Shown here: positions 1 to 64,000 of the stretch, piece after piece
Position numbering within the stretch: the stretch's first letter is position 1
Layout: each line of letters opens with the position of its first letter
Virus record (IMG/VR): IMGVR_UViG_2602041781_000001
Coordinates: 1,767 to 65,766 of that record
Length of the DNA: 64,000 nt
Source of the DNA: a virus
Taxonomy: Duplodnaviria; Caudoviricetes
Strand: one strand, 5' to 3'
Notes under the pieces: generated by a model
What the model was told of the DNA's origin: nothing
Database searches by the model: none
Seen by the model: only the letters and a program-made list of their open reading frames with translations
Position numbers and translations under genes: made by a program

Positions 1-8
1 CGGATCAA

Positions 9-371
9 GTGAGCATGATGGAGCGGCTCGTTGCGGCCGTCGGCGCCTGGCTGGTGCTGGCGGCCGCGGTGAATGGAGCCGAGCATGACTGGCTCTCGTC
101 GGCGGTATGCCTGTTCTGGGCCACTGCGTGCCTGGTCAGCGTCTTCGGGATGGCGTCAGACCGGAGGGCTCGACGAGCCGAACGAGAGAATCGAGCGCTG
201 CTGGCAGCGGTCGAGAGACAGCAATCAATCGAGGCCCGGTCCGAGGAATGGGTCCGCAACGAAGAGGGGATCTATGTCAGACTCAGGGATGACGCCGGAG
301 CAGGTCAAGGAAGCAGCGACGGACACCATCCGCAACGCGATGAATGCGGAGACCAAGACCAGGTTCGGTGA
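9..371 (+). CDS. putative membrane protein
   Basis: Two hydrophobic N-terminal segments then a charged helical stretch; overlaps the next ORF. Confidence 0.55.
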   Translation: MSMMERLVAAVGAWLVLAAAVNGAEHDWLSSAVCLFWATACLVSVFGMASDRRARRAERENRALLAAVERQQSIEARSEEWVRNEEGIYVRLRDDAGAGQGSSDGHHPQRDECGDQDQVR

Positions 372-564
372 GGACTTCTCCGTGCGCCACGGCATCGTCA
401 TCGCTCTCGTGGAGAGGCCTCGCGGGGACCTGGAGAAGCCGAATGCCGAGCGGGTGTCGCTGATGGTCAAGAACCTCGACGCCGTCCACCCGAGCATCGC
501 AGTGAACATGCTGAAGGAGGCCACGGCGATCTTCCAGGCCGAGGCCGCAAAGAGAGGGAATTGA
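274..564 (+). CDS. hypothetical protein
   Basis: ATG 274 after GAGGGG; stop overlaps start of the 561 ORF. Confidence 0.65.
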   Translation: MSDSGMTPEQVKEAATDTIRNAMNAETKTRFGEDFSVRHGIVIALVERPRGDLEKPNAERVSLMVKNLDAVHPSIAVNMLKEATAIFQAEAAKRGN

Positions 565-1331
565 TGGCGAAGAAGATCGTGCTCCGATCGCTACGGGGCA
601 CCGGCGAGCCGTTCCAGGGGTCAATCGACGTCCTCGGAGCGCAGCCCGGAATCCACAACCTGCCGAACATGATGGACGACATTACCCGGGCCTGTGCCGC
701 GGTCGACGTCGCGCACTACCCAGTGCCGTACTACGCCTCGATCGCCCCGGCCGGTGGAACGAAGATGTTCCACGAGAGCTACGCCGACGGATACAGGCGG
801 GCACAGCTCGCCGACGCGCAAGGCCTCCCTACGATCTGGGTGGGGTACAGCCTCGGCGCAGGCATCCTCGGGGACCTGCTGGCGGCCGGGGACCTGCCGA
901 ACTGCATCGGGGCGATCCTGCTCTCCGACTACGAGCGGCACTCGAAGCAGATCGACCCGGCGTGCAAGGTCAACCCAGCGCATTACGGCTGCGTGGACCG
1001 GCGCTTCATCACCACCTCGGCGCAGGTGGTGCAGCTCTCGGCGCCGGATGACCCGATCTCTGCGCTCCCGGCGACCAACGGGTTCCGACTGCTCGCGCAG
1101 GCGGTCACCGGCATTCGTCAGCCGTGGAACGTGGGTTTCCTCGACCTCAACGCCACGCTCGACGCCATTCGGCGCTACCTCGGCACTCCGCCGATCGGGA
1201 ACGTCCCCGCGCGAGCGAGCGCCCACGTCGGTTACAACCGGGTGCGGATGCCCGGGTCGACGAAGACCTACACCCAGTACGGCGCCGAGCACGCCGTGCG
1301 AATGATCGAGGAGTACCGCGCCGCTGCGTGA
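561..1331 (+). CDS. cutinase-like serine esterase (lysin B-like)
   Basis: GTGE oxyanion-like motif, GYSLG nucleophile elbow (GxSxG), DPI acid, late His (AHVGY). Confidence 0.75.
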   Translation: MMAKKIVLRSLRGTGEPFQGSIDVLGAQPGIHNLPNMMDDITRACAAVDVAHYPVPYYASIAPAGGTKMFHESYADGYRRAQLADAQGLPTIWVGYSLGAGILGDLLAAGDLPNCIGAILLSDYERHSKQIDPACKVNPAHYGCVDRRFITTSAQVVQLSAPDDPISALPATNGFRLLAQAVTGIRQPWNVGFLDLNATLDAIRRYLGTPPIGNVPARASAHVGYNRVRMPGSTKTYTQYGAEHAVRMIEEYRAAA

Positions 1332-1380
1332 TACGCTGACGCCGTCTCAACTCGTGCAGGGATCGGGACAGCCACAGCAG

Positions 1381-1413
1381 CGAAACCCCCGGCTCACAAG
1401 GCTGGGGGTTTCG
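1381..1413 (+). terminator. hairpin terminator
   Basis: CGAAACCCCC.GC / GC.GGGGGTTTCG inverted repeat followed by TCTTGT. Confidence 0.65.
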
Positions 1414-1426
1414 TCTTGTCCCGGGG

Positions 1427-1432
1427 TACGAT
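1427..1432 (+). promoter_or_regulatory. -10 element of a probable leaderless transcript
   Basis: TACGAT 6 nt before ATG 1439; no SD sequence. Confidence 0.5.
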
Positions 1433-1438
1433 CGCGCC

Positions 1439-1687
1439 ATGTCGTCCTCGTCGAGTCGTGCCAAGGGAAAGGCCTCCGACGGCGCGCAACTGAAGGCCTA
1501 CTGGCTCACCGGCAAGGGAGCAGCGAAGATCCGCTGGCGCACCGACGGGGACATGAGTAGGTGCATCCGACTGCTTCGACCGATCGCTGCCAGGGAGGGA
1601 TTCTCGGCCGAGGGGTTCTGCGCTCGACTGCACAAGGCCGCGAACGGCTTCTACCCCGGTGATAAGCGCAACCTGAAGAAGGGCTGA
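1439..1687 (+). CDS. small basic conserved-type phage protein
   Basis: 82 aa with YWxxGKGAAKIRW...GD..RC...C..LH pattern; coupled to the next gene (TGATG). Confidence 0.7.
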   Translation: MSSSSSRAKGKASDGAQLKAYWLTGKGAAKIRWRTDGDMSRCIRLLRPIAAREGFSAEGFCARLHKAANGFYPGDKRNLKKG

Positions 1688-2661
1688 TGGCGACCAATTT
1701 CGGGACGCTCTTTCCGACGAAGTCACACGCCGAGTGGGAGAAGCTCAACCCCCTGCTCCTCGACGGCCAGGGAGCCTACGAGCGCGACACCAAGGCGCTG
1801 AAGATCGGCGACGGGTCGACGCTCTACAACGATCTCCCCTACTTCGTCGGCGCCGTCCAGGTCATCTCCGCAGAGCAGATCGAGGAGCTGACCGCTGAGT
1901 TCGTTCCGACCTCGGATCTGGCGAACAAGGCCTATGGCACCAACAGCGCAGGCGAAGACATCGTCTGGGCCATCTCCTCATCGGCGACCGGCGCAACCCT
2001 CGTGCTCCGCGGCTCCGGCGGCACCGTGCAGGTCGGCGAGGCCACCGCCGCCAACCACGCCGTGCCGAGGTCGCAGCTCGACCAGACCATGCTGAAGGCC
2101 TTGCTCGGCGGCGACAAGATTGTCCCGCTCGTCGGGGGTCTATGGTATCCGATCCCTGGCACCGGGACGACGACCACCCGCGCGACCGCGAACAACGGCG
2201 AGTCTCGGTTTGGCCGGATTGTCGCCGGACGCGACGCGGTCCTCGACGCCATGGCTCTGGAGGTCACCACCGCGGGCACGGTCGGGGCTCTCCTGCGCTT
2301 CGGGATCTACGACTACGACCCGCTGACCAACGCCATCGGACCGCTCCTCGTTGACGCGGGGACGGTCGAAGCTGAGTCGGTCGGAGTGAAGACGATCTCG
2401 ATCCCCGGAGGCCTGTCGGTTGACGCCGGGGACCACCTGCTCGTCGGCGCCGCGGTCCAAGGGAACCCGGCCACGCGGCCGGTCCTGCGCGCCATGGTCA
2501 GCAACGACGCCTTCCTCACCTCGAACGGGGCCTCCCAGGTGTCGGGTACCGGCATCTCGAACCTCACCAGCACGATGACCGGTGCGCTCCCGGCGACCCC
2601 GGGCTTCGGTTTCGGCGGGTCCGGCGCGCTGTTCCGCGTCATGGTCAGAGCCGCGGCCTGA
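1687..2661 (+). CDS. virion fibre/decoration protein with Mtd_N/hyaluronidase-N-like N-terminus
   Basis: W..LNPLLLDGQ.AYERDT..LKIGDGST.YNDLPY motif; G/A/T-rich beta-type C-terminus. Confidence 0.7.
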   Translation: MATNFGTLFPTKSHAEWEKLNPLLLDGQGAYERDTKALKIGDGSTLYNDLPYFVGAVQVISAEQIEELTAEFVPTSDLANKAYGTNSAGEDIVWAISSSATGATLVLRGSGGTVQVGEATAANHAVPRSQLDQTMLKALLGGDKIVPLVGGLWYPIPGTGTTTTRATANNGESRFGRIVAGRDAVLDAMALEVTTAGTVGALLRFGIYDYDPLTNAIGPLLVDAGTVEAESVGVKTISIPGGLSVDAGDHLLVGAAVQGNPATRPVLRAMVSNDAFLTSNGASQVSGTGISNLTSTMTGALPATPGFGFGGSGALFRVMVRAAA

Positions 2662-2669
2662 CCGGCGGC

Positions 2670-2675
2670 TACAAT
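2670..2675 (+). promoter_or_regulatory. -10 element of a probable leaderless transcript
   Basis: TACAAT 6 nt before ATG 2682; only 20 bp intergenic, no SD. Confidence 0.55.
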
Positions 2676-2681
2676 CCTGAC

Positions 2682-2864
2682 ATGGCAACTCGACGTCGAC
2701 GCGGCGGATCGCTCAACACCCGGAAGAAGGGCAAGGCGAAGAACGGCGCGAAATGGGGGCACGGCTTCGTGCCGAAGAACGCCGCCGCTCGGAAGCTGAA
2801 GAAGAAGCTCGACCGAAACGGCAAGCGCCGCAAGCGGACTTCGCAGGGGTACCCGAAGCGATGA
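2682..2864 (+). CDS. very basic 60-aa protein
   Basis: K/R-rich, one acidic residue; ATGA-coupled to the next ORF. Confidence 0.7.
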   Translation: MATRRRRGGSLNTRKKGKAKNGAKWGHGFVPKNAAARKLKKKLDRNGKRRKRTSQGYPKR

Positions 2865-3328
2865 CGGCGCGGTCCTCGCGGGCCGACGGTCTCCTTCAGT
2901 GGTTCACTGTTCACTCCCCGCGCAAGGAGTTCGATGGCGGATTCGTCATGCCGCAGCACTGGTTTCGGGTCAATATCTACGAGACCAACGCGCACCTGAA
3001 GGCCTACCGAGCCCGAAACGTCCGGCACGTCGAGGTCGAGAAGGATCTCGGCGCCGGGGTGATCTGGAAGCACGACGAACTGCCCGCCAACGGATTCCTC
3101 GGCACACTGATCGTCTCGGCCGATTGGCTCAATGCCCGAGTCATCATCCACGAGAGCGTCCACCTCGCAGTGCGCGCGCTGAAGGGGCACACCGGGACGC
3201 AGCGGCCGATGCTGAGCAACGGTGTCGTTGGCGTGGCGAATGAGGAGTTGGTCGCCTACCTCACCGACGGGATCGCGGCGTCGCTGATCAAGGAGCTGGA
3301 GCCGTTCTTCTGTGGAGGCCCGGAATGA
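2861..3328 (+). CDS. hypothetical protein with HExxH motif (possible metallopeptidase)
   Basis: IIHESVH plus downstream NEELVAY; ATGA overlaps on both sides. Confidence 0.65.
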   Translation: MTARSSRADGLLQWFTVHSPRKEFDGGFVMPQHWFRVNIYETNAHLKAYRARNVRHVEVEKDLGAGVIWKHDELPANGFLGTLIVSADWLNARVIIHESVHLAVRALKGHTGTQRPMLSNGVVGVANEELVAYLTDGIAASLIKELEPFFCGGPE

Positions 3329-3756
3329 CCGGCCGGGCACCGAAGCTCTGTTCCTGGCGGGACTCGGAGAACCCCTCGATCAAATGCTCGCGCCGGGCTG
3401 AACAGGCACCTAACGGCGACGACTTCCGCTGTAAAGAGCACTGGCGCAAGTCCTTTGGAGCGAAGGTGCCGAGGCGAGTCCGGCCGCTCACCGAGGACGA
3501 GAAGAACTACATCCGCGAGCGCGACTTCCACGTGTGCCGCAAGTGCGGCGCCTCGGCGCACCAGGTCGACCACATCGTCGAGGTCGCCGACGGCGGGGGT
3601 AACGAGCCGAGCAACCTGCAACTCCTCTGCGACGAGCACCACGCCGAGAAGACGCGGCTGAGCCAGGAGGCATGGAAGCCCGACGTCCGGCGTGGCACGT
3701 CGGCGCGAGCGCAGGCGAAACGACGAGTTCGGGCTGCCGGGCTCTACCAGCAGTGA
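3325..3756 (+). CDS. HNH endonuclease (packaging-associated)
   Basis: RD...CRKC...VDHIV...GG.N...NLQLLC..HH..KT; directly upstream of TerL. Confidence 0.9.
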   Translation: MTGRAPKLCSWRDSENPSIKCSRRAEQAPNGDDFRCKEHWRKSFGAKVPRRVRPLTEDEKNYIRERDFHVCRKCGASAHQVDHIVEVADGGGNEPSNLQLLCDEHHAEKTRLSQEAWKPDVRRGTSARAQAKRRVRAAGLYQQ

Positions 3757-3774
3757 CCAGGGGAGGAGGAACGG

Positions 3775-5451
3775 ATGCTCATCGAGTACCCGGCGGCGCA
3801 GGACGACGAGGTCGAGTTCCCGACCCTCGGACCCCAGGTCGCGCAGTTCATCGAGAGCCGGTTCAAGTTCGGTCCGGGATCGCTCCAGGGACAGCCTGCG
3901 CGACTGAGCGACGACCAGCTCACCGTGCTCTACCGGGCCTACGAGTATTACCCCCAGGGGTACAAGCTCTACGGCATCGACATGTCCGGCCGCCGCCGCT
4001 TCCAGCGGGTGAGCTGGTCGGTGCGCAAGGGTTCGGCGAAGACCGAGTTCATGGCCTGGGTCACTGGCTGCGAGCTGCACCCCGACGCGCCGGTCCGGTT
4101 CACCGCGTACGACGAGAAGGCCGAGGGAGGGCTCGCGCCGGGACGCGCGGTCAACAACCCCTACATCCCGTTGCTGGCCTACACCAAGGACCAGACCGAG
4201 GAGCTGGCGTTCGGCGCTCTCCGCTCGATCCTGGAGACGAGCGAGGACTCCGACAAGATCTTCGACATCGGCAAGCAGCGCATCCTTCGGCTCAACGAGT
4301 TCGGTGCCGAGGACGGAAAGTGCCACGCGCTCGCCGGTAACCCCAACTCGGCTGACGGCGCGCGAACGACCTTCCAGGGGCTCGACGAGACGCACCGTCT
4401 CTACACCGAGACCCACCGCGACGCCATCGAGACCATGCTCAACAACCTGCCGAAGCGGCCGATGGAGGACGCCTGGCAGCTCGCGATCACCACCGCGGGC
4501 GAGCCCGGCCAGGGGTCCTACGCCGAGGACGAGTTCCGCGAGGGGGTGGCGTGCTCCTTGGGCAAGAAGAAGTCCGAGGGGTTCTACTTCCTGCACCGGC
4601 AGGCGCCGGACAACTCGAAGTTCGACACCATGGAGCAGCGAATGGCCGCGATCTGGGAGGCCACCAGCCCCTCGGTGCGCGAGTGGTCGCGTCTGGACGC
4701 CATCGCCGCCAACTGGGACCGCGAAGGAGCCGACAAGCAATACCTGGAGCGGGTGTGGACCAACCGCTGGACCCAGACCGCGGCGCAGGCCTTCGATCGC
4801 GACGAGTTCGAGGCGCTCGGTGATCCTCGGTTCGTGATCCCGGACGGCGCGTTCGTCACTGTGGGATTCGACGGAGCGAAGTTCCAGGACTCGGTCGGAT
4901 TCGTGGTCACCGAGATCAGCACCGGCAAGCAGAACGTCGTGGGGTTCTGGGAGCGGCCGGAGGACTCGGTGCTCGGCCAGAACGAGGACGGATCGAAGAA
5001 GAAGTGGCAGGCCCCGGAAGCCGAGATCAATGCCACTTTCCACTCTATCATGAAGCGCTTCAACGTGTGGCGCGTCTACGCCGACCCGCCGCACTGGGTC
5101 GAGTCGGTCGGCTCGTGGCACGCGGCGTACCCCGACCAGGTCTACGAGTTCTGGACCAAGGACCCGACGCGAATGTACTACGCGGTCAAGGGGTATCGAA
5201 GCGCGATCTCCAGCGGCCGGGTCTGCCACGACGGCGATCCGGACTTCGTCCGGCACATCGGCAACGCGGGCAAGCGCACGACACGCGGTGTCGACGAGGA
5301 CGGCCAGCCCCGGTTCATCCTGACCAAGATCGCCTACGAGCGGAAGTTCGACCTCGCGGTGGCGGGCATCCTATCGTGGGAGGCTCGGATGGACGCGATC
5401 AACGAAGGGGCCGAGCCGGAGAACGAAGGTGAGTTCATTCGGGCTCGGTAG
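3775..5451 (+). CDS. terL: terminase large subunit
   Basis: RKGSAKT Walker A, LDETH Walker B, ITTAG coupling motif, GFDGA nuclease Asp, KFDLAVA. Confidence 0.95.
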   Translation: MLIEYPAAQDDEVEFPTLGPQVAQFIESRFKFGPGSLQGQPARLSDDQLTVLYRAYEYYPQGYKLYGIDMSGRRRFQRVSWSVRKGSAKTEFMAWVTGCELHPDAPVRFTAYDEKAEGGLAPGRAVNNPYIPLLAYTKDQTEELAFGALRSILETSEDSDKIFDIGKQRILRLNEFGAEDGKCHALAGNPNSADGARTTFQGLDETHRLYTETHRDAIETMLNNLPKRPMEDAWQLAITTAGEPGQGSYAEDEFREGVACSLGKKKSEGFYFLHRQAPDNSKFDTMEQRMAAIWEATSPSVREWSRLDAIAANWDREGADKQYLERVWTNRWTQTAAQAFDRDEFEALGDPRFVIPDGAFVTVGFDGAKFQDSVGFVVTEISTGKQNVVGFWERPEDSVLGQNEDGSKKKWQAPEAEINATFHSIMKRFNVWRVYADPPHWVESVGSWHAAYPDQVYEFWTKDPTRMYYAVKGYRSAISSGRVCHDGDPDFVRHIGNAGKRTTRGVDEDGQPRFILTKIAYERKFDLAVAGILSWEARMDAINEGAEPENEGEFIRAR

Positions 5452-5493
5452 CTGGGCTGATACAGTGAGCGCAATCGATGAGGGGATACTCGG

Positions 5494-7071
5494 GTGAAGG
5501 TCGTCAAGTACAACGAGCGGGTCAAGGCCGCTCGTCCCGAGGGGCATGACGACCCCACGAACGACTGGTTCCTCATCTACCTGCTGAAGGAGCTGTACGC
5601 AGGGTTCCCGCGGCACAAGCGCCTCACCCAGTACGTCGATGGCGATCCGCCGAAGCCGGAAACCCCTGAGAGCACCAAGGACTCGTGGAAAGAGTTCGAG
5701 GCCTTCCGGAAGAAGTCGCGCAACAACCTCGCCGAGCAGATCATCGGCGCCTGCACCGACCGGACGACCGTGCAGGGGTTCCGCACCGCCGCGGAGTATG
5801 ACACCGACGGCGACGAGAAGGCCCGGGAACTCTGGGACGACAACGACCTGGACGTCAAGGGCGACAAGGCCATTGGCGACAGTTACACCTACGGCCGAGG
5901 ATTCCTGTTGGCCGACCCGATCACGAAGAAGGCCCGGCACTATCTGCCGTGGCAGGCGACCGTCATCAACGACGTCGCCGAGAACCCTCGTGCCGGTCTC
6001 TGCATCGAGCACCGGCCGACCGAGGGCCGCGACTACGCCTTCCTCTACCTGCGCGACGTCGATGCCAACGGACTCGGCGAGGGCAAGGTCAGCATCCACA
6101 TCGCCGTGCGCGACCGCGACAGTCGCACAAGCCTGACCGGCGGGCATTTCAGCACCGAGGTCCCGGTCTCGTCCTACCTGCCGCAGCGGTGGGTGTGGTG
6201 GAAGACCGTCCCGACCGACCTGGAGCGCATCCCCCTCGTCGACTTCCCGAACAAGGACGAACTCGGCGAGTTCGAGAAGCACACCGACGTCCTCGACCGG
6301 ATCAACCACATGATCCTCCAGCGTGTCGTCATCGCGACTATGCAGGCCTTCAAGCAGCGCGCGATCAAGGGCAAGTTCCCGAAGTTCGACAGCTCCGGTG
6401 CGCTCATCGACTACGACAAGATGTTCCCGGCCGACCCCAACGCGCTCTGGCTCCTGCCGGAGAACGCTGAGATCTGGGAGTCCGGCCAGACGTCGATCCA
6501 GGACATCCTCTCGGCGGTCAAGGATGACGTCCGCGACCTCGCGTCGGTGACCCGCACGCCGATGAACTACTTCCAGTCCGACTCGGCGAACCAGTCGGCG
6601 GCCGGTAGCGAGCTGCAAAACGACTCCTACCTGCTGAAGATCCGAGACCGCAAGACTCGGATGTCGGCGCGCTGGCGCCGGTTCATGTCGCTGATGTTCG
6701 AGATCAATGGCGACACCGAGCGTGCGAACATGAAGAAGCTCGCGGTCATCTGGATGCCGAGCGACAACGTCTCGATCACCGACCGGTACAGCGCGGCCAC
6801 CCAGGCGAAGTCGCTGGGCCTCTCGCTACGCACCGTCATGCGCGAGGTGCTCAACTACGACCCCGAGACCATCCAGGTCGCGGAGCTGGAGATGATCTCC
6901 GAGACGCTGAAGGCGGCGATCCGAGCGCCACAGGCGGGTGAGACGACCGGGGCGAACCCCGCTCAGCAGACGCCGCTCCAGCAGCGCGCCGCGTCGGCGA
7001 CAGCGCTCGCCACCAGCAACGGCGCGACGAGTCGGTCCACCGGCGCCACGGCCGGTAGGAGCGGCCGGTGA
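5494..7071 (+). CDS. portal protein
   Basis: 525 aa after TerL; SPP1-type actinophage portal motifs (GEFE.H.DVLDRIN, KDDVRDLA.VT.TP, NQSA.G). Confidence 0.9.
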   Translation: MKVVKYNERVKAARPEGHDDPTNDWFLIYLLKELYAGFPRHKRLTQYVDGDPPKPETPESTKDSWKEFEAFRKKSRNNLAEQIIGACTDRTTVQGFRTAAEYDTDGDEKARELWDDNDLDVKGDKAIGDSYTYGRGFLLADPITKKARHYLPWQATVINDVAENPRAGLCIEHRPTEGRDYAFLYLRDVDANGLGEGKVSIHIAVRDRDSRTSLTGGHFSTEVPVSSYLPQRWVWWKTVPTDLERIPLVDFPNKDELGEFEKHTDVLDRINHMILQRVVIATMQAFKQRAIKGKFPKFDSSGALIDYDKMFPADPNALWLLPENAEIWESGQTSIQDILSAVKDDVRDLASVTRTPMNYFQSDSANQSAAGSELQNDSYLLKIRDRKTRMSARWRRFMSLMFEINGDTERANMKKLAVIWMPSDNVSITDRYSAATQAKSLGLSLRTVMREVLNYDPETIQVAELEMISETLKAAIRAPQAGETTGANPAQQTPLQQRAASATALATSNGATSRSTGATAGRSGR

Positions 7072-8453
7072 CCACCCCCGGAGCGCTCCCTGCGCGCCCG
7101 GCGTTGATGGACGTGCCCCCGGTCCCTCCGGACCAGATGACCGCCGAGGAGACCGAGGCCTGGATCGTCGCGCAGGTCGCCGCGATCACGCTGGCCGCGG
7201 CGGCGATGCGCACGAACGTCACGAACAACACCGTCATCCAGCTCGTCTCGATGCTGCGAATGATCAACCCCTACAACGAAACTGCCGTCACCCGGTTTGC
7301 CGAGGAGGCCGCGCAGCTCGTCACCGTGGGCATCGGGGAGGTCGGACGAATCGCCTGGTCGGCGGTCGCGTCCCGGCTCGCCGTGCAGGGGCACTCGCTC
7401 CGCGAGGAGTACCAGCCGCCGCTCGACGGCCGGACGACCGACCTCGCGGTGGCCTACAAGCGGGTCGCCGCCGACTACCGGTATCGCGTGTCCCTCGGGA
7501 CTGAGTCGATCGCCGGGACCATCCAGCAGGCCGAGGAGGAGCGCTTCCAGGCGATCGGCGGCGCGGTTGTGGCCGAGGGCAGACGAGGGGAGTCGAATGC
7601 CAAAGTCGAAGGCACGCAAAGGTCACCGGCAAAAGGTGGCAGCTCGAAGTCAACGAGCGGAGGCGGAAGCGGAGCGGACCGGTCTGGATCCGCGAAAGGC
7701 TCCGATGGTTCTTCGGCTGGCGGCTCAGCGTCATCGAGCAGCTCGACGTCGGGCTCGTCAGGAGGAGCCGACACCCCTCGGCGTCCCACTAAGACTGATC
7801 GACCCGGCAACGTCGAGCCCGACGACTGGGAGCCCGACACCGAAGCTGCTCCCGGACAGCCCGCAGGAGATGTGGACGACGAAGAGGCGGCCCGTCTCGA
7901 AGCCGAGCTTCGTCGTGAAGCAGCCCTGAGCGACCAGGAGAAGCAGACGCTCCTGGAGCAAGTTGCGCAGCAGGAGATGGAGATTCGCCTGGAGCGCATG
8001 GTCAACGATGACATGGGGATGGCGAACCGGTCAGCGTTCCGCGGCGCGATCAACGCCGTGCCGGGAGATGTCATCATCGGCTACCGGCGGGTGCTGCACC
8101 CCGAGCTGTCGGAGTCTGGGCAGTCGTGCGGCCTGTGCGTCGCCGCGTCGACCAGGCTCTACAAGAAGAAGGATCTGCTCCCGATTCACAACCTGTGCAA
8201 CTGTGAGCCGGTCGAGGTGATCAAGGGTCGCGACGTCGGTCAGCAGATCAACGACGAGGATCTGGATACACTCTACGGAGCCGCCGAGGACTCGACGGAC
8301 CGTCAAGACCTGTCGAACACGAAATGGACCGTGTTCGATCATCCGGAGCTTGGGCCGGTTCTCCGGTCCGTGCCTCGGAGCAAGAAGAAGAAGCCCGTCG
8401 ACATCGCGTTCAGTTCGCGGGAGTCCGCTAGTGACCGGGGAGGTCAATCATGA
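7068..8453 (+). CDS. MuF-like minor capsid / head maturation protein
   Basis: After portal; GYRRVLHPELS..CGLC...PIHNLCNC motif; Ser/Gly-rich insertion. Confidence 0.75.
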   Translation: MTTPGALPARPALMDVPPVPPDQMTAEETEAWIVAQVAAITLAAAAMRTNVTNNTVIQLVSMLRMINPYNETAVTRFAEEAAQLVTVGIGEVGRIAWSAVASRLAVQGHSLREEYQPPLDGRTTDLAVAYKRVAADYRYRVSLGTESIAGTIQQAEEERFQAIGGAVVAEGRRGESNAKVEGTQRSPAKGGSSKSTSGGGSGADRSGSAKGSDGSSAGGSASSSSSTSGSSGGADTPRRPTKTDRPGNVEPDDWEPDTEAAPGQPAGDVDDEEAARLEAELRREAALSDQEKQTLLEQVAQQEMEIRLERMVNDDMGMANRSAFRGAINAVPGDVIIGYRRVLHPELSESGQSCGLCVAASTRLYKKKDLLPIHNLCNCEPVEVIKGRDVGQQINDEDLDTLYGAAEDSTDRQDLSNTKWTVFDHPELGPVLRSVPRSKKKKPVDIAFSSRESASDRGGQS

Positions 8454-9136
8454 AGCACACCAACAAGTCCCGCATCATCGCCGCGGCCATGCCGCTCGAC
8501 GGCATGGTGCCGTTCTCCGGCCGTCCGGCCCGCGCCGGTCGCGCGATCCCGCGTCGCGACCCCGACCCGAACGAGCACGGCGGGAAGGGTGGCAAGGGCG
8601 GGAAGCCCGGCGAGAACGACGACGATGACGACGACGACGACGACGACCCGAAGCCGATCGTCGTCAAGGACACCGAGGAGTACAAGACTCGGGACGCCGA
8701 GGCGAAGGCCGAGAAGCGACGCGCCGACGCCGCCGAGGCCGAGCTGAAGAAGCTCCGGGAGGCCGGGCTCTCCGACGACGAGAAGACCCGCGAGCGCGAG
8801 CGCGACGAAGCCGTGCGGACCGCGGTCACCGACAAGGAGACCGAGCTGACCGATCACTACGAGGGTGTGATCGGCGGCCTCCAGCAGCAGATCATCGACT
8901 CCGAGATCGACGGCATCCTCGGTGCCGGTGGCTTCGAGCGCAAGAAGTTCGAGGACGTCATCGCGAGTTTGGACACCAGCCGATTCATCAAGGACGATGG
9001 GTCCGTCGATCGAGAGAAGGTCAAGAAGGTGTTCACCCCGGTCATCGAGGCGTCCACATCTCGGCCTCCGCGGACTTCGACCACGCGAGTCGCGCGGAAC
9101 ACCGGCTTCGGCCGATACCTGGAAGATCAGGACTGA
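8450..9136 (+). CDS. scaffolding protein
   Basis: Acidic, coiled-coil-like, located before capsid genes. Confidence 0.8.
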   Translation: MKHTNKSRIIAAAMPLDGMVPFSGRPARAGRAIPRRDPDPNEHGGKGGKGGKPGENDDDDDDDDDDPKPIVVKDTEEYKTRDAEAKAEKRRADAAEAELKKLREAGLSDDEKTRERERDEAVRTAVTDKETELTDHYEGVIGGLQQQIIDSEIDGILGAGGFERKKFEDVIASLDTSRFIKDDGSVDREKVKKVFTPVIEASTSRPPRTSTTRVARNTGFGRYLEDQD

Positions 9137-9151
9137 GAGAAGGAGAGCCCC

Positions 9152-9571
9152 ATGCCCGGTCTTGTCCCCCAGCGGACGACCAACACCAACATCCGGGACC
9201 ACACCTGGCTGGCGTCCGCCGACGGACTGGAGTACGCGCAGAGCGCCACCCTCCATGCCGCGAGCCTGAAGGCCGCCGGTGGGCACCGCGAGCAGAACTG
9301 GGTCAAGGGTGGCACGCCGCTCGGCCAGATCACCGCCGTGGGTGCGACGAAGGGTCAGTACGGCCTCTACGACCCGGCAGCGTCCGACGGTCGACAGAAG
9401 CACGTCGCCTTCCTCGTCGACTCGAAGCAGCTCATCGACCCGGTCACCGGGCAGGACAACGTCCCGCTCTCCGGCGCGATCATCAAGCGGGGCCAGATCC
9501 TCGTCAACCAGCTTCCGGTCGACTTCGACGTGACCGACGCCGACGTCAGCCCCCATTTCATCTACCGGTAA
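9152..9571 (+). CDS. head decoration protein
   Basis: 139 aa between scaffold and MCP; GTPLG.IT...YGLYD..ASDGRQ motif; AAGGAG RBS. Confidence 0.8.
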   Translation: MPGLVPQRTTNTNIRDHTWLASADGLEYAQSATLHAASLKAAGGHREQNWVKGGTPLGQITAVGATKGQYGLYDPAASDGRQKHVAFLVDSKQLIDPVTGQDNVPLSGAIIKRGQILVNQLPVDFDVTDADVSPHFIYR

Positions 9572-9614
9572 TCGGCCCCCACACCGATACCCCTTCACCA
9601 GATAGGAGTGGGCG

Positions 9615-10676
9615 ATGCCCATCAATCGCGACTACGTCGACCCGGCGGAGATCACGCGACAGGTCCGAGTGGCCCTGGCAGAGCAGGACATCAACGGCCC
9701 GAACACCCTCGCGCCGTACCTGCCGTCGGAGACCATCGACGACATCGAGTACAGCGCAGACGAGGGTCAGGGTGGCCTGATCGAGGCTGCGATGTACCGC
9801 GCGTTCGACGCCGAGCTGCCGCTGGCGAACGACGAGGCGCTCGGTCAGATGCGTGGTCGCATCCACCCGCTCGGCCAGAAGATCCCTCTCATGGAAGAGG
9901 ATCGCATCCGGCTGCGCAACGGTGCCGAGAGTGGCCTGACCAACTACATCGACCGGGTCGCGCGCCGCATCGCTCGCGCCGTCGCGCTCCAGATCAACCT
10001 GAAGCGCGCCGAGGCCCTGGCCCTGGGCAAGCTGAAGTTCGTCGGTAACGACCAGGACTTCGAGGTGCCGTTCGGCCGCCGAGCGGACTTCACGACCACC
10101 GCGGCCGAGCTGTTCACCGACCCCGACTCCGACCCCATCCAGTACCTCTCGGATCTCAACGAGCTGTACCTGGACGAGAACGGCTTCGAGATCGGCGAGT
10201 TCCTCACCTCGACCCAGGTCAAGTCGGCGTTTTACCGGCACCCGAAGGTCGTCAACGCAGCCATGGGTCGCGACGCCGCGACCTACGGTCAGCTCGCCCC
10301 CGACGCCAACGTCGCGGCGCTGCTCGCGCAACACAACCTGCCCGGCTTCACCGTCAAGGGTGGTCGCGTCAAGGTCCGCGAGGTCGACGGCTCGCGCACG
10401 ATCAAGGACCTGCTCCCGCGGGACTCGATCATCGCGCTCCCCGCCGGTGGCGACCCCGCAGTCGCGGGCTCGTCCGAGCTGGGGTCGACCTACTGGGGCA
10501 AGACGATCGAGGCCGACAAGCCCGCATGGGGCCTGTCGGAGGAGGACGGACCCGGCATCATCGCGGCCGTCCACGACAACGACGACGTCCCCGCTCGGAT
10601 GTGGGTCTCGGCGCACGCGATCGCGATGCCGGTGCTCATCAACCCGAACTACTCGCTCTGCGCGAAGGTGATCTGA
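9615..10676 (+). CDS. major capsid protein
   Basis: 353 aa; YRAFDAE, PLGQKI, WGKT.EA motifs of lambda E-like actinophage MCPs; AGGAG RBS. Confidence 0.9.
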   Translation: MPINRDYVDPAEITRQVRVALAEQDINGPNTLAPYLPSETIDDIEYSADEGQGGLIEAAMYRAFDAELPLANDEALGQMRGRIHPLGQKIPLMEEDRIRLRNGAESGLTNYIDRVARRIARAVALQINLKRAEALALGKLKFVGNDQDFEVPFGRRADFTTTAAELFTDPDSDPIQYLSDLNELYLDENGFEIGEFLTSTQVKSAFYRHPKVVNAAMGRDAATYGQLAPDANVAALLAQHNLPGFTVKGGRVKVREVDGSRTIKDLLPRDSIIALPAGGDPAVAGSSELGSTYWGKTIEADKPAWGLSEEDGPGIIAAVHDNDDVPARMWVSAHAIAMPVLINPNYSLCAKVI

Positions 10677-10677
10677 C

Positions 10678-11112
10678 ATGGCCGACCGTAAGCTCGTCAC
10701 ATACGTGATGCTGCGCGAGCCCGGCGCCACGTCCATGTCCACCTTCGGTCCCGGCGACGAGCTGCCGGACTGGGCCGAGAAGATGGTCGAGGGGAAGGAT
10801 CATCTCTTCGAGGCTCAGGACACGGCCGATCGCGCTCGCGCGGTCAGCCAGCCGCGTCCGGCCGAGCGAGACCTCGCCGACAAGGACTACGCTCCGGGCA
10901 TCGGCCCGGGTCGTGAGCCCGCGGCCAGCGAGGAGGGCGACTCGCAGCTCATCGACGTCGACGCGGTGCCGGAGCCCCCGAAGGGCAACGCCTCGCGCGA
11001 GGCGTGGGCTCTGTTCGCCGAGCACCCGGCGATCGGCGTCCCCGTCACCCCCGACATGGGACGTGACGACATCAAGGACGCCTGCATCGACGCCGGGTAC
11101 GTCGAGGCATAG
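10678..11112 (+). CDS. hypothetical protein after MCP
   Basis: FGPGDELPDWA N-terminus; PPKGNASREAW...GRDDI C-terminus. Confidence 0.75.
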   Translation: MADRKLVTYVMLREPGATSMSTFGPGDELPDWAEKMVEGKDHLFEAQDTADRARAVSQPRPAERDLADKDYAPGIGPGREPAASEEGDSQLIDVDAVPEPPKGNASREAWALFAEHPAIGVPVTPDMGRDDIKDACIDAGYVEA

Positions 11113-11151
11113 CACGACCCGAGAGGCCCGACCCAGGAACAGGAGGATGGC

Positions 11152-11607
11152 GTGGCCGCACTGGCAAAGTTCGACGACGTGCAGCGCGGCTTCGAGAAGC
11201 CCATCCCCGACACTCTGAAGCCCAAGGTGGAAGAGTTCCTCGGTCGGGCCTCTCGGCGTTTGCACTTCCTGGTGCCGAAGCTCGAAGCGGCCCTGGCCAA
11301 GGCCTACGCCGAGAGCGACTTCGACCCGGACGCCGACGAGGACGACGACAACGAGATCCCGCTCGTTCCCGGCTTCGTCCGAGACATGATCGTCGAGGCC
11401 GCCGAGGTCAAACTCCGCAACTTCTCCGGCTACAGCTCGGAGTCCGCGGGTGTGTTCTCGGTGACCCGCGAGGACTACTGGGCCAAGGGTCGCGTCACCT
11501 TCGCCCCGGACGACCTGGAACTGCTCAATCAGCGCATCGACGAGACCTTCGGTGAGACGATCACCGGACCCATCGCCACGCGCGTCCCGGCCCACCGGTG
11601 GCCCTGA
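11152..11607 (+). CDS. head-to-tail adaptor
   Basis: Synteny; LRNFSGYSSESAG motif; AGGAGG RBS. Confidence 0.75.
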   Translation: MAALAKFDDVQRGFEKPIPDTLKPKVEEFLGRASRRLHFLVPKLEAALAKAYAESDFDPDADEDDDNEIPLVPGFVRDMIVEAAEVKLRNFSGYSSESAGVFSVTREDYWAKGRVTFAPDDLELLNQRIDETFGETITGPIATRVPAHRWP

Positions 11608-12011
11608 TGATCGGCATGAACGCCTGGATCGGCGGGATCGACATCGAAGTCTGGACTGAGCTGAACCCTCGGGAGGGAGACTCCTGGGGCGAGAAGAAGG
11701 CTCAGACCAAGCTGTTCACCCTGGAGAGTGTCCCCTGGGTGCCGCGCACGACCACCATGGCGACCAACGACAGCTTCCGCGAGCGGATCGAGAGCGGCTA
11801 CACCGCATACCTCTCCGCAGAGGACATCGCGCGACTCCGCGAGAACTACGAGTTCCGCGTGACCTTCCCGACCGGCCAGCAGGCGGCGTTCGCGCTCGAC
11901 GGCTCCCTCGAAGGCCTCATGTGGGATCAGAACCCACTGTCCAGCATCAACCTCGGGAACGAGGTCAACTTCAAGTTCCTCCGCAGGATCGGGACCAGAA
12001 GTGGCGTCTAG
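11598..12011 (+). CDS. head-to-tail stopper (putative)
   Basis: Synteny and size; start could be 11607. Confidence 0.6.
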   Translation: MALMIGMNAWIGGIDIEVWTELNPREGDSWGEKKAQTKLFTLESVPWVPRTTTMATNDSFRERIESGYTAYLSAEDIARLRENYEFRVTFPTGQQAAFALDGSLEGLMWDQNPLSSINLGNEVNFKFLRRIGTRSGV

Positions 12012-12351
12012 CAAGCTCTTTCGTACCGGGTACGAGGAAGACATCAAGGGATTCGGCCAGCTCCTCCGGCGGTCGAAGCCCCTTGATCGAGCGCTGCGCT
12101 ACTCCGCGGTCCAGATCGCGTGGTACTACCGGCGCAAGTACCCCCGGTCCAACGAGGGAGGCGCCCCGTCGGCCGATCAGGTCGTCGTGATCAAGCGCGT
12201 ACCCGGCGGTCGGAGGAAGGACCGCATGGAGATGCGGATCGTCGCGCGGAACCAGAAGAATCTGAAGGCAATGTCGGAGACCTTCCGCGGTGCGCTGGTG
12301 CATAACTCCGGCGGTCGGAAGATCAGCCGACGGGGGAGGGTATCAGGATGA
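12001..12351 (+). CDS. neck protein / hypothetical
   Basis: Basic 116-aa ORF in the connector module. Confidence 0.6.
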   Translation: MASSKLFRTGYEEDIKGFGQLLRRSKPLDRALRYSAVQIAWYYRRKYPRSNEGGAPSADQVVVIKRVPGGRRKDRMEMRIVARNQKNLKAMSETFRGALVHNSGGRKISRRGRVSG

Positions 12352-12863
12352 CGTGGACACAGCCGACGCTCGATCAGCTCATCGAGACGACCAAGGAGCG
12401 TGTTCCGGGCTTCAACAGCGACTTTCCGGAGGGTGTGACCTATCCGGACATCGAGAAGCTGTTCGCCTCGGTCCTGCGCCCTCTGGTCGAGAAGGACAGC
12501 CACATCGGCAACTTTGTCATCTCCGACTACGACGAGGACAAGGTCGATGAGCAGACCGGCGAAGTGGTCGACGGACCCTTCATCGAGATCCATCGCCGCG
12601 GTGGTGAGTATGACCCCGACGACTTTTCGTACTCCCCGAATGTGGAGGTACTGTTCTGGGGGAAGTCGAGGTCGGTGGCGAACGACACCGCTGGTCTGGG
12701 GACGATCCTGCTCCTCGGGTGTGGCGGCGCCGAAGTCGACGGCATCCCGCTCGATTTCGTCGAGGACGCAACAGGAGACGAAGAGGTCCGTCAGAACAAC
12801 TTCGACGACCGTTGCGTGACAAGACAATTCCGAACCGGATACCGACCCATCTACCCCGACTGA
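12348..12863 (+). CDS. tail terminator
   Basis: Acidic 171 aa just before major tail protein; HRRGG motif. Confidence 0.7.
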   Translation: MTWTQPTLDQLIETTKERVPGFNSDFPEGVTYPDIEKLFASVLRPLVEKDSHIGNFVISDYDEDKVDEQTGEVVDGPFIEIHRRGGEYDPDDFSYSPNVEVLFWGKSRSVANDTAGLGTILLLGCGGAEVDGIPLDFVEDATGDEEVRQNNFDDRCVTRQFRTGYRPIYPD

Positions 12864-12893
12864 GTCGGGACCGAAGATAAAGGAGTAGGGCAG

Positions 12894-13577
12894 ATGCCTT
12901 CGTTCCAGACCCTCGCCAAGCGACAGGGTGAGCTGATCCGCAAGCCTCTCGCAGGCATCATCGCCACAGCGCCCGAGGACTTTGTCCTGGATGCCGAGTT
13001 CAAGCTCACCACGCTGGCCGCTGGCGGCGCGATCGAGCTGACCGAGCTGGACGATTGGGACCAGCTCGGGTGGGTCTCGAAGTCCGACGGCGTCGTGTTC
13101 GCCGCCGATACCGAGACCAGCGACGTCGAGTCCTGGGGTGCTCTGGAGCCGACCCGCTCCGACATCACCAAGGACGTCACCTCGGCGCAGTTCACCTGCC
13201 AGGAGACGAACAAGATCGTCCTGGAGATGTTCTACAACGTCGACCTGGAGACCGTCTTCGGCGACTTCGACACCGGTGAGGTCGACTTCAACCAGTCGGC
13301 CGAGCCGACCACCACCTACCGCCGGATGCTGTTCCTCTCGAAGGACGGCAGCGGCAACAAGGAGGTGTTCATCGGCAAGCTCATGCCGCGGGCGAACGTC
13401 TCGGCCAAGAGCGACCAGAACTGGAACTCCGAGGACGCTCTCGTTCACGGCATGACCGTCAACGCCAAGGTCGACGACGAGACCGGTTACGCCGTCCGGC
13501 ACATGTTCGGCGGCGCCGGGTGGAAGGCGCAGCTCACCAAGATGGGCTTCACCCTCGCGCCCGACCCCACCCCGTAG
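12894..13577 (+). CDS. major tail protein
   Basis: LGWVSKSDG, ESWGALEPTRSDI, F.CQET motifs; AAGGAG RBS. Confidence 0.9.
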   Translation: MPSFQTLAKRQGELIRKPLAGIIATAPEDFVLDAEFKLTTLAAGGAIELTELDDWDQLGWVSKSDGVVFAADTETSDVESWGALEPTRSDITKDVTSAQFTCQETNKIVLEMFYNVDLETVFGDFDTGEVDFNQSAEPTTTYRRMLFLSKDGSGNKEVFIGKLMPRANVSAKSDQNWNSEDALVHGMTVNAKVDDETGYAVRHMFGGAGWKAQLTKMGFTLAPDPTP

Positions 13578-13581
13578 GACC

Positions 13582-13624
13582 CCGGCCCGGCTCACTCTTC
13601 CTCCCCGGTAGTGAGCCGGGCCGG
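13582..13624 (+). terminator. 15-bp stem hairpin after major tail gene
   Basis: CCGGCCCGGCTCACT ... AGTGAGCCGGGCCGG. Confidence 0.6.
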
Positions 13625-13662
13625 ACCCCACCGGGGAGTAGATCTTCCAGAAGGAGAACACC

Positions 13663-14064
13663 ATGTCGTTCAACGCCGTCAAGCTCGTTCACCCGAAGAC
13701 CGGCGTCGTCGTCACGGCGACCACCGCGGTCGACCTCACCAATTTCCGCTTCAACGACGGCTACGTGCCGGTCGACACCGCGAAGACTCTCGTGGGCTCC
13801 GAGGATGGCGAGCGCAAGTACCCCAAGCTCGCCGAGGGCCTGAAGGTCGTCGAGGAGATGGAGTCCGCGGAGAAGGGGGACCAGCCCGCCGAGGAGGCCC
13901 CCGCAACCGACACCGCCGACGCGACCGAGGGGAAGGGCGATGACACCAAGTCGGCCGACACCGAGGTAGCCTCGACCACGTCGAAGACCGGCCGCACGGC
14001 CAAGGGCTCGACCTCCGCCAAGAGCGGCACAGATGCGACCGGCCAGCAGGTCGGCGTCAACTAG
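13663..14064 (+). CDS. hypothetical protein
   Basis: AAGGAG RBS; low-complexity T/A/K/E C-terminus. Confidence 0.8.
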   Translation: MSFNAVKLVHPKTGVVVTATTAVDLTNFRFNDGYVPVDTAKTLVGSEDGERKYPKLAEGLKVVEEMESAEKGDQPAEEAPATDTADATEGKGDDTKSADTEVASTTSKTGRTAKGSTSAKSGTDATGQQVGVN

Positions 14065-14087
14065 TCGAACTACCGGGGAGGTAGACA

Positions 14088-14402
14088 GTGGGAACCAGTT
14101 TCGAGTCGCTCGTCTCTCGTGCGCAGAAGCGCAACAAGGGCAAGAACCGGAAGCCGTTCGTCCTGGAGATCCAGGACGACGATCCGATCACCATCGCGTA
14201 TCCCGACGCGGTCAAGTCGATGGAGTACGAGGCCGCCACCACGGTCCGGGAGCAGATCCGGATCCTGGCTGGCGCCGACTACCCCCGGCTGATGGACCTG
14301 TTCCGCGGGGAGGACATCTCCGTGGTTCAGATCCTCCTCACCGAGATGTGGGATCAGTGGAACGACGACTCGCATGACGTGCCAGGGGGAAAAGAGGTCT
14401 GA
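14088..14402 (+). CDS. tail assembly chaperone (short form)
   Basis: Precedes TMP; ends with slippery GGGGGAAAA. Confidence 0.85.
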   Translation: MGTSFESLVSRAQKRNKGKNRKPFVLEIQDDDPITIAYPDAVKSMEYEAATTVREQIRILAGADYPRLMDLFRGEDISVVQILLTEMWDQWNDDSHDVPGGKEV

Positions 14403-14899
14403 TCGACCTCTTCGACCAATACGGTCGAGACATCCTCCTGGACTTCCGTGAGCACTGGAATGGCCTGGACGTCCTGGATTACTTCGACGGCACCCGCTCG
14501 TGGTTCGAGTTCTATGAGTTCCTCAACGGGCTGCCGCCGCACTCCAGGGTCCAGGCCAAACTGGCTCTCGACCCAGAGATCGCCGCGGTCATCAAGAAGC
14601 GTCGCGAGGACGCCGAGACCGACGACGACGAGGATGATGAGGACGACGAGGGCGAAGCAGGCTGGAACCCCCAGACCCGCTCGCAAGAGGGCTTCACACC
14701 GGTTATCGCGACGCTCTACACGGTGCTCGAAGCCATCAACGAGATCCCCCGCACGCTGATCGCGGTCAACGGCCGCAAACCGCCGCGGGCTCAGAAGATC
14801 CCTCGGCCGGTCAGCGCGCTGGACATCCTCGAACTCGAAGACGAACGAGACGACATGGCCGATCTCTCGTCCAGGTTTGGCCTTCGCAAGCCGAGCTGA
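14088..14899 (+). CDS. tail assembly chaperone, -1 frameshifted long form
   Basis: The -1 frame is open from the slip site (RGLIDLFDQYGRDILLDFREHW...) to TGA 14897-14899; absent from the ORF track. Confidence 0.85.
14385..14393 (+). other. programmed -1 frameshift slippery site
   Basis: GGG GGA AAA (G GGA AAA heptamer). Confidence 0.85.
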
Positions 14900-14924
14900 G
14901 CTAGGATCGGAATCGCCTACCGAG

Positions 14925-14960
14925 AGGGCACCAGGGAACGGAAACCCCTGGTGCCCTTTC
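14925..14960 (+). terminator. hairpin terminator/attenuator before TMP
   Basis: AGGGCACCAGGG/CCCTGGTGCCCT stem followed by TTC. Confidence 0.55.
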
Positions 14961-14986
14961 GCACATTCGGAGAGGGGTGAGACGGC

Positions 14987-17900
14987 GTGGCGAAGACCTT
15001 CCTGGTCGGTGAAGGCGCCGTCCGGCTCATCCCCAACGCCGCCGGATTCCACGTCAAAGCCCGGAAGGCGATCAAGGAGGGTGGCGGCCTCAACGTCGGC
15101 GTCGACCTCCGGCCGGAGACGAAGGCCTTCCGCCAGGAAGCGCGCACCCGACTCCAGTCGGTCAAGCTCACCCACGACGTCAAGCTCCGCGCCGACATCA
15201 CCGGGTTCAGCCGCGACGCGCAGGCCAAGATCGCCGCCACCCGCAACCTCTCGGCCAACGTCAACCTCCGCACCACCCTCGACAAGGGCTCGCTCCGCAG
15301 CGCATACGACGCCGCGAGATCACTGCTCACCGCGTGGGGTCCGCTGCATGTCTCGATCAAGGCCAGCGTCGACGACGCCGATCTCCGGCGCGCTCTGGAG
15401 CAGATGCGCGTCCGGGTCGAGTCGGCTCGACTCACCGCGAACATCCGCAGCCGCGACCGGGGTGGGTTCGGCGGCCCTTCTCGCGGTGGTGGCGGCCTCG
15501 GTGGTGGTGGCGGTGGGGGAGGGGGCCGACCTGTCCGCAAGGCCGCGATCGCCACGGCGACCATCGCAGCTCCGATCGTCACCCAAGCCGCGCTCGGCGG
15601 TCTCACCGCGCTCGTCGGCGCCGCATCGCAGGCCGCCGGAGCGCTCGGACTCATCCCGGCCGCAGCGACCGCCGCCGGAGCGGGCCTAGCCGCGGTGGCC
15701 ATCGGTGCCGTCGGCATCGGCGGTGCGTTCTCCGCGCTCAGCGACGCCTCGGAACAGGCCGGGAGCGCGGTCAGCCAGAGCGCCAGCCAGCAGGCTTCGG
15801 CACAGCGTCAGATCGCGCAGGCCGACCGTGGGCTCGCCACCGCGCACCGCGGCGTCACCCGCGCGCTCGAAGACCTGAACAACGAGCGCCGCAACGCAGT
15901 TCGTCGCCTCCGCGACATGAACGACGAGCTGAAGATGGCTCCGATCAACGAGCGCGAGGGAGCGCTCGCGATCAAGGAGAGCTACAAGCGGCTCCAGGAG
16001 GCCTACGCCTCGGGAGATGTCCTCGAAATCGAGGGCGCACAGATCGACGTCGAGAAGTCGAAGCTCCAGTACGACCAGATCCGGAAGCAGAACTCCGACC
16101 TGGCCGCTGACGTTGCGGTCGCGAACAAGAAGGGTGTCGAGGGAGACTCCCAGGTCATCGCGGCCAAGGACGGTGTCGTCGACGCCAACAACGCGCTCAT
16201 CGACGCTCAGGACGCGCTCACCTCGGCCATGGAGTCCGCGGCCGAGGCCACCAAGCAGATGGCCGCCGGGACCGACAAGCTCGCGCAGGCGATGGCGAAG
16301 CTCTCCCCCAACGCGCAGGACTTCGTCCGGAAGATCCACGCGCTCGGACCGGCATGGACCGAGACGCGAAAGTTCATCCAGGACAACCTGTTCGCTCATC
16401 TCGGAGACTCGGTTACCACTCTCGCCAACGTGCAGCTCCCGGTGCTCCGAACCGGGCTGGCGGGCATCGCCTCCGAGATCAACCTCGGCGTGCGCGGTGC
16501 GCTGGCCACCTTCTCCACCGAGATGGCCGCCGCCGACTTCACCACCACGCTGGAGAACACCCGGCAGATGTGGGCCGGGATCGGACAGAGCTTCGCCCCG
16601 TTCTCGCAGGCCTTCATGAACCTCGCGACCGTCGGCTCGACGTTCATGCCGCGCCTCGGGACCGCGGTTGCGAACATGGCCAACGAGTTCAAGGCCTTCA
16701 CCGACGAGGCCCGGGCCGACGGCTCGATGCAGGAGTTCTTCGAGAACTCGCTGACCATGGCCAAGCAGCTCGGCCGCATCCTCGCGAACGTCGGAGCCAT
16801 TGTCGGAGAGGTCTTCTCGGCCGGAGCCGAGGTCGGTGGGGGCTTCCTCAACACCATCGAGACCGCGACCGGTGAGCTGCGCGAGTTCCTCGGGTCGGCC
16901 GAGGGTCAGACGGCGCTCACCACCTTCTTCGAGGGTGTCCGCGTCGCGGTGCAGACACTCGCTCCCATCATCCAGATCGTCGCGTCGACGATCCTCACCG
17001 TGCTCGGACCTGCCCTGACCGACCTCGTCATCGGGCTCGGGCCGGGCCTGGTCGCCATGTTCGAGGGGCTGTCCGTCGGCCTCGCGGCGATCCAGCCGGT
17101 GATGCAGGTCGTCGGCCAGGCCATCGGCACCATCGGCGTCGAGCTGGGAGAGGTCTTCAAGGTCATCGGTCCGGTCATCGCCGAGACCCTGTCGGCGCTC
17201 GCACCGGCGGTCCAGCCGCTCGCGCAGGCCTTCGGCTCCCTGATCACCGCGGTGGCGCCGATCCTGCCGCTGCTCGCGCAGCTCGTCGCACAGCTCGTCG
17301 GCGCGCTGGCGCCTGTCCTGACCACCCTCTTCGATGCGCTCGCACCGGTCATCTCGCAACTCGTCGAGGCTCTGATGCCGGTCATCCCACCGCTCGCGGA
17401 GGTGCTCGGCCGACTCGCTGGCGTGTTCGGCGAGATCATCGCGAAGCTGCTCGGCGCGCTCGGTCCGGTGCTCGTCGACCTGGTGAACACCTTCATGGAC
17501 CTGATCACCCAGGTTATGCCGTTCACGAACCTGCTCCTCGACCTCGTCGCCGAAGTGCTCCCGGCCTTCGCGTCGATCCTGACCGAGATCCTCCCGTTGC
17601 TCCCGGCGCTCGTGCAGCCGCTCGTCGAGCTGGCCATGACCGTGCTGCCGCACCTGCTTCCGGTCTTCCAGGCGCTCGTGCCGATCATCGGCGAGGTCAT
17701 GAAGTTCATCGCGGGCATCATCTCGTGGGCTATCCGCGAAGTGATCGTCCCCGTAATCACTTGGCTCTCAACGCCTTTGGAGAACATCGGTCGAGTCTTC
17801 GGCTGGCTGTGGAACGAAGCGATCAAGCCAGCCTGGGATGGGATCACCAACGCGATCTCGTGGGGCTGGGAGAATCTGATCTCTCCGGCCTTCGACGCAC

Positions 17901-20401
17901 TCCAGACTGGGATCTCGCGCGTCGGCGACTTCTTCTCCGACGTCGTCGACGGCATCCAAGTTGCCTGGGGCCGACTGCAATCCGCGGCCTCGACCCCGAT
18001 CAACTGGGTGATCAACCACGTGATCAACGGCGGCATCGGCCGCGCGTGGAAGGCCGTCGACAACTTCCTCGGAGGGCACCTGCCGGACTGGGTCGACGTC
18101 AGCCCGATCGGGATGGCCGTCGGCGGCGAGGTCCCCATGGCCAAGGGTGCCGAGCGGGGCAAGGACTCGGTCCGCATCCTCGGTATGCCGGGCGAGCACA
18201 TGTGGGACGTCGAAGACGTCAACCGCGCCGGTGGTCAGAAGGCGATGTACCGGATGCGCGACATGGTCATGCGCGGGGAGCCGTTCACCTGGACCCCGGG
18301 CGGGCTCGCCGCGGCGACCGGTGACGGCGCGCTGCCGCGCTACGCCAAGGGTGGCGAGCTGTCGGCTGGTGACAAGCTGTCTCCGCTCCCCGGCGAAGGC
18401 GGCCTCCAGCCGATTGCGCAGCTCATGGCGCGCATTATCAAGGGCACCTGGCCGAAGACGGTGTCCTCCATCGGCGGGTATCGGCCGCCGGACGGCTACA
18501 ACGAGCACTCGTCCGGCCGCGCGCTCGACGTCATGGTCACCGAGCTTGGTGGGAAGACCGGCGACGAGGTCACCGACTTCTCGATGGCGAACCACCCGAA
18601 CTACCCGGTGACGCACACCATCTGGAAGCAGATGATGCACTACCCGCCGGACGGCCGCACCGAGGGTATGGACGACCGCGGGTCGCCGACGCAGAACCAC
18701 ATGGACCACCCGCACATCTGGTATGCGCCGAACCAGGGGGCGATCAACCCCAACGTCATGCCGGACAACATCGTGTTCGGCGGGGTTACCGACGCCGGTG
18801 TGCGCAAGGGGATCACCGCGTGGGCTGAGAAGGCCTTCAACACCGCGCTCGCCCCGGTGAAGAAGCTGCTCGACACCCAGGCGTTCAACCCGCCACCCGA
18901 GATCAAGGCGACCCCGCGCGAGCTGTACAAGGGTGTCGTTCAGCCCGCCAAGGAGAAGCTCCTCGACAAGGTGTCGGAGCTGACCTCCATGGAGGGCTGG
19001 AAGAACATGCTCGGCGGCGCCGTGGACAAGGTCCGCAAGGGGGCTGGCGGCCTGCTCGGCGGGATCGCGAAGCTGTTCGACACCGGCGGCGTCGTCCGGC
19101 CGGGCACCACCGTGGTGCAGAACGACACCGGCCAGGACGAATACCTGCTCAACCCGCTCGACACGCTGATGCTGCGCGGGCTCATCGGTGCGCTCCGCGG
19201 CATCGGGATCAACCCGAAGATCGAGCAGCAGGCTCCGCTGACCCCCGAGGGCACCGGTCCCGCAGACGTCAATATCGCTGGCGTCGGCGGCCAGTCGACG
19301 ACCCCGGGCGAGCTTCCCGTCCCGAAGCAGGACGAGATCAAGCCTCCGACGGCTCAGGATCTCGACGGAGGGCTCTCGGGGACCGGCTCCGGCGCGGCGA
19401 CCATCCCGCTGAAGCGCAACCCCGACGGCACGTACACGTCGACCGACCCCGAGTGGGCCAAGCTCATCAAGCGGGAGTCCGGCGGCGACCCCACGGTCAC
19501 CCAGAAGGTCACCGACGTCAACAGCGGCGGCAACGAGGCGTCGGGTCTCTTCCAGATCGCGAAGGGAACCTGGGCCTCGAACGGCGGCACGAAGTTCGCG
19601 CCGACCGCCGGTGAGGCGACCCCGGAGCAGCAGGCCGAGATCGCCGCGAAGATCTTCAACGACCAGGGTGGCTCTCCCTGGGGGTCCGGCGCGGGCCAGA
19701 ACTTCGGCCGCGAGGACGAGGCGCTGCTGCGTGCGGGCATCCGTCCGGCCACCCCGGCGGGCACGAAGGACGACCCGGTCTCGGTCACCGTCGACACCCC
19801 GTCGGCCGACCCGTCGAAGGATTGGCCGACCACGGCGGACACCGCTCCCGGCGACAAGACCGGGTCGGCGTATGGCCAGAACCTCCAGGGTGCGGCGATC
19901 GGGCCGAACGGCGAGTACAAGCCGGATCGGAACGTCACCCCGGGACCGAGCGGGACCGCGGCGCAGAAGCCGATGTTCATCAACCCCTTCGACACCTTCG
20001 AGGGCAAGATCGGGCAGAGCTTCGCCGAGCACACCCCGCTCGGCATCGGCGGTCCGCAAGTCTCCAAGCTCGCCGAGAAGGCCCCGGCCATCACCGAGCT
20101 GGCCAACGGCGTCGCACAGAACATCCCGGCCTACGCCGCGGCGTTGGCGGGCAACCCGGCCATGCTCGCTGAGAAGGTCGCCACCGCCACCGGCGCCTGG
20201 GCCACCAAGACCGCGACTGACTTCGCCAGCTACGTCCCCGAGAACGCCGGAGGCATGGTCGAGTCGCTGCTGTCCGCAGCCGCCGGGCCGCTGATTGGTA
20301 CGGTGAACACCGGCCTGAGCAAGGACGACTTGACGTCAACCATGGAGGACGTCCAGAACCGGCAGATCAGGCGGACCAAGACCGGGCGACGGAGGATCTG
20401 A
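14987..20401 (+). CDS. tape measure protein with peptidase-like and Rpf-like transglycosylase domains
   Basis: 1804 aa Ala/Leu-rich helical protein with Trp periodicity; EHSSGRALD...HMDHPHI; IKRESGG...GLFQI..TW...EQQAEIA...QG.SPW. Confidence 0.95.
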   Translation: MAKTFLVGEGAVRLIPNAAGFHVKARKAIKEGGGLNVGVDLRPETKAFRQEARTRLQSVKLTHDVKLRADITGFSRDAQAKIAATRNLSANVNLRTTLDKGSLRSAYDAARSLLTAWGPLHVSIKASVDDADLRRALEQMRVRVESARLTANIRSRDRGGFGGPSRGGGGLGGGGGGGGGRPVRKAAIATATIAAPIVTQAALGGLTALVGAASQAAGALGLIPAAATAAGAGLAAVAIGAVGIGGAFSALSDASEQAGSAVSQSASQQASAQRQIAQADRGLATAHRGVTRALEDLNNERRNAVRRLRDMNDELKMAPINEREGALAIKESYKRLQEAYASGDVLEIEGAQIDVEKSKLQYDQIRKQNSDLAADVAVANKKGVEGDSQVIAAKDGVVDANNALIDAQDALTSAMESAAEATKQMAAGTDKLAQAMAKLSPNAQDFVRKIHALGPAWTETRKFIQDNLFAHLGDSVTTLANVQLPVLRTGLAGIASEINLGVRGALATFSTEMAAADFTTTLENTRQMWAGIGQSFAPFSQAFMNLATVGSTFMPRLGTAVANMANEFKAFTDEARADGSMQEFFENSLTMAKQLGRILANVGAIVGEVFSAGAEVGGGFLNTIETATGELREFLGSAEGQTALTTFFEGVRVAVQTLAPIIQIVASTILTVLGPALTDLVIGLGPGLVAMFEGLSVGLAAIQPVMQVVGQAIGTIGVELGEVFKVIGPVIAETLSALAPAVQPLAQAFGSLITAVAPILPLLAQLVAQLVGALAPVLTTLFDALAPVISQLVEALMPVIPPLAEVLGRLAGVFGEIIAKLLGALGPVLVDLVNTFMDLITQVMPFTNLLLDLVAEVLPAFASILTEILPLLPALVQPLVELAMTVLPHLLPVFQALVPIIGEVMKFIAGIISWAIREVIVPVITWLSTPLENIGRVFGWLWNEAIKPAWDGITNAISWGWENLISPAFDALQTGISRVGDFFSDVVDGIQVAWGRLQSAASTPINWVINHVINGGIGRAWKAVDNFLGGHLPDWVDVSPIGMAVGGEVPMAKGAERGKDSVRILGMPGEHMWDVEDVNRAGGQKAMYRMRDMVMRGEPFTWTPGGLAAATGDGALPRYAKGGELSAGDKLSPLPGEGGLQPIAQLMARIIKGTWPKTVSSIGGYRPPDGYNEHSSGRALDVMVTELGGKTGDEVTDFSMANHPNYPVTHTIWKQMMHYPPDGRTEGMDDRGSPTQNHMDHPHIWYAPNQGAINPNVMPDNIVFGGVTDAGVRKGITAWAEKAFNTALAPVKKLLDTQAFNPPPEIKATPRELYKGVVQPAKEKLLDKVSELTSMEGWKNMLGGAVDKVRKGAGGLLGGIAKLFDTGGVVRPGTTVVQNDTGQDEYLLNPLDTLMLRGLIGALRGIGINPKIEQQAPLTPEGTGPADVNIAGVGGQSTTPGELPVPKQDEIKPPTAQDLDGGLSGTGSGAATIPLKRNPDGTYTSTDPEWAKLIKRESGGDPTVTQKVTDVNSGGNEASGLFQIAKGTWASNGGTKFAPTAGEATPEQQAEIAAKIFNDQGGSPWGSGAGQNFGREDEALLRAGIRPATPAGTKDDPVSVTVDTPSADPSKDWPTTADTAPGDKTGSAYGQNLQGAAIGPNGEYKPDRNVTPGPSGTAAQKPMFINPFDTFEGKIGQSFAEHTPLGIGGPQVSKLAEKAPAITELANGVAQNIPAYAAALAGNPAMLAEKVATATGAWATKTATDFASYVPENAGGMVESLLSAAAGPLIGTVNTGLSKDDLTSTMEDVQNRQIRRTKTGRRRI

Positions 20402-21318
20402 TGGGGGCTCTGAGCCGCGGAGACAAGACCTGGGTCATCTACCGCGGGCCGGAGGGTGGCCGGTTCTGGCTGTCTGGAATGCCCGGCCGCGGGAAGCAGG
20501 GTGTCGAGCTGGCCAACGGGCTCGTCGGACTCGACCGGCCGCCGACGGAGCTGATCTGGCTCCAGGAGGCCCGGCAGAACGGCGCCGACCTCGTCGGCTC
20601 CAACGTCGACGTCCGCACGGTCAAGGGAGCAGTGAACATCCTCGGCCGCACCCCGCGGGAGCTGCGCGCGGCCTACGACGACTGGCAGCGGAACAACTTC
20701 GTCGATCGCTACTCGCGGCTGTTCTTCATCAACAGCTACAGCGGCGTGCGGTTTCTCGACGTGCTCCTCGGCGAGTCGACGAACCAGTCGATCGACAAGG
20801 ACCCCGCGCTGCTCCGGCGGATCGTGGACTACCCCTGGACCCTCGTCAGCCCGAACCCCTACTACAAGGGCTACACCGAGGAGTTCACCGGCAAGGTCCC
20901 GGCCAGCGGCGAGTCGACCGTCGAGATCAAGGTGCGCAACCTCGGCTCGGCGCCGCGGACCTATCCGCGCATCTACCTGCCTGGACCTGGTGTCTGGCAC
21001 ATCCCTCGCGGCACACGTGCGGCGAACTGGCGCGGCGAGGAGAAGCTCGGCTCGATCGACAACGAGGACACCATCCCGCTCCCCGCGCTGAAGACCGGCG
21101 AGGGGGTTTGGCTCAATCCGGATCCGCGCATCGAGACCATCACCCGGGAGTCGGCCGACGGCAAGGAGAAGAACCTCTGGGCACAGATGAGCGGGCAACG
21201 GCCGAGGCTCTGGCTCAATCCCCGCAGCGAGGAGACGTGGAAGTTCCGTGTCACCGGCGGGGTGTCGGGCCGCGAGGTCCGCATGGTCGTCCAGCCTCTC
21301 TACCTGACGTTCTGGTGA
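20401..21318 (+). CDS. minor tail protein (distal tail-like)
   Basis: First gene after TMP, 305 aa. Confidence 0.8.
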   Translation: MGALSRGDKTWVIYRGPEGGRFWLSGMPGRGKQGVELANGLVGLDRPPTELIWLQEARQNGADLVGSNVDVRTVKGAVNILGRTPRELRAAYDDWQRNNFVDRYSRLFFINSYSGVRFLDVLLGESTNQSIDKDPALLRRIVDYPWTLVSPNPYYKGYTEEFTGKVPASGESTVEIKVRNLGSAPRTYPRIYLPGPGVWHIPRGTRAANWRGEEKLGSIDNEDTIPLPALKTGEGVWLNPDPRIETITRESADGKEKNLWAQMSGQRPRLWLNPRSEETWKFRVTGGVSGREVRMVVQPLYLTFW

Positions 21319-21322
21319 GCCG

Positions 21323-22942
21323 ATGACCACCGCATTCATGGACCCGCCGCCGATCTCGATGGACGACCGCGGGATCATCCCTCCGTGGCGCACAGAGGTC
21401 GACATCGAGGTTCGTCGCTGGATCGACGACGACCCGATGGGCCTGGAGGGGTACTGCAACGACTTCATCGGTGCCGAGTTCGACTTCGCCGAGAACGAGA
21501 CCGGCCCGGGCCAGATCGAGGTTCCCCACAACTCCCGGTGGGCCAAGATCTTCGCGAACTGCGACAACGAGAACGTGTTCGTTCATGCCCTGGTCAACGG
21601 CAAGTGGTGGACCGGCCGCGTCGACAAGTGCCGCAAGCGTCGAAAGGGCAAGACGCGCACCGTCATCGCCGAGCTGGTCAGCGACTATGTCTGGCTCGAA
21701 TCGATGTTCTGCTGGCCAAACAACTTCACCCCCTTGGGATTTCAGTGGCCCAAGAAGAACGTGAAGCTGATGCCGACGAAGTCGATGATCGAGAGCTACA
21801 TCTTCGAGGTCATCTTCCGGCTCCAGGCGTTCGGCAGCGGGCTCTACCGGTTCCCGATCGGCTTCTTCAACGACCCCGGCAAGCACTGGTGGTCGATGAA
21901 CGTCAAGGACTGGGCGCAGCCATGCGTGGTGATTCCCGGCAACGTCCTCTACGACACGACCCGCTGGAACGCTCTGCTCGCGCGGATGACCCCGCTCGAC
22001 GAGCTGTTCAAGGAGGTCGCCTACGACGAGCACGTCGTCATCGAGGCGCAGGCCTGGGTCAAGGGGCGAGACCCCCAGCCGTCCAAGGACATCACCCTCG
22101 ACAAGTCGTGCATCTACTTCCAGGTCAAGGACAAACGAGGGGTCACCGGCCGCACCGGCACGCTGCTCGATGGCCTGTTCAACACCATCATCGACACGAT
22201 CAGCCCGGTCGTGGAGAACGTTGTCGGCGCCTTCACCGAGAACAGCTCGATGTACTCGCTGTCGAAGTTCTACGGGACCGACCCCAAAGACCCCTGGGTG
22301 GTCATCCGCGAGGACGACCTCGACGACGACATCGACGAGTCCGAAGTCATCATCAACAGCCCCCAGGCGCACACCGGGATCGTCGGCGGACAGGCCCCTG
22401 AGTGGCTGAACAAGGGCATCGAGATGGTCGCCAACGCGGCGATCGGCGGGATTCTGGCCATGGCGGGGATCTCGTTCCTGTCAGACCTGATCAGCGGCGA
22501 ACTCTCCGACATCGTCATGGCCTTCCAGAGCCAGACGAACGAGCGCCTCCGCGCCAAGTTCGGCATCTTCATGCTCCCGGAGGCCTTCGCGGGCACCGGC
22601 ACCACGGCGTACACCTTCGACGCGGTCCAGGCCCTCCGCAAGATCATGTATGAGACCCGGCCGTACCGGTCGTTCTCAGTCACGATCAACGACGGGAAAC
22701 CGTTCGTCCCGTTCGTCCACTTCGACATCGGGGACCCGATCGGGTGGGAGGACGAGGGCGAGATCCACGTCGACTACGTGCGCCGGATCATCGTCACACT
22801 CAGCCGCGAGCGCAAGACGAAGATCACGATCAAGGTCGGCGACGACCAGGGGTTGAAGGACCCGATGGAGGCAGCGATGAAGCGGGTGCAGGGGGTCAAG
22901 CAGGCCTTCGACTTCTGGACTTTGTCGGACGCCGGGTCCTGA
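21323..22942 (+). CDS. minor tail protein (baseplate hub-like)
   Basis: Second gene after TMP; WTGRV, WPN.F.P.GFQWPK, VGGQAP.WLN, HFDIGD motifs. Confidence 0.85.
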   Translation: MTTAFMDPPPISMDDRGIIPPWRTEVDIEVRRWIDDDPMGLEGYCNDFIGAEFDFAENETGPGQIEVPHNSRWAKIFANCDNENVFVHALVNGKWWTGRVDKCRKRRKGKTRTVIAELVSDYVWLESMFCWPNNFTPLGFQWPKKNVKLMPTKSMIESYIFEVIFRLQAFGSGLYRFPIGFFNDPGKHWWSMNVKDWAQPCVVIPGNVLYDTTRWNALLARMTPLDELFKEVAYDEHVVIEAQAWVKGRDPQPSKDITLDKSCIYFQVKDKRGVTGRTGTLLDGLFNTIIDTISPVVENVVGAFTENSSMYSLSKFYGTDPKDPWVVIREDDLDDDIDESEVIINSPQAHTGIVGGQAPEWLNKGIEMVANAAIGGILAMAGISFLSDLISGELSDIVMAFQSQTNERLRAKFGIFMLPEAFAGTGTTAYTFDAVQALRKIMYETRPYRSFSVTINDGKPFVPFVHFDIGDPIGWEDEGEIHVDYVRRIIVTLSRERKTKITIKVGDDQGLKDPMEAAMKRVQGVKQAFDFWTLSDAGS

Positions 22943-22973
22943 CCGATAGACTGACCGCGACCGAGGGAGAGAG

Positions 22974-24083
22974 ATGCCGGACACAATCAAGGAAGCCATC
23001 GTTCAGCTACGGCTGCGTTGGGACGGCGACGTCATGGACTACGAGTCCACGCGCCGCGCGATCATCGAGGTCACCAACGGTGTCGGCGAGCTGCTTCTCC
23101 CCCGCGGACGGAAGGGAGACCCCGGCAACGACGGCGAGCCTGGACCCAAGCTCGCGCCGGATCTCGTCGTCGAGGAGGCCAACGACGCCGACGTCACTCC
23201 GCAGCTCCCCCAGGGTCTCGCCGATGGTGACCGCGGATACGTCGTCATCAACGACACCACCAAGACGGCGTGGTTCTGGTCCGGTGAGCAGTGGTTCATC
23301 GTCCACGACGTCGTCGGCCTCCAGGGAGAGATCGGCCCGTCGGTCGGCTTCACCGTCGGCTCCGTCACCACCTCTCCGTCCGGCGGGCAGGCCTCGGTCT
23401 CCATCGACCCGTCGTCCACCCCGACGAACAAGATCCTCAACTTCACCCTCCCCCGGGGCGACAAGGGAGCCGTCGGCGTCGGCCAGAAGGGCGAGCCCGG
23501 CGACGCGATCACCGCGGCGGCCGATTTCGAGATGCCCGAGGAAGGCCTCCAGGACGGACAGGTGCCGGTCTGGGACACCACCGCGGGCAAGTTCATCCCG
23601 CTGACCAACACTTCGGGACCGGTCGGGCCTTACGGGCTCGGACCCAACGAGTTCACCGTCGTCACCGACAACAACTGGTCGAACGACTACAAGGTCGTCG
23701 CTCAGATCGACATCCCCGCACAGGCTTTCGCCTGGCACCCGAGGGTCTTCGCGCAGTGCGACGTCCGGCTCACCGGCGTCCAAGCTCGCGTCGACCTCGA
23801 AGCTCGACTCGGTTCCCCGACCGGACCAGTCATCGGCCGCGGACCGGGCCACACGATCTCGGCCTTCATCGACAACTACTACCCGCGCGACCTTTCCCCA
23901 GCGTTCGAGGGAGGCCCGATCACCCCGGACTCCACCGCGTACTCCGTGGCCAAGGGAGCTGTCGGCTCGATCTATCTCGTGATCCGACGCATCGACACTT
24001 TGGCCACATTCGGCGTCTCCACCCGGCGGGACCGGTCCTCGCTGACCGTCTACTGCGACCCGATCCCGGGCTCGGAGAGCTGA
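22974..24083 (+). CDS. minor tail protein with short collagen-like repeats
   Basis: GxY triplets (GRKGDPGNDGEPGP, GQKGEPGD). Confidence 0.85.
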   Translation: MPDTIKEAIVQLRLRWDGDVMDYESTRRAIIEVTNGVGELLLPRGRKGDPGNDGEPGPKLAPDLVVEEANDADVTPQLPQGLADGDRGYVVINDTTKTAWFWSGEQWFIVHDVVGLQGEIGPSVGFTVGSVTTSPSGGQASVSIDPSSTPTNKILNFTLPRGDKGAVGVGQKGEPGDAITAAADFEMPEEGLQDGQVPVWDTTAGKFIPLTNTSGPVGPYGLGPNEFTVVTDNNWSNDYKVVAQIDIPAQAFAWHPRVFAQCDVRLTGVQARVDLEARLGSPTGPVIGRGPGHTISAFIDNYYPRDLSPAFEGGPITPDSTAYSVAKGAVGSIYLVIRRIDTLATFGVSTRRDRSSLTVYCDPIPGSES

Positions 24084-24084
24084 C

Positions 24085-26451
24085 ATGACCTACCCCGCGG
24101 AGGGGAACCGGGGCACTCCGCGCGAGCTGCTCGAAGCCGGAGCGCAGCTCGCGTTGAAGCGTGACATCTGGGACCCCAAGAGCGTCCAGGAGATCGTCGC
24201 CAAGATCTTCGACCTCTTCGACTTCGACATCCCCAATTGGCAAGACGCCATTGCCAATTGGGAGGCGCTGAAGGACGCCTTCGAGGGTACCTATGTCGGA
24301 AATGATGTCGCGCTGAACATCATTCAGAACACCGTCGGAACGATCCGCCGACTGGTCACCGGCCTCATCGACCCCTCGCGCCTCCCGCTGATCCCGTTCA
24401 GTCACATCGGGGAGGCCTACCCCAACCTGCTCGACAACGGCAGCTTCGAGGGTCCGGACTCGCTCGCCGGTGACGACGACTGGATCTGGGACGGTGCCGA
24501 GGGACACAACGCTCTTGGCTCGGCGCGCGCTACCGCTGACGGTAGTCGAAAGGTGTTGCTCTCCAACGCCGTAGCCGCGACTCCGGAGCAGAAGTTCAAC
24601 CTTGCCGGATGGGTGAAATGGACCGGGCTCACCGCGGGTGCCGCGGCGTTGCGCGTCTCGGCGGTGGCCTACAACGGCACCGCGGTGGTCGAAGAATCGG
24701 TGATCGTCAACGCCGACTCGCCGGGAGCCGCGTCGAACTGGATCGAGTTCACCGGAACGTACCAGGTGCCACCGACAGCCAACAGCGTGCGCGTGCAGGT
24801 CGAGGTCGGCGCGTCGGCCACCGCGGGCACTGTGTGGTGGGACGACATCAAGATCTCGAAGTACGGAAGCCTCCCGCAGCGCTTCGTCAGCGGGCTGCTC
24901 GACGCACTTGGGGACCTCGGCGACGGCATCGCCGCGGTCGTCGGCCGCATCGGCGACTTCTTCGATAACATCACCGGCCGCGTCGGCGCCACAATCGTCG
25001 ACATCCAGGAGTGGGTCTCCCAACTCGGCACGATCCTCTCCGGCGGGACCGTCGGCTCGGGCATCCTCCCGACCCTGTCGAACGGCCTGCGCAACGTCGT
25101 CGGCGGCGTCCAGAACTTCATCCAGAACATCATCGACACCATCCTCTCCGCACTGCGCAAGGTGCCGGTCATCGGCGGACTGCTCTCCGACGTCGAAGAG
25201 GACATGACCCAGCTCGGAGACACCGCGACCAAGGGCCTGTCGATCGCACAGGACGGTCGCACGCTCGCGCAGTCGACGGTCTACAACATCGCCACCTCGC
25301 GACCGCTGTGGTCCGGTCTCGACCCGACCGCCGAGGTGTCCTTCCCCTGGAACGAGCTGTTCTACAACACCGGCGGGTCGCTATCGACGCAGGTCATCAC
25401 GCCGACCATCGCGCGCATCGTCAAGATCCGCTGCCAGGTCGACCAGATCATGAACACTGTTGCGTTTCTCGCCTCGAAATCCGGGACGTCGCAGACGGTC
25501 TTCATGAACATCTACCGGTACAACCCCGACACCGCGGTCTGGAACCGGGTCTACGCCACCTCGGCGAGCTTCGCCACGCTGATCGGAGCCTCGCTCAACC
25601 GGGTCACCTTGAAGTTTTCCAACGATGGGTTCCCGGTCAGCGCGCAGGAACTCTACGCCTTCGAGTTCTGGTGTGTCGGAGGTAATATCACCTTCGCCGC
25701 GAAGACCTCTCCGGTCGCGCCGATCCCGGGAGTCGTCCCCGGGGCCATCGGCGGGTCGCGGAACCCCACCAGCGCGAACATGAATCAGATCACGAGCGCC
25801 GAGATGGAGGCGATGAACGACGGCAACACGATCTATCTGGAGTTCGGCTCCGATCTCGGGCAGCTCGAACTGCCGCGCCACTTCTTCATCAACTTCGACA
25901 ACTACTCGTGGCAGAACTGGGTGCGCAACACCGTCGGCGAGAGCGGTCAGCTCCAGATCGTCGACGGCAAGGTCCAGTACGGCGGGAGCGACGACGGCCT
26001 CCAGACCGGCGTCTTCGGGTCCCAGACCCTTACGGACGAGATGGCCATCATTGCCACCCTCGATGCTCCGAAGACGACGGCCTACTCGATCCTCGGCATC
26101 TGCTCCGACAATACGACCAGCAACAACAACTCGCAGACCGTGCTCATGCGGGTCTACCGAGGGTCCGTGGCCATCATGACCGGCACCACCGTGCGCAACA
26201 GCGCTGACGGCACCTTCGTCGCCGGGGCCTACCGACTTCGCGCACAGAACGTCGAGGGCGGGTTCCGGCGCTTCGTCGCCGAGCGGTGGGATGGGCAGGA
26301 CTGGGCCTTCATCGTCGACTGGGTCGACAGCGGCTCGGTCGCAGGCAGCGGTCCCGGCCGCCGGTACGGCGTCATCGCGATCCACCGCGCCTTCTTCAAC
26401 GACGGCCCGCCGATCGACAACGTCCAGATCCTCGACATGGCCGCGGCATGA
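24085..26451 (+). CDS. minor tail protein with carbohydrate-binding-like domain (candidate receptor-binding protein)
   Basis: NLLDNGSFEG...VWWDDI CBM4/9-like segment; beta-rich C-terminus. Confidence 0.85.
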   Translation: MTYPAEGNRGTPRELLEAGAQLALKRDIWDPKSVQEIVAKIFDLFDFDIPNWQDAIANWEALKDAFEGTYVGNDVALNIIQNTVGTIRRLVTGLIDPSRLPLIPFSHIGEAYPNLLDNGSFEGPDSLAGDDDWIWDGAEGHNALGSARATADGSRKVLLSNAVAATPEQKFNLAGWVKWTGLTAGAAALRVSAVAYNGTAVVEESVIVNADSPGAASNWIEFTGTYQVPPTANSVRVQVEVGASATAGTVWWDDIKISKYGSLPQRFVSGLLDALGDLGDGIAAVVGRIGDFFDNITGRVGATIVDIQEWVSQLGTILSGGTVGSGILPTLSNGLRNVVGGVQNFIQNIIDTILSALRKVPVIGGLLSDVEEDMTQLGDTATKGLSIAQDGRTLAQSTVYNIATSRPLWSGLDPTAEVSFPWNELFYNTGGSLSTQVITPTIARIVKIRCQVDQIMNTVAFLASKSGTSQTVFMNIYRYNPDTAVWNRVYATSASFATLIGASLNRVTLKFSNDGFPVSAQELYAFEFWCVGGNITFAAKTSPVAPIPGVVPGAIGGSRNPTSANMNQITSAEMEAMNDGNTIYLEFGSDLGQLELPRHFFINFDNYSWQNWVRNTVGESGQLQIVDGKVQYGGSDDGLQTGVFGSQTLTDEMAIIATLDAPKTTAYSILGICSDNTTSNNNSQTVLMRVYRGSVAIMTGTTVRNSADGTFVAGAYRLRAQNVEGGFRRFVAERWDGQDWAFIVDWVDSGSVAGSGPGRRYGVIAIHRAFFNDGPPIDNVQILDMAAA

Positions 26452-27524
26452 CCTGGTCACCGAACCCCGAGGTCGACACACCGATCCTCCCCGGGCTTGG
26501 TTGGTCGGCTGACGGACCCCAGGGACCGCCGGTCGATCCCATCGTTGGCTGGTGGGTGAAGAAGCAGCTCCTCGGGGTCGCCGACAGCTACAGCGAGCAC
26601 ACCGCGGTGCTCGCGGCTCGTCTCCGCGCCGAGATGGAGGCCACCGGCACGTTCTCGGCGACGACGGTCGCGCACCTTGTCGCCACCATCACGGCCGCTG
26701 CCACACACCCGACTTCCCTGGCCGCGCACCTCATCGCGACCATGCCGAGCGAGGCCGTCCACAGCGCACGAGCCAGTCTTCCGGTCGTCGGCATCGCTCC
26801 ATCGAGCGCGGCCTTCCCGGCGGCCGTGAGAGCACAACTCTTCGCCATGGCGATGGGTCTGTCGGAGCAGTCGGCTACCGTGATCGCGCACCTCGTCGCG
26901 ACCTTCACCTCATCGGCGTCCTTCACCGCCGCGGCGGCATACAGCCCGGTCGCCCCGCAGACCACCACCTACACCACTGTCGGCGCCTTCGCCTACCCGA
27001 TCCCCTCGTGGAGCATCTTCATCGACTGCATCGGGCTCGGCGGCGGCAAGGGTGGCCAGACTGGATCCGGTGCCAACAGCCAGCCGGGGTCCGGCGGGCT
27101 CCCCGGGGTGTGGGCCGGGATTACCCTCCAGCGCGGCGTCGACATTCCTTGGAGTGAAGCACAATTCACCGGAGTAGTCGGTGCTGGCGGGGCTGGGGGC
27201 GCGAACTCCGACAACGCGGCCGGGGGCAACGGCACCGCGTCGACAATCACCGCGTCGACAATCACCGCGTCAGTCGGCACCCTCACGGCGGCCGGAGGCA
27301 CTGGCGTCAACAGCGGGTCCACGAGACGTGATGGCCCGGGACCAGGCAACTACACTTACCTCGGCATCGAATACGTCGGCGGCGCGTTGTCCGACGGCAG
27401 CGGCCTTCCCGGCAACCCACCTGGCGGCGGCGGCTCCGGCGGTAACGGTGGCGTATTCGGCAACAGGACCCGCGGCGGCGCGGGAGCAAGGGGACAGGTG
27501 TGGTTCAGAGCGCGACAGTCATAG
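26448..27524 (+). CDS. glycine-rich minor tail protein
   Basis: ATGA-coupled start; GGGxGG repeats, PGGGGSGG...GARGQVW. Confidence 0.85.
   Translation: MTWSPNPEVDTPILPGLGWSADGPQGPPVDPIVGWWVKKQLLGVADSYSEHTAVLAARLRAEMEATGTFSATTVAHLVATITAAATHPTSLAAHLIATMPSEAVHSARASLPVVGIAPSSAAFPAAVRAQLFAMAMGLSEQSATVIAHLVATFTSSASFTAAAAYSPVAPQTTTYTTVGAFAYPIPSWSIFIDCIGLGGGKGGQTGSGANSQPGSGGLPGVWAGITLQRGVDIPWSEAQFTGVVGAGGAGGANSDNAAGGNGTASTITASTITASVGTLTAAGGTGVNSGSTRRDGPGPGNYTYLGIEYVGGALSDGSGLPGNPPGGGGSGGNGGVFGNRTRGGAGARGQVWFRARQS
27233..27271 (+). repeat. in-frame 15-bp tandem repeat (TASTI x2.6)
   Basis: CACCGCGTCGACAAT twice plus CACCGCGTC. Confidence 0.85.
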
Positions 27525-27802
27525 AGTTCGGGACCGAGTTCTGGATCGAGTTCGGCACCCAGCAGGTCGTGCCTCTCGACACCGAGATCACCGGCCGTCG
27601 GGTCGAGGACGGGTACCTCATCGTGGAGGCCTGGTGCGTCTACGACTACGGTCCCTTCTCCGAAGGCGCCACACCGGCTTTCGACTTCCAGGCGCTTCTG
27701 CTGGAGGCCAGCCTGTTCGGAGAGTTGATCGAGCCGACCGAAGTCACCTGCACCAGCTCGCCAGACGGCCAGGGTGCTCGCATCACCACGATCAAGGAGT
27801 AG
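27500..27802 (+). CDS. hypothetical acidic protein (tail module)
   Basis: Fills the gap between tail genes; start uncertain. Confidence 0.65.
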   Translation: MVQSATVIEFGTEFWIEFGTQQVVPLDTEITGRRVEDGYLIVEAWCVYDYGPFSEGATPAFDFQALLLEASLFGELIEPTEVTCTSSPDGQGARITTIKE

Positions 27803-27805
27803 ACC

Positions 27806-28147
27806 ATGGCCGCAACGAACGCCGACAAGATCGCGATTGCCGAGTACATCGCCAGCCGCGGGAACAAGATCACCCCGCACAATGGCGACCCGGCGGCGAC
27901 CGGCGCGAACCGCATCGGCACGCTGGAAGGCAACACCACCTGGGGCTCCGGCGCGATGGACTCCGCGGTCGCACAGGTCCTCGGCAGCGCGGTCCCCTTT
28001 ACGATCCCGGGCAACACCAACGTGACGCACTACGGGATCTGGAACGGGACCACCTTCCTTCGCGGGTACCCGCTGGACAACCCCATCACGATCGGTGCGT
28101 CGGCCACCTCGGTCGACATCACCCCGAAGATCCGATACACGAGCTGA
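27806..28147 (+). CDS. small minor tail protein
   Basis: AAGGAG RBS; H.GDP..TGAN, VTHYGIW..TTFL motifs. Confidence 0.8.
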   Translation: MAATNADKIAIAEYIASRGNKITPHNGDPAATGANRIGTLEGNTTWGSGAMDSAVAQVLGSAVPFTIPGNTNVTHYGIWNGTTFLRGYPLDNPITIGASATSVDITPKIRYTS

Positions 28148-28199
28148 GTTTCGACCAGCGGTCATCGCCGGTGCTACCGTCGGGGCACCGGGAGAGGGA

Positions 28200-28838
28200 G
28201 TGAAGATGGCCGCTGGCGACGTCGTACTGAAGTTCGACCATGTGATCATCCCGCAGGAGCGCTATTACTGGTGCGGACCTGCGACGATGCAAGTGTTGCT
28301 GTCGATTCGAGGCATCAAGGTCACCGAGAAGTACATGGCTGACCAGCTCGGGACCACCGAGAATGGCACCGACACCATCCTCTACCTCACCCGCGAGCTG
28401 AACGAGCGCCTCGGCGACATCTACCGGACCGTGCAGGTCCCGGGAGCCGGAAATCTCGACCAGTTCCGCGAGCACGTCTTCCACTCGATCGACGCAGGGT
28501 ACGGCGTCGGCGGCAATATCATGGTGCCCCCGGCCAACTACCCGCGACCGCAGCGAGGGGAGCGCGCGCAGTACAGCGGCGGGTGGGTCTACCACTACTG
28601 GTCGATCGTCGGGAAGAACGAGCGTCTCGATCAGATGGCGATCGCCGACAGCGGGTTCCCCGACTTCTACTACTGGGTCACCAGCGAACAGGCGCTCTCG
28701 ATGATTTCCGGCAAGGGGTACACCTGGGCCGCGAATGCGAAGGTCGCCGACGACTTCCTCGGGTCCCTGTCCGACGCCGACCAGCGTCGCGTGCTCGCCG
28801 CCGCGATCCAGGTCTCCGAGCCCCACCGAGGAGCATGA
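28200..28838 (+). CDS. lysin A, C39-like cysteine peptidase subunit
   Basis: QE.YYWCGPAT, YHYWSIVG, IADSGF (Cys-His-Asp); GGAGAGG RBS. Confidence 0.85.
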   Translation: MKMAAGDVVLKFDHVIIPQERYYWCGPATMQVLLSIRGIKVTEKYMADQLGTTENGTDTILYLTRELNERLGDIYRTVQVPGAGNLDQFREHVFHSIDAGYGVGGNIMVPPANYPRPQRGERAQYSGGWVYHYWSIVGKNERLDQMAIADSGFPDFYYWVTSEQALSMISGKGYTWAANAKVADDFLGSLSDADQRRVLAAAIQVSEPHRGA

Positions 28839-29860
28839 TGGACGCCATCACCTTGCGTCAGGCGCTCATGCCGACGACGAAGATGACCGATGACCTGCGA
28901 CCCTTCGTTCCCTACGTCGAGAACGCGATGGAGATCGCCGGAGTCAACACCGTCCGGCGGGCCGCGGCGTGGTTCGCGACCATCGGCGAGGAGACGGGTG
29001 GGTTCGCCAACTTCGTCGAGCTGTGGGGTCCGACCGCGCAGCAACGAGGGTACGAAGGCCGGGCCGACCTCGGGAACACCGTCAACGGAGACGGCTACCG
29101 CTTCCGCGGTCGAGGGGCCATCCAGCTCACCGGCCGCAACAACTATCGCGAGTTCGGAAAGTGGTGTGTCGCAAGAGGTCTCGTCGATGACCCCGAGCAC
29201 TTCACGAAGAATCCGGACCTCGTCGCGACCCCGCGGTGGGGGTTCCTGGCCGCGGCGAAATACTGGTCGACGACCTCGCGCAAGGGGAAGACGATCAACG
29301 AGTGGGCCGACGCCGGGGACATCCTGGCCGTCAGCCGATGCGTCAACGGCTGGGTCGACGGGGTCATGCCCTGGGGATGGCCCGGGCGACAGCAGCGTTA
29401 CAAGACATGTCTCGCGCTCGGCGAGGCGATCCTACCGGGAGGTTTTCTCATGGCACTCGACGACAAGGCTCAGGGGACCATCCTCGGCGCCGCGATCCAG
29501 ACCGGCGACGCGCAGGTCACCGACGTCGAGAAGGGTGTGATCGGGCCACGGCCGCAGCGGCACACCCAGTTCTACAACGTCGACGGTAATCCGTCGCTCG
29601 CGGCCAAGGGCAAGAAGCTCGCCTACCTGCGCGCGATGGTCATGGACCTCTGGAACGAGCTGGTCTACGACGGCTACGTCGCCGACATCGAGGACCCGGC
29701 GCTCGACGACAAGCGCTACGGCTCGCCGGTGCGATTCATCACCGCGATCCACAAGAACGTCCGCCAGTCCTTCCTCCTGATCAAGGCGATCGCGGAGAAG
29801 GTCGGCGTGGACACCAAGGCCGTGCTCGAACCGGCCCCAACCATCGAGGAGAAGAAGTGA
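28835..29860 (+). CDS. lysin A, GH19 glycoside hydrolase plus C-terminal domain
   Basis: A.IGEETGG, YEGRADLGNT..GDGYRFRGRG.IQLTGRNNY, VNG motifs. Confidence 0.9.
   Translation: MMDAITLRQALMPTTKMTDDLRPFVPYVENAMEIAGVNTVRRAAAWFATIGEETGGFANFVELWGPTAQQRGYEGRADLGNTVNGDGYRFRGRGAIQLTGRNNYREFGKWCVARGLVDDPEHFTKNPDLVATPRWGFLAAAKYWSTTSRKGKTINEWADAGDILAVSRCVNGWVDGVMPWGWPGRQQRYKTCLALGEAILPGGFLMALDDKAQGTILGAAIQTGDAQVTDVEKGVIGPRPQRHTQFYNVDGNPSLAAKGKKLAYLRAMVMDLWNELVYDGYVADIEDPALDDKRYGSPVRFITAIHKNVRQSFLLIKAIAEKVGVDTKAVLEPAPTIEEKK
29450..29860 (+). CDS. putative in-frame internal product (136-aa C-terminal domain) of the GH19 lysin
   Basis: GGAGG 29438-29442, 7-nt spacer, in-frame ATG 29450 at the domain boundary. 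Confidence 0.6.
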   Translation: MALDDKAQGTILGAAIQTGDAQVTDVEKGVIGPRPQRHTQFYNVDGNPSLAAKGKKLAYLRAMVMDLWNELVYDGYVADIEDPALDDKRYGSPVRFITAIHKNVRQSFLLIKAIAEKVGVDTKAVLEPAPTIEEKK

Positions 29861-30171
29861 CTCTGCCCAACGTGCCCGACGTCCCATCGAGCATCGTCAT
29901 CGACGAACTCCGGGCCACCCTGGAGCGCCAGCCGTGGTACAAACGGTTCGCCAACACCGTCACCACCGCGGTCGGCGTGCTGTCCCTGGTCATCTGGACC
30001 CTGGCGGCCAACGGTTTCGATCTCTCCGACGCATGGAAGAACGGGATCGGCGCCGCGCTGGCCGTCCTGACCGTGCTCGGCGTGCTTCGGACCCCCAACG
30101 GCGTCACTCCGCGCGGGGTGGCCACCGTCCAGGTCGCCGCCGTGGCCGCGGGTCGTCATCGACAGGAGTAA
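29857..30171 (+). CDS. holin
   Basis: Two TM segments; QPWYKRFANTVT and TPNGVT motifs; follows lysin. Confidence 0.8.
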   Translation: MTLPNVPDVPSSIVIDELRATLERQPWYKRFANTVTTAVGVLSLVIWTLAANGFDLSDAWKNGIGAALAVLTVLGVLRTPNGVTPRGVATVQVAAVAAGRHRQE

Positions 30172-30175
30172 TCGA

Positions 30176-30685
30176 GTGCTCGATCGCCTGAAGACCCTCC
30201 TCCCCGAGAAGGGGAGTTGGGTTCCGCTGATCCCGATGCCGATCCGGATGGTCATCCTGATCCTTTGGGCGATCGAGCCTATCTCGCGAGGACTCGACTA
30301 CATCACCGGCGACGCTCCGAACGTCACCCAGTCGCTCAACGCGGTCGAGGGGGCGCTTCCCCTCCAGGCATGGGGCGCCTTTTGTCTCACCGCTGGCGTG
30401 CTCATCCTGGCCGGATTCGCCGGACGATGGAAACGAATCGCCGTGACCGGCCTGCACATTGCTGGGGCGACGTACTTCTGCCTGGCCGTCGGTCTGACCG
30501 ACACCGCTATCGAACGAGGTGGCGACGGCTTTCGCACCCCGGTGATGTTCTTCATCTTCGCGCTCACATACTGGTGTGCCGCGTTCGGATATGCTCTGAT
30601 CCGACGCGAGCAAGTGGTCGTTGTCACCGACGATGACCCGGAAGACGCGAAGGTGCCCGATGGAACTGCCGATCCCCACCACTGA
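30176..30685 (+). CDS. membrane protein (about 4 TM), lysis cassette
   Basis: Four hydrophobic segments; RGLDY motif. Confidence 0.75.
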   Translation: MLDRLKTLLPEKGSWVPLIPMPIRMVILILWAIEPISRGLDYITGDAPNVTQSLNAVEGALPLQAWGAFCLTAGVLILAGFAGRWKRIAVTGLHIAGATYFCLAVGLTDTAIERGGDGFRTPVMFFIFALTYWCAAFGYALIRREQVVVVTDDDPEDAKVPDGTADPHH

Positions 30686-31082
30686 CAACTTCTGGCTCAC
30701 CCTCCTCGTCTTCGTCCTGTTCGGATCGCCTGCTCTGTTCTCGAAGGGTATGGCCAAGGTCCCGGGATTCCTCGGCGCCGGAGCCCGGTGGTGGCAGCGC
30801 CGATCCGAAGGCAGCTCCTCGGCCGCTCGGGTGGTCACCGCAGCCAACCTCGATCGCATCATCGACGAGCGGGTGACCGAGAAGGTCGGCCACATCGAGA
30901 AGGAGATCGAGGAGCTTCGCGAAGACGTCGACGAGTACGCCGAGTACCTCACCTACGACGCAGGCTGGCACCGAAACATCAACATCTTCGCAGCTCAGGC
31001 GGGCTTCGACTTTCCGCCGCCGCCGCACATGACCTTCACCCAGTGGCGGGACCGCAAGCGCGCGGCCATGATCGGCGACTAG
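30660..31082 (+). CDS. membrane protein (1 TM plus coiled coil), lysis cassette
   Basis: N-terminal TM; IEKEIEELREDV helix. Confidence 0.75.
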   Translation: MELPIPTTDNFWLTLLVFVLFGSPALFSKGMAKVPGFLGAGARWWQRRSEGSSSAARVVTAANLDRIIDERVTEKVGHIEKEIEELREDVDEYAEYLTYDAGWHRNINIFAAQAGFDFPPPPHMTFTQWRDRKRAAMIGD

Positions 31083-33640
31083 GCCGACCCGCCGGACAGA
31101 CGGAAGCCGGTGAAGATCGTCTCCGAGGTCACCTTGCCCGCTCGCCGGACGGTGGCCTTCTTCGTGGCGTAGCCGTTCTCCCGCATCCGCGAGTAGAACT
31201 CCCGGCGGGTGAGGGGGTCGGCCTCCTCGCGCTTGGCCCACTGCCGGTACAGCTCGAAGACCTTCAGCGCGACGACCTTGCCGTCGTCGTCGTCGGTCAG
31301 CATCTCCGCGGTGAACATCTGGAACGTCGACGTCCCGGCGATGAACATGGCTCGGCGCTTGGTCACCTCGGTGGGTAGCGCGGTGTCGAGACCCTCCAGC
31401 AGGTAGTCCAGGAGGCCGTCGACGAGCCACGAGAGCACCGCGCGCAACGCCTCGGGCACCTCACGGATCGGCGTCACGTCGGCGTTGGAAAGCGGCACCT
31501 GGCGGTCGAAGGGGAGCACGAGCAGACGGCGCCAGAGCGCGGCGTCGCCGTCCTCGATCGTCGGCATGGAGTTGGTCGCGATGATCGGGGTGAACATTGG
31601 GGTTCGCTGCACCATCACGTTGCTGTAGAGCGCGCGAGCGGTCACGGAGTCACCGCCGGTAAGGCGCTTGATGACGTCGGAGTGCAGCCGGTTGCGCTGG
31701 CCGACCTCGCTAGCGAACACCACCCGGCGGGGGAAGGCGGCAATGATCTCGGGCATCGGCCCGGCCTCGCGCTTCTGCCGGAACAGTCCGTTGATGTCAA
31801 TCGAGCCCGCGTAGTCGCCAAGCGCGGCCTGGCACGCCTCGATGATTGTCGTCTTGCCGGTCGACGTCCCTCCCTGGAGGAAGATGATGCGGCGCTGTGG
31901 GTTTCCGCCCATGAAGGCGTAGCCGAAGACCTTGCGCACGTACCGGCGGTATTCGCGATCGGGGAGGAACGTGTTCAGGTAGCTCTCCCACAGCGGGTGG
32001 GTGTAATTGGGCTCGTAGGCGACCGGGGTGTGCTGGAGAATGAGGTCTTCGGGCTTGCCCTTCCGGCACAGCGAGTCGTACTCGGCGATCCCGTTGCTCG
32101 CGGTGTTCAGGTCGAGCACGCCGTTGCCGACACCCCAGGTGAGTCGGTTGGTGTCGAAGTCCGCCGGGTCGATGGGGTTCTTCGAGAGCACGTGCGCCAT
32201 CGACATCGAGTGCTCGATCTTCATCCGGTTCCCGGCTTCGGTCGCGCGCTTCTCGTAGGCTCTGGCGGCCTTGAAGGTGTCCTCGGCCTCCGACATACCC
32301 TGCTCCTCCTGAAGCTCGCCGGTGTGCCAGCAGGCCTCCGCGGCGGCGCGTAGCGATGCCTGGACGGACCGAGACCACAGCAGACCGTAGGTCTCGGCCT
32401 TCGAGAGCTTGACCAGACGACCGATCTCGTCGTCCCACCAGGCCCACTCGTCGGACCCGCCGCGGATCGGCCGGATGGAGTCGCCGAGCGCGTCGAGGAA
32501 CATGTGAGCGCGGCCGGAGTCGCTGTCTTCGTACTCCGTCGCGTCGACGATCGTGTTCCGGCGCTCGATCCAGTGCTTCAGCGTTTTCTCGCGGAACACC
32601 TCGATGTCGATCTCGCCGTCGGCCGCGGTGTACCCGCCGACGGTGGAGATCCGGACCAGGCCGTTGGCGATGTCGTCGCGGAGCTTCGAGACCTCCCCGC
32701 ACAGCGCGCGCCGCCACTCCAACTTTGCGCTGGTCAGGTCGCGCCGGGCCTCGCCGTCGACGGCACCGAGGGTCTCCTCGAAGAAGGCCTTGCGCACCCG
32801 GTTGATGCCGGTCTCCAGACCGTGATGACCCTCGGCCGCGAGCTGCACGATCTCGTGCAGACGGGCGATCATCATGTCGTGCGCACCGACGGTCATCTGG
32901 TCGGCGAGCTTGCCGGGGTCCGACGCGCGGTCCATCTGGCCGGACGGGGCCTCGGTGTACCCCGGGATCTCGTCCTTCAGCCAGGAGAAGGCCAGATCGA
33001 TGTCGTTGATCTCGTCGAGGATGACCCGGTTCTCCCCGGCGGGACCCTTGTACATCGCCTCGCGCCAGGCCTCGGGGAGGTGTGGTAGGTCGGCGACGGC
33101 CGGAGGTTCACAGGGGATGTCGTCGTTGTCGTACCAGCGGTAGTGCCTCGGCGGGTCGACTTTGCCCTTGTCCCAGGTCACCACCGACGGCCAGACGACG
33201 GCGTATCGGTGAGTCCGCTGGATGATCTCGATGTCCGGCCCGGGCTTGCCGACCCACTTCGCACCGGCGGGCACGAGGAAGAAGCGGATGCCGGAGGGGT
33301 TCTCGGGGTCGCGCGACGTCGATCGCCACGTGCTCGGCAGCGGGCCGTACTGCTCGACCAGGGTGTCGAGGGTCTCGGCGCCGGTCTTGCTGTCGTACTG
33401 GTCGACGTCGATGCCGATGACCTCGAACTCGTCGCCGTCGATCTTCACGACCGGCATCCGGACGCCGAGGTTGCTCTCGGGGATCTCCTCGCACCAGTTC
33501 TCGATGTCGATCGCCGAGACGTAGGGCTTGTTCCCGGTGGTGTCGTCCGGCGGGGTTGACTTCAGCCCCTCGGGGATCGGGAGCGGCGAGTGCCAGCCCT
33601 GGCGCAGGTACAGACCGGCATGGTCACCGAAGATCGTCAC
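31079..33640 (-). CDS. DNA primase/polymerase fused to D5-like SF3 helicase
   Basis: Prim-Pol IDVD motif; GGTSTGKTT Walker A, FASE Walker B, IKRLTGGD, ATN..P...DAALWRR; GTG 33640 after AAGGAG. Confidence 0.92.
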   Translation of the reverse strand: MTIFGDHAGLYLRQGWHSPLPIPEGLKSTPPDDTTGNKPYVSAIDIENWCEEIPESNLGVRMPVVKIDGDEFEVIGIDVDQYDSKTGAETLDTLVEQYGPLPSTWRSTSRDPENPSGIRFFLVPAGAKWVGKPGPDIEIIQRTHRYAVVWPSVVTWDKGKVDPPRHYRWYDNDDIPCEPPAVADLPHLPEAWREAMYKGPAGENRVILDEINDIDLAFSWLKDEIPGYTEAPSGQMDRASDPGKLADQMTVGAHDMMIARLHEIVQLAAEGHHGLETGINRVRKAFFEETLGAVDGEARRDLTSAKLEWRRALCGEVSKLRDDIANGLVRISTVGGYTAADGEIDIEVFREKTLKHWIERRNTIVDATEYEDSDSGRAHMFLDALGDSIRPIRGGSDEWAWWDDEIGRLVKLSKAETYGLLWSRSVQASLRAAAEACWHTGELQEEQGMSEAEDTFKAARAYEKRATEAGNRMKIEHSMSMAHVLSKNPIDPADFDTNRLTWGVGNGVLDLNTASNGIAEYDSLCRKGKPEDLILQHTPVAYEPNYTHPLWESYLNTFLPDREYRRYVRKVFGYAFMGGNPQRRIIFLQGGTSTGKTTIIEACQAALGDYAGSIDINGLFRQKREAGPMPEIIAAFPRRVVFASEVGQRNRLHSDVIKRLTGGDSVTARALYSNVMVQRTPMFTPIIATNSMPTIEDGDAALWRRLLVLPFDRQVPLSNADVTPIREVPEALRAVLSWLVDGLLDYLLEGLDTALPTEVTKRRAMFIAGTSTFQMFTAEMLTDDDDGKVVALKVFELYRQWAKREEADPLTRREFYSRMRENGYATKKATVRRAGKVTSETIFTGFRLSGGSA

Positions 33641-34050
33641 ATCATCTCCTTGAAATCCTTTGTCGCAACGAGGATTGACTCCGGTCGCTCGAAGTGAATC
33701 CCGCATCCCGGACAGAGGAAGGGGTAGTTCAGATAGTCCCGGAAGTAGCTCACGTGAGCGTCGCACAGCACGATCTGATTGACCAGCAGCCCGTCGGCGA
33801 AGACGTAGTCCGTGATCGATCGGTTGCTGTGGATAATGAGCTTGCGAGGGTCATTCCAGCAGGGGCACAGCCGCACCGCGTAGAGGGTGCTGCCGGTGTT
33901 CTGACACCCCTTGGGGTGGTGCTCGGACGGCCAGAGTTCATCCGGCAGTTCGTTGTTCGTCTCCCGGGTGGTCCACAGCATCCGACGGACCTCGCACTTC
34001 AGGCCCTTGGGCTGGAACTCCAGCTCCGAGAGAACCTTGTCGATGTCCAC
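33637..34050 (-). CDS. hypothetical Cys-rich protein
   Basis: CPC, LCDAH, CPGC; start GTG 34050 inferred. Confidence 0.65.
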   Translation of the reverse strand: MDIDKVLSELEFQPKGLKCEVRRMLWTTRETNNELPDELWPSEHHPKGCQNTGSTLYAVRLCPCWNDPRKLIIHSNRSITDYVFADGLLVNQIVLCDAHVSYFRDYLNYPFLCPGCGIHFERPESILVATKDFKEMM

Positions 34051-34360
34051 GAGAGAGCCCTTCGTTCCGAATGATGAGTTCGCCGCCGTAGATTCCCTCG
34101 GCACGAGGATCGCTGAGAGCGGCGGCCAGGCAGGCGAGGCGTTCGGGGCAGGCCCGGCACACCGTCTTCGCGGCCTCGTGCCGGTCCGCTCGCGCGACCG
34201 AACTCTCTCCCTTTGCGTTCTTCTCCCCGCCGCCGTCGAGTTCGGCGTCCCAGAGCCACACCCCCTGGAATCGATCGGCGCAGCACAGCGCGCGGCGCCA
34301 ATCGACTGCCCGTTGCGCGGGGGACAACGGGAATAGGAGAAGGGGTCCGGCCTGACTCAC
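33938..34360 (-). CDS. whiB: WhiB family transcription factor
   Basis: W...ALC...AAK.VC.ACP....CL..AL.....GIYGG. Confidence 0.85.
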   Translation of the reverse strand: MSQAGPLLLFPLSPAQRAVDWRRALCCADRFQGVWLWDAELDGGGEKNAKGESSVARADRHEAAKTVCRACPERLACLAAALSDPRAEGIYGGELIIRNEGLSRGHRQGSLGAGVPAQGPEVRGPSDAVDHPGDEQRTAG

Positions 34361-34638
34361 TGCTGCTTCAGGGTCCGTTCCGTGGCGGCGATGATGTTCT
34401 GCCGCACCACTTCTGGGTTGAAATACACCAGCACGCCTTGCATCTCCAGACGCTCAGCGATCAGGCGCATCATGTTCTCGTTCGAGACCCCGGTCTCGGG
34501 GTCCCAGTCGTCGTCGAGGCGCTTGACAGGGTGGACCCTCTCCCCCATCTGGAGCTTGCCAGCCTCGTAGTCGTTGGTGATCGACCCGATGGTCGCGACG
34601 AGACGCTCGGCCAGCTCCATCGGCTCCAGGCGCCTCAT
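34357..34638 (-). CDS. hypothetical protein
   Basis: 93 aa, coupled on both sides. Confidence 0.7.
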   Translation of the reverse strand: MRRLEPMELAERLVATIGSITNDYEAGKLQMGERVHPVKRLDDDWDPETGVSNENMMRLIAERLEMQGVLVYFNPEVVRQNIIAATERTLKQQ

Positions 34639-35093
34639 GCGCTCACGACCTGGCTGTCGGCCAGAGCCTCGATGCTCTGGCGGTAGTACCGGACCTGCTT
34701 CGGCCCAAGCGGTCGGGTGCCGACGATCTTGCCCTCGCGCTCCCACCGGCGCAGCGTCGGTCGGGACACACCCAGCTCCATCGCGGCGGTGTTGGCGTCG
34801 ACGGTCTCGCGGAGCACCTGCCGCAGCTTGCCCGACTTGTCTGGGTCGATCTCGACCGGCTTGTCCTCCCACCGGGTGTTCTCCCGGCGTCGCGACAGTT
34901 CGCTGACGATCTGGTCGTGGTTGTCGAGGATCTGATCGAGGTAGACCCGGCGGTGGTTGCCGCTGGTCTGCGCGATCCGAAGACTCTTCATCCCCTCGAT
35001 GACAGCCCGACGCAGGGTATAGTCGTGAACCCCGATCACCTCGGCGGCCTGCTCCAGACTGATGAGCACACCTCGGTTCTTCGTTCGCGCCAT
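34635..35093 (-). CDS. DNA-binding protein with two MerR/excisionase-like HTH domains
   Basis: QAAEVIGVHDYTLRR...GNHRRV and AAMELGVSRPTLRRWEREGKI...QVRY; GAGGGAG RBS. Confidence 0.85.
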   Translation of the reverse strand: MARTKNRGVLISLEQAAEVIGVHDYTLRRAVIEGMKSLRIAQTSGNHRRVYLDQILDNHDQIVSELSRRRENTRWEDKPVEIDPDKSGKLRQVLRETVDANTAAMELGVSRPTLRRWEREGKIVGTRPLGPKQVRYYRQSIEALADSQVVSA

Positions 35094-35113
35094 GACTCCC
35101 TCTTCTCGCTTGT

Positions 35114-35860
35114 TCAAGTTGACCTCAACCCTAGCATATCCCGCTTGTTCGCTTCGGCGAGCAGGGGCCACGCCTTGAAGATCTTCGTGCGTTGCTCACG
35201 CACCTTACGGACGAACAGCAGCGCGTGTCGGTCGGCGTCTCGCGCGTGTCGGCCGCCCGGCACCCACATGTCCCAGAGCTTCAGTCGCTCATCGGTGATG
35301 GCGGTCTTGGCCTCGCTCGGCTGCTGGCGGGTGATCGGGTAGGGAACGTTCTTCCCCTCCCACAGCAGGTAGTCGAGGATCGCGGTGATGCGCACCGGCG
35401 AGAGCGCGTCCCGCTTCTGGTTCTGGGTGCGCAGGATGAAGTCTTCGACCACGACGGTGCAGTTCAGCGCCTTAGCGTGCCGTTCGACGAGCTTCTCGCA
35501 CAGGTGCGCACCGGCGGCCTCGCCCTCCTCCGAGGCGCTCAGGTCGTACTGGGACGCCGCGGAACCGAGCTGACCCGACGCCGCACCGCAGTCGATCTCG
35601 CCGTGCCACCAGTCGGTGATGACCTCGTGAGCCCGGACGGTTTTGTCGAACAGACGTTCGACGTCGAGGGTGAAGACCGACCAGCCGGTCGTCCCGCCGG
35701 GATCGAAGGCCACGACGCTCACGCCGCGCTCCATCCGGCGCGCAATCATCGCGTCACTCAGCGCGGGCAGGCGCTTCTCCAGCGGGTCCGGGTATCCCTC
35801 GTCGGCGTGGAAGATGGCCCGCCGGTCGAACCAGTGCTCGGGGGTGTCGTGCGGCTTCAT
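35114..35860 (-). CDS. RuvC-like Holliday junction resolvase
   Basis: VAFDPGGTTGW, VVVEDF, HARDA motifs. Confidence 0.8.
   Translation of the reverse strand: MKPHDTPEHWFDRRAIFHADEGYPDPLEKRLPALSDAMIARRMERGVSVVAFDPGGTTGWSVFTLDVERLFDKTVRAHEVITDWWHGEIDCGAASGQLGSAASQYDLSASEEGEAAGAHLCEKLVERHAKALNCTVVVEDFILRTQNQKRDALSPVRITAILDYLLWEGKNVPYPITRQQPSEAKTAITDERLKLWDMWVPGGRHARDADRHALLFVRKVREQRTKIFKAWPLLAEANKRDMLGLRST
35119..35140 (-). promoter_or_regulatory. extended -10 plus operator variant upstream of the HTH gene
   Basis: Minus strand ATATGCTAGGGTTGAGGTCAAC, near-identical to ATATGGTAGGGTTGACGTCAAC at about 42233-42254. Confidence 0.65.
35646..35661. promoter_or_regulatory. LexA (SOS) box, perfect, intragenic
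   Basis: TCGAAC AGAC GTTCGA. Confidence 0.55.
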
Positions 35861-36093
35861 CAGACACTCACCGCCGTGACCCGAGCCTGTTGCTCGTAGG
35901 CGGGTCCGTCGATGTCCCACTCGACACCGACGACCTTCCAGAGGTTGCCGTACCGCCGAAGATGCTCGCCGATCATCGGGACTCGGAAGCCGATCCCGAC
36001 GTAGTCGTATCGGGCCATAGACGATGAGAGTGGAACCCCTTCGTCGTCGACAAACTGGTAGTGGACAACAACTTTCGGCTGATTCTGGATCAC
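35860..36093 (-). CDS. hypothetical protein
   Basis: GTG 36093 after GGAGG, coupled to dnaE stop. Confidence 0.65.
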   Translation of the reverse strand: MIQNQPKVVVHYQFVDDEGVPLSSSMARYDYVGIGFRVPMIGEHLRRYGNLWKVVGVEWDIDGPAYEQQARVTAVSV

Positions 36094-39000
36094 AAATCCT
36101 CCAATTCGATGAGGCTGACTTCCTCGGCCTGCACAGCGGAGCCGTGGCTGCCGCGGGCGATGCCGAGCACGTGGATGGCGGTGTTGGTGCCGACGTCGGC
36201 CAGCTCCTCGGCCAGGTCGGGGTAGAGGAACCGGTGGACGTAGATGTGGACCTCGGTGCCGTCCCCGTCCTCGGCGATGACGGTCGCCTTCGTCGAGATC
36301 TCCGGCTTGTCGACCTCCTCGCGGAGCTGCTCGATCGTCCGGCCGGTGCGCTTGCGAAGGCCTTCGAGGTGGTCCTTGATCTTCACCTCGCGGATCAGAC
36401 CGATGAATACCACCCGATCCCCATCGCTGTCGGCGAGCAGGTCGGCCGACGTCGAGCCACCGAGGAGCGCGAGGTCTCCGTCGGCGATCGCGGCCTCGAT
36501 GCTGTCGACAGCACGCGCGGCCCGGTTGATCCCGAACGGGTCCCGCGACTCGCACATCTGTTCGATCTTCGCGATGGTCTTGGCGCCGAGGCCCGGCACC
36601 CCCTGAGCGGGCTCGTCCGGCTTCGTCTTCCGGCCGGTCTTCGCCGCGACGTAGCGCATGTCGGCCCAGGTCTTGCCGAGCGCCTTGAAGTTGATCGGCT
36701 TGTCGGCCGGAGGAGGGCCGACCTCGCGGTCGCGCCACTCCAGCATCTTCATCCCGACCTTCTCGGCGATGCCGGGGATCTGGGTGAACCCGGCTCGAAC
36801 GGCCTTCTCTGGTCCGCGGCGGGAAGGCTCCCACGTCAACTGCGACCAAACGAGGTGCGGACCCTGCACACTGATGCCATGTCGCGTTGCATCCTGCATG
36901 AGGCCCAGCGCCTTATTCTCCTTCGGGTCGGTCTTGGCGTAGCGCAGCGCCGCGGCGTAGAACTCGGTGGGGTGGTAGAGCTTCAGCCAGGCCAGCCAGT
37001 AGCCGACGACGGCGTAGCACGCGGCGTGGGCGATGTTGAACAGGTAGCTCGATGACTTCGCCATGTAGTCCCACAGCTCTCGCGCATCGGCCTCGGGCAT
37101 CCCGATCTCGCGCTTCATACCGTCGCGGAACTCCTCCCAGAACGCCTCGAACGCGCCACCCTGCTTCTTCTTCCCGATGATCCGGCGCAGCGCGCCGACC
37201 CGGTGGCCAGGCATCCCGGCGACGCGGCCCATCCCCATCACCTGCTCCTGGTAGACCAGGCTGCCGTTGGTGTAGGCGAGCACTTCGTTGACCTCGGGGT
37301 ACCCCCAGTCGCGCGGCTCCTCCCGGTCCATCTCGACGCCCTCGTAGTGCGCGGTCTGGCCGGAGATGAGCGCGCCGGGCCGGGACAGCGCGTTGATGTC
37401 GACGAGGTGCTGGAAGGTGAGCTTGGACCCCGCGAGGTTGTTGACGATCCCGCGGGTGGTGCGGCCGTCGAACTGGAAGATGCCGGTCAGGTCTCCCTTG
37501 TCGAAGATCTCCTCGAAGACCCGCTCGTCGTCGCGTGGGAGCGCGTACATCTCGGTCCAGCTCATCCCGATCCAGCGCAGGCAGTCCGAGATCAGGTCGA
37601 GGGTCTCCAGGCTCAGGATGTCGAGCTTCAGCATCCCGAGGTACTCGGCGTCGCGCTTGTCGTAAGCGATACCCCGGCGGACCACTCCCTCCTTCGTCTC
37701 GGTGTAGATCGCGCACGTCTCAGCGATCGGTCGGGTCGAAATCACCAGCCCCGCGGCGTGGATGCCGAGTCCGCGGTAGTCGCCCTCGATCTCGGCGGCC
37801 ATCTTCAGCTCGGGGTACTTCTTCACGATCTGCTTGGCCCGGTCGAACGTGGCGATCGCATCGACGACCGAGAAGTCCTCGCGCGGGTCGCCGTCGTCGC
37901 GGTCGACGATCAGGTCCTTCAGCTCGAAGACCTCGGAGAAGTCCGAGAGCTGGTGTGCGCGAGCGACATCCTTGATCGCCGACTTTCCGCGGTACCGGCT
38001 GTAGTTGGTGATCTTCGCGGTGCGGTCGGCGCCGTACTTCTCGGTCGCGTAGTCGAAGATCTCCTGCCGACGGCGGGACTCGAAGTCGATGTCGATGTCG
38101 GGATCGTCCGGCCGGGAAGGGTCGATGAAGCGCTCGAACTGCATGAGCGGGAACTCCATCGGGTCAATCTCGGTGATGCGCAGGAGGTAGCAGATCTCCG
38201 ACCCGGCGGCCGACCCGCGGCCGGGACCGACACCGATGGGGTCGGGGTGGTCCTTGGCAAACCGGACGAGGTCCGCGGTGACCAGGAAGTAGTCGCAGAA
38301 CCCCTTCTCTTCGAGCAGGCCGAACTCGTAATGGATCTGGTCGAGGTACTCCTGGGTGCGGGTGTCCCAACGCTCGGCGAACCGAGGGTCGGTCTCCGCG
38401 CGGAACTCGATCCCGTCGTTGATCCACTGCTTCAGCCGGTCGGCCGCGCTCATCGGCTTGCCGCGAGAGACGAACACGACGCGCTCCGACTTCGGCAGCT
38501 CGACGGTGCAGCGGTCGGCGATCTCGCGCGCTCCGTCGAGTGCGGCGTTTGCCTCGGCGTCGCTCAGGAGGCAGTCGGCGAGCTTCTGCCGGACGGCGTC
38601 GTCGGACTCGGGGTAGGTCAGCCGGACGTCGTACTCCCAGTCGGCGTCCTGGGTCTCGATCGTGCCGCCGCGGTGCGCCGCGTGCAGCATCCGCTGGATG
38701 TGGTTCTGGTCCGGGTAGGGGTAGTGGACGTCGGCGGTGGCCACGAGCGGGACTCCGTCGGCGGCCGACACGTCGGCGAAGAACTGGTTCAGCAGCACGG
38801 TGCGATCCAGCTCGGGGAACATCTGGACTTCGAGGTAGAACCGGTCGCCGTAGCACCTCACGTAGCGATGGATCAGCGCGCGGGTCTCGTCGACGCTCTC
38901 GTCGTCCCAGTCCTCGCGCCGGTCCCCGAGGCTCTTGCCGCCGAGCAGGGTGCAGGAGATCCACGAGTCGGCGCACCCGCTGGTCACGATGAGGCCCTTG

Positions 39001-39371
39001 GTCAGCTCGGGGTCGAGGAGCTGGCGGGTGTAGAGCCGCGGCACGACGAAGCTCTGCTCGTAGGACAGGCCGACGAGCCGGTTGAGGTTGCGGTACCCCT
39101 CGGCGTTCATCGCGAGCACGGTCTGGTGGAAGTGCCGCCGGACGCGCAGCTCGGGACCGGTCGCGACGTCGAACTCGACGCCGAAGATCGGCTTGATGCC
39201 GAACTCGTTGGCGGCCTGTTCGAGCTGCACGTGCGACGAGAGATTCCGGTGCTCGGTGAGCCCGACGGCATCCATACCCAGCTCCTTCACCCGCTGGACG
39301 TGCGCGCGGGGTTTCCGGTAGCCGTCGCCGTGGGAGAACGAGCTGTGTGTGTGCAGGGAGACCCACTTCAC
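36090..39371 (-). CDS. dnaE: DNA polymerase III alpha subunit (DnaE-like)
   Basis: PHP domain HTHSSFS.GDG, GRGSAAGS, FERF, PDIDIDF, HAAG, KLDIL, FN.AHA..Y. Confidence 0.97.
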   Translation of the reverse strand: MKWVSLHTHSSFSHGDGYRKPRAHVQRVKELGMDAVGLTEHRNLSSHVQLEQAANEFGIKPIFGVEFDVATGPELRVRRHFHQTVLAMNAEGYRNLNRLVGLSYEQSFVVPRLYTRQLLDPELTKGLIVTSGCADSWISCTLLGGKSLGDRREDWDDESVDETRALIHRYVRCYGDRFYLEVQMFPELDRTVLLNQFFADVSAADGVPLVATADVHYPYPDQNHIQRMLHAAHRGGTIETQDADWEYDVRLTYPESDDAVRQKLADCLLSDAEANAALDGAREIADRCTVELPKSERVVFVSRGKPMSAADRLKQWINDGIEFRAETDPRFAERWDTRTQEYLDQIHYEFGLLEEKGFCDYFLVTADLVRFAKDHPDPIGVGPGRGSAAGSEICYLLRITEIDPMEFPLMQFERFIDPSRPDDPDIDIDFESRRRQEIFDYATEKYGADRTAKITNYSRYRGKSAIKDVARAHQLSDFSEVFELKDLIVDRDDGDPREDFSVVDAIATFDRAKQIVKKYPELKMAAEIEGDYRGLGIHAAGLVISTRPIAETCAIYTETKEGVVRRGIAYDKRDAEYLGMLKLDILSLETLDLISDCLRWIGMSWTEMYALPRDDERVFEEIFDKGDLTGIFQFDGRTTRGIVNNLAGSKLTFQHLVDINALSRPGALISGQTAHYEGVEMDREEPRDWGYPEVNEVLAYTNGSLVYQEQVMGMGRVAGMPGHRVGALRRIIGKKKQGGAFEAFWEEFRDGMKREIGMPEADARELWDYMAKSSSYLFNIAHAACYAVVGYWLAWLKLYHPTEFYAAALRYAKTDPKENKALGLMQDATRHGISVQGPHLVWSQLTWEPSRRGPEKAVRAGFTQIPGIAEKVGMKMLEWRDREVGPPPADKPINFKALGKTWADMRYVAAKTGRKTKPDEPAQGVPGLGAKTIAKIEQMCESRDPFGINRAARAVDSIEAAIADGDLALLGGSTSADLLADSDGDRVVFIGLIREVKIKDHLEGLRKRTGRTIEQLREEVDKPEISTKATVIAEDGDGTEVHIYVHRFLYPDLAEELADVGTNTAIHVLGIARGSHGSAVQAEEVSLIELEDL

Positions 39372-39667
39372 AGAAGACCCTCCCTCTTCAGCAGGATCTC
39401 GGCGTTTTCCCGCGCTACTCGCGAAAGGTGGGATGACGGGCGAGTCCGAGCGCGTAGGAACAGCTCATCCCGCAGCTTGGCCTGGCGTTTCTCGCTCTCG
39501 GTCAATCGATTCCACTGGGGTAGCGCGCGAGCCCGAATCCACCAGTGGCGATCCGGGTGCCCCTCTTTCAATCGGCAGACCAGGGTCCCTCCCGTCACGG
39601 AGTGTTCTTTGACGACGGGGCATGGCAAGTGCGGCTTCAAGATCGGGACGCGGTTCACGATGGTCAT
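39368..39667 (-). CDS. hypothetical protein
   Basis: GGAGG RBS; C...C...GH...H pattern. Confidence 0.65.
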   Translation of the reverse strand: MTIVNRVPILKPHLPCPVVKEHSVTGGTLVCRLKEGHPDRHWWIRARALPQWNRLTESEKRQAKLRDELFLRARTRPSSHLSRVARENAEILLKREGLL

Positions 39668-39715
39668 GGGTTCCTCCGAAAGTTGCTCGAAAATCCGCTG
39701 GAATGGCTGAGACCC

Positions 39716-39744
39716 AATGTAAGACTTGACGTCAAGGATGTCAA
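39716..39744 (-). promoter_or_regulatory. SigA-type promoter with TTGACGTCAA operator in the spacer (dnaE operon)
   Basis: TTGACA-17 bp-TACATT; CTTGACGTCAAG at 39725-39736. Confidence 0.85.
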
Positions 39745-39965
39745 GCCCAACTCGCGCCTCTGGAGCCGACCAGCCACTTCTTGAAGGTGATCATGTCGTG
39801 CTCCTCGGCCCATTTCCGCATCTCTTCGGGGTAGTCCGAGCACCCGCTCTCCTCGCGCTCGATCTCCTGCCGGTAGCGCTCCTGGCGGTATTCGTCGACC
39901 TGGCGAGCATGGTGGATCGAGCACTGGACATGGTCGGGAGTGCAGCGGAGGTGCCGCTCGATCAC
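39741..39965 (-). CDS. hypothetical protein
   Basis: 74 aa, coupled; ITFKKWL motif. Confidence 0.65.
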   Translation of the reverse strand: MIERHLRCTPDHVQCSIHHARQVDEYRQERYRQEIEREESGCSDYPEEMRKWAEEHDMITFKKWLVGSRGASWA

Positions 39966-40468
39966 GCCGGGTCGGTGCAGTCCGGACAGCCGCCGCCATC
40001 ACAGGTCGCGCAGGGGTGATACTGCGCCTGGGTCCGGTGTGCGGGGAGGGTCGGGAAGGCGATTTGTGCTTCGGCCTCGGCGTATGCGTCCAGGAGCCGG
40101 TCCTGGGGAGTGTCGGTCATCAGCTCATCGATCGCGGCGTGCAGCCGGTCGAAGGGGATGGCCCCGCTGATGGTCGTCGTCGACTCCCCGCGGCGGACGA
40201 GCATGATCGCCGGTGTCGAGGAGATCATGTGCTTCTCCAGGAACATCCGCAGCTCGGCCTGGAACGGACCCTCGGGAGGAGGCAGTGGCGCACCGGCGAA
40301 CCCGAGGTGTCGCCGACCCTTCGGGTAGCTCTCGATCGCGCTGAGCATGTAGTCGAACAGGTGTTCGGTCCGATCGCCGATGAGCAGAACCCAGCGGGTC
40401 CGGCCGGTGCGGCTCTCGATCTCCTCGATGACCTTGGGGTCGCGCAGGTCGAGGAAGTGATAGGTCAT
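39962..40468 (-). CDS. hypothetical protein (possible degenerate thioredoxin-like fold plus CxxC-CxxC tail)
   Basis: ISSTPAIMLVRRG...ISGA; C-terminal CATCDGGGCPDC; GAAAGG RBS. Confidence 0.6.
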   Translation of the reverse strand: MTYHFLDLRDPKVIEEIESRTGRTRWVLLIGDRTEHLFDYMLSAIESYPKGRRHLGFAGAPLPPPEGPFQAELRMFLEKHMISSTPAIMLVRRGESTTTISGAIPFDRLHAAIDELMTDTPQDRLLDAYAEAEAQIAFPTLPAHRTQAQYHPCATCDGGGCPDCTDPA

Positions 40469-40489
40469 GTGCAGGGCCTTTCAACGGGA

Positions 40490-40528
40490 GAAGCGGGTGG
40501 ACCGACCCCTCATCGGCCCACCCGCTTC
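40490..40528 (-). terminator. hairpin after SSB-like gene
   Basis: GAAGCGGGTGG...CCACCCGCTTC. Confidence 0.6.
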
Positions 40529-40540
40529 GGTGGTGGTGTA

Positions 40541-41419
40541 TCAGAACGCCGGACGGCGCTTCCGGCCAGCGGTCGCGGCGGCGGCCTTCTTGGCGGGGGC
40601 CTTCTTCGGCTCCGGCTCGGGCTCGGGCTCCGGATCGTCCTCGGGCTCGTCGTCCGGGTCGTAGACGACCTCCTCCTCGTCACCGTCGGCATCGACGTCG
40701 ACCGGCTCCGGATCATCCTCCTCGGGGTCCTCGACGACCTCCTCCTCGACGCTGTCCGCGTCGTCGTCGACCACTCCCTCCTCGATGTCCGCGTCGTCGA
40801 CGTCGATGGCCTCGGTGTCGTCGATGTCCACGTCGTCATCGTCGACGGCGCCCGGGACCTCGTGGTCGGCCGGATGGACGTCGTTGATGCGCAGCGAGCG
40901 CACGTTCTCGACCTTCACCTTGCCGTCGGCGCCCTTGGACTTGCGCTTGTAGTTGTCGTCGCGCGCCGAGACCACGACCGGCAGGCCCTTGAACTTCTTC
41001 CCGGACACGACGAGGTTGCCGATCTTCAGGATCTTCTCGCCCTTGTCGTCCATGATGGCGTCGCCACCCCAGAACTTCGAGCGCAGCGAGGTGTCCCCGG
41101 CGATGGCGTCGAGCAGCCGGTTGATCCGGCCGACGAACAGGTCGGCGTTCTCGTCACCCATGCTCTCCGGGATGACGATGCGCTCGAAGATGGCGTAGCC
41201 GTTGTACTTCGAGACCGGATCGTCCTTCGGCGCGTCGAACTCGACGACCGCGACGAGCAGATCCTTGTCCTTGGCCTTGTTCGGCTTGATGGACAGGTTC
41301 CGCACTTTCGCGCGGTAGATGCCCCGCGGGGGCACCTCGCCGACGTACTGACTGAATCCGGCGGTGGCCTCGACCTTTGCGGCCTCCGCACCGATTTTCA
41401 GCTTGAGCTTTGTGGCCAT
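40541..41419 (-). CDS. SSB-like protein with very long acidic tail
   Basis: YVGEVPPRGIYRAKV OB-like N-terminus; about 75-aa D/E tract; ends in F; next to Sak4-like ATPase. Confidence 0.65.
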   Translation of the reverse strand: MATKLKLKIGAEAAKVEATAGFSQYVGEVPPRGIYRAKVRNLSIKPNKAKDKDLLVAVVEFDAPKDDPVSKYNGYAIFERIVIPESMGDENADLFVGRINRLLDAIAGDTSLRSKFWGGDAIMDDKGEKILKIGNLVVSGKKFKGLPVVVSARDDNYKRKSKGADGKVKVENVRSLRINDVHPADHEVPGAVDDDDVDIDDTEAIDVDDADIEEGVVDDDADSVEEEVVEDPEEDDPEPVDVDADGDEEEVVYDPDDEPEDDPEPEPEPEPKKAPAKKAAAATAGRKRRPAF

Positions 41420-41435
41420 TCTGGATTGTCTCCCT

Positions 41436-42215
41436 CTACTCCGAGTCGACGGCGTTCGACGACTCGATGATCTGTGTGATGTCGGCAAGACCCTTGCCGA
41501 CGGTCCGGCGGCCGAGAGCGTCGAAACGGTCCTTGGCCATCCACTTCTTGTTGGGCTGCCACTCGATGACACGCATCGGCTTGACCCCCTTCGTGGTCTT
41601 CACGCTGTCGAAGTGCATGTAGCCGACCACGTGCATCTGAGCAGCGATCCAGTTCGCGACCTTGCCGTCGCGGCCGTGGAAGTTGGGCATCCGCAGACCC
41701 GGGTCGTCCTCGGCGAACATGGCGTGCGCGGTCCAGCAGATGTTCACCGGCAGGTCGTTGACCAGGGTGACGTAGCGCATGAGGCGCATCTGCTCCTCGC
41801 CGTACTCCTGGAGTTCGACCTTGTCCGGATTGCGCTCGTCGTCGGCGTCGACGTCGGCCTGGACGATGTCCCGGCGGATGTCGAGCTGGAGCTGCGTGCC
41901 GGTGTCGATGCAGACCCAGTCGAACGGGAACTTCTCGTCCCGAGTCGCGTCTTCGAGCCAGTTGTAGGCCTCCAGGAAGTTCGACCACTTCGGGCAGCGC
42001 CAGACCTTCGAGTTGCCCGGGGCCTTCTTCGCCGAGATCGTGCCGTTCTCGACACCGAGGATCAGGGCTCTCTCGGCGCTGCCGAGGAAGCGGGTCTTGC
42101 CGACGCCGGGATCTCCGTACAGCAGCATCGTGATGTTCTCGGTGTACTCCTGGATGTCGACGATGTCGTCGGGGAGATCGAACCCCTTCAGATCGTCCGC
42201 AGTCGCCGTGGCCAT
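41436..42215 (-). CDS. AAA_24 / Sak4-like ATPase (recombination)
   Basis: LLYGDPGVGKT, WVCIDT, TAH, AKDR motifs. Confidence 0.85.
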   Translation of the reverse strand: MATATADDLKGFDLPDDIVDIQEYTENITMLLYGDPGVGKTRFLGSAERALILGVENGTISAKKAPGNSKVWRCPKWSNFLEAYNWLEDATRDEKFPFDWVCIDTGTQLQLDIRRDIVQADVDADDERNPDKVELQEYGEEQMRLMRYVTLVNDLPVNICWTAHAMFAEDDPGLRMPNFHGRDGKVANWIAAQMHVVGYMHFDSVKTTKGVKPMRVIEWQPNKKWMAKDRFDALGRRTVGKGLADITQIIESSNAVDSE

Positions 42216-42232
42216 GTTCTCCTCTTGTCTGT

Positions 42233-42254
42233 GTTGACGTCAACCCTACCATAT
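42233..42254 (-). promoter_or_regulatory. extended -10 plus TTGACGTCAA operator upstream of the ATPase
   Basis: Minus strand ATATGGTAGGGTTGACGTCAAC followed by GAGGAG RBS. Confidence 0.7.
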
Positions 42255-42265
42255 GGCGCCGGGGA

Positions 42266-43447
42266 TCAGAAGTCGCCGCGCCGTTCCTCGCGATGAGCCT
42301 CGTAGGGATCACGCACGTGGTAGGCGACGGATTTGAGCAGCTCGGTGTCGCCGTCCTGCTCGTCGGCCAGGCATAGGTCGTAGAAGTCGCAGTCCCATGT
42401 GCAATCGCGCGTCGGGTTCTTGTACAGCGGCAACAGGCCCTCGCGCATGGCGTTCATCGTCTGGATTTCGTCGGCGATGTGCTGGATCTGTTTCCGGCGC
42501 TCCTTCGAGGTCCGGTAGACCGGCTCTCGGTGGAACCGCGGGCTCGGCTGCTTCGTCGAGACGTCGCCGAGCACCGTCAGGCCGTGCTCCTCGGCCTCTT
42601 CGATCAGATCCGGCAGCTTCGACTTCTGAAGCTCCTTCTCCATCTCCGGTCCGATCGTCTCGACCCAGAGCTTCTCGCCCGACGCGGCGACCTCGCGCTT
42701 GGCGTGGAACTCCATCAGCGCGGCCACGAAGTGCTTCTTCGTCGGCTTGTTCGTCGCGCGACCCTGCTCGTCAACCGGTCGCTCGTCCGGCGGGGCTTTC
42801 ATCAGGAAGTTGTAGAGGATCCCGGACAGCCGTTCCCGGCCGGTGATCACTCCCTGGCGCCGGAGGACGTTGTCGGCGACGGCCCAGTACCCGCCAGCCT
42901 GGTCGTCGAGAGGGAGGTGGTTGGTCTTGATCGAGCGCGCCGTCTTGTGGTCCCAGAGCCAGATCTTGCCGGTGCCGAGGTTGCGCGCGACGATGTCGAA
43001 GGTGCCGTGGAACTTGGCCACCGGGGTCCGGTCGGCTGCGTTCCGCGGAATCCGGACGCCGAAGGGCTGCTCGGGGGAGAGCACCTCCCACTCCTCGTCC
43101 TGGCCGAACTCGACGAGGTAGTTCTCCAGCATCGCCTCGCCGACGGCCTCGGCATCGAGCACGACGTGCTCCTGGTCGGCGTAGAGCGAGCCCGACATGA
43201 TCTCGACCCGGACCAGCTCCATGACCCCCTGGCAGTACTCCTTCCAGGTCTCGATCGGGTCGCGACCACGGGTGGTGCCCGGGATGTACCAGTGCTCGAA
43301 GGCCAGGTGGATGCCGGTGCCGAACCACAGCGGGAGCTTCTTCCGGTTCGACTCCAGGCCCTCTCGCCAGGCCCACCACCAACGTTGCGGGCACCGCTTG
43401 AAGTCCTTGCGCTCGGACCCGCGGAGCAGCGGGAGGTCAGAGGTCAT
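42266..43447 (-). CDS. Cas4/RecB-like PD-(D/E)xK exonuclease
   Basis: S...FKRCP, FGTGIH, GTFD, WDHKT, Q...Y, C.WDCDFYDLC. Confidence 0.88.
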   Translation of the reverse strand: MTSDLPLLRGSERKDFKRCPQRWWWAWREGLESNRKKLPLWFGTGIHLAFEHWYIPGTTRGRDPIETWKEYCQGVMELVRVEIMSGSLYADQEHVVLDAEAVGEAMLENYLVEFGQDEEWEVLSPEQPFGVRIPRNAADRTPVAKFHGTFDIVARNLGTGKIWLWDHKTARSIKTNHLPLDDQAGGYWAVADNVLRRQGVITGRERLSGILYNFLMKAPPDERPVDEQGRATNKPTKKHFVAALMEFHAKREVAASGEKLWVETIGPEMEKELQKSKLPDLIEEAEEHGLTVLGDVSTKQPSPRFHREPVYRTSKERRKQIQHIADEIQTMNAMREGLLPLYKNPTRDCTWDCDFYDLCLADEQDGDTELLKSVAYHVRDPYEAHREERRGDF

Positions 43448-43781
43448 CGGCGATCTTCTTCAGCTCGCCGCGGGCCTGAGCGAGCGCGGCCCGGTACCGG
43501 ATCTTGGCCGACTCCAGGCGCAGGTAGGTCAGGTTGTTCTTCTTCGGATCACCGTCGTCGATCAGGACGAGATCCCCGAGGTCGAAGGCCGGGTAGTCGT
43601 CGCTGTTCAGGTCGAGTTTCGGCTGTCGGCTCCAGATACCGGGGTCGATCCGATAGGCCCGGTCCTGCCACCAGATGTGCGACGGCGTACCGGGGTGATG
43701 CTCATCGAGGTAGAGGAACTCGATCGAGGGCCACTGGATCACCGCATGGTGGGTGTAGAGCGCGGGGATGGGCTCAGTCAT
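43437..43781 (-). CDS. hypothetical protein
   Basis: 114 aa in the leftward operon. Confidence 0.65.
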   Translation of the reverse strand: MTEPIPALYTHHAVIQWPSIEFLYLDEHHPGTPSHIWWQDRAYRIDPGIWSRQPKLDLNSDDYPAFDLGDLVLIDDGDPKKNNLTYLRLESAKIRYRAALAQARGELKKIADDL

Positions 43782-44118
43782 TCGACACCAGCCAGGACTC
43801 GACCACGATCATCACGATGCGGTCCTTGTTGAGAGCGAACACGGTGCCCTTCTCGCCCGAGTTCCCGGCGTCCCCGTTGCCGACGGGGCCGATGTTGTAC
43901 CAGTCGTCGTCTCGGGTGGTTCCGTCCACCTTCAGCGGGAGCACGTAGAGAAGACCCGGGACCGAAGGGGATGGCTCCACCTCGTGCCCGATGACCTTGA
44001 AATGGTGTCCCCCGACACCGTTTTCGACAGTGATAGTTGAGAGGATCGGGGAGACTCGACCGATTGAGCCCTCGGCCCACTTCTTCACGGCAGGAGACAG
44101 AGCGTGCTTTTTGCCCAT
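43774..44118 (-). CDS. hypothetical protein
   Basis: ATG 44118 after GAAAGGA; TACCGT -10 upstream. Confidence 0.7.
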   Translation of the reverse strand: MGKKHALSPAVKKWAEGSIGRVSPILSTITVENGVGGHHFKVIGHEVEPSPSVPGLLYVLPLKVDGTTRDDDWYNIGPVGNGDAGNSGEKGTVFALNKDRIVMIVVESWLVSND

Positions 44119-44155
44119 GTTAGTTTTCCTTTCCACAGCAGCGTCGTCGACGGTA

Positions 44156-44332
44156 TCAGGTCATCCGGACAGGGGTGGGGTTCTCCCGACCGCAGTCCAG
44201 GCAGACCTTGACCCCGAGGTGAACGACCCCGGCAGGCTCACCGTTCACCGTGGCGGGGTTCGTGCGCAGGTACTTCACCTGGGTCCGAGGGTGCTTGCAG
44301 CGCCGGGATGCGCGACGCTCGGCCCGGTTCAC
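44156..44332 (-). CDS. small zinc-finger-like protein
   Basis: NRAERRA start, CKH...CLDCG; GTGA-coupled. Confidence 0.6.
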   Translation of the reverse strand: MNRAERRASRRCKHPRTQVKYLRTNPATVNGEPAGVVHLGVKVCLDCGRENPTPVRMT

Positions 44333-44700
44333 TCGGTCACCGACGGGAATGCGCCGCGGAACACGTGCCAGACGAGCCCGCCGTCCCGGATCGTCGCGAT
44401 GTAGGCCTCCATCGCCATGTAGACGTTCTCGTACCCCGAGGACTCTCGCCCCTCGGGAATCGGGTGCTCGACGCATCCGCGGATACGCTCCTCGTGCAGC
44501 GGGTGGCCGGTGCCGCGGATCTCGATCGGGACGTACTCGAAAGAGTCCGGGTGGGTCTCGACGATCATCCAAATGTCGACTTGCGGATACCCCGGATTCG
44601 GGTGCATCTGCGCGTCGAGGATGCCGATGACCGTGGCGCCGACGACCCGGATCTGTTGGCTGTCTTCGACGGGAATGGTGAACTTCCAGATGGTTCTCAT
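44329..44700 (-). CDS. conserved-type phage hypothetical protein
   Basis: MRTIWKF...GTGH...YIAT...GGLVWHVF. Confidence 0.75.
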   Translation of the reverse strand: MRTIWKFTIPVEDSQQIRVVGATVIGILDAQMHPNPGYPQVDIWMIVETHPDSFEYVPIEIRGTGHPLHEERIRGCVEHPIPEGRESSGYENVYMAMEAYIATIRDGGLVWHVFRGAFPSVTE

Positions 44701-45044
44701 TCGATCTCTCCTGCGTCGGGAAGCAGCTCGACCGCTGCTTGAATCAAATCCGCTAGTTCCGAATGGCCCTCATGGCGTAATCCGTCCAGGTCAGAGGCCC
44801 TCTCAAAGTCTCCGAACCGGTAGTGCGTGGACCGGTCACTGACGGTCCCGTCCTTCAATACCCGAGGCCCTTCGAGGAACCAATGGGTGTGGAACTTGCC
44901 GATCCCGCGGAGTCCGTGGAATCGGCGACTCCGGCTGATACTCAGGTGTTCCGGGACGAGTGAAATGGCCCGGGCTCCGACGATCTGCTCCCGGTGGTTT
45001 TCGACTCGGAATCGGCTCTTGAACTCGATCGTGTGGAGCTTCAT
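44697..45044 (-). CDS. hypothetical protein
   Basis: ATGA-coupled on both sides; GPRVLKDG motif. Confidence 0.65.
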   Translation of the reverse strand: MKLHTIEFKSRFRVENHREQIVGARAISLVPEHLSISRSRRFHGLRGIGKFHTHWFLEGPRVLKDGTVSDRSTHYRFGDFERASDLDGLRHEGHSELADLIQAAVELLPDAGEIE

Positions 45045-53349: not shown

Positions 53350-53919
53350 ATGAAACTGCACACCGACACGCTGACGATCTCGGATCTGCACGACGCCGTC
53401 GACTTCGTGAATGAGCACATCACCCGCGACGTGACACACCGGCCGATCGTCGGTGTGAGCCTGCACCGTGACTCACAGCACAACTCCAGGTCCCGGCGCC
53501 GCGCGTTCGATGTGATCCTGTCCGGTGATGCGTCCAGCCGGATCAATACCGGGTGGCGTGGCGGGCCGTCCGATGAGCCACACGCCGCGACGTGGGATCA
53601 ATGGGGAGCTTTCCTGTCTCGGTTGTTCGATGCCGACGACACGCTGACCATCCCGGGGATCTACGTCGACGCTGATCATTTCCGTTGGGCCACGTGCGAG
53701 CATTACAGCCCGGTGATCGGACTTGCCCCCGGCGCGCACTATCACCGGCGCCACGGCTGGACGCCGGTAGGCGATTCGGCCGCGGGCAGTTACGGCGTGT
53801 GGGTATGCGGCGACGGCGCGACAGTCGGCCGCGACAGTTGCGGCGCGGGTATGCGGCGGTTGTACACGCGCCGCTCGTGGGCCGATGTCCGCGAAGGATG
53901 GAAGGCCCTGAACTCGTGA
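53350..53919 (+). CDS. hypothetical protein
   Basis: GAAAGG RBS; SRSRRRAFDV.L.G and AATWDQWG.FL..LF motifs. Confidence 0.8.
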   Translation: MKLHTDTLTISDLHDAVDFVNEHITRDVTHRPIVGVSLHRDSQHNSRSRRRAFDVILSGDASSRINTGWRGGPSDEPHAATWDQWGAFLSRLFDADDTLTIPGIYVDADHFRWATCEHYSPVIGLAPGAHYHRRHGWTPVGDSAAGSYGVWVCGDGATVGRDSCGAGMRRLYTRRSWADVREGWKALNS

Positions 53920-54083
53920 GGGCGACCGAACGCCGCGCGCTGGCCCGCATCACCGCCGACGCACTATCCGGCGTCGTGCGTATCCCTGACGGCACACCGG
54001 CCTACTTCCAGGCCCTAGCAGAACTGCACACGGCACGCGCACACCGGCGCGCGCTGACACCCTCGAAAGGATCGAAGCGATGA
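53916..54083 (+). CDS. small hypothetical protein
   Basis: GTGA/ATGA coupled on both sides, 55 aa. Confidence 0.55.
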   Translation: MRATERRALARITADALSGVVRIPDGTPAYFQALAELHTARAHRRALTPSKGSKR

Positions 54084-54649
54084 GCAGCACACCGAAGTAC
54101 AGCGGGCCGGACTGGATCACCCGCGACGCCGATCTCATCGGCATGGACGTCGACGAGTACCGGACGGCCACGGCACTGGAAGCGGCGTGTGGACCGGGCC
54201 ACGCCGTGACCTACATCGATCGTGTCCAGTCGATTGTCCGCGGGTACCTGGACGCTCTGTTGTGGACGCAAGCCGATCACTCGCAAGGCGACGCCGACGA
54301 CCCGGAAGACACAACGTTGATGGACACCGGTTACACCGCCGATGACGTCGACGCGGACACGCGCGGCCGGATCACCGCCGAAGTGATGGCGATCATCACC
54401 GCGCACCCGCTGGCCGTGCGCATGTACGCCGCGCAACGCCGCCACAACGCCGCCGACGGCAACGTGTGGGAACACTTCGGCCATGACTTCCTGCTCACTC
54501 GCGACGGCCACGGCGCCGGTTTCTGGGATCGAGGTTTGGGGGATCTCGGCGACTACCTGACGACGATCGCGAAAGGCTACGGCGACCATGACGAGCTGTA
54601 CCCCGCGACGATCGACGGCCGCGACGTACTGACCGACGGCGGCGAGTAA
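54080..54649 (+). CDS. conserved-type phage hypothetical protein
   Basis: CGAAAGG RBS; GY..ALLW and GHDFLLTRDGHGAGFWDRG motifs. Confidence 0.85.
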   Translation: MSSTPKYSGPDWITRDADLIGMDVDEYRTATALEAACGPGHAVTYIDRVQSIVRGYLDALLWTQADHSQGDADDPEDTTLMDTGYTADDVDADTRGRITAEVMAIITAHPLAVRMYAAQRRHNAADGNVWEHFGHDFLLTRDGHGAGFWDRGLGDLGDYLTTIAKGYGDHDELYPATIDGRDVLTDGGE

Positions 54650-54716
54650 CCGATCTGACAACGCGCGTTGTCACATAGTGCCCCGACTCTGGCAACGGCG
54701 CCGGGGCACCGGTGTA

Positions 54717-54745
54717 TTGACGTCAACCCTCACATGCCGTAATGT
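54717..54745 (+). promoter_or_regulatory. promoter with TTGACGTCAA operator
   Basis: TTGACG-17 bp-TAATGT. Confidence 0.8.
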
Positions 54746-54783
54746 CTCACCTGTCAGCAGGAAACCCCACGAAAGGCCAGACC

Positions 54784-55314
54784 ATGAGCTTCCTTCCCGC
54801 ACCGATCGGACCCGTTGCCCCGACCGTCGTCGACGCCATCCGCGCGGAGATCGTCGCCGCCGATCGCGCGTACTCGAATAGCCTGGACAACCGGGTGCGC
54901 TGGAGCAACTTGGTTGCGGCCTACCGGACGGCGTACGCCGCGGCCGTCGACGCCGCTAACTCACTGGCACCCGGTGCCGACGATCTCGTCGACGAGCTGG
55001 AGCGTTGGGCCGACGAGATGGACGTTGTCCTAGCGTGGCCGCTGACCATGGGAATGGTCTACCGCGCGCTGGCCGCAAACGATTACGTGACCGACATGAC
55101 GCTACACACCACGATCACCGGCGCGCGATGGATTGCGATTGACGTCGACGAGAACGGCACGTTTGACGGATGGATCGACGCCGCGCCGTCGGACCCCGGC
55201 GTGGTCGTCGTGCGCGGTTTCGGTTCGCTCCAGGATCGACGGTTCATCGCCGAGACGCTGACCGATCTCGTCGACTATGTCGCCGGTCGTCTCGTCATGC
55301 GGTCAGCCATCTGA
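54784..55314 (+). CDS. hypothetical protein
   Basis: CGAAAGG RBS, ATG 54784. Confidence 0.75.
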   Translation: MSFLPAPIGPVAPTVVDAIRAEIVAADRAYSNSLDNRVRWSNLVAAYRTAYAAAVDAANSLAPGADDLVDELERWADEMDVVLAWPLTMGMVYRALAANDYVTDMTLHTTITGARWIAIDVDENGTFDGWIDAAPSDPGVVVVRGFGSLQDRRFIAETLTDLVDYVAGRLVMRSAI

Positions 55315-55369
55315 CAACGTTGGTAGTCGGTTGCCCCGGTCCAGGTCAGCGGGCCGGGGTATCGTCGGC

Positions 55370-55398
55370 TTGACGTCAAGTCTGACTTACCGTAATGT
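55370..55398 (+). promoter_or_regulatory. promoter with TTGACGTCAA operator
   Basis: TTGACG-17 bp-TAATGT. Confidence 0.8.
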
Positions 55399-55436
55399 CT
55401 CTCTTGTCAGACACCGACACCGACGAAAGGCCAGCC

Positions 55437-55550
55437 ATGTACCTGCTCCAGACGGCAACCGAGACCATCGCCTACGCCACCTATGAACTGGCCCGGGCTG
55501 CACAACTCGCGCACCCGGACCGCGCCGGATCGTCCATCACCGCGGCCTAA
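55437..55550 (+). CDS. 37-aa microprotein (not in the ORF track)
   Basis: Own promoter, CGAAAGG RBS, MYLLQTATETIAYATYELARAAQLAHPDRAGSSITAA, downstream hairpin. Confidence 0.7.
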   Translation: MYLLQTATETIAYATYELARAAQLAHPDRAGSSITAA

Positions 55551-55639
55551 CGGCCCGGCCGGGTGGCCGCTGCACCGGCGGCCACCCGCACAACTGACCA
55601 CAATCGTGGTCAGATCGATTACCCCGAAAGGATCTCGAC

Positions 55640-55909
55640 ATGGAAGACAACGCAACTCCGGCGGCCACCCGGCGGCCGATGGCACGGCACCGGCGGGCCA
55701 CACACGCCTACCGGGACACGCTCATCGGCCCGCGTCAGTTGCCGATCACCCGCGGCTACACCGGCCGGTACCGCTGGAGCGTTCGCACCGACGGCGACGC
55801 CGTACTCGTGTCGGCTCACGTCGCCGGTACTGACCGGCGGGTGCCGGTGGCCGATCTGCCCAACTATGTCGCGGCGGCCATCCTGGAGGCCATCGCAACC
55901 GACATCTGA
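55640..55909 (+). CDS. hypothetical protein
   Basis: CGAAAGGA RBS. Confidence 0.7.
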   Translation: MEDNATPAATRRPMARHRRATHAYRDTLIGPRQLPITRGYTGRYRWSVRTDGDAVLVSAHVAGTDRRVPVADLPNYVAAAILEAIATDI

Positions 55910-55954
55910 CGACACCCGTTGTCAGATCGACACTCCCCGAAAGGATTTCGCACC

Positions 55955-56215
55955 ATGAACACGAAAGTAACCGGGCTGACGCTGGCCAACACGAGAGCGC
56001 TGGACGACGCCGTACACTACGGCCACCTGTCCGGCGTCCAGATCACTCGCACGACGGCGACGTTCACCGGGACACCGGCCGAAGCGCTGAAACGCCTGGA
56101 CGCCGCGCGCAACGCACTAGCGGCCACGTTCGGCACGCGCGGCCATCCGGTGGCGTCCATTCCGGCCGTCCGGCGAAAGCTCGTCGCGGCGCGTGATCTG
56201 GAGGGCCAGCGATGA
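55955..56215 (+). CDS. hypothetical protein
   Basis: CGAAAGGA RBS, ATG 55955. Confidence 0.75.
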   Translation: MNTKVTGLTLANTRALDDAVHYGHLSGVQITRTTATFTGTPAEALKRLDAARNALAATFGTRGHPVASIPAVRRKLVAARDLEGQR

Positions 56216-56487
56216 GCCACACCGACGACGCCGGGACGTTCCGGTTTCGGTGCCAGTCATGCGGTGATCGCACCGTGACCGATGCGCTGGCCGCCCGGTG
56301 TGACCGGTGCGTGTCGACGGCGGCCGAAGCGCTCACACGGCCACTACCGGACACCGGGCTGTACCGGGCCATGGATAGCGGCCACCGCAACCGGCACGGC
56401 CACGGCCTACTGGCACACCTGGAGTCGACAGACGGCGGCCTGCTCTGGTCTGTCGTGACCGACTGTTGTCGCCGGACCGCTGACTGA
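56212..56487 (+). CDS. small zinc-finger-like protein
   Basis: CQSC...CDRC; GGAGG RBS. Confidence 0.65.
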   Translation: MSHTDDAGTFRFRCQSCGDRTVTDALAARCDRCVSTAAEALTRPLPDTGLYRAMDSGHRNRHGHGLLAHLESTDGGLLWSVVTDCCRRTAD

Positions 56488-56499
56488 CCGTCTGCCACG

Positions 56500-56543
56500 A
56501 GATCCCCGGGACACCCTCACACGGTGCCCGGGGATCTCTGTTG
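56500..56543 (+). terminator. terminator ending the rightward small-gene cassette
   Basis: AGATCCCCGGG...CCCGGGGATCT followed by CTGTT. Confidence 0.7.
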
Positions 56544-56628
56544 TGTGCTGTGTGGCCATCTGGTGGCGCGTGGCGCGTGTCCTCGTCGGCGGGTAGGGGT
56601 GTCCAGGGATAGGGGTCTCTCAGGACAC

Positions 56629-56644
56629 TCGAATATGCGTTCGA
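56629..56644. promoter_or_regulatory. LexA-like box at the edge of the AT-rich island
   Basis: TCGAAT ATGC GTTCGA. Confidence 0.55.
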
Positions 56645-56955
56645 TGAAATTTTGAAACGTTTCAATTTTCTGCCATAGGGAAGGCCCTAGGGGATATGTA
56701 TATGAATGGAAAAATTTATTTGTGTGGATTTATTTATTTGTGCAGATGTGCATATGTGGGGATATATCTAGGGTATGGGGTAGGGGTCCCATATAGGGGT
56801 ATATATGCATATCACATTAATATATACATATCTATTAATATATTCATAATAAATGTTGAAAGAATAAATTATTGAAACGTTTCAATTGACGCCAATAGAT
56901 ACATGCATATGCATTTGATTGATGGATGGTTTCTCATTCATTCATTCATCAATCG
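56645..56955. other. non-coding AT-rich island bracketed by TTGAAACGTTTCAA palindromes
   Basis: Strongly AT-rich in a GC-rich genome; palindromes at 56652-56665 and 56872-56885. Confidence 0.9.
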
Positions 56956-57292
56956 ATGAGGGGTAGGGGTAGGTGCAGCGCTGGAATGCGTTGCGACGGT
57001 GATGCATAGGGGTATGGCATGGCATCGATGTGTGATTGCTGGAGATCGGCGGTGCGTGGCGTGTGCGACGAGATCCATTGTGCGGCTGGAGGTGTGACGA
57101 GTGTGTGACTGGAGTGACATGGACGTATCGGCGGCTGTAATGGACGCTGACGCCGTGGTGTGTGCTCGTGGTGTGTTGGTGTGCCTGGAGGCGTGGCGGC
57201 GCGTGTGCGTGGCCCTGAGCTGGCAGTATGGCGTGGCGTCGACGACTGACGGCCCGGGGGTCCACCCCTCCCCGGGCCTTGCGACCGGGGCA

Positions 57293-57302
57293 CGCCGCGT
57301 AC
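57293..57302. other. candidate cos site (10-nt 3' overhang CGCCGCGTAC)
   Basis: Non-coding, about 120 bp upstream of TerS; HNH+TerL packaging; matches my recollection of the cluster CR Gordonia phage overhang (unverified). Confidence 0.6.
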
Positions 57303-57330
57303 TGTCCTCGAAAATGCGTACGGGTCCCCG

Positions 57331-57346
57331 TCGAAAACCCGTTCGA
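57331..57346. promoter_or_regulatory. LexA-like box between cos and terS
   Basis: TCGAAA ACCC GTTCGA. Confidence 0.5.
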
Positions 57347-57423
57347 TCGGCATTTCGATCGGGGTTCACCCCCTAGACTGGTCATGCGTTTCCTGGCCCC
57401 CAGATGCACGAGGAGAGCCCTAC

Positions 57424-57987
57424 ATGCCCGGACCCACAGCCAAGCCTGTCGGCACCACAGCCCGCAGGAACAAGACCTCGACCAAGGCCGTCCTGAGCAC
57501 GGTCGTCGACCACGACATTCCGACGCTTCCACCCGCGGAGGAGTGGCTCCAGACCATCGAGGAGTTCACCGTGGCCGCCATGGCCGACGCTCCACCGCCA
57601 GAGCATCGTGACTGGCCAGAGCCGGTCAAGCGCTGGTGGAACGACATCTGGTCATCCCCGATGAGCAACGAGTTCGTCCACTCCGACATCCACGGTCTCT
57701 ACCTGGCCTGCTTCTACATGGCTCAGGTGCTCAACCCGGCGCTGAAGATGAGCGATCGGATCTCGGCGTCGAAGGCCTACGAGACTCAGGTCCGCAACTT
57801 CGGCCTGAACCCGATGAGCCGCCGGACCCTCCAGTGGGAGATCGAGCGGACCGAGGAAGCACTGGCCAAGGGAGAGGCCCGCAGACGCCGTGCTGCCACC
57901 GATCCGACCGCGGCCGAGCCCGCGAGACCAGATCCCCGCCGTCGCGACGAGAGCGGGATGCAGAACCCCTTCACGGTCGTCAAGTAG
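57424..57987 (+). CDS. terS: terminase small subunit
   Basis: MPGP..K...RRN, W.....WW..IW.SPM...F..SD, FGL.PM.RR.LQW motifs; AGGAG RBS. Confidence 0.85.
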   Translation: MPGPTAKPVGTTARRNKTSTKAVLSTVVDHDIPTLPPAEEWLQTIEEFTVAAMADAPPPEHRDWPEPVKRWWNDIWSSPMSNEFVHSDIHGLYLACFYMAQVLNPALKMSDRISASKAYETQVRNFGLNPMSRRTLQWEIERTEEALAKGEARRRRAATDPTAAEPARPDPRRRDESGMQNPFTVVK

Positions 57988-58022
57988 GCTCGACCCCGGA
58001 CGACATCGCCAGCGTCCCGCAG

Positions 58023-58054
58023 GACCCCTTCGACACTCCCCCGTCGGAGGGGTC
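58023..58054 (+). terminator. hairpin after terS
   Basis: GACCCCT.CGAC/GTCG.AGGGGTC followed by TTGT. Confidence 0.55.
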
Positions 58055-58505
58055 TTGTCGTATCCGGACAACACCGCACACCCCCGGCTTTTGTCACTTT
58101 CCTACAAAAATCGGGTCCCGGAGCTGTCCGCGGATGTAGTATTTTTGTCGAAACCGCTCAGAAACACGCTCTGATTAGGGATTTTCACGAAATGTAGTAC
58201 CCCTCTGTGAATTACCATACTACATTTTTACTTACATCGATTTCGGCCTGACCAGCGGGTTTCACTACCCCGAGTACGTTGAGTCGATTCAGACTACGGG
58301 TCACGCCGTAGGAGGAGGGGTGGAAATGCACCCCCTCTGTACATGAACTCTGACATCAGTGGCCCACCGACAGGCCGACATGTAAGAATTGACCGGCAAA
58401 TCTAGCTTTGACACTAGGCTGACCCAAACTATTATTTCTACTCAGCATACTACAAGAGTGAAAAGAGCTGGTCAGGGATCTGCTAGAATGACTTTTACCC
58501 GTTTT

Positions 58506-58535
58506 CAAACGTACTCAAACGTACTCAAACGTACT
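58506..58535. repeat. CAAACGTACT x3 tandem repeat
   Basis: Three perfect 10-mers just upstream of a promoter. Confidence 0.9.
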
Positions 58536-58557
58536 ACACCCAGACTCCTTGCCAGGG

Positions 58558-58586
58558 TTGACAATCAATCCTGACGTGGGTATGCT
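58558..58586 (+). promoter_or_regulatory. SigA-type promoter
   Basis: TTGACA-17 bp-TATGCT. Confidence 0.8.
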
Positions 58587-58640
58587 CGATGTCAGACCTG
58601 GTCGACAGACCCCCGTTTCCTTTGTAGGGAGCCCACAAAA

Positions 58641-59051
58641 GTGATCGAGCCCGTCCGGCACTACACGACCGCGAGACCTCGCCGCCGACCCGGCGCCCGG
58701 ATCGTCTGCGACACCCCGTCGTGCCCCCGCAAGACCTACCTCCAGCCCGAGACCGAGGAACAGTCCAAGGAGCTGTCTCCGGGCTCCCCGCCGGGGCCGT
58801 GGGTGACCCAACGACTCCTCGCTCGGAAATGGTCGGTGGCGAACACGGTCGGCACGTATTGCCCCGAACACACCGTCGTTGTTCCCGACGCCGAAGAACG
58901 GGTCACCATGGGCCGTTCCGAGGCCGCCAGAGCGCGCCACGCCGAGCACCGCCGCAATATCCAGGAACAGATCGCGAAGGCCGACCGAAAACGCGAACAG
59001 AGCCGCCAGAGAAGCAATCGCTACAACGCCAAGAAACGAGGCAACAAATGA
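58641..59051 (+). CDS. hypothetical protein (CD..SC...YCPEH)
   Basis: AGGGAG RBS; basic coiled C-terminus. Confidence 0.7.
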   Translation: MIEPVRHYTTARPRRRPGARIVCDTPSCPRKTYLQPETEEQSKELSPGSPPGPWVTQRLLARKWSVANTVGTYCPEHTVVVPDAEERVTMGRSEAARARHAEHRRNIQEQIAKADRKREQSRQRSNRYNAKKRGNK

Positions 59052-60553
59052 CCGACGAACGTATAATCCCCGAGGAAAAGTCGCGCCGAGCGACGACGCT
59101 GAATCTGATCACTGCGACGCTCGCCAGTGCGGCCGTTCAGTCCGAGAATGCCTCCCGCGAGAGGGGCTGGGAGCGATTCGCTCAGATGGTGCTCGACAAC
59201 CCGAAGCTGATCATCTTCAGCGACAACTGGCTGACCGACGAAGAGGTCGCCGCGATCTACGCCGCCAGCCGGGACCCGAAGCTGCGCGTCGACGTCCGAC
59301 CGTGGGACGCCGACCAGGGGCTCGTGAAGACCGCGCAGGACACGGAGCGGCTCCAGAAGTGGATGGAGGCTCACCTGCCCGGCGACCAGGCCAAGCGCAC
59401 CCCGTCGACGGCCGACAGCGCGATCATGGCCATGGACGAGATGTTCCGAGAGGTCGCCGCCGCCAAGAGCGCGAAACAGGGGATTGATCGGCTCTCGATC
59501 TGGATCGCTCATCACGTCCCGGCCGGAGAGCAGGCGTGGACCGGCAACCCGGTCGACACCACGATCGGCCTGCTGGAGAGGTGGAAAATGCTCGACGAGG
59601 AGAACCGGTCGCTGTCGATCCGCGTCGACGATGCGGAGGCGCAGGCCGCGGCCGCCGACCAACAGATGCGCGCCGCGTCCGAGCGACTCGACCGTCTCCA
59701 GCGGTGGCTGATGCTGGAGTTCGGCGACGTTCTCGGGGCCGACGAGGGACCGGTGGACAACGCGATCTACATCATCGAGGAGCTGCGCGAGAAGTACCGC
59801 AACGCCGACGAGGCAAAGACCAACGCCGACGAGGCAAAGACCGAGATCTCGGTCGAGCGCAACCGATTCCGGGAGCAGTTGGAGGAGCTGGAGAAGCTGC
59901 GATCCGAGGTCCGGCAGCGCGCCGCCGAGGCCAAGATCCCGCCGCAGAGCATCGAGGACGCGAAGCGCGAGGCGATCCGCAAGCTCGCCGACGGCGTGCC
60001 GGTCGAGGAGGCTTTCGGCAAGGAGAAGCTCGGCCGGAACAACCGGTTCGCCGGGGTCCGGTCCGTCTCAACCCTCCTCGGTGAGCTGGCGGGTGCGGCC
60101 AGCATGTGCTGGGAGAACGTCATCGCGGCCGGGGAGTTTGACTCGACCAAGGCCAAGGAGATCGTTGAGGAGGCCCTGGAGCAGCTCGCGGAGATCCATT
60201 CCGAGATCACCGCTGCCGAGGACATCGACGACGACCAGGTCGCCGAGGCCGCAGCTCTCTACAACGCGATCTGGGACCCGCGGCTGTGGCGCTCGCGGAA
60301 GCCGAAGACGGTCGGCACGATGCTCGATCCGATCAACGACCTGACGCACTCGGCGCAGGCCTTCATCGGTGGGTACGGCACCGACGCGGGGAAGCTGTTC
60401 ATGTTCACCGACCCCCAGGAGACGACGAACGAGCTGTTGAGGACGGTCGCCGATCGCATGGGGGAGCTGGTCTCGACGGTGAAGTCGATCGCCGGTGGGT
60501 CGTCGGTGACGGTGGACACGACGTTCGACAACGGGCCGAAGGAGCCGACGTGA
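59048..60553 (+). CDS. coiled-coil protein with three internal helical repeats
   Basis: ERLQKWM, DRLSIWI, DRLQRWL repeats; GAASMCW motif. Confidence 0.8.
   Translation: MTDERIIPEEKSRRATTLNLITATLASAAVQSENASRERGWERFAQMVLDNPKLIIFSDNWLTDEEVAAIYAASRDPKLRVDVRPWDADQGLVKTAQDTERLQKWMEAHLPGDQAKRTPSTADSAIMAMDEMFREVAAAKSAKQGIDRLSIWIAHHVPAGEQAWTGNPVDTTIGLLERWKMLDEENRSLSIRVDDAEAQAAAADQQMRAASERLDRLQRWLMLEFGDVLGADEGPVDNAIYIIEELREKYRNADEAKTNADEAKTEISVERNRFREQLEELEKLRSEVRQRAAEAKIPPQSIEDAKREAIRKLADGVPVEEAFGKEKLGRNNRFAGVRSVSTLLGELAGAASMCWENVIAAGEFDSTKAKEIVEEALEQLAEIHSEITAAEDIDDDQVAEAAALYNAIWDPRLWRSRKPKTVGTMLDPINDLTHSAQAFIGGYGTDAGKLFMFTDPQETTNELLRTVADRMGELVSTVKSIAGGSSVTVDTTFDNGPKEPT
59800..59841 (+). repeat. 21-bp in-frame duplication (NADEAKT x2)
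   Basis: CAACGCCGACGAGGCAAAGAC twice. Confidence 0.9.
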
Positions 60554-60813
60554 GCCAGGTCAAGTTCGAGACGGAGTACCAGAAGGCCCGGATGTGCGGC
60601 TTCAACGTGCGGGTCGGCGCCGAAGTCGCGAACAGCGCTCTTATCGGAGGGCCGGAGATCGGCGTGGTGACCATGACGGCGCCATTGACCGCTCGGGGGT
60701 ACCTGCGCTTTTACCTGCTGTTGTGCGGGTGGATCTGCGACGAGTGCGGGTCGCGCGTGACGGTGGCGAAGTTCCACGAGCACGCCAGCGGGCGAAAGGC
60801 GTGCGGGGGATGA
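60550..60813 (+). CDS. small zinc-finger-like protein
   Basis: AAGGAG RBS; CDECG...H..H. Confidence 0.6.
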   Translation: MSQVKFETEYQKARMCGFNVRVGAEVANSALIGGPEIGVVTMTAPLTARGYLRFYLLLCGWICDECGSRVTVAKFHEHASGRKACGG

Positions 60814-61094
60814 GCTACAAGACCAAGGTCACGTTCTACTGCGACGCCGTCGACTGCCAGGTGAACCAGACCTTCGTGCTCGTCGGCGTCGGCTACGGCG
60901 GGGCCTGGCGGGCTCAGAAGGGCAACGGGGTCGTCGAGCCGGTCACGAAGATCCTGACCAAGGACATGGGCTGGACGATGGGTCTCGGCCGGTCGGGGGA
61001 CCAGATCTCTCGTCGGCCGGACTCGATCGCCACGTTCTGTCCGCGCCACGGCGGTCGGGAGTCGGTCTCGACATCCGGGTTGACACCAATCTGA
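60810..61094 (+). CDS. hypothetical protein (CD..DC...FCPRH)
   Basis: ATGA-coupled; Cys pattern similar to the 58641 ORF. Confidence 0.7.
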   Translation: MSYKTKVTFYCDAVDCQVNQTFVLVGVGYGGAWRAQKGNGVVEPVTKILTKDMGWTMGLGRSGDQISRRPDSIATFCPRHGGRESVSTSGLTPI

Positions 61095-61108
61095 ACGTCG
61101 CGTACCGT
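61080..61108 (+). promoter_or_regulatory. SigA-type promoter, probably leaderless
   Basis: TTGACA-17 bp-TACCGT, ATG 7 nt downstream. Confidence 0.7.
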
Positions 61109-61115
61109 AGGTGAC

Positions 61116-61337
61116 ATGAAGGAAGACGTGAGAGACCTGGTCGGATCGACAGCCTCGGTCGGGATGTCGCTGCTGATCACCTTCAGCGTCCTTCGCCTCA
61201 CCGACGTCATCGACTGGTCCTGGGGATGGGTACTCGCCCCTCTCTGGGCACCGGCCGTTGTCTTCGGTGGGGCGATGGGCCTGAGCCTCCTCGCGGTGCG
61301 GATCCGCACCGCGCTCACCAGGAAAGGACGACGATGA
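61116..61337 (+). CDS. small membrane protein
   Basis: LRLTDVIDWSWGWVLAPLW motif, two TM segments. Confidence 0.8.
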   Translation: MKEDVRDLVGSTASVGMSLLITFSVLRLTDVIDWSWGWVLAPLWAPAVVFGGAMGLSLLAVRIRTALTRKGRR

Positions 61338-61978
61338 TCGACGAGAACGTATCGGAGCCGGATGAGCCCGGCACTGCGATGCACGAGCTGCTGGAGAAGT
61401 ACCTCGGCTTCCCGCCGATGAAGAGTGTCCAGGTCAGCCTGCCGCGGCAGCACAGCAAGAACCTCCTGGTCAAGGCGCTGGAGGCCGGAGTTCCGACGGA
61501 GCCGACCGAGTTTCCGGAGGGGATGAAGGCGCTCGGATTCACCGACATGCCGAGCCTGCCTGAGCTTCGGCGGAAGGTCCAGGAGGCCGCGGACGCCGAG
61601 GCCCTGCGTCAGATCCGCAACCTGACCCATGAGCGGATGGCTGCCGACCGGATGGACGCCTTCCCCGAGCGGATCCAGATGACGGTGCGAGGGTTCCCGA
61701 AGACCGAAGATGCCGCGCATCAGCATTTCCAGGACGCGATGGCGAAGTTCGCTCGCGAGGTACTGCCGCCGTTCCGCGACTCGATCCAAGGCCTGTTCCA
61801 GACCGTCGAGACCACGTGGCGGTCGATGACTCCAGCGATGGAGATGATCGCGAAGATCGAGCGCGAGATGGACGGGAAGCCGGTCCATCCCAAGGACATT
61901 CGCGACGAGCGTGGGGTCAAGCAGCCCTCGCCGGTGCCGCCGTTCTGGGCCGCGCGACCGAACGGACGACGCCGATGA
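61334..61978 (+). CDS. hypothetical protein
   Basis: GAAAGGA RBS; PPFWA..P terminus. Confidence 0.75.
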   Translation: MIDENVSEPDEPGTAMHELLEKYLGFPPMKSVQVSLPRQHSKNLLVKALEAGVPTEPTEFPEGMKALGFTDMPSLPELRRKVQEAADAEALRQIRNLTHERMAADRMDAFPERIQMTVRGFPKTEDAAHQHFQDAMAKFAREVLPPFRDSIQGLFQTVETTWRSMTPAMEMIAKIEREMDGKPVHPKDIRDERGVKQPSPVPPFWAARPNGRRR

Positions 61979-62253
61979 CAAATGAACCGACGTGCGAGAA
62001 GAAGAACTGGCGCACCGGAAGCCAGTGTGTGCTGCCCGAGGGGCACACCACCTGGCACACCAACGGGACGAACCAGAGCTGGTCCCGGCACGATCGGCTA
62101 CGCGCCGAGGACTATCCCGATCCCGAGGCCGTCGAGGCGCTCATGGAACTCGTGGCCGAGTTCGGCGCCACCGACAACATGGGGCCGAGCGATTGGGACG
62201 GCCAAGATCTACTTGGCGAGTTCCTGGAGAAGTACGAGGTCAGAAGCCGATGA
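61975..62253 (+). CDS. hypothetical protein
   Basis: C...C.LPEGH...H; coupled. Confidence 0.7.
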   Translation: MTNEPTCEKKNWRTGSQCVLPEGHTTWHTNGTNQSWSRHDRLRAEDYPDPEAVEALMELVAEFGATDNMGPSDWDGQDLLGEFLEKYEVRSR

Positions 62254-62504
62254 TGCATGACCCGCTGCCGGGCTCGCGCAAGGCGATGAAGGATCGCGGC
62301 GCGAGCCTGGGCAACCGAGAGACCCGCAAGTTCATGCGCAGGCTCATCGCGGCCGGTGGCGAGATCCGGGCCTCGTCCGGCAAAGGCCACCCGCGACTGT
62401 TCTACCGAGGCGCCTTCGTCGCCTCGATCTCCCTGTCCCCCTCGGACTCTCGTGCCGAGAAGAACGTGCTCGCCAAGGCTAGGCGCGCAGGAATGAGTAT
62501 CTGA
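62250..62504 (+). CDS. hicA: HicA-like toxin
   Basis: R.F.RRL.AAG.EI...GKGHPRL......S.SPSD.RA.KN..A..RRAG pattern. Confidence 0.7.
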   Translation: MMHDPLPGSRKAMKDRGASLGNRETRKFMRRLIAAGGEIRASSGKGHPRLFYRGAFVASISLSPSDSRAEKNVLAKARRAGMSI

Positions 62505-62962
62505 TGAAATACCAGGTGAAAGACCTGATCGAGGCCACCGAGCGCATCATCGCGCAAGCAGACCAGAAGGCCGACGAGGCCGCGAAGAAGTGGATGGCTG
62601 ACCACGAGCAGTTCTACCGCGCGCTGCGAGACCGGATGACCCAACGCCTCCGGAAGCACGAGCCGATCACCGAACAGGACTTCGAGGAGACAGTCGGCAA
62701 GACCGACCTCGGGTACGGCCGACGACGGGCCTTCCACGATCCCCGTCGCACGCCGATCACGTCACTTCGGCAGACGCGACCCCGGGGTCACCTGAACATC
62801 TTCTACAGCGACATCGTGGCGCTACGAGACACCCTGCGTGACCTTGACCGGGAGGAGATAACCGACCGGGACCTCACCGACCTCGGGTTCAACCGGTACG
62901 GCGCGGTGATCAACCGGCTCCAGAACCCGGACCGCTACTGGGGAAATCAGGTGATCTGGTGA
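62504..62962 (+). CDS. hypothetical protein
   Basis: 152 aa, coupled. Confidence 0.75.
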   Translation: MKYQVKDLIEATERIIAQADQKADEAAKKWMADHEQFYRALRDRMTQRLRKHEPITEQDFEETVGKTDLGYGRRRAFHDPRRTPITSLRQTRPRGHLNIFYSDIVALRDTLRDLDREEITDRDLTDLGFNRYGAVINRLQNPDRYWGNQVIW

Positions 62963-63387
62963 GCGACACCGCGCTGAAGGTGGCCGTCGGCGACGTCCTG
63001 AAGGTCCGGCGCCGGATTCGGGACCACGACGCCGAGAACGCCGAGAAGAAGAGGACCGGCCGACCGTTCGGCTCGAAGGTCTTCACCTGGAACTACACCG
63101 AGGTGACAGTGACCAAAGTCGGCCGGGTGTACTTCTACGCCAACAAGGTCAACGAGTTCGGCGGGGTGTGGGAGCGCAAGTTCCGGCTAGACAACGGCTA
63201 CGAGGTCGCCGGAATCGAAGGGTGCCAGGCTTTCACCCCGGAGTCTCTCGCGGCGCACGAACGGCGGGAGAAGGCGGAGAAGCAACTCAACGACCTGACC
63301 AGGAGCCCGTCCTGGCAGAACAAGCTGTCCATCACCGCGGTGGAAGGCATCGTCGCAATTCTAACCGCCGAGGAGGCCATCCAGTGA
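62959..63387 (+). CDS. hypothetical protein (SH3-like beta barrel pattern)
   Basis: VGDVL...VTVTKVGRVYFY. Confidence 0.75.
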   Translation: MSDTALKVAVGDVLKVRRRIRDHDAENAEKKRTGRPFGSKVFTWNYTEVTVTKVGRVYFYANKVNEFGGVWERKFRLDNGYEVAGIEGCQAFTPESLAAHERREKAEKQLNDLTRSPSWQNKLSITAVEGIVAILTAEEAIQ

Positions 63388-63743
63388 GCGAAGCCGAATA
63401 CCGAAGCCTGGGGCCGCGCGATGCCATGCGCGCGCTGCTCCAGCAGTGTCAGACCCAGAGCGGGCCGCTGCGCGACAACGACGGCCTGATCGACAACTTC
63501 ATGGCGCAGTGGGTCGTGATGTCGAAGGTCGACTACGACGTCGACAACGCTCGGCAGGCCGAGTGGCAGGTCGAGGCGAAGCGCGCGTTCGCGGTGATGC
63601 TCCAGGCGATCAAGTCCCTCCCCGCGGCGCGCTACCTCGGCGGGGGAGAGGAGATCGGTCAGCGGGTGCTCGACGAGGCCGCCCGGATCTACCAGTTCCA
63701 CGGCCTCGACGCCGACACCGAGTTCGAGAGGTTCATGCCGTGA
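63384..63743 (+). CDS. hypothetical protein
   Basis: GGAGG RBS; GTGA-coupled. Confidence 0.7.
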   Translation: MSEAEYRSLGPRDAMRALLQQCQTQSGPLRDNDGLIDNFMAQWVVMSKVDYDVDNARQAEWQVEAKRAFAVMLQAIKSLPAARYLGGGEEIGQRVLDEAARIYQFHGLDADTEFERFMP

Positions 63744-64000
63744 AGAAACTGATGGCGCCGTTCGCAGGCCTGCGATTCCGCCGGGAGTACGCGGTGGAGT
63801 GGATCTCGGCTCGTCGGGACGAAGGCCCCTTGGTGACCACCCAATCCGAGGCAACGCGGTCCTACGAGGTCGCGCGGTCGGCGTCGGCGTGGCTCAACCG
63901 AACACCCGGGATCATCTGGGCTCGCGTCGTCGAGCGGACGGTGCGGGAGGAACGGCCGCATTGGTGGCATCCGTGGCGAACGACCGGCGAGACGCGCTGG
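63740..64000 (+). CDS. hypothetical protein, truncated by the window end
   Basis: GTG 63740 after GAGG; frame appears open to the end. Confidence 0.5.
   Translation, partial: MKKLMAPFAGLRFRREYAVEWISARRDEGPLVTTQSEATRSYEVARSASAWLNRTPGIIWARVVERTVREERPHWWHPWRTTGETRW

Follow-up and report, generated by a model that had tools for sequence, protein, structure and literature searches.

The lysin of this Gordonia phage, its cell-wall-cutting enzyme, is split over two genes, and it would be a variant of the multimeric endolysins Lys170, CTP1L and PlyC that is new in its arrangement. Both genes lie in the window (the whole stretch of DNA analysed, 64,000 nucleotides) on the plus strand, as do all features named below. 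Lysin A subunit 1 (28206..28838) is a C39-like peptidase of 210 aa and 23.4 kDa, and lysin A subunit 2 (28835..29860) is a GH19-type glycosidase with a C-terminal domain (CTD), 341 aa and 37.7 kDa in size, whose start overlaps the peptidase stop as ATGA. Directly downstream of the GH19 gene follows a holin-like membrane protein (29857..30171; PHROG 3428 holin, E 2.9e-37), the relatives of which are annotated as holin or membrane protein.

We propose that these genes give rise to a multi-polypeptide endolysin. The GH19 gene would be read from two starts, yielding the 37.7-kDa enzyme and, from a Shine-Dalgarno (SD) sequence and ATG 29450, a free CTD of 14.9 kDa, with the CTD serving as a host-specific targeting module. 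The C39 peptidase has no such module and ends in a conserved copy, about 27 residues long, of the first helix and turn of the CTD. This shared helix might be the assembly element. The peptidase tail would then come together with the internal helix of the GH19-CTD protein and with the helix at the N-terminus of the free CTD, perhaps in a small bundle of helices, and the peptidase would thereby be tethered to the targeting module so that both activities work jointly. That the three polypeptides dock is in our opinion the best reading, held at even confidence. The sequence features, their conservation and their co-variation are observed, while production of the short product, wall binding by the CTD and mutual binding of the helices are inferred from them.

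The two catalytic subunits and the shared helix

The assignment of the first subunit as C39-like is backed by its profile, its catalytic Cys and His and its papain-like fold alike. It matches Pfam Peptidase_C39_2 (PF13529) with 37.9 bits against a cutoff of 24 and is an endolysin by PHROG, Q17, C23, H130 and D148 are invariant among 34 relatives, and the AF2 model (pLDDT 86.7) shows a papain/C39 fold for which Foldseek found matches to ComA PEP, PCAT1 and PeiR (E 1e-5 to 1e-8). Apart from the C39 domain the protein consists only of a 32-residue tail (residues 179-210, 28740..28835), the CTD being encoded by the other gene, and the peptidase has no wall-binding domain, as the sequence-only reading had it. 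The tail holds the shared helix motif FLGSLSDADQRRVLAAAIQ (residues 184-202, 28755-28811) and the turn SEPH. This motif had been described as closing the peptidase; it does lie near the C-terminus, but eight residues (VSEPHRGA) come after it. The shared element reaches past the helix into a G-[DE]-[PA]-[HQ] turn, and about 27 residues of the tail are homologous to the first helix and turn of the partner's CTD. In the model the tail lies outside the confident C39 fold (pLDDT 50-70), and its helix 190-204 is loose and unpacked against the C39 domain.

The GH19 subunit scores 21.3 bits with Pfam Glyco_hydro_19 (PF00182), below the cutoff of 25.5. Its profile matches solved phage endolysin domains (9hnv_A with E 3.8e-53, also 9hqw_A) over positions 3-195 only, it belongs to the endolysin family PHROG 9506 (E 2.8e-180) and its relatives carry the annotation 'glycosyl hydrolase domain'. 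Directly behind the catalytic domain, where it had been placed before, stands the head motif FLMALDDKAQGTILGAAIQ (29444..29500, residues 204-222), the first helix of the CTD. The CTD core that follows (29501..29857), a putative wall-binding module, was found in 87 phage records, all of them from Gordonia phages and with G. terrae as host wherever one is stated (one record is without host). It is joined there to either GH19 or an L-Ala-D-Glu peptidase, and forms only 4 clusters at 50% identity among 1.84 billion proteins. The C-terminal 136 residues gave no Pfam family above noise, no PDB sequence beyond the GH19 part, no match in the ESM Atlas and none to known wall-binding domains (LysM, SH3, PG_binding, LGFP, CW_7 and others). 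AlphaFold2 modelled the CTD alone, from an 18-sequence alignment, with a pLDDT of 56, which therefore offers no structural support for its fold or for a role in wall binding. To judge from where it lies, from its confinement to G. terrae phages and from its exchange between catalytic domains, it may be a host-specific targeting module.

That the shared helix is a functional element, as the earlier reading had it, is supported by several observations. A motif HMM recognises the tail (E 2e-11) and the head (E 4e-10), and these are its only two significant matches in the six-frame translation of the window. Q202 of the tail does not vary among 17 split C39 subunits with identities of 27-99%, and neither does Q222 of the head among 15 CTD-bearing proteins. 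A dN/dS of 0.38 for the tail, compared to 0.10 for the C39 domain, indicates that the tail is under purifying selection, and its type follows the CTD of the partner, as described below. Among fused C39 lysins the T1 motif HMM had 0/58 matches. We consider the tail very likely to be functional.

Two other readings of the motif were considered and rejected. It could have been an inter-domain linker left from a fused C39-GH19 ancestor, but the fused forms do not have the helix, or a tag shared with other phage proteins such as lysin B or the holin, but the HMM found only the two sites in the window. The constraint on the tail is weaker than that on the domain, an observation that we count against assembly.

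It might also be argued that the tail has no function and is a recombination scar left by module shuffling between CTD-sharing lysins, with SD and Met a by-product of the Gly/Glu linker and two enzymes as the only products. Actinophage lysins are highly mosaic, as Payne and Hatfull reportedly described in 2012, the pairwise similarity of tail and head in the window is modest, and Gly and Glu are frequent in linkers. We regard this as very improbable, since the tail has been kept even where the identity of the C39 domains has dropped to about 28%, since it is under the constraint given above and since it ends at the same point across different phage clusters. The free-standing CTD genes discussed below, which share the same starting point, also speak against a scar, as do the frozen synonymous sites at the SD and the retention of Met and SD in seven codon contexts, to which we now turn.

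The probable internal translation start at the domain junction

Within the GH19 gene a GGAGG (29438..29442) is located 7 nt upstream of ATG 29450-29452, and the in-frame reading from there to the end of the gene (29450..29860) encodes 136 aa, confirming the earlier observation. The predicted product would be the free CTD with the shared helix at its start, and an in-frame start codon with a predicted ribosome-binding site lies at the domain boundary between GH19 and CTD. Such an arrangement is rare in the window, where only 2/282 internal in-frame ATGs from 54 likely coding ORFs, ATG 29450 included, have a GGAGG 5-10 nt upstream, and 8/282 have an SD by a relaxed definition.

The predicted ribosome-binding site is conserved in relatives. 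An SD-like signal and an ATG are present at the junction in 20/20 related genomes and in at least seven linker codon contexts, where the genomes are not phylogenetically independent and the contexts number approximately seven to eight. The predicted duplex of the GGAGG in the window with the anti-SD has -11.5 kcal/mol, and the junction ATGs of all 20 genomes range from -8.5 to -12.6 kcal/mol, compared to a mean of -2.4 for the 109 remaining in-frame ATGs inside these genes, a single one of which reaches -8. The signal is kept in linkers as different as PGGFLM, PGGLDDM, PGGIDSM, KEDGLM, EEEGLM, EEAGPM and GEGFLM. In IDyn the Met has moved along the linker (PGGLDDM), and GGGAGGA is still found 9 nt upstream of it. 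It counts against the signal that SD-like strings are likelier in Gly/Glu-rich linkers than in average coding sequence.

Synonymous sites give a further view of the junction. In 10 genomes none of the five successive fourfold sites leading up to the ATG varies (5/5), compared to 38/114 invariant sites (33%) gene-wide, the conserved third bases being those of CTA CCG GGA GGT and of CTC, the codon adjoining the ATG; the frozen codons ahead of ATG 29450 include the rare CTA and GGA. At the protein level the junction Met is present in 13/15 cluster representatives, displaced by three residues in one of the 13, and the distant CTD proteins P0040 and P0041, which were compared at this level only, have no Met there. 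An SD-like signal with ATG or GTG also marks the junction of catalytic domain and CTD in six more split lysins, whose CTDs belong to other families. Taken together, the conserved signal and the frozen codons make it very likely that the start at ATG 29450 is used.

Matching of tails and heads among Gordonia split lysins

For the window alone the similarity between tail and head is only moderately significant. The two motifs are the best ungapped 19-mer BLOSUM62 pair between peptidase and GH19 protein (score 41), but this score was reached by 8/2000 peptidase shuffles, and BLASTP with composition adjustment did not report the pair when the two proteins were compared. The strength of the case therefore comes from conservation in relatives. 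In 13/15 split pairs the end of the upstream subunit is more similar to the C-terminal part of the downstream lysin than shuffled sequences are (z >= 2.2), with 10 of the 15 at z >= 4.1 and the window pair at z 2.9; Daredevil (z 0.7) and SCentae (z 0.2) were not significant. From a survey of 80 loci with L-Ala-D-Glu peptidase lysins, in which the upstream ORFs are mostly non-lysin, L021-L024 alone were usable.

The tails also vary together with the heads. Tail-to-head scores have a mean of 32.9 within a type and 19.7 across types, and reach 36.9 for cognate pairs. The C39 domains of the window and Pleakley are 66% identical and each tail matches its own, differing CTD head, and related phages of the same host strain that differ in the CTD head of the partner differ in tail type as well.

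This joint switching weighs on a second explanation, in which the helix-turn, as a small element binding the envelope or membrane or as the indispensable beginning of such an element, targets each enzyme independently and forms no complex. In Nadeem both subunits have complete homologous CTDs of 70 aa, and therefore matched C-termini could also reflect two subunits that bind one wall ligand independently, with the short tails as reduced versions. The tails are indeed graded, from the full CTD in Nadeem over most of it in Rabbitrun and Sephiroth and about half in Ecliptus and Bunnybear to no more than the helix in the window, GMA2 and Sixama, a series that reads as progressive reduction of a binding domain, and the confinement of the CTD to G. 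terrae phages fits as well. However, about 25 residues are very short for a specific wall-binding module, tail type and partner head would not be expected to change together in the same host strain, and a free-standing CTD would be useless or inhibitory unless it is joined to the enzymes. Independent targeting, which is compatible with the existence of an internal-start product, is unlikely in our view.

Free-standing CTD genes do exist. In Pleakley the equivalent of the internal-start product shares 68% identity with gp29 of ObLaDi, a free-standing gene (E 4e-58), the N-termini being <=4 residues apart. GMA2, Sixama, Lilbeanie and Boopy have further free-standing homologues. In Lilbeanie, ObLaDi, GMA2 and Sixama each of the two catalytic subunits ends in a helix-QLG tail only, and the separate CTD protein carries a helix-QLG segment at its N-terminus.

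A multi-part arrangement appears to be general in Gordonia split lysins. More tentatively, and with somewhat less than even confidence, a portable 'helix tag' may assemble these lysins in general, the catalytic tails matching the first helix of the targeting subunit. Catalytic subunits from separate genes (C39 peptidase, GH19 or amidase) would end in a helix-turn of about 20-25 residues, and the targeting subunit would be supplied by an internal start (window, Pleakley, Smoothie) or by a separate gene (Lilbeanie, ObLaDi, GMA2, Sixama). A small hetero-oligomeric bundle of the matching helices might then join at least three parts into a modular lysis complex, and recombination could swap these parts provided that tag and head still fit each other.

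The distribution of the tail over several enzymes is also relevant for a role in regulation or protease recognition, where the amphipathic helix would be a docking or substrate site of the C39 domain, or an autoinhibitory tail, and would act in processing or timing and not in assembly. Double-glycine leader helices are such docking and substrate sites for the C39 domains of ABC exporters, the C39 model resembles the leader-processing domains of ComA PEP and PCAT1, and L-[ST]-D-x-E-L-x-E in tails of the GMA2/Lilbeanie type looks, by eye, loosely like the leader consensus. Against this, the tail is also present on amidase and GH19 subunits, no Gly-Gly follows the helix, and the predicted structure places the tail outside the active-site groove. 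The motif moreover stands at the very end of the enzymes and at the very beginning of the free CTDs, where cleavage would free almost nothing, and we give this role only a small chance.

Relation to known lysins and meaning

Internal starts that yield a cell wall-binding product are described for CTP1L (PMC4777826) and LysIME-EF1 (PMC7098653), where this product multimerises with the full-length enzyme. As in these two, Lys170 and CD27L, the window shows an in-frame SD and ATG where the catalytic domain meets the CTD, which would yield the CTD by itself as the short product. It differs from the Lys170/CTP1L type in that its CTD is unrelated to described wall-binding domains (with no match in Pfam, PDB or Atlas) and the host is a mycolic-acid actinobacterium, and from all described systems in that a second catalytic subunit from a separate gene copies the first helix of the CTD. 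The survey of internal-start endolysins by Pinto et al. from 2022 includes a mycobacteriophage lysin, and the word 'Gordonia' does not occur in its main text; it also describes that internal-start products are not always multimeric (PMC9430671). For the LysA proteins of Ms6 and Pollywog it lists an in-frame internal start that was verified experimentally (PMC9430671). The window, with its predicted start, resembles these as an actinophage lysin A, but there the start separates two catalytic domains, so that the short product retains one of them, whereas that of the window would be the CTD alone.

The same two catalytic modules occur in the same order in the fused lysin A of mycobacteriophages such as Adephagia and DarthP. 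One profile, PHROG 1519, covers both, the peptidase aligning to positions 4-208 and GH19 to 203-385, and the C39 domains of the window and the fused lysin A are about 40% identical. In the fused proteins the C39 domain leads over a Pro/Ala linker directly to GH19 without the helix motif, while the window has two separate genes and a peptidase with an added tail.

PlyC from the streptococcal phage C1 is encoded by two genes, for the catalytic subunit PlyCA and for PlyCB, eight copies of which form the binding octamer, and to our knowledge it is the only established endolysin built from the products of two genes. Here as well a catalytic subunit without binding domain is encoded apart from the putative binding module, and the two functions reside on separate polypeptides that would need non-covalent assembly; as in PlyC, a separate gene for the putative binding subunit is even present in Lilbeanie, ObLaDi, GMA2 and Sixama. 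In contrast, two different catalytic subunits are present here instead of one with two domains, and docking is proposed to occur via a shared short helix. The comparison with PlyC is one by description, the Pfam matches of the window subunits being C39_2 and a weak GH19 only.

Split lysin A genes are described as common in Gordonia phages, with their significance stated there as unknown (PMC9671378; PMC5559632). Our full-text searches of the main texts of openly available papers returned none that describes the tail or the free-standing CTD genes. If the tail is indeed a docking tag, it would explain how a peptidase without a binding domain is targeted, and small 'hypothetical' genes of the lysis cassette would be free targeting subunits. 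The matching of tag and head would then be a simple rule for the annotation of such cassettes, and might also help to build lysins with several activities against mycolic-acid bacteria.

The lysin cassette of the window

The peptidase gene (28206-28838, 210 aa; C39-like lysin A subunit 1) and the GH19 gene (28835-29860, 341 aa; lysin A subunit 2) share an ATGA overlap at the peptidase stop, and within the latter an ATG at 29450, lying 7 nt behind a GGAGG at 29438-29442, opens a frame of 136 aa and 14.9 kDa. The peptidase scores over the Pfam cutoff for Peptidase_C39_2 and the GH19 protein slightly under that for Glyco_hydro_19, and a GH19-family profile matches solved phage endolysin domains (E 3.8e-53) in its first ~195 positions only. 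Residues 184-202 of the peptidase, followed by VSEPHRGA, form a motif with a copy at residues 204-222 of the GH19 protein. Of all 19-mers compared between the peptidase and the GH19 protein this pair scores highest, a score reached by 8 of 2000 shuffles, and BLASTP of one protein against the other leaves it unreported. Re-reading the DNA we could confirm what the sequence-only reading had observed, namely the motif pair, the ATG with GGAGG at 7 nt and the 136-aa frame.

The last 136 residues of the GH19 protein (C-terminal domain, CTD) have no relative in Pfam, PDB sequences or Atlas, and the CTD matches just four clusters among 1.84 billion representatives, all of them lysins of 308-335 aa. 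It is present in 87 records of the phage collection, all Gordonia phages with G. terrae strains as stated hosts (the host is missing in one record), where its partner is GH19 or an L-Ala-D-Glu peptidase. As it is swapped among catalytic domains and confined to one host species it resembles a targeting domain, and we infer a putative wall-binding module; the AF2 model of the CTD alone (pLDDT 56) is uninformative on the fold.

PHROG places the ORF after the holin (30176-30685, +) in a 'minor tail protein' family (E 7e-49); given its position within the lysis cassette and the annotation as 'membrane protein' that relatives carry, this label is probably wrong here. The tape measure protein (14987-20401, +, 1804 aa) shows secondary PHROG matches to endolysin/transglycosylase families at about residues 1118-1576, which suggests an embedded wall-degrading motif.

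Conservation of the peptidase tail and of the internal start signal

Gordonia phage split lysA genes have been described, and their contribution is called unknown (PMC9671378; PMC5559632). Split C39 subunits of 27% to 99% identity end in a common motif, x-F-[LF]-x-x-[LF]-[ST]-D-x-x-x-x-x-[VI]-[LI]-A-A-A-x-Q-V-G-[DE]-P-[HQ], which we call the tail, and the matching Gln in the first helix of the CTD (head) is invariant in 15 sequences. The alignment across Gordonia split lysins that the sequence-only reading had called for shows both elements to be conserved, with the tail Gln invariant in 17 split C39 subunits and the start signal present in 20 of 20 genomes. In the C39 model the domain, of papain/C39 fold, is predicted confidently up to about residue 178, and the tail appears as a low-confidence helix (190-204) that is not packed on the domain. 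A motif HMM matches all split subunits and CTD proteins of the window's type (27 hits among 113 proteins), none of 58 fused (longer) C39-GH19 proteins and, in six frames of the window, significantly only tail and head; in fused mycobacteriophage lysins the C39 domain is followed by a Pro/Ala linker and then directly by GH19. Judged by dN/dS in twelve genomes (0.10 for the C39 domain, 0.38 for the tail) the tail is constrained, less tightly than the domain, and its function is very probably under selection. Tails read AAA-x-Q-V and heads GAA-I-Q-T/M, a systematic difference indicating old copies that evolve separately and ruling out recent gene conversion. In Smoothie an HNH endonuclease gene (L010:2509-2970, numbered in its lysin locus) is inserted between the split lysin A genes, so the split arrangement tolerates gene separation.

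The start signal CTA CCG GGA GGT TTx CTC ATG varies at one position only among ten genomes of the group to which the window belongs. Among fourfold-degenerate sites at invariant residues of the GH19 gene 38 of 114 are invariant, including all five consecutive eligible sites 5' of the ATG, with the rare codons CTA and GGA among them. In distant phages linker residues have changed and the signal is retained: AAG GAG GAC GGT CTC ATG in Smoothie, Mollymur and BrutonGaster, GAG GAG GAC GGT CTC ATG in Daredevil, GAA GAG GAA GGC CTG ATG in Bantam, GAA GAG GAG GCC GGT CCC ATG in a further split-lysin locus (L023), and CCG GGA GGA CTG GAC GAC ATG in IDyn, where the Met is displaced along the linker with an SD-like GGGAGGA 9 nt upstream. 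The predicted anti-SD duplex at the junction ATG lies between -8.5 and -12.6 kcal/mol in 20/20 genomes, representing about seven or eight independent codon contexts, against a mean of -2.4 kcal/mol for the remaining 109 in-frame ATGs inside these genes, only one of which reaches <= -8; in the window, GGAGG stands 5-10 nt upstream of 2 of 282 internal in-frame ATGs. The Met occupies the aligned column in 12 of 15 cluster representatives and lies three residues later in one, and the two distant GH25-linked forms have no junction Met. These conservation data disfavour the idea that recombination left the tail as a scar and that the start signal reflects linker composition, and ATG 29450 is quite probably used for translation.

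An SD-like signal followed by a start codon at the catalytic/CTD junction is also found with other CTD families, the codon being ATG in Bunnybear (TTT GGA GGC ACC ACC ATG), SCentae (GGAGGAGGAAAAGAC ATG), Sephiroth and Nadeem and GTG in Rabbitrun and Ecliptus, and lysins of Gordonia phages may have internal starts as a rule. Endolysin internal starts are described as widespread, among them a verified mycobacteriophage case, in the text of PMC9430671, and the predicted one of the window would add to this already known kind of feature.

Tails match the CTD of their partner

For 15 split pairs the 70 C-terminal residues of the upstream subunit were aligned to the downstream lysin by Smith-Waterman, with 300 shuffles each (eighteen comparisons in total, with three downstream genes each in GMA2 and Sixama). 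Strong matches, located in the partner's C-terminal part, had z scores of 41 for Nadeem, which has a full 70-aa CTD on both subunits, 37 for Bunnybear, 35 for Ecliptus, 23 for Rabbitrun, 22 for Sephiroth, 12 for Sixama and 11 for GMA2; the window reached 2.9, the other window-type pairs 6.5 (Smoothie), 6.0 (IDyn), 4.4 (Mollymur), 4.1 (Bantam), 2.2 (BrutonGaster) and 0.7 (Daredevil), and SCentae 0.2. Only the adjacent lysin was matched among the three downstream genes of GMA2 and Sixama. The tail is always the counterpart of the first part of the partner CTD and never reaches as far as that domain's end. In Ecliptus and Bunnybear the tails stop at the same residues, HERYTEAR, despite GH19 vs GH25 partners. 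In a tail-vs-head matrix of 12 phages and two types the score was 32.9 within type, 19.7 across and 36.9 for cognate pairs. The C39 domains of the window and Pleakley are 66% identical and their tails 36%, but each tail goes with the head of its own partner, with tail AAAIQV and head GAAIQT in the window and tail DEFAQLGE and head AEAKQLGD in Pleakley. On these alignments the match between tail and partner CTD holds across unrelated CTD families. Each helix copy might instead be an independent targeting element, as the two full CTDs of Nadeem and the graded series of tail lengths would fit.

Free-standing CTD genes and a proposed three-part lysin

Pleakley is related to the window phage and shares its gene order; the FLMALDD junction recurs in its GH19 gene, where GGAGAGGGG precedes an ATG by 6 nt, but the CTD is a different one. 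The 135-aa product predicted from this ATG shares 68% identity (E 4e-58) with the free-standing gp29 of ObLaDi (L108:2801-3184, numbered like the following in the respective phage locus; 127 aa), the N-termini being at most four residues apart. Homologous free-standing genes of 123-127 aa are found in the lysis cassettes of GMA2 (Orf37, L104:3520-3891), Sixama (gp108, L105:3510-3881) and Lilbeanie (gp39, L107:2801-3172), and another in Boopy is known from a search match alone. They are annotated as 'hypothetical' or 'putative lysin'. With 41% identity to the C-terminus of the Ecliptus GH19 protein (E 9e-16), the core of these proteins falls into the lysin C-terminal domain family marked by FPSRS...DTLAG. 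In GMA2, Sixama, Lilbeanie and ObLaDi the free CTD gene is followed by a gene for a tail-less papain-like (Peptidase_C1) cysteine protease.

In the same four phages the C39 subunit and a second catalytic subunit (GH19 or amidase) carry the same terminal tail, ...LLG-x-TD-x-x-L-A-E-[FA]-x-x-x-x-[RN]-Q-L-G-[PE]-x, with nothing beyond, and the free CTD protein begins with M-[SA]-D-[AK]-x-D-[AV]-[LV]-x-[GN]-[AS]-[RK]-Q-[LM]-G. The similarity of tail and free-CTD head is not significant alone (z about 0 in GMA2 and Sixama), and their correspondence is based on position and the Q-L-G turn. This helix is the sole element common to all three cassette proteins, and a targeting subunit that lacks a catalytic domain would be of use only in association with the enzymes. 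The part of PMC4524720 that notes 'four lysin genes' in GMA2 leaves Orf37 and the tails uncommented, and in the full-text literature searched, neither the tail, its match to the partner CTD nor free-standing CTD genes are described.

The cassette would yield three polypeptides with one helix copy each, at the C-terminus of the peptidase, in the interior of GH19-CTD and at the N-terminus of the free CTD. Association of these helices would tether the peptidase, itself lacking a targeting module, to the CTD and unite peptide-cutting with glycan-cutting activity. A less likely alternative is that the helix serves the C39 peptidase as a recognition or regulatory site. Helix-mediated assembly of the three polypeptides has, in our view, about an even chance of being correct, and the three-component interpretation of the sequence-only reading, strengthened by the comparative evidence, is the best reading at hand. 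The window lysin would be a variation of the multimeric endolysin theme, and this layout looks like a general one among the split lysins of Gordonia phages.

Follow-up and report, generated by a model that had tools for sequence, protein, structure and literature searches.

Several described systems resemble the element considered here. The stoperators of Cluster A actinophages are asymmetric sites of about 13 bp, oriented with transcription and lying mostly within transcribed intergenic gaps, that serve the known immunity repressor of temperate phages. The phiC31 repressor of Streptomyces binds conserved inverted repeats, which are longer, again in a temperate phage with an identified repressor. 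MerR promoters have over-long spacers of 19-20 bp and longer dyads, and compact ACGT-centred palindromes are read by a single dimer, examples being the met box of MetJ (AGACGTCT) and the CRE of eukaryotes (TGACGTCA). The actinobacterial SigA consensus has a -35 element near TTGACA, separated by 16-18 nt from a -10 of the form TANNNT, and transcription starts about 7 nt beyond the -10. Networks of repressor operators or 'stoperators' in Cluster A actinophages (L5, Bxb1) are mentioned in PMC5559632, and the promoter-early stem-loop (PeSL) cassettes of T4-type phages are presented as units of promoter plus stem-loop by Arbiol et al. 2010 (PMC2839356). The perfect 10-bp palindrome TTGACGTCAA, analysed here, is a feature peculiar to Gordonia-infecting Cluster CR phages (Zierdtviridae, Emilbogenvirinae), where it is found in most SigA-type promoters.

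Copies and distribution of the palindrome

The window, i.e. the whole stretch of DNA analysed, covers 64,000 nt (positions 1,767 to 65,766 of IMGVR_UViG_2602041781_000001) of a 65.8-kb genome. The original prediction had placed TTGACGTCAA at 20330, 39726, 42234, 50180, 50318, 52922, 54717 and 55370, with a variant, TTGACCTCAA, at 35119; all eight were recovered as exact copies, and the variant was located likewise. These eight compare with 0.05 expected for the window, a number reached in none of 100 dinucleotide shuffles, and allowing up to one mismatch gives 13 sites vs 1.35 expected. Across the whole genome there are nine exact copies and none of the reversed control, the ninth (genome 262-271) falling just outside the window. 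A one-base variant, TTGACGCCAA, occurs at 56886 in the AT-rich zone ahead of the small terminase gene, and at the matching position Foxboro, Kabluna and Fury possess exact TTGACGTCAA. The copy within the tape-measure gene is of doubtful function.

Among Gordonia Cluster CR phages, which are predicted to be lytic (PMC13313380), exact copies occur at orthologous promoters in all 11 considered (2-12 per genome, 66 in total; reversed control 0). No exact copy is present in the three Rhodococcus CR phages examined, nor in five unrelated phages of Gordonia terrae 3612 (316 kb). Five Gordonia genomes (26.5 Mb, including a G. terrae) contain 0, 2, 1, 1 and 0 exact copies vs 1, 1, 2, 1 and 3 of the control; this exact-10-mer count is at background, so that these genomes show no regulon on which a host factor would act. 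The variant TTGACGCCAA is dominant in Skysandvirus (seven copies in Patio, five in RedRaider) and, independently, in Commandaria (six copies); Foxboro has none.

Promoter architecture

SigA-type promoters host eight of the nine exact genome copies. The palindrome takes one of three registers there: it supplies the -35 element, lies within the spacer, or borders on an extended -10. These are the three architectures that had been predicted; all are real, and each was found at its proposed sites (Table 1). In type (a), on the + strand, the palindrome supplies TTGACG as the -35 hexamer, with a -10 following after 17-18 nt. Type (b) has the palindrome in the spacer of TTGACA-17/18-TACATT, running from 39744 to 39716 and from 50199 to 50170 on the - strand, which is the sense strand of the local genes; the ninth copy, at genome 262, belongs to a further type (b) promoter (TTGACC-17-TACAAT). 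Type (c), also on the - strand, consists of an extended -10, in which TGn directly before the hexamer makes a -35 dispensable (TGGTAGGGT, 42251-42243; TGCTAGGGT, 35136-35128), the final T of which is base 1 of the palindrome.

Table 1. Coordinates (window numbering) of promoters, palindrome sites and candidate proteins
Feature	Position	Strand	Description
Tape-measure copy	20330..20339		Inside coding sequence, codons Leu-Thr-Ser-Thr; fits no promoter rule
Tandem winged-helix (Xis/MerR HTH_17-type) protein	34638..35117	-	160 aa from TTG, or 152 aa from ATG at 35093
Promoter ahead of tandem helix-turn-helix gene	35119..35136	-	Type (c): TGCTAGGGT, then degenerate site TTGAGGTCAA
Internal leftward promoter before 99-aa gene and DnaE	39716..39744	-	Type (b): TTGACA, tcc, palindrome, gtct, TACATT
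Promoter of AAA_24 (RecA-like) ATPase gene	42234..42251	-	Type (c): TGGTAGGGT shares one base with palindrome 42234-42243
58-aa basic protein	44159..44332	-	C-x-H...C-x2-C, zinc-ribbon-like; distribution matches palindrome
Leftward promoter, replication-gene operon	50170..50199	-	Type (b): TTGACA, 18-nt spacer, TACATT
First rightward promoter	50318..50347	+	Type (a): TTGACG as -35, 18-nt spacer, TACTGT
Rightward promoter	52922..52950	+	Type (a): TTGACG, 17 nt, TAACGT
54-aa basic helical protein	53916..54077	+	70-81% identical across Gordonia CR phages
Rightward promoter	54717..54745	+	Type (a): TTGACG, 17 nt, TAATGT; GC-rich hairpin ahead
Rightward promoter	55370..55398	+	Type (a): TTGACG, 17 nt, TAATGT; GC-rich hairpin ahead
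AT-rich zone ahead of small terminase gene	56872..56895	+	14-bp palindrome TTGAAACGTTTCAA abutting variant TTGACGCCAA (56886-56895)
SigA-type match without palindrome	58408..58435	+	TTGACA, 16 nt, TATTAT; gap between small terminase gene and next gene
SigA-type match without palindrome	58558..58586	+	TTGACA, 17 nt, TATGCT
SigA-type match without palindrome	61080..61108	+	TTGACA, 17 nt, TACCGT

The individual promoters display a variety of further features. The palindrome at 50180-50189 sits within a perfect 18-bp palindrome, ccggTTGACGTCAAccgg, and downstream of the 52922 promoter come a conserved leader (TGTCAGCAGGAAACC...GAAAGG) and then ATG. The type (c) element of the AAA_24 ATPase gene lies 18 nt upstream of its ATG, and that ahead of the helix-turn-helix gene falls within the last codons of a RuvC-like gene. 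The hairpins preceding 54717 and 55370 have folding energies of -31.2 kcal/mol (z -2.5) and -27.3 kcal/mol (z -2.55), respectively; by the same folding test there is no stable hairpin ahead of 52922 (z +1.5) or 50318 (z -0.9).

A strict scan of both strands of the whole genome for TTGACN-16..18-TANNNT returned ten matches, seven of which contain the palindrome and conform to a SigA-type promoter (TTGACA-like -35, 16-18-nt spacer, TANNNT -10); the two best promoter hits of the consensus scan score 10/12. Because the other three SigA-type matches are without it, the palindrome is a differential, not a generic, promoter mark. In sequence from eight phages, 33 of 40 exact copies occupy one of the three registers on the gene-sense strand, overlapping the stretch covered by polymerase (-35 element, spacer or start site), as an occluding operator would.

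Conservation and selection

Six subcluster representatives were compared at two promoters, that of the DnaE block and that of AAA_24, with 25 nt of flank on either side. The majority base accounts for a fraction of 0.98 within the 10-mer vs 0.64 and 0.63 in the flanks. At the DnaE-block promoter the palindrome is kept in all six representatives (five exact; ATGACGTCAA in Patio), with variable 3-nt and 4-nt linkers around it, and at the AAA_24 site TGnTAnnnT plus the palindrome is likewise conserved in 6/6. Sigma makes no base-specific contact in the promoter spacer; in type (a) promoters, palindrome positions 8-10 (CAA), which lie within the spacer, are kept at 18 of 19 sites. The inverted half is as strictly conserved as the direct half, and selection on the palindrome extends beyond the promoter hexamers.

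Candidate DNA-binding proteins

The tandem winged-helix protein and two WhiB-like proteins are the only recognisable sequence-specific DNA binders of the phage. The former had been proposed, with coordinates 34635-35093, as a double helix-turn-helix regulator that reads the palindrome and feeds back on its own gene. That it is a genuine tandem winged-helix DNA binder stands, as both Pfam scores (HTH_17, 40.4 bits, cut-off 27; MerR_1, 34.6 bits, cut-off 21.6) and fold place it in the HTH_17/MerR/excisionase winged-helix class. Its two halves share the repeat GV...TLRR...EG (10/19 identical), and an AlphaFold2 model built with 18 sequences (pLDDT 85.7, pTM 0.76) predicts two beta-alpha-alpha-beta-beta-alpha modules. 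Single domains gave mycobacteriophage Pukovnik Xis (TM 0.77-0.80) and BldC as top Foldseek matches, and the whole chain a weak match to TraN, a two-winged-helix monomer.

Its proposed role as reader is not supported by comparison between phages. The C-terminal helix-turn-helix segment LGVSRPTLRRWE is invariant in 18/18 aligned family members, GuyFagieri and MacGully, where the palindrome count is zero, included, and the N-terminal recognition helix takes different forms (HDYTLRR, PAWVLRR, PEHILRR) in phages whose palindrome is identical. Skysandvirus has the sole lineage-specific change, a G-to-S substitution following the recognition helix; Commandaria, with the same site variant, does not share it. 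The feedback site fares no better: it is palindrome-like only in Gruunavirus, Skysandvirus and Pleakleyvirus genomes and elsewhere has decayed to TTGTAGACAA, TTGTGAGTAA or TTGTGAGCAA (degenerate in Sukkupi, Foxboro and Kabluna), although the extended -10 is kept in all Gordonia subclusters via CTA/ATA codons, with TGnTAnnnT in 5/5 representatives outside Gruunavirus (Patio, Sukkupi, Foxboro, Kabluna, Fury).

Two small basic proteins are weak alternative candidates as readers of the palindrome. By tblastn, the 58-aa protein matches 61 Gordonia records and the 54-aa protein 59, with no Rhodococcus record in either case, and family searches returned no match for either. None of the three proteins (winged-helix, 58-aa, 54-aa) co-varies with the site variant, as all three are of the Foxboro type in Commandaria, although only Commandaria of the two has TTGACGCCAA. 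Ribbon-helix-helix repressors of the MetJ/Arc type have an N-terminal beta-strand and two helices; neither such a protein nor a bZIP-like one was detected among 55 phage proteins searched in Pfam and 29 in PHROGs, searches that weak family members can escape.

Proposed mechanism and alternative explanations

The concept of a promoter-embedded, operator-like site network under selection is borne out by the enrichment, the three footprint registers, the deep conservation and the absence from hosts and unrelated phages. On balance, we consider it probable that TTGACGTCAA is a cluster-specific operator for a phage-encoded, polymerase-occluding protein, the binder, its phage origin and repression as its effect each being deduced from sequence patterns. 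Since one half, TTGAC, is the -35 consensus core, the same 10-mer can sit in three places, which would correspond to the -35 itself in register (a) (about -35 to -26), to the spacer nine bases downstream in register (b) (about -26 to -17), and to the start site behind an extended -10 in register (c) (about -7 to +3). All three would lie inside the RNA polymerase footprint, making occlusion the most likely mechanism: a phage-encoded, twofold-symmetric (or pseudo-symmetric) DNA-binding protein would sit on the palindrome and block polymerase, and the putative regulator, once accumulated, would damp the palindrome promoters together. The original prediction also has one protein bringing about a putative early-to-middle switch. 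A simple 'early shut-off' is not evident, as the palindrome also marks promoters into late-looking genes; its presence at the genome 262 promoter, which leads into lysin B and the structural gene block, and in the zone before the small terminase gene means that it reaches beyond promoters that are obviously early.

The half-site centres of a 10-bp palindrome are only 5 bp apart, which is short for a classical helix-turn-helix dimer. One conceivable reader, albeit an unlikely one, is a protein outside the known DNA-binding families whose dimer mimics the specificity of sigma region 4 for TTGAC; cluster-restricted orphans such as the 58-aa zinc-ribbon-like and 54-aa basic helical proteins would be candidates. 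If this were true, one small phage factor could compete directly with host sigma where the palindrome forms the -35 and, at the other promoters, obstruct the spacer or the start site. A lytic actinophage would then have a global switch acting on all its SigA promoters.

Amongst the alternatives, it is unlikely that the tandem winged-helix protein binds one domain per half-site, shuts off early promoters and regulates itself through the weaker TTGAGGTCAA. Its bona fide DNA-binding fold, with both families above their cut-offs, the shared repeat of its halves, the two-module model with Xis, BldC and (weakly) TraN resemblances, a pseudo-dimeric form suited to a short palindrome, and a conserved extended -10 promoter of its own inside the RuvC 3' end, with an imperfect palindrome in the window, all speak for it. 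Set against this are the invariance of LGVSRPTLRRWE in relatives free of the palindrome, the differing N-terminal recognition helices under one and the same site, the Skysandvirus substitution that Commandaria does not repeat, the degenerate upstream sites, and the usual arrangement of Xis/BldC-type domains along direct repeats. A Gordonia transcription factor, exploited by the phages to couple their promoters to host physiology, would explain why the motif follows host genus (11/11 Gordonia vs 0/3 Rhodococcus CR phages); it is nonetheless quite unlikely, given four copies vs eight of the reversed control in 26.5 Mb of host sequence (a count of the exact 10-mer only, and host sites could be degenerate) and the lack of the palindrome in all five unrelated G. 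terrae 3612 phages.

Improbable to much the same degree is a model with no separate factor, in which polymerase itself reads two back-to-back -35-like TTGAC sequences, e.g. as a landing pad or strength-tuning decoy. TTGAC is indeed the -35 core, and a 9-bp shift turns type (b) into type (a), so that the same element can serve as a -35; register (c), however, does not act as a -35, conservation is equally strict in the inverted and the direct half, unrelated phages using the same host and polymerase are without the palindrome, and three good promoter matches in the genome are too. Least probable, and very unlikely, is a non-transcriptional role (replication, recombination, nicking, packaging) or a functionless legacy of promoter duplication. 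Whilst the copies in the AT-rich zone ahead of the small terminase gene, the one in the tape-measure gene and the near-duplicate nature of some Patio rightward promoters could be read in this way, the defined registers of 33/40 exact copies and conservation across subclusters with diverged flanks, in three unrelated contexts, argue otherwise.

Comparison with known systems

The proposed phage-encoded operator system has partial counterparts in each of the systems outlined above. The core of the palindrome, TGACGTCA, is identical to, or one base from, the MetJ met box and CRE, and its size suits a ribbon-helix-helix or basic-helix reader; this likeness is one of sequence resemblance only. As in MerR-type spacer operators, the type (b) palindrome lies between the -35 and -10, and a candidate protein has a MerR-like helix-turn-helix; here, however, each of the three type (b) promoters of the genome has a spacer of 17 or 18 nt rather than 19-20 bp, the dyad spans 10 bp and no effector domain is present in the protein. 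The phiC31 system is similar in that an actinophage repeats a palindromic operator at numerous intergenic sites of its early region, but its operator is longer, belongs to a temperate phage with an identified repressor and is not known to be fused to a -35 hexamer.

PeSL cassettes as portrayed in PMC2839356 pair a strong host-type promoter with a terminator hairpin, punctuating blocks of small genes; the present promoters may resemble them in part, a stable hairpin preceding two of the four rightward promoters in the window (54717 and 55370). The shared element here is the 10-bp palindrome, present also at replication-operon promoters without any hairpin, whereas an embedded operator is no part of how PeSL units are defined. 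The set of features by which Cluster A stoperators are generally recognised (asymmetry, orientation with transcription, location in transcribed gaps, a temperate immunity repressor) does not describe the sites found here. Instead, a perfect 10-bp palindrome lies inside promoters of phages given as predicted lytic in PMC13313380. Even so, both networks consist of a short, almost invariant site repeated many times over an actinophage genome, some copies of which overlap an early promoter of SigA type, and in both a single protein is presumed to govern numerous transcription units.

A palindrome within most predicted promoters

The palindrome TTGACGTCAA occurs eight times in the window against an expectation of 0.05, and 13 sites depart from it by one mismatch at most (1.35 expected). 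Across the whole genome there are nine exact copies, compared with none of the reversed control. All positions listed for it in the original prediction are correct, and the three promoter architectures proposed there are borne out: sites on the coding strand sort into those forming the -35 element itself (type (a)), those within the spacer (type (b)) and those abutting an extended -10 (type (c)).

A strict scan of both genome strands for TTGACN-16..18-TANNNT returned 10 matches, where base composition predicts approximately one by chance, and seven of these contain the palindrome. When a generic consensus was used, the type (b) promoters at 39726 and 50180 were ranked highest, each with 10/12 matches. 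In total, the palindrome is found in 9 of the 12 predicted promoters of the genome. Good promoter matches without it are located at 58408 and 58558, before the gene following the small terminase gene, and at 61080; given these three, and the degenerate site at the promoter of the winged-helix gene, the palindrome is a differential mark amongst promoters.

Promoter types and genomic features of the window phage (window coordinates unless marked genome)
Feature	Position	Direction	Description
Type (a) promoters	50318, 52922, 54717, 55370	+	TTGACG, 17-18 nt, then TACTGT, TAACGT, TAATGT, TAATGT, respectively
Type (b) promoters	39726, 50180 (-); genome 262 (+)		-35 TTGACA/TTGACC, 3-4 nt, palindrome, 4 nt, -10 TACATT/TACAAT
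Type (c) promoters	42234; degenerate at 35119	-	extended -10 (TGGTAGGGT, TGCTAGGGT), last T common to palindrome
Structural and lysis genes	up to ~30 kb	rightward	
Replication/recombination genes	31082-49839	leftward	primase/polymerase, WhiB, helix-turn-helix protein, RuvC-like, DnaE, thioredoxin-like, AAA_24 ATPase, Cas4-like, helicase, second WhiB
Winged-helix (helix-turn-helix) gene	34638-35117	-	regulator candidate of the original prediction
CTA or ATA codons	35128-35136		amongst last codons of RuvC-like gene
First gene of leftward operon	48847-49839	leftward	331-aa protein
Small genes	50396-56484	rightward	
Leaders of type (a) promoters	52951-52991, 54746-54786, 55399-55436	rightward	TGTCAGCAGGAAACC ... 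CGAAAGGCC before ATG
AT-rich zone	~56.7-56.96 kb (56690-56960)		directly before small terminase gene; genome 65% GC
14-bp palindrome	56872-56885		TTGAAACGTTTCAA, adjoining variant site
Small terminase gene, then ~twenty small genes	after AT-rich zone		continuing into structural block

The rightward type (a) promoters have a conserved leader in common. An analogue of the palindrome was sought in the Rhodococcus phage GuyFagieri, where the sole enriched element is that phage's own shared ribosome-binding leader, ACGAACGGAGCAAGGCAATG (>100-fold). The AT-rich zone contains several palindromes, including the 14-bp example and ATGCATATGCAT, and is bordered by GGGGTAGGGG-type runs; a comparable AT-rich patch with runs of this type lies at the right end of GuyFagieri. 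This zone could be an origin or packaging region.

Conservation amongst Gordonia CR phages

None of the Gordonia-infecting relatives examined from Cluster CR lacks the palindrome, and its copies lie at orthologous promoters: ahead of the DnaE block, the AAA_24 gene and the rightward cassettes, and in the divergent region, the left arm and the AT-rich zone. In sequence compared from eight phages, 33 of 40 exact copies fit one of the three registers on the gene-sense strand. Six subcluster representatives were compared at the DnaE-block and AAA_24 promoters: the majority-base fraction reaches 0.98 in the 10-mer versus 0.64 and 0.63 in the flanks, even though these take in the ribosome-binding site as well as the -35 and -10.

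Type (b) accounts for many of the rightward promoters in Sukkupi, Foxboro and Kabluna. The -10 is 9 bp more distant in those of the Gruunavirus, Skysandvirus and Pleakleyvirus genomes, such that the palindrome's own TTGACG becomes the -35, a role open to it because one of its halves is the -35 core. Spacer positions 8-10 (CAA) of type (a) are kept in 18 of 19 sites; these positions are not known to be read by RNA polymerase. A one-base variant, TTGACGCCAA, is dominant in Skysandvirus (seven copies in Patio, five in RedRaider) and is also present in Commandaria (six copies, with none in its congener Foxboro), where it arose independently.

Several further features of these relatives can be described. 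In the left arms of Fury, Foxboro, Kabluna, Sukkupi, Marietta and Outis, the type (a) -10 (TAGGGT, TACGGT or TATGGT) ends only 6-9 nt before the ATG, which suggests leaderless transcripts. Sukkupi (38000-66184) harbours a second repeated palindrome, CGAGATCTCG, with seven copies in 28 kb, lying inside TAGGCGAGATCTCGCCTA and adjoining divergent and rightward promoters; it seems to be an additional operator, serving a different regulator. The 331-aa protein encoded at the start of the leftward operon is present in all CR phages (33% identity for the GuyFagieri homologue), and its relatives in other CR phages display low-complexity PPTSAAHSAAH-type repeats and a conserved C-terminus, ...GGGFRSVA..I.K(I/V)(G/S).

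Proposed mode of action

All three registers lie inside the polymerase footprint. As they do so at differing distances, an activator needing fixed geometry is unlikely, and the simplest reading would be that a protein bound at the palindrome occludes polymerase. The data reach no further than a shared dampening of most of the phage's SigA promoters, which such a protein would bring about. The simple early-to-middle switch originally proposed is not endorsed, since the palindrome is also present at the genome 262 promoter, which heads toward the structural genes and lysin B, and a palindrome-type site lies in the AT-rich zone ahead of the small terminase gene.

Candidate readers of the palindrome

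The palindrome is absent from 3/3 Rhodococcus CR phages, a pattern that, taken alone, a host factor of Gordonia could explain. Against this, five genomes of the genus (26.5 Mb, one a G. terrae), retrieved via a published Gordonia 16S primer and counted for the exact 10-mer only, contain 0, 2, 1, 1 and 0 copies versus 1, 1, 2, 1 and 3 for the control, and with the exact site at background level a host factor was judged unlikely. A generic Gordonia-phage promoter feature was rejected, as there are no copies in 5/5 unrelated G. terrae 3612 phages (316 kb). When IMG/VR was scanned for TTGACN4TTGACGTCAA, contigs with at least two matches were, amongst the 80 matches listed, all compatible in length with CR phage records, and five other contigs bear one or two copies each. 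Taken together, the background level in Gordonia genomes, the absence from unrelated phages and this distribution make it more likely that the putative reader is phage-encoded; a host protein whose own sites are degenerate is less likely.

Amongst phage proteins, the original prediction favoured the winged-helix protein, and its description of this as a double HTH is correct. The C-terminal half matches HTH_17 and MerR_1 above cut-offs, the N-terminal half weakly matches AbiEi_4 and MerR-like models, and GV...TLRR...EG is common to both. AlphaFold2 with an 18-sequence alignment yields two beta-alpha-alpha-beta-beta-alpha modules (pLDDT 85.7, pTM 0.76), with a poor model (pLDDT 54) obtained when no alignment was supplied. 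Foldseek returned nothing at E ≤ 0.001 for this structure; the best single-domain matches, mycobacteriophage Pukovnik Xis and BldC, together with a weak likeness of the whole chain to the two-winged-helix monomer TraN, agree with the two modelled modules in supporting the label.

That this protein reads the palindrome, as had been proposed, finds no link by comparison. All 68 CR records contain it, and the segment LGVSRPTLRRWE in its C-terminal part does not vary across 18/18 relatives, including the palindrome-free GuyFagieri and MacGully; its N-terminal recognition helix varies among phages with the same palindrome. Metagenomic relatives provided nothing useful from related loci. At the proposed feedback site before its own gene, an extended -10 (TGnTAnnnT) is conserved inside the RuvC 3′ end, and is spelled through CTA/ATA codons, giving a putative promoter embedded in coding sequence. 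Such codons would be expected to be uncommon in a genome of 65% GC; CTA or ATA is found amongst the last RuvC-like codons in every Gordonia subcluster (orthologues in relatives' stretches L006, L007, L012, L013 and L014). The palindrome-like stretch beside it takes the form TTGAGGTCAA only in Gruunavirus and Skysandvirus, reads TTGGAGTCAA in Fury, and is unrecognisable in Sukkupi, Foxboro and Kabluna. Judged by sequence, this promoter is thus the one with the weakest operator or none. A regulator gene escaping its own shut-off would fit a weak site, as would many other readings equally well.

Approximately ten proteins are present in all Gordonia CR representatives but in none of the Rhodococcus ones. 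In the right arm these are a 58-aa zinc-ribbon-like protein (61 Gordonia records, 0 Rhodococcus), a 54-aa basic helical protein (59 and 0, respectively), and gp81-like, gp84-like and thioredoxin-like proteins; in the left arm they are HicA-like, gp13-, gp20- and gp21-like proteins and lysin B. This is too many with the same pattern for presence/absence profiling to name the reader, and no recognisable family was found for any of these candidates. Homologue searches with the 58-aa and 54-aa proteins produced three clusters each, and the ESM Atlas gave only scores below 0.9 for the two, mere leads. The second WhiB is missing from Fury despite its 12 palindrome sites. In Skysandvirus, TTGACGCCAA seemed to go with altered proteins: the winged-helix protein carries a G-to-S change, the 58-aa protein has diverged and the 54-aa protein differs as well. 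This co-variation was dropped and names no reader, because Commandaria has TTGACGCCAA yet Foxboro-type proteins; the variant looks more like change tolerated at one position (4/7 of the dyad) than like a co-evolved shift in specificity.

Significance and relation to known systems

Little is known of when lytic actinophages express their genes, and this 10-base site offers a means of testing the transcription programme of CR phages. It is directly usable as bait for its putative regulator, and for genetic work in Gordonia and Mycobacterium it could provide a compact, portable operator. In evolutionary terms, a -35 hexamer can be co-opted as half an operator, such that a 9-bp shift turns a spacer operator into a -35 operator.

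In the relevant sections of PMC5559632, PMC4524720 and PMC13313380, gene maps are all that is given for CR phages, and no description of the palindrome was found. The motif string itself, amongst the literature matches listed, belongs to eukaryotic or vector work. Of known systems, the conserved inverted repeats of phiC31 are amongst the closest to this network. So too are the operator/stoperator networks, with their many copies, of Cluster A phages, as outlined in part of PMC5559632, and, for the rightward hairpin-plus-promoter units, the closest are the PeSL cassettes (PMC2839356). What sets the window phage apart is membership of a lytic cluster, a reader still to be named, and a perfect 10-bp palindrome that also acts as the -35 and is deployed in three registers.
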